Program-made: the position numbers and the translations under genes
Notes under the pieces: generated by a model
Databases searched by the model: none
Told to the model about the DNA's origin: nothing
Seen by the model: the letters and a program-made list of their open reading frames with translations, nothing else
Origin: a virus
Taxonomy: Duplodnaviria; Heunggongvirae; Uroviricota; Caudoviricetes
IMG/VR virus record: IMGVR_UViG_2526164619_000004
Span: 1 to 23,848 of that record
Direction: 5' to 3' (one strand)
DNA length: 23,848 nucleotides
In this document: positions 1 through 23,848 of the stretch, piece after piece
Numbering within the stretch: position 1 is the first letter of the stretch
How the letters are laid out: each line of letters begins with the position of its first letter

Positions 1-2
1 AG

Positions 3-116
3 ACCGTATGGTTGATTTTCGCTGGTTACTCCGTGGTTCTGGCCTTCGCGTTCATGGCGATGTTCAAATATAAACACGTTCGTGTCCCGACAGGCACACA
101 GACGGTTAGCCACTAA
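3..116 (+). CDS. nupG: 3' end of a membrane transporter gene, probably nucleoside permease (partial; start lies outside the window)
   Basis: Open frame from the window edge to TAA at 114-116 with a hydrophobic tail ...TVWLIFAGYSVVLAFAFMAMFKYKHVRVPTGTQTVSH. Convergent with a speC-like gene, as in the E. coli nupG-speC neighbourhood. Symbol assigned from synteny and memory, not from a search. Confidence 0.45.
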   Translation, partial: TVWLIFAGYSVVLAFAFMAMFKYKHVRVPTGTQTVSH

Positions 117-128
117 TTACGCAAAGAA

Positions 129-160
129 AAACGGGTCGCCAGAAGGTGACCCGTTTTTTT
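129..160. terminator. Bidirectional Rho-independent terminator between convergent genes
   Basis: Hairpin ACGGGTCGCC-AGAA-GGTGACCCGT at 131-154, flanked by an A-run upstream and T7 downstream (154-160), so it can terminate on either strand. Confidence 0.6.
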
Positions 161-164
161 ATTC

Positions 165-425
165 TTACTTCAACACATAACCGTACAACCGTTTCATGCC
201 ATCCGCATCGGTTTCGCTATAAACACCTTGCAGCTCCGGCGAAAATCCCGGCAACAAATTCACCCCTTCTTCCAGTGCAAGGAAATAACGTTGAACCGCC
301 CCACCCCAGACTTCCCCGGGTACCGCGCAAAGCACGCCAGGTGGATAAGGCAACGCCCCTTCTGCCGCAATTCGCCCTTCGGCATCACGAATCCGCACCA
401 ACTCCACTTCACCGCGAATATAAGG
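165..425 (-). pseudogene. speC: 3' fragment (about 85 codons) of an ornithine decarboxylase gene; the 5' ~1.9 kb is absent
   Basis: Minus-strand frame translates to ...YIRGEVELVRIRDAEGRIAAEGALPYPPGVLCAVPGEVWGGAVQRYFLALEEGVNLLPGFSPELQGVYSETDADGMKRLYGYVLK, a PLP-decarboxylase C-terminal domain as recalled for E. coli SpeC. The frame hits a stop at 480-482 and loses similarity at about 425-440, where IS sequence begins. The 425 end is approximate. Confidence 0.65.
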
Positions 426-1772
426 CAGTATGACTTTCCGTGAGACAGATGCTGGCCAACGTGGGATATTTAACGCGGGTTAACATCGTTGTCAGAGCCG
501 CATGGGTGAGCTGTTGCTACACCCCGGTATTTCCACCACGGAGGCCAGCATGAACAACAATAACACATTGTACGTCGGGTTAGATGTTCACAAAGAATCG
601 ATTACTGTCGCTTATGCTATCAATTCAGAACCTGTTGAACTGATGGGTAAAATTGGCACATCACCTACTGATATTCAGAATCTTTGTAAACGTCTCAGGT
701 CAAAGTCATCGCAGGTCAGTATCGTTTATGAAGCGTGGCCCTGTGGTTATGGACTTTATCGTCGGCTGGTGAAATCCGGTTTTGACTGCATGGTCTGCGC
801 CCCCTCACTTATCCCGAAAAAACCGGGGGAGCGGGTTAAAACCGATCGCCGTGATGCCATCAGACTTGTGCGTTCACTGCGTGCAGGAGATCTTTCTGCT
901 GTCTACGTACCCGGCATTGAAGATGAGGCATTCCGGGATTTGGCCCGGGCATGGGCATCTGCCCGCGATGATTTACGGCATGCAAGGCAACGTCTGAAAT
1001 CGTTTCTTCTGGTTCATGGGGTCCATTATGTCGGGCGAGCAGATTGGGGCCCTGCACACCGACGCTGGCTCAGCAAATACTCATTCGAAAGTCCCTGGCG
1101 ACAATTAGCTTTTGACGAACACCGTCGTACAATAGAAGACCGGCAGGCACAATGTGAACGGCTGGAATCCGCCCTGAAGGAGGCCGTTACCGAATGGAGG
1201 CTGTGCCCGGTAGTAGAGGCGCTGCAAGCCATGCGAGGGATTCAGTTTATTACTGCGGTTGGATTAATTTCTGAACTGGGTGATCTGACCCGTTTTGAAC
1301 ATCCACGACAACTGATGTCATGGTTTGGTATCACGCCATCAGAATATTCATCGGGTGGAAGCAGACATCAGGGCAGCATTACCAAAGCCGGAAACAGCTA
1401 TGCCAGAAAGCTATTGGTCGAGGCAGCGTGGAGTTACCGTCATCCGGCACGCATCAGTCCGGCAATACAAAAAAGGCAGGAAAATTTACCCCGCCCCGTC
1501 ATTGACAGAGCATGGGATGCTCAACTCAGGCTTTGTAAGAGGTATCGAAAACTTCAGGCCAAAGGAAAGAATGTCAATATTACAATTGTTGCTGTTGCAC
1601 GTGAGCTGGCGGTTTTATCTGGGATATGGGCCGAATAGCAATGTCTGTCGCACAACAACCACAATGTCACAAATAAAAATGAGAATAACCAGTTCCCTGA
1701 AGGCGACGTAGCCCGGTACAAGAGTAACCCACGTTAGCGCTTGGCGACGGCGGAACAAAGCTGATTCGCGAC
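426..1772 (+). mobile_element. IS110-family insertion sequence, about 1.35 kb
   Basis: Single DEDD-type transposase gene flanked by non-coding ends of about 125 bp (left) and about 135 bp (right), with no obvious terminal inverted repeats, as expected for this family. Left boundary inferred from loss of decarboxylase coding signal; right boundary inferred from the start of the IS66 terminal repeat (GTAAG at 1773). Both are approximate. Confidence 0.55.
550..1638 (+). CDS. IS110-family transposase/recombinase (DEDD RuvC-like N-domain plus Transposase_20-type C-domain)
   Basis: ATG at 550 preceded by GGAGG. N-terminus MNNNNTLYVGLDVHKESITVAY matches the family's first catalytic Asp motif. C-terminal region ...ITAVGLISELGDLTRFEHPRQLMSWFGITPSEYSSGGSRHQGSITKAGNSYARKLLVEAAW matches the conserved C-domain. 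The track ORF from 502 is an upstream extension without an RBS. Confidence 0.8.
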   Translation: MNNNNTLYVGLDVHKESITVAYAINSEPVELMGKIGTSPTDIQNLCKRLRSKSSQVSIVYEAWPCGYGLYRRLVKSGFDCMVCAPSLIPKKPGERVKTDRRDAIRLVRSLRAGDLSAVYVPGIEDEAFRDLARAWASARDDLRHARQRLKSFLLVHGVHYVGRADWGPAHRRWLSKYSFESPWRQLAFDEHRRTIEDRQAQCERLESALKEAVTEWRLCPVVEALQAMRGIQFITAVGLISELGDLTRFEHPRQLMSWFGITPSEYSSGGSRHQGSITKAGNSYARKLLVEAAWSYRHPARISPAIQKRQENLPRPVIDRAWDAQLRLCKRYRKLQAKGKNVNITIVAVARELAVLSGIWAE

Positions 1773-1967
1773 GTAAGAAAGTGGCAGGCTCATATGACGG
1801 ACCTCTGTAATGCGGTATCCAACCCGCGAATATCAGCGTGATTCACCGTCGGATTTACTGCTACGTCGCCCTCAGGGAATTATACCTAAAAAGAAAATCG
1901 TCAAAATTAGAGATTCCGGTTTGACACGGAAAGTCATATCAGCGTCAACGGAGCACCGTATTGACGC

Positions 1968-3558
1968 TTATTTATTGGTGAGTGCTACGTTCCATGGCAG
2001 GAGTTCGTCAACACGGTTGGAAGGCCATTCCGGCAGTACGCTCAGGATATAGCGCAGATACGCTTCCGGATCGATACCGTTCAGTCGGCAGGTGCCGATC
2101 AGCCCGTACAGTAGCGCACCACGCTCTCCACCGTGATCGCTGCCGAAGAACATAAAGTTTTTCTTTCCGAGACAGACTGCACGACGCGCTCTTTCCGCGG
2201 CATTATTATCCGCCTCAGCCAGACCATCATCACTGAAGTTGCACAACGCAACCCAGTGCTTCCTGATATACCGGAACGCATCTCTCAGACGGCATTTTTT
2301 CGATAACGTGTGTTCTTTCTCCTGCATCAGCTTATACAGAGAAGTCAGTAGCAGTTTACTCTGCATTTGCCTGACCGCCAGGCGTTCAGACACCGGCAAC
2401 CCGCGTATTTCGTGCTCGATGGCGTACAGCTCACCGATTAGTTTCAGGGCTTCTTCCGCTGTCGCGCTTTTGGTACTGATATATACATCGTGGACTTTGC
2501 GCCGCGCATGAGCCCAGCATCCTGCTTCCGTCAACGCGCCGCCTTCTCGTTCGGCACTGAACAGCCGATCGTAACCATTAAACGCATCTGCCTGCAGGAT
2601 ACCCCGGAAGGGACTAAGGTGCTGCTCCGGATGTTTACCCTGATGGTCCGGTGAGTAGGCGAACCAGACCGCCGGAGGCTCTGGCGAACCGGCATTCCTG
2701 TCATCCCGGACATACGTCCAGATATATCCTGTTTTCGCCTTCTTCCTGCCCGGTGCCAGCACTTTTACTGGTGTGTCATCAGTGTGAACTTTGCGGCTGT
2801 TCATCACATAACGGTACAGAGCATCATTCAGCGGCGTCATTAACTGGCAGCACGCGTCAACCCAGTTGGAGAGTAATGCACGGCTCAGTTCGACACCCTG
2901 ACGGGCAAAATTTCACTCTGGCGATACAGTGGCAGGTGTTCGCAGTATTTTCCCGTTAACACGCGGGCAAGTAACCCCGGGCCCGCGATACCACGCTCTA
3001 TCGGACGGGATGGTGCCGGTGCTTCAACGATGCAGTCACATTTTGTACAGGCTTTTTTTACCCGTCTGTGCGGATCACTTTCAGAGCGCTGCTCACCAGT
3101 TCCAGTTGTTCTGCGCTGACTTCCCCCAGATAATCCAGCTCACCGCCACACTCCGGGCAACAGCTTTCTTCTGGCTCCAGGCGATTTATTTCGCGGGGCA
3201 GATGCTCCGGTAACGGGCGACGATGACGAGACTGTCGCAACTGGCGGGGAACCTGCGGATCGTCTTCCCGCCCACTGTAACGATCACTGTCCTGTTCGCT
3301 TTGTTTCAGCAGGGCCTCAGCCTGTTCAACTTCACGACGCAGTTTTTCAGAACGGGTACCGAACAGCATCCGGCGCAGTTTTTCTATCTGAGCCCGCAGA
3401 TGTTCTATTTCCCGTTCATCTTCTTCGATCTTTTCTTCGGCGCGGGCCAGTGCAGAGCGCAGGAAGGCCTCCGTCTCTTCAACCAGACTCAGTTGCTGGT
3501 CTTTCTGACGGAGCTGGCATTCCAGTTCTGCAATGCGAATGAGGTATTTTTGATTCAT
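1968..3558 (-). pseudogene. tnpC: IS66-family transposase TnpC, disrupted (frame change plus internal loss)
   Basis: N-terminal 166-aa ORF (3058-3558; MNQKYLIRIAELE...CCPECGGELDY zinc-finger region) and C-terminal 290-aa ORF (1968-2840; ...DDTPVKVL...AGCWAHARRK...) lie in different frames. Only 217 bp separate them where about 240 bp of coding sequence is expected from comparison with copy 2. Confidence 0.75.
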
Positions 3559-3588
3559 GGCCGTTTTTATAATCCGGCCATGACATTT

Positions 3589-3939
3589 TTACAACATTGT
3601 CAGTGCGTTAAGGCGGGATGTTTTTGGCTGACGCCAGTCCAGTTTATCGAGGAGCATTGCCAGTTGCGAGCGGGTAATGGATACCTTGCCGTCACGCACA
3701 GCAGGCCAGATAAACTGGCCTTCCTCCAGGCGTCTGGTGAACAGGCACAGACCATCAGCATCAGCCCACAGGATTTTAATCATGTCACCCCGTCGGCCAC
3801 GGAAGATGAACAGGTGACCGGAGAAGGGATTATCATTCAGCACATGCTGTACCTGTTCACCCAGCCCGTTGAAAGACTTACGCATATCGGTTATCCCAGC
3901 AACGAGCCAGATGCGGGTGCCTGACGGGAGTGAGATCAT
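3589..3939 (-). CDS. tnpB: IS66-family Orf2 (TnpB) accessory protein
   Basis: 116-aa ORF MISLPSGTRIWLVAGITDMRKSFNGLGEQV...; start overlaps the orf1 stop as in IS66-family elements. Confidence 0.8.
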   Translation of the reverse strand: MISLPSGTRIWLVAGITDMRKSFNGLGEQVQHVLNDNPFSGHLFIFRGRRGDMIKILWADADGLCLFTRRLEEGQFIWPAVRDGKVSITRSQLAMLLDKLDWRQPKTSRLNALTML

Positions 3940-4355
3940 CGTCCCCTCCCGGTCAGTTCACGGATCAACACTGTGAGCAGCTCTGGTGAAGGATTTTCCA
4001 GCGTCATGTTACCGTGACGGAACTCCACCTTGCAGGAGCTGGCACTAACTGTAGTCTGAGTAGATAAAGACGGAGTAAGAGCAGCCACCGGTTCTTTCGG
4101 CTCATCCGGCGTTATCTCCACAGGTAATAATTCAACGCCAGTGTCAGAAGAGGTTGTTACCGGAAGACGCCGCGATATGCGCCCTTTGTTCTGCCAGAGC
4201 CTGAGCCATTTGAACAGCAGGTTATCATTGATATCGTGTTCCCGGGCAATACGGGCAACAGAGGCTCCTGGTTGTGAAGCCAGTTTAACCATTTGAAGTT
4301 TAAACTCATTTGAAAATGATCTGCGGGGTTCTGCAGATAATGCTTTCTGTTCCAT
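3936..4355 (-). CDS. tnpA: IS66-family Orf1 (TnpA), helix-turn-helix protein
   Basis: 139-aa ORF MEQKALSAEPRRSFSNEFKLQMVKLASQPGASVARIAREHDINDNLLFKWLR... at the expected position upstream of orf2. Confidence 0.75.
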   Translation of the reverse strand: MEQKALSAEPRRSFSNEFKLQMVKLASQPGASVARIAREHDINDNLLFKWLRLWQNKGRISRRLPVTTSSDTGVELLPVEITPDEPKEPVAALTPSLSTQTTVSASSCKVEFRHGNMTLENPSPELLTVLIRELTGRGR

Positions 4356-4570
4356 AACAGGTGTCCACTAGTTGAAAAGGTGGGCACCTACGTTACCAAT
4401 ACAGGCTTAATGGCTACATACGGCGGTCAGTTTACGCTTACATACGATACCTGCGTCATAATTGATTATTTCTCGTGGTTTGATGGCGTACACACATGTT
4501 GTGATAAACCTTATATAGATGATAATCATTATCATTTCGTGGGTCCTTTCCGGCGATCCGGGCCGTTACG

Positions 4571-4582
4571 GGGCGGCGACCT
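4571..4582 (+). other. cosN: 12-nt cohesive-end sequence of a lambda-like phage
   Basis: GGGCGGCGACCT followed by CGCGGGTTTTCGCTATTTATGAAAATTTTCC, identical as I recall it to the lambda left cohesive end. Upstream TTTCCGGCGATCCGGGCCGTTACG resembles the lambda right end (cosQ side). Confidence 0.75.
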
Positions 4583-4619
4583 CGCGGGTTTTCGCTATTT
4601 ATGAAAATTTTCCTGGATC

Positions 4620-4717
4620 CATGTCCGGTTTATCTTCAAGTTAACTATATGAAAAATATAAAAACAGGTCTTCTGTGAACCGGACATGAACAAAAAATAG
4701 ACATGTAAACCGGACAT
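4620..4717 (+). promoter_or_regulatory. cosB: three copies of an 11-mer terminase small-subunit binding element (R3 inverted relative to R2 and R1) around an AT-rich bend
   Basis: CATGTCCGGTT at 4620-4630 in forward orientation; its reverse complement AACCGGACATG at 4677-4687 and 4707-4717; AT-rich segment 4634-4670 between R3 and R2. Matches lambda cosB architecture, though the repeat sequence differs from what I recall for lambda R sites. Confidence 0.6.
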
Positions 4718-4765
4718 GACCGGTTTTGTTGTGATTGTGAGGTGAGAGTTTTTGCGAGGTGAGGA

Positions 4766-5275
4766 GTGGCTACGCAGACTGAAGTTGCCAGGCATTTAAG
4801 TCTGACCGATCGCCAGCTTCGCAGATTGCAGAAATTGCCGGGTGCCCCGATATCGAATAAGCGAGGGCAACTGGATCTGGATGCCTGGCGCGATTTTTGC
4901 ATATCGTATCTGAGAAGAAGTAAAAACGATGTGCCTGATGGCGATAGCGAAGACGACTATGAGGAAAAATTGCTTATTGCCAGATGGGAACTGACAGCAG
5001 AACAGGCTGTTACACAGCAGTTAAAAAATGAGGTGTCAAAAGGAAAACTTATTGACACCGGGTTCTGTATTTTTGCCCTCAGCAAGCTGGCAATGGCGTT
5101 ATCCAGTACTCTTGATTCCATCCCTTTATCCATGCAACGACAGTTTCCTGATTTAACACCACGCCATCTTGACCATCTGAAAACCCTTATTGCGAAGGGG
5201 GCAAATCAGTGTGCGCGGGCAGGGGATAAATTACCGGATTTACTCGATGAATATATCAGAGCAACAACTGAATAA
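4766..5275 (+). CDS. Nu1: Terminase small subunit (lambda Nu1 homologue)
   Basis: GTG start at 4766 preceded by GAGG. C-terminal half ...CIFALSKLAMALSSTLDSIPLSMQRQFPDLTPRHLDHLKTLIAKG...LPDLLDEYIRAT parallels lambda Nu1 (recalled); N-terminal HTH region diverged. Overlaps the A start as in lambda. Confidence 0.8.
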   Translation: MATQTEVARHLSLTDRQLRRLQKLPGAPISNKRGQLDLDAWRDFCISYLRRSKNDVPDGDSEDDYEEKLLIARWELTAEQAVTQQLKNEVSKGKLIDTGFCIFALSKLAMALSSTLDSIPLSMQRQFPDLTPRHLDHLKTLIAKGANQCARAGDKLPDLLDEYIRATTE

Positions 5276-7174
5276 TATGATGAGTGCTGTCACAACAGCA
5301 TTACAGCCCCTGATAAGGGCATTGCCGGTGACGCCAGTTGAATGGGCTGATCAAAATTATTATCTGCCTAAAGAATCTTCATATGGTGAGGGAGAATGGA
5401 AAACGCTGCCGTTCCAGGTCGCCATTATGAACTGTATGGGTAACGACCAGGTTCGCACGGTTAACCTGATTAAATCTGCCCGTGTTGGCTATACAAAGAT
5501 GTTGCTGGGGGTGGTCGGGTATTTTATTGAGCATAAATCACGAAACAGTCTGCTTTTTCAGTCCACGGATTCTGCCGCTGAAGATTTTATGAAGTCTCAC
5601 GTGGAGGCGACGATTCGGGATGTGCCATGCCTGAAAGACCTTTCCCCATGGCTGGGTCGTAAACATCGTGATAATACCCTCACGCTGAAACGTTTTTCAT
5701 CGGGCGTGGGCTTCTGGTGCCTGGGCGGGGCTGCCGCCAAAAACTACCGTGAAAAATCTGTCGATGTGGTCTGCTATGACGAACTCTCCTCGTTTGAACC
5801 GGATGTGGAAAAAGAAGGTTCGCCAACACTGCTTGGCGATAAACGTATTGAAGGTTCGGTATGGCCAAAATCCATACGCGGTTCAACGCCAAAAATCAAA
5901 GGCTCCTGCCAGATTGAAAAAGCCGCGAATGAATCTGCACATTTCATGCGGTTTTATGTTCCTTGCCCTCATTGCGGGGAGGAGCAGTATCTGAAATTTG
6001 GCGATGATGCGACGCCGTTTGGCCTGAAATGGGAGAAAGGCAAACCGGAAACGGTGTATTACCTGTGTGAACATAATGGTTGCGTGATCCATCAGTCGGA
6101 ACCTGACCAGACTGACGGACGCTGGATTTGTGACAATACCGGGATGTGGACCCGTGACGGTCTGACGTTTTTCAGTGCTTCGGGTAATGAAATTCCGCCG
6201 CCGCGCTCCATCACTTTCCATATATGGACGGCGTACAGTCCGTTTACCACCTGGGTACAGATAGTCTGTGACTGGCTGGATGCACTGAAAGATCCCAACG
6301 GCCTGAAAACCTTTGTGAACACCACGCTGGGCGAGACCTGGGAAGAAGCCGTGGGCGAAAAACTCGATCACCAGGTACTGATGGATAAGGTCGTGCATTA
6401 CACGGCGGCGGTACCTGCCCGGGTGGTTTATCTGACGGCGGGCATTGACTCGCAGCGAAACCGTTTTGAGATGTATGTCTGGGGATGGGCACCGGGAGAG
6501 GAAGCTTTTCTGGTGGATAAAATCATCATTATGGGCCGTCCCGATGAGGAAGAGACGCTGTTACGTGTGGATGCGGCGATCAACAAAAAATACTGCCATG
6601 CAGACGGAACCGAAATGACCATTTCCCGTGTCTGCTGGGACACCGGGGGGATCGATGGTGAAATTGTCTATCAGAGGTCAAAAAACACGGTGTTTTCCGG
6701 GTGCTGCCGGTAAAAGGCGCATCTGTCTATGGCAAGCCGGTGATCACCATGCCGAAAACCCGCAATCAGCGGGGCGTGTATCTGTGTGAAGTGGGGACGG
6801 ACACCGCAAAAGAAATTCTCTATGCCCGTATGAAAGCCGATCCCTCTCCTGCGGATGAAGCCACGTCGTATGCCATCCGTTTTCCTGATGATCCGGAGAT
6901 TTTTTCGCAGACAGAGGCGCAGCAACTGGTCGCGGAAGAGCTTGTGGAGAAGTGGGAAAAAGGAAAGATGCGTCTGCTGTGGGATAACAAAAAGCGGCGT
7001 AACGAAGCGCTGGACTGCCTGGTGTATGCCTACGCGGCATTACGTGTGTCCGTGCAACGCTGGCAGCTTGATCTGGCTGTACTGGCAAAATCCCGGGAAG
7101 AAGAGACGACCCGGCCAACCCTTAAAGAACTGGCAGCGAAGCTGTCCGGAGGAGTGAATGGTTACAGTCGCTGA
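5247..7174 (+). pseudogene. A: Terminase large subunit (lambda A homologue) with a frameshift about 6680
   Basis: Starts MNISEQQLNN... at 5247 and is strongly lambda-A-like throughout (...VEWADQNYYLPKESSYGEGEWKTLPFQ..., ...CPHCGEEQYLKFGD...). Frame 1 terminates at 6713; homology continues in another frame from about 6680 (KKHGVFRVLPVKGASVYGKPV...) to the stop at 7174. Confidence 0.85.
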
Positions 7175-7364
7175 ACTACAGGCGCTGCGTCAGGCACGCC
7201 TTGATTTATTAACCGGTAAACGGGTGGTGTCTGTCCAGAAAGATGGTCGCAGAATTGAATATACGGCGGCTTCTCTGGATGAGCTTAACCGGGCGATCAA
7301 TGATGCGGAGTCGGTACTGGGGACAACCCGACGTCGCCGTCGTCCGCTGGGAGTGAGGTTATGA
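7158..7364 (+). CDS. W: Head-tail joining protein (lambda W homologue)
   Basis: 68-aa ORF with GGAGG RBS; ...LLTGKRVVSVQKDGRRIEYTAASLDEL...RRRRRP matches lambda gpW (recalled). Confidence 0.85.
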   Translation: MVTVAELQALRQARLDLLTGKRVVSVQKDGRRIEYTAASLDELNRAINDAESVLGTTRRRRRPLGVRL

Positions 7365-8953
7365 AACGAACGCCTGTCCTGATTGATGTGAACGGCGTTC
7401 CGCTTCGTGAGAGTCTCAGCTACAACGGGGGCGGCGCAGGATTTGGCGGGCAAATGGCGGAGTGGTTGCCACCGGCGCAGAGTGCCGATGCAGCCCTGCT
7501 GCCTGCGTTGCGTCTGGGGAATGCCCGGGCAGATGATCTGGTGCGCAATAACGGGATAGCGGCCAATGCGGTGGCCCTGCATAAGGATCATATTGTCGGG
7601 CATATGTTTCTGATCAGCTACCGTCCGAACTGGCGCTGGCTGGGGATGCGGGAGACTGCGGCAAAAAGTTTTGTCGATGAGGTGGAGGCGGCCTGGTCGG
7701 AATACGCCGAAGGGATGTTTGGCGAGATCGACGTGGAAGAGAAACGCACGTTTACGGAATTTATTCGTGAAGGTGTGGGCGTTCATGCGTTTAACGGCGA
7801 AATCTTTGTGCAGCCGGTCTGGGATACGGAGAGCACGCAACTGTTTCGTACGCGTTTTAAAGCCGTGAGTCCGAAACGGGTGGACACGCCAGGACACGGT
7901 ATGGGGAACCGTTTTCTGCGGGCCGGTGTGGAGGTCGATCGATATGGTCGTGCCGTTGCGTACCATATCTGTGAGGATGATTTTCCGTTCTCTGGGAGTG
8001 GACGATGGGAACGGATCCCGCGTGAACTTCCCACCGGGCGTCCGGCCATGCTGCATATTTTCGAGCCGGTGGAGGACGGGCAGACCCGTGGGGCCAATCA
8101 GTTTTACAGCGTAATGGAACGGCTGAAGATGCTCGATTCCCTGCAGGCAACACAGCTTCAGTCGGCCATAGTGAAGGCGATGTATGCAGCGACGATTGAA
8201 AGTGACCTTGATACCGAAAAGGCCTTTGAATATATCGCCGGTGCGCCGCAGGGGCAGAAGGATAATCCGCTTATTAATATTCTGGATAAGTTCTCCACCT
8301 GGTATGACACGAATAGCGTGACGCTGGGCGGTGTCAAAATTCCGCACCTTTTCCCCGGTGATGATCTGAAACTTCAGACCGCGCAGGATTCAGACAATGG
8401 ATTTTCGGCGCTTGAACAGGCGCTGCTGCGGTATATCGCCGCCGGTCTTGGCGTTTCCTACGAACAGTTGTCCCGTGATTACTCGAAGGTCAGTTATTCA
8501 AGTGCCCGCGCATCCGCCAATGAGTCGTGGCGCTATTTTATGGGGCGGCTAAAATTTATTGCGTCCCGGCTGGCCACGCAGATGTTTTCCTGCTGGCTGG
8601 AAGAGGCACTTCTTCGGGGGATTATTCGTCCGCCACGGGCACGTTTTGATTTTTATCAGGCGCGATCAGCCTGGTCACGGGCTGAGTGGATTGGAGCCGG
8701 AAGAATGGCCATTGACGGGCTCAAGGAGGTTCAGGAATCAGTGATGCGCATTGAGGCCGGACTGAGCACGTATGAGAAAGAGCTGGCGCTGATGGGCGAG
8801 GATTATCAGGACATTTTCCGTCAGCAGGTCAGGGAATCTGCAGAGCGGGAAAAAGCCGGACTCTCACGTCCGGTGTGGATAGCGCAGGCGTATCAGCAGC
8901 AGATAGCGGAGAGTCGCAGGCCGGAAGAGGAGACAACACCACGTGAGACGTAA
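7361..8953 (+). CDS. B: Portal protein (lambda B homologue)
   Basis: 530-aa ORF at the B position and size, start overlapping the W stop; intact. Confidence 0.9.
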   Translation: MKRTPVLIDVNGVPLRESLSYNGGGAGFGGQMAEWLPPAQSADAALLPALRLGNARADDLVRNNGIAANAVALHKDHIVGHMFLISYRPNWRWLGMRETAAKSFVDEVEAAWSEYAEGMFGEIDVEEKRTFTEFIREGVGVHAFNGEIFVQPVWDTESTQLFRTRFKAVSPKRVDTPGHGMGNRFLRAGVEVDRYGRAVAYHICEDDFPFSGSGRWERIPRELPTGRPAMLHIFEPVEDGQTRGANQFYSVMERLKMLDSLQATQLQSAIVKAMYAATIESDLDTEKAFEYIAGAPQGQKDNPLINILDKFSTWYDTNSVTLGGVKIPHLFPGDDLKLQTAQDSDNGFSALEQALLRYIAAGLGVSYEQLSRDYSKVSYSSARASANESWRYFMGRLKFIASRLATQMFSCWLEEALLRGIIRPPRARFDFYQARSAWSRAEWIGAGRMAIDGLKEVQESVMRIEAGLSTYEKELALMGEDYQDIFRQQVRESAEREKAGLSRPVWIAQAYQQQIAESRRPEEETTPRET

Positions 8954-10448
8954 TCTTTCACACATTATTGCCGCAGCATTCAATGAACCGCTGCTTCTGG
9001 AGCCCGCCTATGCGCGGGTTTTCTTTTGCGCGCTCGGGCGCGAGATGGGCGCAGCAAGTCTTTCGGTACCACAACAGCAGGTACAGCTTGATGCTCCCGG
9101 AATGCTGGCTGAAACGGACGAGTACATGGCCGGAGGTAAACGACCGGCCCGTGTTTACCGGGTGGTGAACGGTATTGCGGTACTGCCGGTGACCGGCACG
9201 CTGGTGCACCGGCTGGGGGGGATGCGGCCATTTTCCGGAATGACTGGCTATGACGGCATTGTCGCCTGTCTTCAGCAGGCAATGGCAGATAGCCAGGTGC
9301 GGGGCATACTGCTGGACATTGACAGTCCGGGCGGGCAGGCCGCCGGCGCGTTTGACTGCGCTGACATGATTTACCGCCTCCGTCAGCAGAAGCCGGTCTG
9401 GGCACTGTGCAATGACACGGCCTGTTCTGCAGCCATGCTGCTGGCGTCGGCCTGCTCCCGACGGCTGGTTACCCAGACATCCCGTATCGGCTCCATTGGC
9501 GTGATGATGAGCCATGTCAGCTATGCCGGTCATCTGGCGCAGGCCGGTGTGGATATCACGCTGATTTATGCCGGGGCGCACAAGGTGGATGGCAATCAGT
9601 TTGAAGCGTTGCCGGCAGAGGTTCGCCAGGACATGCAGCAGCGGATTGATGCGGCGCACCGGATGTTTGCCGAAAAAGTGGCGATGTATACCGGGTTGTC
9701 TGTGGATGCGGTCACGGGAACAGAGGCCGCCGTTTTTGAAGGTCAGTCCGGCATTGAGGCCGGGCTGGCGGATGAATTAATCAATGCGTCGGATGCCATC
9801 AGTGTGATGGCCACGGCGCTGAACAGTAATGTCAGAGGAGGCACTATGCCGCAATTAACTGCAACGGAAGCCGCCGTGCAGGAGAACCAGCGAGTGATGG
9901 GGATCCTGACATGCCAGGAAGCGAAAGGACGTGAACAGCTTGCCACGATGCTGGCAGGGCAACAGGGCATGAGCGTTGAACAGGCCCGGGCGATTCTGGC
10001 CGCGGCGGCACCGCAGCAGCCGGTGGCATCCGCGCAGAGTGAAGCCGATCGCATTATGGCGTGTGAAGAAGCGAACGGTCGTGAACAACTGGCAGCAACG
10101 CTGGCGGCGATGCCTGAGATGACGGTGGAAAAAGCCCGCCCGATCCTGGCTGCTTCACCGCAGGCGAATGCCGGACCATCACTCCGTGATCAGATCATGG
10201 CACTGGATGAGGCAAAAGGGGCTGAGGCGCAGGCTGAACAGCTGGCTGCCTGCCCGGGAATGACTGTGGAGAGCGCCCGGGCTGTGCTGGCTGCGGGATC
10301 AGGTAAGGCAGAACCGGTCTCTGCATCCACAACCGCCCTGTTTGAACATTTCATGGCGAACCATTCACCGGCTGCGGACCAGGGGGGCGTGTCACAGGCG
10401 GCAGAAGACGGTGATGCGGACGTGAAAATGCTCATGGCCATGCCATGA
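8943..10448 (+). CDS. C: Head maturation protease / scaffold (lambda C homologue, S49 peptidase-like), 501 aa
   Basis: GTG start overlapping the B stop. ...HIIAAAFNEPLLLEPAYARVFFCAL... and ...GIAVLPVTGTLVHR...SGMTGYDGI...LLDIDSPGGQAAGAFDCADMI... parallel lambda gpC (recalled). Longer than lambda C because of a triplicated C-terminal module. Confidence 0.85.
   Translation: MRRNLSHIIAAAFNEPLLLEPAYARVFFCALGREMGAASLSVPQQQVQLDAPGMLAETDEYMAGGKRPARVYRVVNGIAVLPVTGTLVHRLGGMRPFSGMTGYDGIVACLQQAMADSQVRGILLDIDSPGGQAAGAFDCADMIYRLRQQKPVWALCNDTACSAAMLLASACSRRLVTQTSRIGSIGVMMSHVSYAGHLAQAGVDITLIYAGAHKVDGNQFEALPAEVRQDMQQRIDAAHRMFAEKVAMYTGLSVDAVTGTEAAVFEGQSGIEAGLADELINASDAISVMATALNSNVRGGTMPQLTATEAAVQENQRVMGILTCQEAKGREQLATMLAGQQGMSVEQARAILAAAAPQQPVASAQSEADRIMACEEANGREQLAATLAAMPEMTVEKARPILAASPQANAGPSLRDQIMALDEAKGAEAQAEQLAACPGMTVESARAVLAAGSGKAEPVSASTTALFEHFMANHSPAADQGGVSQAAEDGDADVKMLMAMP
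9846..10448 (+). CDS. Nu3: Candidate scaffolding protein from an in-frame internal start (lambda Nu3 analogue)
   Basis: Strong SD AGAGGAGG at 9834-9841 followed by ATG at 9846, in frame within C, mirroring the lambda C/Nu3 nested arrangement. Inferred from sequence only. Confidence 0.4.
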   Translation: MPQLTATEAAVQENQRVMGILTCQEAKGREQLATMLAGQQGMSVEQARAILAAAAPQQPVASAQSEADRIMACEEANGREQLAATLAAMPEMTVEKARPILAASPQANAGPSLRDQIMALDEAKGAEAQAEQLAACPGMTVESARAVLAAGSGKAEPVSASTTALFEHFMANHSPAADQGGVSQAAEDGDADVKMLMAMP

Positions 10449-10484
10449 AGTCAGTGCTGAACATCAATACGAGGTTTTAACAAT

Positions 10485-10832
10485 ATGGTGACGAAAACCA
10501 TCACTGAACAGCGTGCGGAAGTACGTATTTTTGCCGGTAATGATCCGGCTCACACCGCCACAGGCAGCAGCGGGATTTCCTCGGCAACACCGGCACTGAC
10601 ACCCCTGATGCTGGATGGGGCCACCGGGAAACTGGTGGTCTGGGACGGACAGAAAGCCGGTAGTGCGGTTGGCATACTGGTACTGCCGCTTGAAGGCACA
10701 GAGGCGGTGCTGACGTATTACAAGTCGGGGACCTTTGCAACGGAGGCAATCCGCTGGCCTGACAGTGTGGATGAACACAAAAAGGCAAATGCCTTTGCCG
10801 GCACAGCCCTGAGTCACGCGGCGCTGCCGTAA
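10485..10832 (+). CDS. D: Head decoration protein (lambda D homologue)
   Basis: 115-aa ORF; ...DPAHTATGSSGIS...TPLMLD...KLVVWDG...AVGILV...YYKSGTF...KANAFAGTA parallels lambda gpD (recalled). Confidence 0.85.
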   Translation: MVTKTITEQRAEVRIFAGNDPAHTATGSSGISSATPALTPLMLDGATGKLVVWDGQKAGSAVGILVLPLEGTEAVLTYYKSGTFATEAIRWPDSVDEHKKANAFAGTALSHAALP

Positions 10833-10889
10833 CACGTTATCAGGCCACCGCGTTGGCCTGACTGATTTCTTAATGAAAGGAACTGATTT

Positions 10890-11919
10890 ATGGGATTGTT
10901 TACGACCCGCCAGTTGCTCGGTTATACCGAACAAAAAGTTAAATTCCGTGCGCTGTTTCTGGAGCTGTTTTTCCGCCGTACGGTGAATTTCCACACCGAA
11001 GAGGTGATGCTGGACAAAATTACCGGAAAAACGCCGGTGGCGGCCTATGTCTCCCCGATCGTTGAAGGAAAAGTGCTTCGCCATCGCGGTGGTGAAACCC
11101 GCGTGTTACGTCCGGGCTACGTCAAGCCCAAACACGAATTTAATTACCAGCAGGCGGTTGAGCGCCTTCCTGGTGAAGATCCGGCTCAGCTGAACGACCC
11201 GGCCTACCCTCGTCTGCGTATCATTACCGATAACCTCAAACAGGAAGAGCACGCCATTGTCCAGGTGGAAGAAATGCAGGCGGTGAATGCCGTGCTGTAT
11301 GGCAAATACACCATGGAAGGGGATCAGTTTGATACTGTCGAGGTGGATTTCGGGCGCTCTGAAGGAAATAACATTGAGCAGGCTGACGGTAAAAAATGGT
11401 CTGAGCAGGACCGTGATACGTTTGATCCGACGCATGATATTGACCTCTACTGCGATCAGGCCAGCGGCCTTGTGAATATCGCCATTATGGACGGTACGGT
11501 CTGGCGTCTGCTGAATGGCTTCTAAGCTGTTCCGCGAAAAACTGGATACCCGTCGCGGCTCAAATTCACAACTCGAAACGGCAGTGAAAGACCTGGGGGC
11601 GGTGGTGTCCTTCAAGGGGTATTACTGCGATCTGGCCATTGTGGTGGCGAAAACGTCTTATGTGGCAGAGGACGGTACCGAAAAACGTTATCTGCCGGAG
11701 GGCACACTGGTCCTGGGGAATACGGCAGCAGAGGGCATTCGTTGCTATGGTGCCATTCAGGATGCGCAGGCGTTGTCCGAAGGTGTGGTGGCCTCTTCCC
11801 GTTATCCGAAACACTGGCTGACTGTGGGCGATCCGGCCCGTGAATTCACCATGACGCAGTCCGCACCGCTGATGGTGCTGCCGGATCCGGATGAGTTTGT
11901 GGTGGTACAGGTGAAATAA
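10890..11919 (+). pseudogene. E: Major capsid protein (lambda E homologue) with a +1 frameshift about 11520
   Basis: AAGGA RBS and ATG at 10890. The first 211 aa are lambda-E-like (...YVSPIVEGKVLRHRGG...PGYVKPKHE...VEEMQAV...KYTMEGDQFD...) and end at TAA 11523-11525. Homology continues in the next frame from 11524 (KLFREKLDTRRGSNSQLETAVKDLG... to ...DPDEFVVVQVK). Confidence 0.85.
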
Positions 11920-11927
11920 TCCGTGAG

Positions 11928-11956
11928 CGGGGGCGAAATGCCCCCGTGTCTTTTTT
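11928..11956 (+). terminator. Candidate intrinsic terminator or attenuator downstream of E
   Basis: CGGGGGC-GAAAT-GCCCCCG hairpin followed by TGTCTTTTTT. Confidence 0.45.
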
Positions 11957-11970
11957 CACAGGAGGCTGAG

Positions 11971-12354
11971 ATGGCAACAAAAGAAGAAAATCTGAATCGT
12001 CTTCGTCAACTGGCTAGCCTGCTGGGGCGCGAGGCGGATATGTCGGGGAGTGCTGCGGATATTGCTCAACGTGTGTCTGAGTGGGAAGAGGAGCTTGCTG
12101 TTTCCCCGGAGGGCATTATGCACTCTGATGAGAGCGGGGCTGATCAAAATCACACAGACGATGGTGAGCAGTTGAACAACACGGATGCTACGGATGATGT
12201 TAAAGCGGTCCGTGTGCGGAAATGCCTGCATGTGATGGGGTATTGCCCGGAGACAGGCCGTCCCGTTGAACTGACGTACCGGGGCATGCGTGTTATGGTG
12301 CCATCACCACTGGCGACAGCCATGATACAGCACGGAACGGCTGAGCATGTGTGA
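11971..12354 (+). CDS. FI: DNA packaging / head assembly protein at the lambda FI position
   Basis: AGGAGG RBS and ATG at 11971. Acidic 127-aa product in the FI slot between E and FII. Assignment is positional; my recall of lambda FI is too weak to claim sequence similarity. The track ORF from 11923 is an unsupported extension. Confidence 0.55.
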   Translation: MATKEENLNRLRQLASLLGREADMSGSAADIAQRVSEWEEELAVSPEGIMHSDESGADQNHTDDGEQLNNTDATDDVKAVRVRKCLHVMGYCPETGRPVELTYRGMRVMVPSPLATAMIQHGTAEHV

Positions 12355-12700
12355 TTTTCAGAATGCCTTTGATGCTGCCCTTGCCGGGGTGGACAGCACG
12401 ATTGTTGAAGTGATGGGGCTCTGTGCGCAGTTCACCTCGGGAGCACAGCGTGGAAGCGAAGTTCAGGGGGTTTTTGACGATCCGGAGTCGCTGGGTTTTG
12501 CCGGTGGCGGGGTCCGTATTGAAGGAAGCAGCCCGTCATTATTTGTGCGGACGGATACGGTGCGTGCCGTGCGGCGTGGTGACACGCTGACCATTAACGG
12601 CGAGATGTTCTGGGTGGATCGTATTTCTCCGGATGACGGGGGAAGCTGTTATCTCTGGCTCAACCGTGGGCAACCACCCGCTGTTAACCGGCGACGATAA
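12347..12700 (+). CDS. FII: Head-tail connector protein (lambda FII homologue)
   Basis: 117-aa ORF; MCDFQNAFDAA...GVFDDPES...GGGVRIEGSSPSLFVRTD...RRGDTLTI...FWVDRISPDDGGSCYLWLNRGQPPAVNRRR parallels lambda gpFII (recalled). Confidence 0.85.
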   Translation: MCDFQNAFDAALAGVDSTIVEVMGLCAQFTSGAQRGSEVQGVFDDPESLGFAGGGVRIEGSSPSLFVRTDTVRAVRRGDTLTINGEMFWVDRISPDDGGSCYLWLNRGQPPAVNRRR

Positions 12701-12715
12701 ACGCAGGGTGAAATT

Positions 12716-13291
12716 ATGGCGATAAAAGGGCTTGATCAGGCGATTGATAATCTGAGCCGGGTTCGTAAAAACGCCATTCCGGCGGCTTCAGCAATGACGA
12801 TTAACCGCGTGGCCACAACGGCGATTAATCAGTCTTCGTCACAGGTTGCCCAGGAAACCAGGGTGAGACGGAAACTGGTAAAGGAACGGTCCAGACTGAA
12901 ACGGGCGACAGTCAGAAATCCGAATGCCAGAATTATCGTTAACCGCGGTGATCTCCCTGTGATTAAGCTGGGGATCAGAATGCTGGGACGTCGTCCGAAC
13001 AGCATACTCAAAGCCGGTCAGCATCGTTATCAGTGGGCATTTATCCAGCGATTAAATAATGGGCGCTGGCATGTTATGCAACGTCTTCCCCAGGCCAGAT
13101 ATGAGGAGGGCAATGACGACAAGGGAAGGAAAAAGCGTAATCGCCTTCCCATTCAGGTGGTGAAAATCCCGATGGCGGCCCCACTGAAACAGGCATTTGA
13201 TGAGAATGTTGACCGTATCCGGCGTGAACGCCTGCCTAAAGAACTGGCATACGCGCTGAAACAACAACTGAGGATTGCGATAAAACGATGA
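12716..13291 (+). CDS. Z: Tail completion protein (lambda Z homologue)
   Basis: 191-aa ORF; MAIKGLDQAIDNLSR...RRKLVKERSRLKRATV...RGDLPVIKLG...NGRWHVMQR...VKIPMAAPL...RRERLPKEL parallels lambda gpZ (recalled). Confidence 0.85.
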   Translation: MAIKGLDQAIDNLSRVRKNAIPAASAMTINRVATTAINQSSSQVAQETRVRRKLVKERSRLKRATVRNPNARIIVNRGDLPVIKLGIRMLGRRPNSILKAGQHRYQWAFIQRLNNGRWHVMQRLPQARYEEGNDDKGRKKRNRLPIQVVKIPMAAPLKQAFDENVDRIRRERLPKELAYALKQQLRIAIKR

Positions 13292-13683
13292 AACACACTG
13301 ACATTCGTGCCGCAGTGCTGGATGCACTCGAGCAGCATGAACACGGGGCGACGCTGTTTGATGGTCGCCCCGTTGTTTTTGACGAAGAGAATTTTCCTGC
13401 GATCGCGGTTTATCTGACGGATGCAGAGTATACCGGTGAAGAGCTGGATGCAGATACCTGGCGGGCCACGCTGCATATTGAGGTGTTTTTACCGGCACAG
13501 GTACTGGATTCAGAGCTTGATCAGTGGATGGAAAGCCGGATTTACCCGGCGATGACTGCGATCCCGGCACTGGCAGGACTGATTACCACGATGGTTACGC
13601 AGGGCTATGAGTATCGTCGTGATGACGATATGGCGTTATGGAGTTCTGCAGATCTGACTTATTCCATTACATACGAGATGTGA
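13288..13683 (+). CDS. U: Tail terminator protein (lambda U homologue)
   Basis: 131-aa ORF; [28 protein letters not shown]...[29 protein letters not shown]...[23 protein letters not shown] is near-identical in pattern to lambda gpU (recalled). Confidence 0.9.
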
Positions 13684-13690
13684 GGACGAT

Positions 13691-14423
13691 ATGGCAACAC
13701 CAAATCCCCTTGAGCCGGTAAAAGGTGTCGGTACCACTCTGTGGGTTTACAACGGCAAGGGTGATGCTTATGCAAACCCGTTGTCAGACGATGACTGGCA
13801 GAGACTGGCTAAGGTGAAGGATCTGACGCCGGGCGAATGATAACTACCTGGATGATGAAGACGCGGACTGGACCGCGACCGGGCAGGGGCAGAAATCTGC
13901 AGGTGATACCAGTTTTACGCTGGCCTGGAAACCGGGAGAGGAAGGCCAGAAAGGGCTTATAGGCTGGTTTGAAAGCGGCGATGTCCGGGCCTATAAAATC
14001 CGTTTTCCGAATGGCACGGTGGATGTGTTTCGTGGCTGGGTCAGCAGTATCGGTAAGGCCGTGACGGCGAAAGAAGTGATCACCCGCACGGTGAAAGTCA
14101 CTAACGTGGGTAAACCTTCTGTAGCGGAAGAACGCAGCAAAATTACGCCGGTCAGTGCGATTAAGGTGACGCCGACATCCGGTACGGTGGCAAAAGGGAA
14201 AACAACCACCCTGACGGTTTCTTTTGAGCCGGAAAGTGCAACCGACAAGACGTTCAGAGCGGTTTCCGCCGATCCGTCGAAAGCCACCATTAGTGTGAAA
14301 GATATGACAATTACGGTAAACGGCGTGGCGACAGGTAAGGTGCAGATCCTTGTGGTGAGCGGAAATGGTCAGTTCGCCGCAGTGGCTGAAGTCACCGTTA
14401 CTGAAGCGGGCGCTGCAGGGTAA
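13691..14423 (+). pseudogene. V: Major tail protein (lambda V homologue) with a frame-changing indel about 13836
   Basis: [49 protein letters not shown] then TGA at 13838-13840. The remainder ([31 protein letters not shown]...[17 protein letters not shown]... to the stop at 14423) is in a different frame. Relative to lambda V a short non-multiple-of-3 segment appears to be missing. Confidence 0.85.
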
Positions 14424-14436
14424 ACGGAGGTAATAC

Positions 14437-14859
14437 ATGTTTCTGAAAACAGAACAATTTGAATATAACGGTGTGTCTGTCACGCTTTCCGAATTGTCTG
14501 CGCTGCAGCGGTTTGATTATATAAAGTTTGTTTCAGACGCAGAACAACAGGAGACAACGAAGCATGATGTCGTGCACATTAACCAGCGATATCTGGAAAC
14601 GGCATCCCTGCTTGTGGCGATGTCGCTATGGCATACCCATTCCCTCAAAGGCACTCTGGCCTCTCCGGAGACAGAGATGCAGCAGATCCGCCGTGAAGTG
14701 ATGCTGGGATGGCCTGCTGATGCACTGAATCAGGCAACGAACCGGGTGCTTTATCTTTCAGGTATGCTGGATAACCGGCACGATGCCGATCCTGAACAAA
14801 CCGGGAAAGCAGAAGCGACTGAGCCGGTAACATCAAAAAAGCATTCGAAGGCGAGCTGA
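14437..14859 (+). CDS. G: Tail assembly chaperone (lambda G homologue)
   Basis: 140-aa ORF; MFLKTEQFEYNGVSVTLSELSALQR...LVAMSLWH...PEQT...EPV parallels lambda gpG (recalled). Confidence 0.85.
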   Translation: MFLKTEQFEYNGVSVTLSELSALQRFDYIKFVSDAEQQETTKHDVVHINQRYLETASLLVAMSLWHTHSLKGTLASPETEMQQIRREVMLGWPADALNQATNRVLYLSGMLDNRHDADPEQTGKAEATEPVTSKKHSKAS

Positions 14860-15146
14860 ACTTTGTCCTGAAACTGGCGCGAGAGATGGGGAGACCCGAC
14901 TGGCGCGCCATGCTTGCCGGGATGACATCCACCGAATATGCCGACTGGCGACGTTTTTACTGCACGCATTATTTTCAGGATACCCAACTGGACGCTCATT
15001 TTTCCGGGCTGATGTACGCCGTACTCAGCCTGTTTTTTGGCGATCCGGATATGCATCCGGCGGATTTCAGTCTGCTTGCTCCAGCGTGTGAGGAAGAGCA
15101 GACGGAGATGCCGGACGAGGGTAAGCTTCCGGGGAACTCATATTGA
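14437..15146 (+). CDS. T: G-T fusion tail assembly chaperone made by programmed -1 ribosomal frameshift; the T part is probably truncated at its 3' end
   Basis: Slippery heptamer A AAA AAG at 14835-14841 in the G zero frame. The -1 frame stays open to TGA at 15144-15146 (KKAFEGELNFVLKLAREMGRPDWRAMLAGMTSTEYADWRRFYC...). The last roughly 8 codons overlap the predicted IS66 copy-2 terminal repeat. Confidence 0.65.
14835..14841 (+). promoter_or_regulatory. Programmed -1 frameshift slippery site for G-T
   Basis: AAAAAAG with X XXY YYZ phasing relative to the G frame; its position near the 3' end of G matches the lambda G/T arrangement. Confidence 0.6.
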
Positions 15147-15480
15147 CGCGTTTTTCAGGCGCGCGTCATCGGCGGCGCATACGAACGCTCGTGGTTTGAT
15201 AACGGTTGATTTATTTTGTTGCACAGAGACGATCGCCAGGCAGGTACCGGAGGCGGGCTCTGAAGTACTGAGTAGCGTGATCGCGTCAGGCCGCGAAGTA
15301 CTGACTCGGATTAATTGCAGGTGATGATGTACTGACCCGGGAATGACTCCGGGCTGATTCAGGTTCTTATTCGCTGTCAGCCCGCGTGGTTGCTGGTCTG
15401 GCTCATTTCCTGCCGTCAGGAGTTCAACTCCCGACTGCAGGTTATGGCCCGGTGCACGAACACCTGACGGCAGGTATCAC

Positions 15481-17081
15481 TCACCCGGAGAAGGTAAATC
15501 CCTCAAGAGGCAGCAACTCTGCCAGTCGCTCCTCCGGCCACTCCGGCAGACGCATCAGGACGTCTGTCAACCAGGCATGCGGCTCCAGACCGTTGCGTTT
15601 CGCGGTTTCCAGCAAGCTCATTATTTGCGCGGCGCGTTCTCCCGCCATCTGCGAACCGGCGAACAGCCACGATTTTCTGCCCAGAACCACGTTTTTGATG
15701 GCCCGTTCACACACATTATTATCCAGCGGCACCGCACCATCTTCCAGGAAGCGGCTCAGTTCCACGCGATGAGACAGCGCATAGGCAATGGCTTTGTGTA
15801 ATGCCTTTCCCGGAGAACATTGCGGTTCCTGCTCTTCAAGCCATGACCACAGTTCTTCCAGTATCGGACGGGCATAACGCTGTCGCCACTGGCGGATTTT
15901 TTCCACGGGGCGGCTACTGATCTTCTTCTCAAGACGGTACAACCCCGCGATTTTCTTCACGGCTATGGCAGCCCGTGGATCTTTACTGATTTATACAGGT
16001 CGGCGAAGCCCCTGCGGGCATGGGCCCAGCATCCGGCCAGCGTGATCTCCGGCACTTTGTTTGCCAGAGTCCGGTAAGCTTTATGTCCGTCGACAACCAG
16101 CGTCCCGCCCCAGCCCTGAAGCCAGTTTTCAGGATACTCATGGCTACGTCCGGTCCGGCAGTCGAAGCACACAACTGACGGTCCCGTCCTTTCTCCACTG
16201 ACGTATGCCCACAGATAACCGGAGCAGGATTTACCGCCTTTCTTCGTGTTCAGGATCTTCAGGGTAGTCTCATCTGCATGCACCACCGGACGGTTTATCA
16301 ACTCGCGATGGAGTAACGCCGCCAGGGGAGATAATTCGGCACCCGCCGCGCCAACCATGTCAGCCATCGAACTGACGGGCAGCCCGACATCTGAACGGGC
16401 AAAGACCTGTTGCTGGCGATACAGAGGCAGGTGGTCACCGTATTTATTGATGATCACCTGTGCGATGACTGATGGCTCAACGGCACTTTTCGGGAGGATA
16501 TGTGCCGGCATTTCACCGCTGAACACCTTCTGACAACAGGGACAACTGTATTGCGGACGGACATAACGGTTCACCACAAAGTGAGCGGGAATATACTCTA
16601 GCTTTTCACTCACCGCATCGCGGATATAGTGCAGCGGCTCGTCACATTCAGGGCAATGGTCAGTGTCCGGCTGGATAATTTTTTCCACCCGTGGAAGATG
16701 AACCGGTAAGGGTTTGCGTATCGGGCGTGAACGGGACGCTTTTTCATCTTCTTCAGGGGATTGCGGGAGCAGTTTATCCAGATGTGCGGTAAGCGCGGCG
16801 ATATCGGCATCAACATCCTCTTCGAATAGGGAGCGTTGCATACCAGCCAGCGTTTCACATTTTTTTCCGAAGCGCTGTTGACGAACCAGTTTCAGCATTT
16901 CTTCCAGAAGCTGGATGCGCCGGCTTTTCTCCAGTAATTCCCGCTCTTTTTCGGCATTCTCCGACATGACTTCTTGTACCATGGCAAGTGCCATAGCACG
17001 CAGTTTTTCGATGTCATTCGTGGTGTTGAGAGCGGAGATATCCATACAGGGGAGTATATCACTCCAGATACGGATATTCAT
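15481..17081 (-). pseudogene. tnpC: IS66-family transposase TnpC with a single-base frameshift
   Basis: 372-aa N-terminal ORF (15963-17081) and 159-aa C-terminal ORF (15481-15960) in different frames. Joining them across the T-run at 15991-15993 restores a continuous protein (...AHARRGFADLYK/ISKDPRAAIAVKKIAGLY...) that is colinear with the copy-1 TnpC. Confidence 0.8.
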
Positions 17082-17087
17082 TATTTT

Positions 17088-17480
17088 TCACTGAGTTAGC
17101 AGTGTATTTTGCGTGTTTTCAGGGCGCAGTTCAGGTTCATTCTGCCAGACCCATTTCGTCAGGTCATGTCCCTTAACCTGCTGCCAGTCAACACCGGCAA
17201 TCAGCCAGTTAAACTCGTCGGGAGTGAGGTGCCAGGCAGCGTCATTTGCACGTGGCCAGCGGAAGCTGCCTTTGTGCAGACGGCGGGTACACAACCACAC
17301 CCCGTGTTTATCCCACCGGAGAACTTTGATACGCGAACGGGCTTTGTTAACAAAGACGAAGGCGGCTCCCTCATGCCATGTCGACCGGAGTTCATCCTGT
17401 ATATACTGCATCAGTGAGTCGATGCCCCGGCGCATGTCAACAGGTTTAATTGCGATGAAGACATTATCAGGACTGAGCAT
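17088..17480 (-). CDS. tnpB: IS66-family Orf2 (TnpB) accessory protein
   Basis: Start MLSPDNVFIAIKPVDMRRGIDSLMQYIQDE... at 17480, overlapping the orf1 stop. The track ORF extending to 17774 is an upstream artefact. Confidence 0.8.
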   Translation of the reverse strand: MLSPDNVFIAIKPVDMRRGIDSLMQYIQDELRSTWHEGAAFVFVNKARSRIKVLRWDKHGVWLCTRRLHKGSFRWPRANDAAWHLTPDEFNWLIAGVDWQQVKGHDLTKWVWQNEPELRPENTQNTLLTQ

Positions 17481-17796
17481 ATTTGAGTGCCCTGAAGACA
17501 TCGGTAAGTTGTGACGGCTGACAGCACATCCGTACTCCACCGGGAAGGAAGAGCGTGACTGGCTCATTCGTGACGGGCTGTGGTACGTCAGCATGCAGTG
17601 GTGGCGCAATATGAACGGGAAGAACGGTCGGTTCATTTGCCCGGCGTTCAGCTTTTGCGACATCCTGCGGCCATTCGCGAAGTGATGTGAAGGGAATATC
17701 GTTGAGTTCATAGTATTGCTGACGTGTAAGACCACTGGCGCGCCAGGCAGCAACGTGCTGCCTTTTCTGTTCAATGGTCCATCGGGGTTTTGACAT
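17467..17796 (-). CDS. tnpA: IS66-family Orf1 (TnpA)
   Basis: 109-aa ORF MSKPRWTIEQKRQHVAAWRASGLTRQQYYELNDIPFTSLREW... at the expected position. Confidence 0.75.
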   Translation of the reverse strand: MSKPRWTIEQKRQHVAAWRASGLTRQQYYELNDIPFTSLREWPQDVAKAERRANEPTVLPVHIAPPLHADVPQPVTNEPVTLFLPGGVRMCCQPSQLTDVFRALKYAQS

Positions 17797-17884
17797 CGAT
17801 TATCTCCGGTAAGTTGGTGAATGGATGTCGGTAATACTAACTGACCGAAGATCCCTGTGAAGATGACTTCCCCGTAACGACACT

Positions 17885-20800
17885 CAAAATTTCGGCAAAT
17901 TCACAGTCATTCCAGTCGGAGATCCAGCGGGCGTCCCGTATGGGCAGTGAATATTACCGGACCCTGCAGAATGGCGGACGTCATGCCGCTGCTGCCGCAC
18001 GGGAACAGCGCCGCGCCCTTGCAGAACTGAACAGTCAGTTGACGGAAATTCGCGGTTCTGCTGTCGGAATGGCTGGCGCATTTGCCGGTGCCTTTGCCAC
18101 CGGACACCTGATTTCGCTGGCCGATGAGTGGGGTTCCGTGAATGCCCGTCTGAAACAGGCATCTCAGTCATCGGATGAATTCTCGTCATCACAGAAAGTG
18201 CTGATGGATATCAGTCAGCGAACAGGTACCGCGTTCTCGGATAATGCGGCCCTGTTTGCCCGTTCGGCTGCCTCGATGCGTGAATATGGTTACAGTGCTG
18301 ATGATGTGCTGAAGGTGACGGAGGCCATTTCGACAGGACTGAAACTGTCAGGGGCTGGAGTTGCGGAATCCGGTTCGGTGATCACCCAGTTCAGCCAGGC
18401 ACTGGCACAGGGTCTACTAGCGTGGCGAAGAATTTAATGCTGTTAACGAAAATGGCGACCGGGTGATCCGCGCGCTTGCTGCGGGGATGGGTGTGGCCCG
18501 TAAAGATCTGAAGGCAATGGCGGATGACGGAAAACTGACAGCGGATAAAGTGGTCCCTGCGTTAATCAGCCAGCTGGGGATATTACGTGATGAATATGCG
18601 GCCATGCCGGAAACGGTTTCCGGTAGTATCACGAAGGTGGAAAACGCCTTTATGGCCTGGGTGGGCGGAGTGAATGAGGCCTGCGGGGTGACAAAAACGC
18701 TCTCCGGTGTGCTGAACGGTGTTGCCGGACAGATTGATAATGTGGCAACAGCTGTGGGGGCGCTGGTTGCCGTCGGGGTTGCCCGGTACTTTGGCAATAT
18801 GGCCTCCGGAGCGATGTCTGCCACGGCAGGACTTGTGACGGCTGCACGTAATGAAGTTGCACTGGCGGAAGCACAGTTCAGGGGAACGCAGATTGCCACG
18901 GCGCGGGCAAGGGCAGCCGTGTACCGTGCTCAGCAGGCCGTGGCGGCAGCCCGCGGGACGGAGATGCAGATTGCTGCAGAGGCCCGTCTGGCGGCCACAC
19001 AGGAACGCCTGAACAGAAATATTGCTGCCAGAAGCGCCGCCCAGAATGCGCTGAACAGTACAACGGCGGTGGGCTCACGTCTGATGAGCGGTGCGCTGGG
19101 GCTGGTTGGTGGCGTACCCGGACTGGTGATGCTGGGGGCTGCAGCATGGTACACGCTGTACCAGAATCAGGAGCAGGCCAGGGAGTCTGCGCGCCAGTAT
19201 GCACTGACGATAGATGAAATCGCGCATAAAACGCCGTCAATGTCTTTGCCTGAAGCCTCAGATAATGAAGGACGAACACGGGCGGCGCTGACAGAGCAGA
19301 ACCGGCTGATTGATGAACAGGCTAGTCGGGTGAAATCCCTGCAGGAAAAAATCGCAGGATATCAGTATGTTCTGGCGAACCCGGGCTGGACGACCGGTGA
19401 CGGATTCATGATAAACCATCTGACCTCGGTGAAGACCGTAACGGAAGGGCTTGCTCAGGCAACAGAGCAGCTTGCCGTTGAGCAGTCCCGTCTGGCACTG
19501 ATGCAGGAAAAAGCGCAGTCCATTCAGGATGTGCTTGCCGGGCTGGAAGACCGTCGTGTGGCGTTAATTCGTCAGCAGGCGGCAGAGCAGAATAAGGTGT
19601 ACCAGTCCATGCTGGTTATGAACGGTCAGCATACGGAATTCAACCGTCTGCTGGGGCTGGGTAATGAACTGCTTCAGCAGCGGCAGGGACTGGTGAATGT
19701 GCCGTTACGGCTGCCACAGGCCACTCTGGATGATAAACAGCAGAGTGCCCTGACAAAAACAGAGCGTGAGCTGGCCCTGTCCAGACTGAAAGGGGAAGAA
19801 AAAGAGCGTGTCCGACTGGGGTATGCGGCGGATGACCTCGGTTTTGTGGGTGATCCGTATCAGGAGGCGAGACAACGTTATATCAGTAATGCCCTGGAAG
19901 CCTGGCGCAATAACGAGGCGAATAAACCCAAATCCCGGGGTGGAAAATCAGAGACGGAAAAAGCGGAAGACAGTTTTTCCCGGCTGCTGAAGCAGCAGAA
20001 AGAGCAACTGGCACTGGCGGGGCAGAATACAGAGCTGGCGAAGCTGAAATACCAGACTGCGCAGGGCGAACTGAAAACCCTGACGGAGATGCAGAAGCAG
20101 GAACTGCTGCGCAATGCGGCCCTGATTGACCAGCAAAAAATCCGGGAGCAGTTGCGGTCCCGGGAAGAGACCCTGAAGAATGATAATGTGGCTGCGCGTG
20201 CATCAAATGAAGCGGAACTGCTGGGGTACGGGCAGGGAGAGCGGCTCCGTGAACGCATGCGGGAGTTGCAGCAGATCCGCGACAGTTTCCGCCAGAAGGA
20301 TGCGGACCTTCAGTCTCAGTATCAGACCGGGGATATCAGTGAGGATTTTTACAGACAGGCTCTGGCATAGAACGCGCAGTATCTGAGTGAACGTCTGAAA
20401 GAGCAGGAAGCCTTTTATGCCGAATCGGATGTGCAGCGTGCGGACTGGCAGAAAGGGCTGCAGGAGGGATTCAGTAACTGGGTGGATAATGCGTCCGATT
20501 ACGCCTCACAGGCAGCACAGCTTGCGACGGAGGGTATCTCAGGGATGGTGAATAACATCACGGAGATGCTGAACGGAAATAAAGTGGAATGGCGCAGCTG
20601 GGCCTCATCAGTGCTGCAGGAAATATCAAAAGTTCTTATGAATGCCGCGATTGTCAACGGGATCAAGACGGCGGCAAACAGTATGTCCGGAGCGGGAGGA
20701 TTTATCGGCAGTATTGGTAGCTGGCTGGGCGGTGCGGTGGCCAATGCAAAAGGCGGTGTGTATACCTCGGCAAACCTGAGTGCGTACAGCAACAGTATTG

Positions 20801-21102
20801 TGGATACGCCCACGTACTTTGCCTTTGCAAAAGGGGCGGGACTGATGGGGGAGGCCGGTCCTGAAGCCATTATGCCCCTGACCCGGGCGGCGGATGGCTC
20901 GCTGGGTGTGCGAGCGGTGGGCAGTATGAACGGCAGTGCAGGTCTGGTGTATTCCCCGGTCTACCATATCGCCATTCAGAATGACGGGACTAATGGCCAG
21001 ATAGGGCCGGAAGCTGCGGGCAGCCTTGTGCAACTGATTGACCAGCGGGTGCAGGCGGTGATGCTGTCCATGCGACGTGACGGAGGAATGCTGAGTGGCT
21101 GA
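17885..21102 (+). pseudogene. H: Tail tape measure protein (lambda H homologue): 5' end removed by the IS, one frameshift, one in-frame amber codon
   Basis: Three colinear segments: 17885-18437 (no start codon near the IS boundary), 18463-20370 and 20431-21102. Frame change about 18418 (...QALAQGLL / RGEEFNAVNENGDRVIRALAAG...). In-frame TAG at 20368-20370 with homology continuing (...YRQALA * NAQYLSERLKEQ...). C-terminal ...AIQNDGTNGQIGPEAAG...MRRDGG parallels the lambda gpH C-terminus (recalled). Confidence 0.8.
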
Positions 21103-21436
21103 GATAAAAACGCTGCATCTGGTCCCGCGTGAAGGGATGCAGGTGAGTGAGAAACCGTCGGTGGCGAGGGTACGGTTTGGTGACGGTTATGAACAGCGCC
21201 GCCCGACGGGACTTAATGCCCGACTGAAGACGTTTCAGGCGGTGTTCCGGGTGACGGATGAGGCGACCCGGCGATGGCTGGAAGAGTTTTTATCGTGGCA
21301 TGGTGGTTACCGTGCCTTTTTGTGGCGACCGCCGAAACATAACCGGACGGTGAGGGTGGTATGCCGGGAGTGGAGCGTCACAGATAACGCCAGGTACAGT
21401 GATTTCAGTTGTACGATTGAGCAGGTGGTGAACTGA
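21095..21436 (+). CDS. M: Minor tail protein (lambda M homologue)
   Basis: GTG start with GGAGG RBS, overlapping the H stop; ...VRFGDGYEQRRPTGLNARLKT...HGGYRAFLWRPP...EQVVN parallels lambda gpM (recalled). Confidence 0.85.
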   Translation: MAEIKTLHLVPREGMQVSEKPSVARVRFGDGYEQRRPTGLNARLKTFQAVFRVTDEATRRWLEEFLSWHGGYRAFLWRPPKHNRTVRVVCREWSVTDNARYSDFSCTIEQVVN

Positions 21437-22134
21437 TGCAGGATATTCGCGAAGAAAGGCTGAACGAGTCGGTTAAGTCAGAGCAGTCACCGCGGGTGGT
21501 ACTCTGGGAAATCGACCTGACGGTACAGGGTGGTGAGCGGTATTTTTTCTGTAATGAGCTGAATGAAAAAGGGGAGCCGGTCACCTGGCAGGGGCGTAAG
21601 TATGAGGCATACCCGATTGACGGCAGCGGCTTTGAGATGAACGGCCGGGGCAGCAGTGCCAGACCGTCGCTGACGGTGTCCAATCTGTTCGGTCTGGTCA
21701 CCGGGATGGCGGAAGACCTGCAGAGTCTGGTGGGGGCCACGGTGGTCCGCCGCCGGGTGTATGCCCGTTTTCTGGATGCGGTGAATTTCGTTGCGGGCAA
21801 TCCGGAGGCGGACCCGGAGCAGGAGCTGAGTGACCGCTGGGTGGTGGAGCAGATGTCGCAGCTGACAGCCATGACGGCCTCGTTTGTGCTGGCTACACCG
21901 ACCGAGACGGACGGGGCGCTGTTTCCCGGTCGTATCATGCTGGCGAACACCTGTATGTGGACCTACCGCTCTGATGAGTGTGGTTACACGGGCGGGGCTG
22001 TGGCGGATGAGTTCGATAAACCCACCACGGATATCCGTAAGGACAGATGCAGCAAGTGCATGCGCGGGTGTGAACTGCGCAGGAATGTCGGCAATTTTGG
22101 CGGTTTCCTTTCCATTAATAAACTTTCGCAGTAA
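21436..22134 (+). CDS. L: Tail tip assembly protein (lambda L homologue) with C-terminal Cys cluster
   Basis: 232-aa ORF; MQDIREERLNE...VVLWEIDLT...GGERYFFCNE...GEPVTWQGR...FPGRIMLANTCMWTYRSDECGY...CSKC...VGNFGGFLSINKLSQ is near-colinear with lambda gpL (recalled). Confidence 0.9.
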   Translation: MQDIREERLNESVKSEQSPRVVLWEIDLTVQGGERYFFCNELNEKGEPVTWQGRKYEAYPIDGSGFEMNGRGSSARPSLTVSNLFGLVTGMAEDLQSLVGATVVRRRVYARFLDAVNFVAGNPEADPEQELSDRWVVEQMSQLTAMTASFVLATPTETDGALFPGRIMLANTCMWTYRSDECGYTGGAVADEFDKPTTDIRKDRCSKCMRGCELRRNVGNFGGFLSINKLSQ

Positions 22135-22144
22135 ATCCCGGTTT

Positions 22145-22888
22145 ATGACACAGACTGAATCAGCGATTCTGGCGCATGCCCGGCGGTGTGCGCCTGCGGA
22201 GTCGTGCGGCTTCGTGATAAGCACGCCGGAGGGGGAGCGGTATATCCCTTGTGTGAATATTTCTGCAGAGCCGGAGGCGTATTTTCGTATCGCACCGGAA
22301 GACTGGCTGCGGGCAGAGATGCAGGGGGAGATTGTGGCACTGGTCCACAGTCATCCCGGTGAGCTGCCCTGGCTGAGCGAGGCTGACCGGCGGCTGCAGA
22401 TAAAAAGCGCACTGCCCTGGTGGCTGGTCTGCCGGGGGGAAATTCATAAATTCCGCTGTGTGCCACATCTGACAGGACGGCGCTTTGAGCACGGGGTGAC
22501 GGACTGTTACACGCTGTTCCGGGATGCATACCATCTGGCGGGAATTGATATGCCGGATTTTCATCGCGAGGATGACTGGTGGCGCAACGGCCAGAACCTG
22601 TACCTGGACAATATGGCGGTCACCGGCTTTTACCGGGTGCCCCTGTCCTCTGCACAGCCGGGCGATATCCTGCTGTGCTGCTTCGGCGCATCGGTGGCTA
22701 ATCATGCCGCCATTTACTGTGGCAACGGTGAACTGCTTCACCATATTCCTGAACAACTGAGTAAACGGGAGAGGTATTCCGAAAAATGGCAACGACGAAC
22801 GCATTCTGTCTGGCGTCACCGCCACTGGCACACATCTGCCTTCACGGGGATTTACAACGATTTGGCCGCCGCCTCAGCCTGTATGTGA
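22145..22888 (+). CDS. K: Tail assembly protein (lambda K homologue) with JAMM/MPN-type metalloprotease motif and NlpC/P60-like domain
   Basis: Start MTQTESAILAHARRCAPAESCGFV... at 22145; motif ALVHSHPGELPWLSEADR; ...HGVTDCYTLFRDAYH... parallels lambda gpK (recalled). The track ORF from 21884 is an unsupported upstream extension. Confidence 0.85.
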   Translation: MTQTESAILAHARRCAPAESCGFVISTPEGERYIPCVNISAEPEAYFRIAPEDWLRAEMQGEIVALVHSHPGELPWLSEADRRLQIKSALPWWLVCRGEIHKFRCVPHLTGRRFEHGVTDCYTLFRDAYHLAGIDMPDFHREDDWWRNGQNLYLDNMAVTGFYRVPLSSAQPGDILLCCFGASVANHAAIYCGNGELLHHIPEQLSKRERYSEKWQRRTHSVWRHRHWHTSAFTGIYNDLAAASACM

Positions 22889-23462
22889 ACACGGCAGCGG
22901 AAGCCATTCGCGCCCTGTCGATGCAGATGCCGGGCTTTCGCCTTCAGATGAACGAAGGCTGGTACCAGATACGTATTGCCGGTGAAAACACGGCACCGGA
23001 GGTGGTGTACGCCCGCCTTCACGAACAGCTGGGTGAGGGAACGGTCATCCACATTGTGCCGCGACTGGCCGGGGCCGGAAAGGGTGGACTGCAGATTGTG
23101 TTGGGGGCGGCAGCCATCGTGGGCTCTTTCTTCACTGCCGGGGCATCAATGGCGTTATGGGGTTCAGCCCTGGCAGCCGGTGGTTTTTCTGCCACCACGA
23201 TGCTGTTTTCACCTGGAGCCAGCATCTGGGCGGTGTGGCCCAGATGCTGGCCCCGAAGGCAAAAACACCGGATTACCGCGCAACGGATAACGGCAGACAG
23301 AACACGTACTTTTCCTCGCTGGATAACATGATTGCCCAGGGGAACCCGATGCCGGTGCCTTACGGGGAAATGCTGGTTGGCTCCCGTCGTATATCCCAGG
23401 ACATCAGCACCCGTGATGAAGGCGGGGGCGGAAAGGTCGTGGTTATCGGGCGACAGGGATAA
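22786..23462 (+). pseudogene. I: Tail assembly protein (lambda I homologue) with a frameshift about 23225
   Basis: MATTNAFCLASPPLAHICLHGDLQRFGRRL...IVLGAAAIVGSFFTAG... is lambda-I-like, then the frame is lost. The conserved C-terminal region (LGGVAQMLAPKAKTP...DNGRQNTYFSSLDNMIAQGN...YGEM...GGGGKVVVIGR) is in another frame, ending at TAA 23460-23462. Confidence 0.8.
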
Positions 23463-23465
23463 AAC

Positions 23466-23500
23466 ATAAAAAAATCCCGCAGTGATCGCGGAGCTGCGGG
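23466..23500 (-). terminator. Rho-independent terminator on the minus strand, immediately 3' of the I stop codon
   Basis: Minus-strand hairpin CCCGCAG-CTCCGCGATCA-CTGCGGG followed by ATTTTTTTA (plus-strand 23476-23500 preceded by A7 at 23468-23474). Confidence 0.5.
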
Positions 23501-23561
23501 GACAGACAAAGATTAGAGTTAAGGAGTTGTTTTTGTTACCCGGGCAAAAAAACACTAACGC
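23467..23561 (-). ncRNA. Candidate small RNA of about 95 nt (promoter to terminator) in the I-J moron
   Basis: Region between the predicted minus-strand promoter and terminator. Predicted transcript GCGUUAGUGUUUUUUUGCCCGGGUAACAAAAACAACUCCUUAACUCUAAUCUUUGUCUGUCC plus terminator hairpin and U7 tail. No ORF with a plausible start. Hypothetical, from sequence only. Confidence 0.3.
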
Positions 23562-23567
23562 AGAGAA

Positions 23568-23595
23568 ATTATAAGCGCCACAGTCAGTGTGTGAA
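23568..23595 (-). promoter_or_regulatory. Candidate sigma70 promoter on the minus strand
   Basis: Minus-strand TTCACA (-35; plus 23590-23595), a 16-nt spacer, then consensus TATAAT (-10; plus 23568-23573). Confidence 0.35.
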
Positions 23596-23633
23596 AATGT
23601 GAAGATATTCAGAAATTTTATTCCGTCATGACG

Positions 23634-23664
23634 CAGGCACCCGGTGAGGTGCCTGTTGTTTTTG
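23634..23664 (+). terminator. Rho-independent terminator on the plus strand, just upstream of the J RBS
   Basis: CAGGCACC-CGGTGA-GGTGCCTG hairpin followed by TTGTTTTTG. Confidence 0.5.
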
Positions 23665-23698
23665 TGAGTGAACAATTATCACGGTAAGAGGTGATGTA

Positions 23699-23848
23699 AT
23701 GGGCAAAGGTGGCGGCAGGGCGCACACACCGCGTGAGGCGAAAGACAATCTCAAATCCACGCAGATGATGAGCGTGATTGATGCGATTGGTGAGGGACCG
23801 ATAGAAGGCCCGGTGAAAGGCCTGCAGAGTATTCTGGTGAACAAAACC
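23699..23848 (+). CDS. J: Tail tip / host specificity protein (lambda J homologue), 5' end only; continues past the window
   Basis: AAGAGGTGA RBS then ATG at 23699; MGKGGGRAHTPREAKDNLKSTQMMSVIDAIGEGPIEGPVKGLQSILVNKT is colinear with the lambda gpJ N-terminus (recalled). Confidence 0.85.
   Translation, partial: MGKGGGRAHTPREAKDNLKSTQMMSVIDAIGEGPIEGPVKGLQSILVNKT

What the first reader, a model, noticed from the sequence alone, without database searches (positions are those of the whole stretch)
426..1772. IS110-family element: candidate bridge (guide) RNA in a non-coding end
The transposase has the DEDD plus Transposase_20 architecture of the IS110 family. Members of this family are known to encode a structured guide RNA in a non-coding end that pairs with both target and donor DNA. 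Here the ends are about 125 bp (426-549) and about 135 bp (1639-1772), and neither has coding potential. The right end holds repeated GCGACGT-containing segments (1700-1713, 1741-1753, 1765-1777). I cannot tell from sequence alone which end carries the RNA, or whether one is intact.
Basis: partly seen in the sequence, partly recalled or inferred. Interest (0 to 1): 0.55.

Follow-up and report, generated by a model that had tools for sequence, protein, structure and literature searches.

The report
ISSso6 bridge RNA, right end
This is a decayed copy of the known insertion sequence ISSso6, and its intact RNA guide for choosing insertion sites lies in the right-hand non-coding end, mostly outside the coordinates given; this kind of RNA was already described in 2024.

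Summary
The element is ISSso6, an IS110-family element of the IS1111 group. It spans window 423-1940, not 426-1772. The ends are fixed by a perfect subterminal inverted repeat (430-442 / 1925-1937), an empty speC site and an uninterrupted ISEc47.

The guide RNA is in the right end, core 1690-1882. A covariance model built only from 36 relatives hits 1688-1884 on the + strand (193.9 bits) and nothing in the left end. Across 40 relatives, 22 of 41 base pairs show compensatory changes and 97.4% of cells are paired.

An internal loop carries two guides that co-vary with the flanking DNA:
- ACGUAAG (1771-1777) matches the left target plus the core AG.

Together they specify ACGTA|AGCGCTAA. Observed ISSso6 sites read GTA|AGCG(C/T)T.

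A conserved AUAUCAG (1830-1836) matches the right end plus core, so it is a likely donor guide. The second donor guide is unresolved.

This copy's transposase is dead (G63W, Y219C, frameshift near 1610), and its two flanks come from different loci.

Durrant et al. 2024 already list ISSso6 with a bridge RNA detected in the right end. The finding is correct in kind but already known.

The parts
423..1940 (+). ISSso6 (IS110 family, IS1111 group), 1518 bp in this copy; intact copies are 1520 bp
   Evidence: >=99% identical to copies that NCBI's annotation pipeline names 'IS110-like element ISSso6'. Boundaries come from the empty speC site, from the uninterrupted ISEc47 match that starts at 1941, and from junctions shared across independent copies.
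423..429 (+). 7-nt left terminal extension AGGCAGT. The first two bases, AG, equal the target core.
   Evidence: AG[G/T/A]CAGT is conserved in about 45 relatives. An 'AG' is present at both junctions but only once in the empty site.
430..442 (+). Left subterminal inverted repeat ATGACTTTCCGTG
   Evidence: (pair I3).
426..431 (+). CAGTAT, putative -10 box of a promoter formed at the circle junction (inferred)
   Evidence: In a joined right-end/left-end circle it lies 17 nt downstream of the right-end TTGACA. It is invariant in relatives, and reads CATAAT in the most distant ones. The precedent is ISEc11 Pjunc, cited in PMC11187229.
451..549 (+). Conserved left-end (5'-UTR) structure. Helix 451-462 / 538-549 buries the transposase Shine-Dalgarno GGAGG (540-544). 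An inner hairpin contains the invariant motifs CGCGGGTTA and CAGAGCCGC.
   Evidence: RNAalifold on 26 left ends predicts 21 pairs, 7 with compensatory changes; the G455-C545 position is A-U in 12 of 26. Folding the window sequence alone gives only z = -2.2.
550..1674 (+). Transposase pseudogene. The ORF 550-1638 is truncated by a 1-nt deletion near 1610; the intact stop corresponds to 1672-1674. It also carries G63W and Y219C.
   Evidence: G63, Y219 and F356/I357/W358/D359 are invariant in 14 homologues.
1690..1882 (+). Bridge/seek RNA core (the long form)
   Evidence: Covariance model R1, built without the window, hits 1688-1884 on + at 193.9 bits, E 2e-49, full length; the minus strand scores 28.9 bits. 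The single-sequence fold has z = -5.3. The consensus structure has 97.4% of cells paired and 22 of 41 pairs compensatory.
1690..1712 (+). P1 5' strand. It pairs with 1860-1882 in two blocks: 1690-1700/1872-1882 and 1702-1712/1860-1870.
   Evidence: 22 pairs, 14 with changes on both sides. Seen in the window as the 20-nt inverted repeat I1.
1722..1732 (+). P3 (1722-1725 / 1788-1791) and P4 (1729-1732 / 1781-1784), 5' strands
   Evidence: helices 3 and 4, each with 2 compensatory pairs.
1735..1742 (+). Right target guide UAGCGCUU, on the 5' side of the target-binding internal loop. It pairs with the target top strand at positions -1 and +1 to +7.
   Evidence: Flank positions +2 to +7 pair with alignment columns 121 to 116 in 84-100% of elements (z 5.4-7.7), and position -1 pairs with column 123 in 83%. 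Guides pair with their own flank at 7.35 of 8 positions against 4.44 of 8 for non-cognate flanks; 0 of 5000 permutations reach this.
1744..1769 (+). P5 stem-loop capping the target-binding loop (1744-1747 / 1766-1769)
   Evidence: helix 5, with 3 of 4 pairs compensatory.
1771..1777 (+). Left target guide ACGUAAG, on the 3' side of the loop. It is identical to the top strand of the left flank (-5 to -1) plus the core AG, so it would pair with the bottom strand. Positions -3 to -1 are supported statistically.
   Evidence: Flank positions -1, -2 and -3 are identical to columns 164, 163 and 162 in 93, 93 and 69% of elements. Own flank 2.54 of 3 against 1.27 of 3 for non-cognate; 0 of 5000 permutations.
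1812..1827 (+). P6 hairpin GCGG-UAUCCAAC-CCGC with a near-invariant loop
   Evidence: C-G changes to U-A in 8 sequences.
1830..1838 (+). Left donor guide AUAUCAG (identical to right end ATATC plus core AG), followed by C1837, a handshake-like base that tracks right-flank position +3
   Evidence: AUAUCAG is conserved in 39 of 40 relatives. The exception, L070, has right end ...ATAGC and RNA AUCGCAG. Column 228 is identical to flank position +3 in 85% of elements, z 3.6.
1856..1862 (+). Candidate right donor guide UACUGCU, complementary to left-end AG-(G)-CAGTA with left-end position 3 bulged. TENTATIVE: it lies in the multiloop and overlaps the top 3 bp of P1.
   Evidence: Sequence inspection of alignment A2. 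Left-end position 3 is the main variable base of AGNCAGT. There is no covariation support.
1921..1926 (+). TTGACA, putative -35 box of the junction promoter
   Evidence: TTGAC is present in 39 of 40 relatives (L070 differs). The spacing to the left-end CAGTAT across the junction is 17 nt.
1925..1940 (+). Right subterminal inverted repeat CACGGAAAGTCAT (1925-1937) plus the 3-nt extension ATC (1938-1940)
165..422 (-). Left flank: 3' fragment of speC (ornithine decarboxylase)
1941..4441 (-). Right flank: ISEc47 (IS66 family) lacking the first 3 bp (GTA) of its terminal inverted repeat

Best explanation
Window 423-1940 is a copy of ISSso6, an IS1111-group member of the IS110 family.

Its 3' non-coding region (1675-1940) encodes, on the + strand, a bridge RNA / seekRNA of about 190 nt (core 1690-1882). 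The RNA is closed by a 22-bp stem, P1.

Target recognition. Inside the RNA, a stem / internal loop / stem-loop module (P3-P4, loop, P5) is the target-binding loop.
[quoted passage not shown] - Together they specify 5'-ACGTA|AGCGCTAA-3', with insertion immediately 5' of the AG and no target duplication.
- The order, right guide 5' of left guide, is the reverse of IS621. Siddiquee et al. report this order for IS1111 elements.

Donor recognition. A second region (1792-1859) carries AUAUCAG, identical to the right-end terminus plus AG. It would hold the donor, meaning the joined right-end/left-end circle. The next base tracks target position +3, which resembles the 'handshake' pairing described for IS621.

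Expression. Excision to a circle would juxtapose the right-end TTGACA and the left-end CAGTAT into a junction promoter. That promoter would drive the transposase mRNA, and the RNA would be processed from its 3' part.

Shown here: the structure, its strand, and guide-target co-variation.
Inferred: expression, processing, protein binding, the junction promoter and the donor pairing.

This particular copy has an intact RNA but a dead transposase, so it could move only with a transposase supplied by another copy.
For: Identity and ends:
- establish the element's identity and boundaries.

Structure:
- The single-sequence fold has z = -5.26.
- RNAalifold predicts 45 pairs, 22 of them compensatory.
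- 97.4% of cells are paired, against 87.7% in shuffles and 36-41% when the partners are slid.
- A covariance model built without the window gives 193.9 bits on + and 28.9 bits on -, with no hit in the left end.
- G-U pairs are common in P1 and P3 on the + strand. On the other strand these would be C-A mismatches.

Guides:
- The column-by-flank scan gives one antiparallel and one parallel diagonal.
- Cognate flanks score far above non-cognate ones, with 0 of 5000 permutations reaching the observed value.
- ISSso6 sites fit the guides: speC ATA|AGCGCTAT, ISEc47 GTA|AGCGTCAA, nhaA-hokC GTA|AGCGCTAA, SopA GTA|AGCGCTGG and pSB4_227 GTA|AGCGTTAA.

Literature:
- Durrant et al. Supplementary Table 5 lists 'ISSso6 | RE | IS1111'.
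- They note that IS1111 donor-binding nucleotides often lie in a multiloop.
Against: - There is no expression, processing or binding data for this RNA.
- No sigma-70-like promoter lies upstream of the RNA on the + strand of the integrated copy.
- Rfam 15 has no matching family, and the published bridge-RNA models could not be run.
- The right donor guide is not identified. The best candidate overlaps P1 and shows no covariation.
- Helix P2 and the alternative GACGG/CCGUC stem are invariant, so the fold of the donor domain is unresolved.
- Two relatives (L008, L040) sit in sites that mismatch their right guide at +2 and +4.
- The LDG-donor pairing rests on one co-varying lineage (L070).
Confidence: 0.9

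Rival explanations
1. The conserved 3' structure is a cis-acting mRNA element, such as a stabiliser, terminator or translational regulator of the transposase message. On this view it is not a trans-acting guide.
For: It lies directly after the transposase stop codon and begins with a long GC-rich stem. No separate promoter was found for it.
Against: No U-tract follows the stem, and no + strand terminator was called there. A stabiliser would not need two loop segments that change in step with the DNA flanking each relative's insertion site. The homologous region of ISEc11 is required in cis or in trans and co-purifies with its transposase (PMC11187229).
Confidence: 0.04
2. The inverted repeats act at the DNA level, as a cruciform or single-stranded DNA site recognised by the transposase, rather than as RNA.
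For: IS1111 elements do use DNA inverted repeats at their ends. The structure is nearly palindromic in places, and the minus strand still scores 28.9 bits.
Against: The asymmetry between strands is large: 193.9 against 28.9 bits. Many pairs are G-U on the + strand (for example 27 of 40 at columns 70/273, 19 of 40 at 84/259 and 18 of 40 at 106/179). These would be A-C mismatches on the other strand and weak G-T pairs in DNA. The guide logic matches experimentally shown RNA guides in the same family.
Confidence: 0.03
3. The whole element here is an inert relic. The RNA sequence survives only because the copy is young, and it has no function at this locus.
For: The transposase carries G63W and Y219C at invariant positions, plus a frameshift. 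The flanks are chimeric, speC on the left and ISEc47 on the right. This implies a rearrangement after insertion.
Against: This is compatible with the main explanation rather than opposed to it. The RNA core differs at no position from three of the four other ISSso6 copies compared. It could therefore still be produced and used by transposase from sister copies. The family-level function does not depend on this copy.
Confidence: 0.5

Closest known systems
ISSso6 as catalogued (ISfinder name used by NCBI's annotation pipeline; Durrant et al. 2024, Supplementary Table 5: bridge RNA detected in the right end, IS1111 group)
   Same: It is >=99% identical in DNA to annotated ISSso6 copies in Shigella and E. 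coli. The RNA is in the right end, as that table lists.
   Different: This copy has a dead transposase and chimeric flanks. I found no published guide assignment or target motif for ISSso6 in the papers searched, so the guide map given here is my own derivation.
ISEc11 / ISPa11 / ISKpn4 seekRNA (IS1111 family; Siddiquee et al. 2024, PMC11187229)
   Same: The non-coding region lies downstream of the transposase gene, and the element has subterminal inverted repeats with a 7-nt left extension. There is no target duplication. Two short target matches overlap at the insertion point, with the top-strand match 5' of the bottom-strand match. A junction promoter is formed in the circle.
   Different: The element, target and RNA sequence differ: ISEc11 is 1443 bp and targets GTGAAAATACTG. 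Rfam gives no hit for this RNA. The ISSso6 non-coding region is longer (266 nt). Its donor-like AUAUCAG segment and the base tracking position +3 are features that paper does not describe.
IS621 bridge RNA (IS110 group; Durrant et al. 2024; Hiraizumi et al. 2024)
   Same: One RNA carries an internal-loop module whose two sides pair with opposite strands of the target and overlap at a 2-nt core. A second region matches the donor.
   Different: The ISSso6 RNA is in the right end, not the left end. The guide order is reversed, with the right guide 5' of the left guide. The core is AG (AA is tolerated in relatives) rather than CT. The inverted repeats are long. The donor-binding nucleotides appear to sit in or near a multiloop rather than a clean second internal loop.
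[quoted passage not shown]
   Same: The commonest ISSso6 site lies 3 bp inside the terminal inverted repeat of another mobile element: ISEc47, IS66 family, GTA|AGCGTCAACGG.
   Different: ISSso6 also uses single-copy chromosomal sites that carry the same short motif (speC, the nhaA-hokC spacer, a SopA pseudogene). The preference for the ISEc47 end may simply reflect how many copies of that motif exist.

Membership tests
IS110 family, IS1111 group | DEDD (RuvC-like) N-terminal domain plus the PF02371 C-terminal domain in a single transposase | tested here: met
   PF01548 at E 1.1e-10 and PF02371 at E 7.7e-24. Homologues are 51-95% identical.
IS110 family, IS1111 group | Subterminal inverted repeats with short terminal extensions (7 nt on the left) | tested here: met
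   13-nt perfect repeats at 430-442 and 1925-1937, a 7-nt left extension AGGCAGT and a 3-nt right extension ATC. All are conserved in relatives.
IS110 family, IS1111 group | The longer non-coding region lies downstream of the transposase gene | tested here: met
   The left end is 127 nt and the 3' non-coding region 266 nt. In relatives the 3' region is 260-310 nt.
IS110 family, IS1111 group | Sequence-specific insertion without target-site duplication | tested here: met
   The empty speC site ...AATATAAGCGCTATG compared with the two junctions shows only the AG shared. Seven sites share GTA|AGCG(C/T)T.
IS110 family, IS1111 group | A circular intermediate with a junction promoter | not testable with these tools
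   Only the sequence elements are seen: right-end TTGACA, a 17-nt spacer and left-end CAGTAT, both conserved.
Bridge RNA / seekRNA | A conserved structured non-coding RNA in the long non-coding end, on the transposase strand | tested here: met
   The covariance model, built independently of the window, scores 193.9 bits.
Bridge RNA / seekRNA | Two guide segments in one loop that pair with opposite strands of the target and overlap at the core | tested here: met
   Co-variation of the loop columns with flank positions, the permutation test and the fit to ISSso6 sites.
Bridge RNA / seekRNA | Guide segments that recognise the donor (the element's own ends) | tested here: inconclusive
   AUAUCAG equals the right-end terminus plus core, with one co-varying lineage (L070). 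The second donor guide is not identified.
Bridge RNA / seekRNA | The RNA is expressed, binds the recombinase and is required for transposition | not testable with these tools
   No transcript or biochemical data are available. This has been shown for ISEc11, ISPa11, ISKpn4 and IS621 in the literature.
Bridge RNA / seekRNA | A match to a published covariance model | not testable with these tools
   Rfam 15 holds no such family, and there was no hit at E <= 1. The published result for ISSso6 (right end) is taken from Supplementary Table 5 of PMC11208160.
ISSso6 (specific element) | Near-identity over the full length to the reference element | tested here: met
   99.0-99.6% identity over query positions 22-1561 to many annotated ISSso6 copies. 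Compared with four of them, the window copy alone differs at six positions: four base substitutions and two 1-nt deletions.

The most novel reading that the evidence does not exclude
The short left end (423-549) may be more than a spacer. It could be a second conserved RNA module of this IS1111 lineage. It contains a long-range helix that hides the transposase ribosome-binding site and an inner hairpin with invariant motifs (CGCGGGTTA, CAGAGCCGC). This module might couple transposase translation to the circle-junction transcript. Alternatively it might supply the donor-recognition function that I could not find in the right-end RNA.
Probability: 0.15. Interest if true: 0.5.

Novelty: already known. 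Interest (0 to 1): 0.27.

Why it matters
RNA-guided IS110/IS1111 recombinases are being developed as genome-editing tools, so each well-mapped natural guide is a useful data point.

Here the guide map of a common Shigella and E. coli element can be read directly: target ACGTA|AGCGCTAA, reversed guide order, a donor-matching AUAUCAG and a base that tracks target position +3. The relatives collected here give a covariation-backed structure for one IS1111 lineage.

For annotating this window, the practical message is smaller. It is a decayed ISSso6 copy that joins a broken speC gene to an ISEc47 element in a prophage. That marks a past rearrangement, not a new system.

Tried and rejected
- Rfam 15 scan of 1-3500 at E <= 1 gave only a chance mir-84 match. 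There is no bridge-RNA family in Rfam.
- Left end as the site of the RNA: rejected. Covariance model R1 finds nothing there, and the single-sequence fold has only z = -2.2.
- The 'GCGACGT repeats' as a functional repeat family: rejected. They are helix strands, and the motif count in the window is at chance level.
- ISEc11 as the identity of the element: rejected. ISEc11 is 1443 bp and has a different target.
- ISSso6 as a dedicated hunter of IS66-family ends: softened. The nhaA-hokC site is single-copy chromosomal DNA, and the pSB4_227 site has no IS66 gene beside it in the incomplete PLSDB gene table.
- Search for the right donor guide by covariation: failed, because the left-end terminus is almost invariant. 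The apparent correlations with left-end positions 3 and 6 and right-end positions -14 and -21 look like shared ancestry, not pairing.
- P2 against the alternative GACGG/CCGUC stem: both are invariant, so they cannot be told apart.
- Literature search for GTAAGCG as an IS66 end motif gave nothing useful.
Full report
WHAT IS THERE

The ORF at 550-1638 has the DEDD_Tnp_IS110 and Transposase_20 domains. The surrounding DNA is 99.0-99.6% identical to many Shigella and E. coli copies that NCBI's annotation pipeline names 'IS110-like element ISSso6'.

The element is longer than the finding states. A perfect 14-nt inverted repeat lies at 429-442 and 1925-1938. Comparison of independent copies places the ends at 423 and 1940.

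Two uninterrupted sites confirm these ends:
- The empty speC site reads ...CGCGAATATAAGCGCTATGCG.... The left junction in the window is ...AATATA|AGGCAGTATGAC. The right junction of the speC insertion in strain FDAARGOS_944 is GTCATATC|AGCGCTATGCG. Only the AG is shared, so there is no target duplication.
- Megablast of the whole window against E. coli genomes starts matching exactly at 1941. The uninterrupted ISEc47 reads ...TTTGTA|AGCGTCAACGG.

The element therefore has a 7-nt left extension (AGGCAGT), 13-nt subterminal repeats and a 3-nt right extension (ATC). This is the IS1111-group layout described by Siddiquee et al. (PMC11187229). The same ends, AG[G/T/A]CAGT-ATGACT... and ...AGTCAT-ATC, recur in about 45 relatives from Burkholderiales, other Proteobacteria and metagenome bins that share 51-81% protein identity.

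THE OBSERVATION, CHECKED

The left end (423-549) is close to what was described. The 'right end 1639-1772' is not a real unit.

In intact copies the transposase is 375 aa and stops at the position equal to window 1672-1674. The window copy has lost one base near 1610. Its ORF therefore ends early at 1638. The true 3' non-coding region is 1675-1940, which is 266 nt.

The three GCGACGK segments exist, and a fourth copy lies on the other strand at 1863-1869. They are strands of RNA helices, not a repeat family. Across the whole window the motif occurs at chance frequency.

THE RNA

The 3' non-coding region folds far better than shuffled controls (z = -5.26 for 1685-1890).

I aligned the region from 40 elements. 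The core, equal to window 1690-1882, is strongly conserved down to 51% protein identity, but it contains a few hypervariable segments.
- RNAalifold predicts 45 pairs, 22 of them with compensatory changes.
- Counting the 41 pairs of the six RNA helices gives 97.4% of cells paired. Column shuffles give 87.7%, and sliding the partners gives 36-41%. No shuffle out of 500 reached any of the observed measures.
- Helix P1 (1690-1712 with 1860-1882) alone has 14 pairs with changes on both sides.

A covariance model built from 36 relatives, without the window, matches window 1688-1884 on the + strand. The match is full length at 193.9 bits (E 2e-49). The minus strand scores 28.9 bits. Nothing else in the window reaches significance: the one other match listed (20257-20294, 4 bits, E 2.1) is at chance level, and neither it nor any other lies in the left end.

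Frequent G-U pairs on the + strand fit an RNA transcribed in the transposase direction.

Rfam 15 has no family for it.

THE GUIDES

Between helices P4 (1729-1732 / 1781-1784) and P5 (1744-1747 / 1766-1769) lies an internal loop. Both of its sides are hypervariable among relatives.

I scanned every RNA column against every flank and end position in 37 non-redundant elements. Two clean diagonals appeared:
- Right-flank positions +2 to +7 are Watson-Crick or wobble complementary to columns 121 to 116 in 84-100% of elements (z 5.4-7.7). Left-flank position -1 is complementary to column 123 in 83%.
- Left-flank positions -1, -2 and -3 are identical to columns 164, 163 and 162 in 93, 93 and 69% of elements. 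Identity to the top strand means pairing with the bottom strand.

A permutation test on 26 elements with both flanks available agrees:
- The 5'-side guide pairs with its own flank at 7.35 of 8 positions, against 4.44 of 8 for other elements' flanks.
- The 3'-side guide matches at 2.54 of 3 positions, against 1.27 of 3.
- In both cases 0 of 5000 permutations reach the observed value.

In window coordinates:
- The right target guide is UAGCGCUU (1735-1742).
- The left target guide is ACGUAAG (1771-1777), and its last two bases are the AG core.

Together they specify ACGTA|AGCGCTAA. The ISSso6 sites I could read fit this:
- speC: ATA|AGCGCTAT
- ISEc47 end: GTA|AGCGTCAA
- nhaA-hokC spacer: GTA|AGCGCTAA
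- a SopA pseudogene: GTA|AGCGCTGG
- pSB4_227: GTA|AGCGTTAA

The two matches overlap at the insertion point, and the top-strand match lies 5' of the bottom-strand match. Siddiquee et al. report exactly this for IS1111 seekRNAs. It is the reverse of the order Durrant et al. describe for IS621.

THE DONOR SIDE

The remaining conserved single-stranded stretch contains AUAUCAG (1830-1836). This is identical to the right-end terminus ATATC plus the core AG.

It is conserved in 39 of 40 relatives. The single exception, L070, has a right end ending AGC instead of ATC, and AUCGCAG in the RNA.

The next base, C1837, is identical to right-flank position +3 in 85% of elements, with C, U and A all seen (z 3.6). 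This resembles the handshake pairing described for IS621. That comparison rests on my own knowledge of Hiraizumi et al. 2024; I did not check it in the text.

I could not pin down the second donor guide. UACUGCU (1856-1862) is complementary to the left-end AG-CAGTA if left-end position 3 is bulged. Position 3 is indeed the main variable base of that terminus. However, the segment overlaps the top of P1 and shows no covariation.

Durrant et al. remark that IS1111 donor-binding nucleotides often lie in a multiloop. That matches where these segments sit.

EXPRESSION (INFERRED)

No sigma-70-like promoter precedes the RNA in the integrated copy.

Joining the right end to the left end would place the right-end TTGACA (1921-1926; TTGAC is present in 39 of the 40 relatives, L070 differing) 17 nt upstream of the left-end CAGTAT (426-431). 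The most distant relatives have CATAAT there instead. This is a junction promoter of the kind shown for ISEc11 (cited). The RNA would then be processed from the 3' part of the transposase transcript, as Siddiquee et al. propose.

THIS COPY

Compared with four other ISSso6 copies, the window copy alone carries several changes:
- G63W, beside the catalytic glutamate in the invariant YEAGPCG motif.
- Y219C, at an invariant tyrosine.
- A frameshift after residue 354, which removes the invariant F356/I357/W358/D359 (invariance).

The RNA core differs at no position from three of those four copies; the fourth, L002, has C for T at 1816.

The flanks do not belong together. The left flank is the 3' fragment of speC. 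The right flank is ISEc47 lacking the GTA of its terminal repeat, inside a prophage. The simplest reading is homologous recombination between a speC::ISSso6 copy and an ISEc47::ISSso6 copy. That reading is an inference.

COMPARISON WITH WHAT IS KNOWN

The mechanism class was established in 2024 for IS621 (bridge RNA) and for ISEc11, ISPa11 and ISKpn4 (seekRNA).

ISSso6 itself appears in Supplementary Table 5 of Durrant et al. as 'Detected Bridge RNA End: RE; IS1111'. Siddiquee et al. include its protein in their phylogeny set.

I found no paper that gives the ISSso6 guide map or target. That part is my own derivation, but it adds detail and no new principle.

VERDICT

The coordinates and the 'repeat' reading need correction. 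The finding is already known at the level that matters, so interest is low to moderate.

Noticed in passing
window 550-1674: The transposase of this copy is a pseudogene. It carries G63W (736 T for G), Y219C (1205-1206 GC for AT) and a 1-nt deletion near 1610 that replaces the conserved C-terminal tail. A second 1-nt deletion lies in the A-run just after the ancestral stop codon, near 1674.
   Followed up: yes
window 165-422 (left flank) and 1941-4441 (right flank): The two flanks come from different loci. On the left is the 3' fragment of speC (ornithine decarboxylase). On the right is ISEc47 (IS66 family) without the first GTA of its terminal repeat. This implies recombination between two ISSso6 copies. 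The rest of speC was not looked for in the window. A broken speC would fit the ornithine-decarboxylase-negative phenotype of most Shigella (my own knowledge).
   Followed up: partly
L086 598-621 and 3106-3129; window 1941 onward: The commonest ISSso6 site in E. coli and Shigella records lies 3 bp inside the terminal inverted repeat of ISEc47 (GTA|AGCGTCAACGG). Most BLAST hits extend through this flank. This resembles IS4321/IS5075 targeting Tn21 ends. However, single-copy chromosomal sites with the same short motif are also used.
   Followed up: partly
window 451-462 with 538-549, and 474-502: The short left end is conserved across the family. A long-range helix buries the transposase Shine-Dalgarno GGAGG (540-544), with a G-C to A-U swap in 12 of 26 sequences. 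An inner hairpin carries the invariant motifs CGCGGGTTA and CAGAGCCGC. Its function is unknown. It could be translational control or a protein-binding site.
   Followed up: partly
window 1921-1926 and 426-431: The right-end TTGACA and left-end CAGTAT would form a promoter with a 17-nt spacer in a circularised element. Both boxes are conserved in relatives, and the -10 box reads CATAAT in the most distant ones.
   Followed up: partly
L090 2869 onward (plasmid pCFSAN029787_01): The right end of one ISSso6 copy is followed directly by AGCGCTTGGCGACGGCGG..., which is the ISSso6 non-coding region from window position 1737 onward. An ISSso6 end therefore abuts the DNA that encodes the right target guide of another copy. 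The guide is nearly palindromic (UUAGCGCUU), so its own gene resembles the target. The left flank there is unrelated, so a later rearrangement is likely.
   Followed up: no
L001 4543-5111 (E. coli FDAARGOS_944): In the strain that shares the speC left junction, the complete ISSso6 is followed by a partial second copy. That copy starts inside the transposase gene, at a position equal to window ~1386, and ends at the speC right junction. This is a nested or rearranged pair.
   Followed up: no
L008 and L040 (Paraburkholderia): Two relatives sit at sites whose first four right-flank bases (AGGC) mismatch their right guide (..ACAU) at +2 and +4, while the distal part of the guide fits. AGGC equals the first four bases of their own left end. 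This is unexplained.
   Followed up: no
relatives L014, L016, L058 and others: In many relatives the first two bases of the right flank are AA rather than AG. The left guide and the left end keep AG. The second core position therefore seems to tolerate an A/G difference between donor and target, which would be a G-T wobble on the bottom strand.
   Followed up: partly
window about 4450-23848: The rest of the window matches a lambdoid prophage of O111-type E. coli at about 93% identity. Annotated genes include the terminase large subunit, portal protein, tail tape-measure protein and a SASA-family esterase. It was not examined further.
   Followed up: no
window 1-150: The 3' end of nupG on the + strand is followed by a hairpin-plus-T-run sequence at about 131-158, read by eye as a terminator and not scanned. 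It lies just upstream of the convergent speC fragment.
   Followed up: no
one search hit statistics: 69 E. coli records carry a relative that is 90-95% identical to ISSso6, and a Salmonella protein cluster is 95% identical (P0001). I did not check whether these variants carry different guides.
   Followed up: no

What the first reader, a model, noticed from the sequence alone, without database searches (positions are those of the whole stretch)
23463..23698. Moron-like 236-bp insert between tail genes I and J with a candidate small RNA
In lambda, I and J abut. Here they are separated by 236 bp that carry a near-consensus minus-strand promoter (TTCACA-N16-TATAAT), a strong minus-strand intrinsic terminator (7-bp GC stem plus U7) about 95 nt downstream, and a second terminator on the plus strand just before the J RBS. 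No ORF above 15 codons is present. The predicted minus-strand transcript has a 5' stem-loop (GUGUUUUUUUG...CAAAAACA), a single-stranded CU-rich stretch (ACUCCUUAACUCUAAUCUUUGUCUGUCC) and a terminator hairpin with U-tail, the architecture typical of Hfq-dependent trans-acting sRNAs. A self-contained transcription unit embedded antisense in a decayed late operon would be a prophage-borne regulatory RNA kept while structural genes decay. The plus strand also has a strong SD (AAGGAG) followed by a 13-codon TTG-initiated mini-ORF (23533-23574), which the candidate RNA would be antisense to.
Basis: partly seen in the sequence, partly recalled or inferred. Interest (0 to 1): 0.65.

Follow-up and report, generated by a model that had tools for sequence, protein, structure and literature searches.

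The report
Known prophage small RNA PasB

Summary
The I-J spacer (23463-23698) has a minus-strand promoter (TTCACA-N16-TATAAT), a minus-strand terminator (7-bp stem, U7) and a plus-strand hairpin with a T-run before J. The published Northern probe for PasB of EPEC E2348/69 matches window 23473-23495 exactly. The whole spacer aligns with the E2348/69 I-J spacer; differences are a 4-nt indel and about eight substitutions. PasB is an 83-nt, Hfq-stabilised sRNA with 37 RIL-seq partners. After a +128 coordinate correction, the EHEC Sakai Hfq-CRAC peaks EcOnc22/23/24 (~85 nt, destabilised without Hfq) fall on the homologous RNA in the I-J spacers of Sp15, Sp14 and Sp11. I found this link stated in none of the papers read.

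In 59 distinct variants from viral contigs, the conserved parts are the -10, a GCGUUA 5' end, a U-run, three or more ARN triplets, a core resembling the 16S anti-Shine-Dalgarno sequence (ACUCCUUA), a UUAAUCUUC box and the terminator. A CRP-like site (TGTGA-N6-TCAGA) upstream of the -35 is present in all 47 terminator-anchored variants. The predicted 5' stem-loop and the mini-ORF are not conserved. The surrounding prophage is decayed (I frameshift, IS66 in the tail genes) while the cassette is intact. Targets and function remain unknown. Novelty: already known.

The parts
22885..23462 (+). Tail assembly gene I, a pseudogene here (4-bp deletion near 23224 splits it into ORFs 22786-23331 and 23157-23462)
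   Evidence: Alignment to intact E2348/69 I, 98% identity with one 4-nt gap; ORF list; annotation of the homologue
23468..23561 (-). PasB-family sRNA gene. The 3' end at 23468 is placed by homology to the annotated PasB 3' end. The predicted TSS is G at 23561, 7 nt after the -10. The annotated 5' end of E2348/69 PasB maps to 23546.
   Evidence: PasB Northern probe matches 23473-23495 exactly; spacer alignment; PasB coordinates from PMC8550237 Table S6; E2348/69 sequence
23468..23500 (-). Intrinsic terminator: 5' arm CCCGCAG (23500->23494), 11-nt loop, 3' arm CUGCGGG (23482->23476), A, then U7 (23474->23468)
   Evidence: the only helix in the RNAalifold consensus of 23 variants, with one compensatory G-C to A-U change
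23507..23528 (-). Single-stranded candidate seed. It holds ACUCCUUAA (CUCCUU = 23526->23521), which resembles the 16S rRNA 3' end, and a second box CUAAUCUUUG (23516->23507). The second box carries the 4-nt deletion that distinguishes this allele from PasB.
   Evidence: Alignments; motif counts over 59 variants; Zhu et al. place the putative PasB seed just upstream of the terminator
23527..23538 (-). Four consecutive ARN triplets (AAC AAA AAC AAC), a candidate binding site for the distal face of Hfq
   Evidence: At least 3 ARN triplets in 54 of 59 variants against 2.9% of shuffles
23546..23552 (-). U7 run near the 5' end. In this copy it pairs with the A-rich stretch in the predicted fold.
   Evidence: the helix is not conserved
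23568..23595 (-). Sigma-70-type promoter: -35 TTCACA (23595->23590), 16-nt spacer, -10 TATAAT (23573->23568)
   Evidence: Positions 2, 3 and 5 of the -10 are invariant and position 6 nearly invariant across the family, while the -35 varies
23595..23616 (.). CRP-like site AAATGTGAAGATATTCAGAAAT (core TGTGA-N6-TCAGA at 23598-23613), centred about 44.5 nt upstream of the predicted TSS
   Evidence: 9 of 10 core match. Present in all 47 distinct variants chosen by their terminator alone, and 44.5 nt from the conserved GCGUUA in 44 of the 46 where that anchor could be measured
23633..23666 (+). Plus-strand terminator-like hairpin with a T-run just upstream of the J ribosome-binding site. It is probably a feature of the I-J junction rather than of the sRNA cassette.
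   Evidence: The stem is kept, with C-G changing to U.G and to U-A among relatives. Lambda's own 60-bp spacer shows a hairpin and T-run by eye, but the scan does not list it
23687..23848 (+). J ribosome-binding site (AAGAGGTGA, 23687-23695) and the start of host-specificity gene J (ATG 23699), cut off by the window end

Best explanation
The spacer carries an allele of pasB. This is a roughly 150-bp moron inserted between the stop codon of tail gene I and the hairpin that precedes J. It is transcribed from its own promoter on the strand antisense to the late operon and ends at its own intrinsic terminator. The product is a 79-94-nt Hfq-dependent sRNA expressed from the prophage independently of lytic growth. 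Shown for homologues in EPEC and EHEC: the transcript exists, has the expected size, binds Hfq, needs Hfq for stability, and forms chimeras with many mRNAs. Inferred here: (i) the RNA binds Hfq through its U7 tail and an (ARN)4 stretch, in the manner of class II sRNAs; (ii) it pairs with the Shine-Dalgarno regions of target mRNAs through the conserved core ACUCCUUA, which resembles the 3' end of 16S rRNA (ACCUCCUUA), and so blocks translation initiation; (iii) the adjacent UUAAUCUUC box, altered in this allele by a 4-nt deletion, tunes which targets are chosen; (iv) transcription may be activated by cAMP-CRP through the invariant TGTGA-N6-TCAGA site.
For: Identity: the PasB probe matches exactly. 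The I-J spacer aligns end to end with E2348/69. The position and strand agree with PasB at NC_011601.1 1466343->1466261, between I and J. Position 27 (C in PasB, A in the commonest variant) matches the PasB/PasB-2 difference described by Zhu et al.. Expression and Hfq: PMC8550237; EcOnc22-24 in PMC4104026. The +128 coordinate offset was validated on HnrS. Conservation: 59 distinct variants keep the -10, GCGUUA, the U-run, ARN repeats, the CUCC core, UUAAUCUUC and the terminator. A paralogue carries ACCUCCUUA exactly. CRP idea: the site is present in 47 of 47 variants. PasB is higher in overnight static LB than in DMEM, whereas CRP-repressed Spf behaves the opposite way.
Against: No expression data exist for this strain or this allele. 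No PasB target has been validated, and no target motif was reported for PasB. The fold is no more stable than shuffles, and only the terminator is a consensus helix. The annotated PasB 5' end lies 15 nt downstream of the TSS implied by the -10. The CRP-like site sits near -44.5, not the canonical -41.5 or -61.5. Growth phase, oxygen or RpoS could equally explain the expression pattern. Rfam has no model that matches.
Confidence: 0.9

Rival explanations
1. The RNA acts mainly in cis. It is fully complementary to the late I-J transcript, so it would pair with that mRNA (RNase III cleavage), or its convergent transcription would interfere with late transcription. Either way it would damp expression of J and downstream tail-fibre genes in lysogens or time it during lytic growth.
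For: The gene is always antisense to the late operon at the same I-J position. The cassette sits directly upstream of the J leader.
Against: In EPEC the RNA forms Hfq-dependent chimeras with many core and accessory mRNAs. It is kept intact here although I and the tape-measure gene are already broken, so it is not maintained for phage assembly. This reading does not exclude trans action.
Confidence: 0.15
2. It is an sRNA sponge (anti-sRNA) like AgvB. The CA-rich stretch AACAAAAACAAC would mimic target sites of GU-rich seeds such as GcvB R1 and titrate a core sRNA.
For: The window and PasB alleles carry ACAAAAACAAC. Other prophage sRNAs of EHEC work this way (PMC4104026). A PasB chimera with the pasA region shows RNA-RNA contacts beyond mRNAs.
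Against: The CA-rich sequence is not conserved; the EcOnc22 type has GAAAAAUAAC and others have AAGAAUAAU. What is kept is the ARN periodicity, not the sequence. No Rfam AgvB or AsxR match appears even at E <= 10. The genomic position differs (I-J, not the PR' moron site).
Confidence: 0.08
3. In this strain the cassette is a silent remnant: conserved by recent descent inside a decaying prophage, but not transcribed or not functional.
For: The prophage is decayed. There are no expression data for this host. The allele has a 4-nt deletion in the putative seed region.
Against: The promoter, CRP-like site, ARN stretch, core and terminator are all intact. An independent contig (L055) matches the window over 8.7 kb at 99.9% identity, including an identical 305-nt stretch spanning the spacer. 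The same deletion allele recurs in about a dozen other viral contigs with different flanks, so it is a circulating variant, not a private lesion.
Confidence: 0.07
4. The spacer encodes a small protein: the 13-codon TTG ORF behind AAGGAG, or the 30-codon GTG ORF at 23482-23574.
For: AAGGAG lies 6 nt before the TTG, and the ORFs are listed.
Against: AAGGAG is simply the complement of the sRNA's CUCCUU core. The EcOnc22-type relatives have no start codon there. The A-run inside the ORF varies from 6 to 9 nt, and a 4-nt indel breaks the longer ORF among close alleles.
Confidence: 0.02

Closest known systems
PasB (E2348CN_0006) of EPEC O127:H6 E2348/69, prophage PP6 (Pearl Mizrahi et al. 2021, PMC8550237; Zhu, Shabalina and Storz 2026, bioRxiv 10.64898/2026.05.13.724894)
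   Same: Same locus (I-J spacer, antisense). Identical terminator, probe site, promoter hexamers, U-run and ARN stretch; the window has CCCGGG where PasB has CCCGAG between them. The spacer aligns with one 4-nt indel and about eight substitutions.
   Different: The window allele lacks 4 nt and has four substitutions in the stretch between CUCCUU and the terminator (CUCUAAUCUUUG against CAUUGAUCUUCAUUUG). It has A, not C, at PasB position 27. It sits in a decayed prophage. No complete E. coli genome in the collection exceeds 96.5% identity over the spacer.
EcOnc22, EcOnc23 and EcOnc24 of EHEC O157:H7 Sakai (prophages Sp15/Stx1, Sp14, Sp11; Tree et al. 2014, PMC4104026)
   Same: Same I-J position and strand. 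Same terminator stem, CRP-like block, GCGUUA-type 5' end, U-run, ARN run, CUCC core and UUAAUCUUC box. About 85 nt, Hfq-bound and Hfq-stabilised.
   Different: About 81% identity over the spacer. The -35 and -10 are weaker (AATAAT), the region between U-run and ARN stretch is shorter, and the core is CUCCAU. The equivalence to PasB is my inference; it depends on a +128 coordinate shift between NC_002695.1 and NC_002695.2 and is not noted in Table S6 of PMC8550237.
AgvB and AsxR anti-sRNAs (EcOnc01/02)
   Same: Prophage-borne, Hfq-binding, short morons with their own promoter and terminator; AgvB also has an ARN motif.
   Different: They lie downstream of PR', next to stx or lysis genes, are 51-60 nt, and share a different conserved 3' region. 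No Rfam match here.
HnrS (EcOnc10-12), a prophage sRNA that represses hha (PMC13502914)
   Same: A multicopy sRNA in the late region of lambdoid prophages that pairs with a ribosome-binding site through a CUUCU seed.
   Different: It lies between the Rz endopeptidase gene and the terminase genes, is 66 nt, and has an unrelated sequence.

Membership tests
PasB sRNA family | Sequence homology to E2348/69 PasB, including its Northern probe site | tested here: met
   Probe AATCCCGCAGTGATCGCGGAGCT matches 23473-23495 with 0 mismatches and 0 expected by chance. The spacer aligns end to end.
PasB sRNA family | Location in the spacer between tail genes I and J, on the strand antisense to them | tested here: met
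   PasB lies at 1466261-1466343 (-), between I (ends 1466255) and J (starts 1466496).
PasB sRNA family | Rho-independent terminator with a U-tract at the 3' end | tested here: met
PasB sRNA family | Own promoter giving an 80-95-nt transcript | tested here: inconclusive
   A consensus match and a conserved -10 support it. No transcript data exist for this strain, and the 5' end is ambiguous (23561 against 23546).
PasB sRNA family | Hfq binding, Hfq-dependent stability, and trans partners | not testable with these tools
   Shown only for the homologues (PMC8550237, PMC4104026).
Class II-like Hfq sRNA (ARN motif plus U-rich 3' end) | At least 3 ARN repeats in a single-stranded region, together with a terminator poly-U tail | tested here: met
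   (ARN)4 in the window; at least 3 repeats in 54 of 59 variants against 2.9% of shuffles. Binding to the Hfq faces is not testable here.
AgvB/AsxR anti-sRNA family (Rfam RF02702, RF02703) | Match to the family model, and location at the PR' moron site | tested here: not met
   No Rfam hit at the gathering score or at E <= 10. The location is the I-J spacer.
HnrS (EcOnc10-12) | The 66-nt sequence with a CUUCU seed, located between Rz and the terminase genes | tested here: not met
   The locus and sequence differ.
cAMP-CRP-activated promoter | TGTGA-N6-TCACA site centred at -41.5 or -61.5 | tested here: inconclusive
   The core matches 9 of 10 with a perfect left half, and the site is invariant in the family. 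The centre falls near -44.5 from the predicted TSS. One such site is expected by chance in the whole window (0.86).

The most novel reading that the evidence does not exclude
The I-J junction of lambdoid prophages may be a dedicated slot for a diversifying family of regulatory RNAs. PasB, EcOnc22-24, further alleles and tandem paralogues would share a fixed control and chassis module: a CRP-like operator, the -10, a GCGUUA 5' end, ARN repeats, a core resembling the 16S anti-Shine-Dalgarno sequence, and the terminator. The flanking seed positions would vary. Prophages would then wire a nutrient-sensing, ribosome-binding-site-masking RNA into host translation, with each allele reaching different targets.
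Probability: 0.3. Interest if true: 0.5.

Novelty: already known. Interest (0 to 1): 0.25.

Why it matters
This is a useful positive control for the scan. Reading the sequence alone recovered a real, experimentally validated prophage sRNA, with the correct strand and 3' end. The biology itself is published, so the finding adds little. The by-products are modest but testable. PasB of EPEC and EcOnc22-24 of EHEC appear to be one family at one conserved prophage position. The family shares a core resembling the anti-Shine-Dalgarno sequence and an ARN tract, which suggests how it binds Hfq and its targets. An invariant CRP-like site suggests how it is regulated. No function has yet been assigned to PasB or to EcOnc22, so these leads could guide the first functional experiments.

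Tried and rejected
- Rfam at the gathering score over the whole window, and at E <= 10 over the spacer, gave no family. The weak Hrs1 and Ref84 matches are terminator look-alikes.
- AgvB/AsxR was my first recollection. It is rejected because those genes sit at the PR' moron site.
- HnrS (EcOnc10-12) is rejected because it lies between Rz and the terminase genes.
- An exact search for the window allele in one genome per species found nothing.
- The family terminator pattern found only two true copies there, on tiny contigs filed under Streptomyces and Parendozoicomonas and probably contaminants, plus two chance matches in GC-rich MAGs.
- I tried to pull the PasB RIL-seq target rows from the supplementary table with phrase searches. 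This found nothing because the table is tab-separated, so I could not check targets against the proposed seed.
- A conserved 5' stem-loop is not supported by RNAalifold.
- Coding potential of the mini-ORF, the 30-codon ORF and the 218-codon antisense ORF is rejected because of indels that are not multiples of 3.
- No plus-strand promoter was found that would make the plus-strand hairpin the end of a second sRNA.
- The scan did not list the hairpin I see by eye in lambda's spacer.

Full report
**1. The observation**

The window ends in the tail-tip genes of a lambdoid prophage. Gene I stops at 23462 and J starts at ATG 23699. The homologous E2348/69 genes are annotated as tail assembly protein and gpJ.

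- a minus-strand promoter, TTCACA-N16-TATAAT (23595->23568, 11 of 12);
- a minus-strand terminator followed by U7;
- a plus-strand hairpin at 23633-23656 followed by TGTTTTTGTG.

These matches are not significant on their own. There are 2 promoter-like sites against 0.7 expected and 2 terminator-like sites against 1.1. The predicted fold is no more stable than shuffles (z = -0.40).

Two details in the finding are wrong. Lambda I and J are 60 bp apart, not abutting. ORFs longer than 15 codons do exist mechanically: a 30-codon ORF on the plus strand inside the spacer and a 218-codon ORF on the minus strand crossing it.

**2. What it is**

Rfam gave nothing, but the literature did. Pearl Mizrahi et al. 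2021 (PMC8550237) found five prophage sRNAs in EPEC E2348/69 by Hfq RIL-seq. Their Table S6 describes PasB as 83 nt, on the minus strand at NC_011601.1 1466343->1466261, in prophage PP6, with Northern probe AATCCCGCAGTGATCGCGGAGCT.

That probe matches window 23473-23495 on the plus strand with no mismatch, so it detects a minus-strand RNA. In E2348/69 the PasB coordinates lie between I (ends 1466255) and J (starts 1466496). The two spacers align end to end and differ by one 4-nt indel and about eight substitutions.

The published evidence for PasB is as follows:
- it was confirmed by Northern blot;
- its log2 fold change in the hfq mutant versus wild type is -6.8 (activating condition) and -2.4 (non-activating);
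- it has 37 RIL-seq interactions;
- it is higher in overnight static LB than in DMEM.

[quoted passage not shown] PasB is embedded in phage structural operons and often lies outside intact prophages. Their PasB/PasB-2 difference at position 27 corresponds to the C/A difference I see between E2348/69 and the commonest allele.

**3. The EHEC link**

Tree et al. 2014 (PMC4104026, Table S2) list the Hfq-CRAC peaks EcOnc22 (Sp15), EcOnc23 (Sp14) and EcOnc24 (Sp11) as homologues of one another. EcOnc22 is about 85 nt on a Northern blot and is destabilised in the hfq mutant.

All three peaks fall in I-J spacers, antisense to I and J. Their coordinates refer to NC_002695.1. Using the HnrS copies as a ruler, the peaks land on the sRNA body only after adding 128 nt, which is the length difference to NC_002695.2. 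With that shift, EcOnc22 covers exactly the body of the PasB-homologous RNA, just 5' of its terminator.

A 2021 review still lists the targets of EcOnc22 as unknown. Table S6 of the EPEC paper notes no EHEC homologue for PasB, and the 2026 preprint does not mention EcOnc. The equivalence therefore appears not to have been stated in print.

AgvB/AsxR (PR' moron site) and HnrS (between Rz and the terminase genes) are different loci.

**4. Family anatomy**

I scanned IMG/VR twice: once with the terminator as anchor and once with the upstream block as anchor. Together they gave 59 distinct RNA variants.

One contig, L055, matches the window over 8.7 kb at 99.9% identity, and a 305-nt stretch spanning the spacer is identical. 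The 4-nt-deletion allele recurs in about a dozen other contigs.

In RNA sense, the conserved elements are:
- positions 2, 3 and 5 of the -10 (invariant), with position 6 nearly so;
- a GCGUUA 5' end;
- a U-run;
- a variable segment;
- at least 3 consecutive ARN triplets, in 54 of 59 variants against 2.9% of shuffles;
- the core AACUCCUU or a close variant;
- the box UUAAUCUUC;
- the 7-bp terminator and U7.

RNAalifold keeps only the terminator helix, with one compensatory G-C to A-U change in L136. The 5' stem-loop predicted for this copy is therefore not a family feature.

The core resembles the 3' end of E. coli 16S rRNA (ACCUCCUUA, from established knowledge). A paralogous cassette carries that nonamer exactly. 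The mini-ORF behind it is absent from the EcOnc22 type and is frameshifted by length changes in the A-run.

**5. Regulation lead**

Upstream of the -35 lies AAATGTGAAGATATTCAGAAAT (23595-23616). Its core, TGTGA-N6-TCAGA, matches the CRP consensus at 9 of 10 positions, with a perfect left half.

Among the variants chosen by their terminator alone, 47 of 47 keep this site. In 44 of the 46 where the anchor could be measured, its centre is 44.5 nt from the conserved G of GCGUUA. The -35 region in between varies freely.

PasB is higher in glucose-free stationary LB, and CRP-repressed Spf behaves the opposite way. This fits cAMP-CRP activation. However, the spacing is not the canonical -41.5, and growth phase or oxygen could explain the same pattern. 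I rate this step at about 0.35.

**6. The rest of the spacer and the surroundings**

The plus-strand hairpin is conserved in the window, PasB and Sp15 types, with the stem maintained through C-G, U.G and U-A. In other relatives, different modules replace it between the PasB control block and J; some of these are a second sRNA-like cassette.

Lambda's own 60-bp spacer shows a GC hairpin and a T-run by eye, although the scan does not list it. I therefore treat the hairpin as a feature of the I-J junction, read through by antiterminated polymerase. On this view the moron is roughly 23463-23620.

The prophage is decayed. Gene I has a 4-bp deletion. The tape-measure gene is in pieces downstream of an IS66 insertion, and IS110 and IS66 transposase genes lie upstream. 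The sRNA cassette is intact.

**7. Mechanism, novelty and verdict**

The most likely mechanism is an Hfq-dependent, trans-acting sRNA expressed from the lysogen. It would mask Shine-Dalgarno regions through its anti-SD-like core, with neighbouring positions setting the specificity.

Identity with the PasB family has confidence about 0.9. The pairing mechanism is an inference, at about 0.5. The rivals are cis-antisense control of J, an sRNA sponge, a silent remnant and a small protein; they are weighed in the report sections.

The element is already known, so interest is low.

Noticed in passing
window 502-1638 (+), 1968-2840 (-), 15963-17774 (-): There is an IS110-family transposase ORF and two sets of IS66 ORFs (transposase fragments and TnpB/Orf2). 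The second set sits immediately upstream of the tape-measure gene, which is itself split into ORFs 17940-18437, 18463-20370 and 20431-21102.
   Followed up: partly
window about 23224: Gene I has a 4-bp deletion relative to the intact E2348/69 gene, which frameshifts it. The sRNA cassette 240 bp downstream is intact.
   Followed up: yes
L009 (9951 and 10130), L030 (4545 and 5016), L037 (4153 and 4332), L061, L016, L103: Some phage contigs carry two cassettes in tandem about 180-470 bp apart. The second has the same CRP-like block, -10, GCGUUAC start and U-run. It differs in having the core ACCUCCUUAAGG and another terminator (CUCCCGU...ACGGGAG), so it looks like a diverged paralogous sRNA gene.
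   Followed up: partly
NC_002695 (L003, L004, L007): The EcOnc coordinates in Tree et al. 2014 refer to NC_002695.1 and must be shifted by +128 to fit NC_002695.2. Without the shift the peaks fall on unrelated sequence.
   Followed up: yes
L130 (NZ_JBHTEB010000006.1, filed as Streptomyces flavalbus, 3408 bp) and L128 (NZ_FWPT01000051.1, filed as Parendozoicomonas haliclonae, 460 bp): Two tiny contigs filed under unrelated bacteria carry this enterobacterial phage cassette. They are probably assembly contaminants.
   Followed up: no
window 23526-23536 and 23655-23665 (+): The 11-nt sequence GTTGTTTTTGT occurs twice. One copy is the complement of the ARN stretch of the sRNA and the other is the T-run of the plus-strand hairpin. 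This may be chance.
   Followed up: no
L127 (lambda 15445-15504): Lambda's I-J spacer is 60 bp. By eye it contains the hairpin CCGCC-TGCG-GGCGG followed by TTTTGTCATTT just before the J ribosome-binding site, analogous in position to the window's plus-strand hairpin. The consensus scan did not report it.
   Followed up: partly
window 17884-23848: The tail region is at most 96.8% identical to any of the 5,426 complete E. coli genomes searched, but 99.9% identical to IMG/VR contig IMGVR_UViG_2526164619_000010. The host species of the window was not identified.
   Followed up: partly
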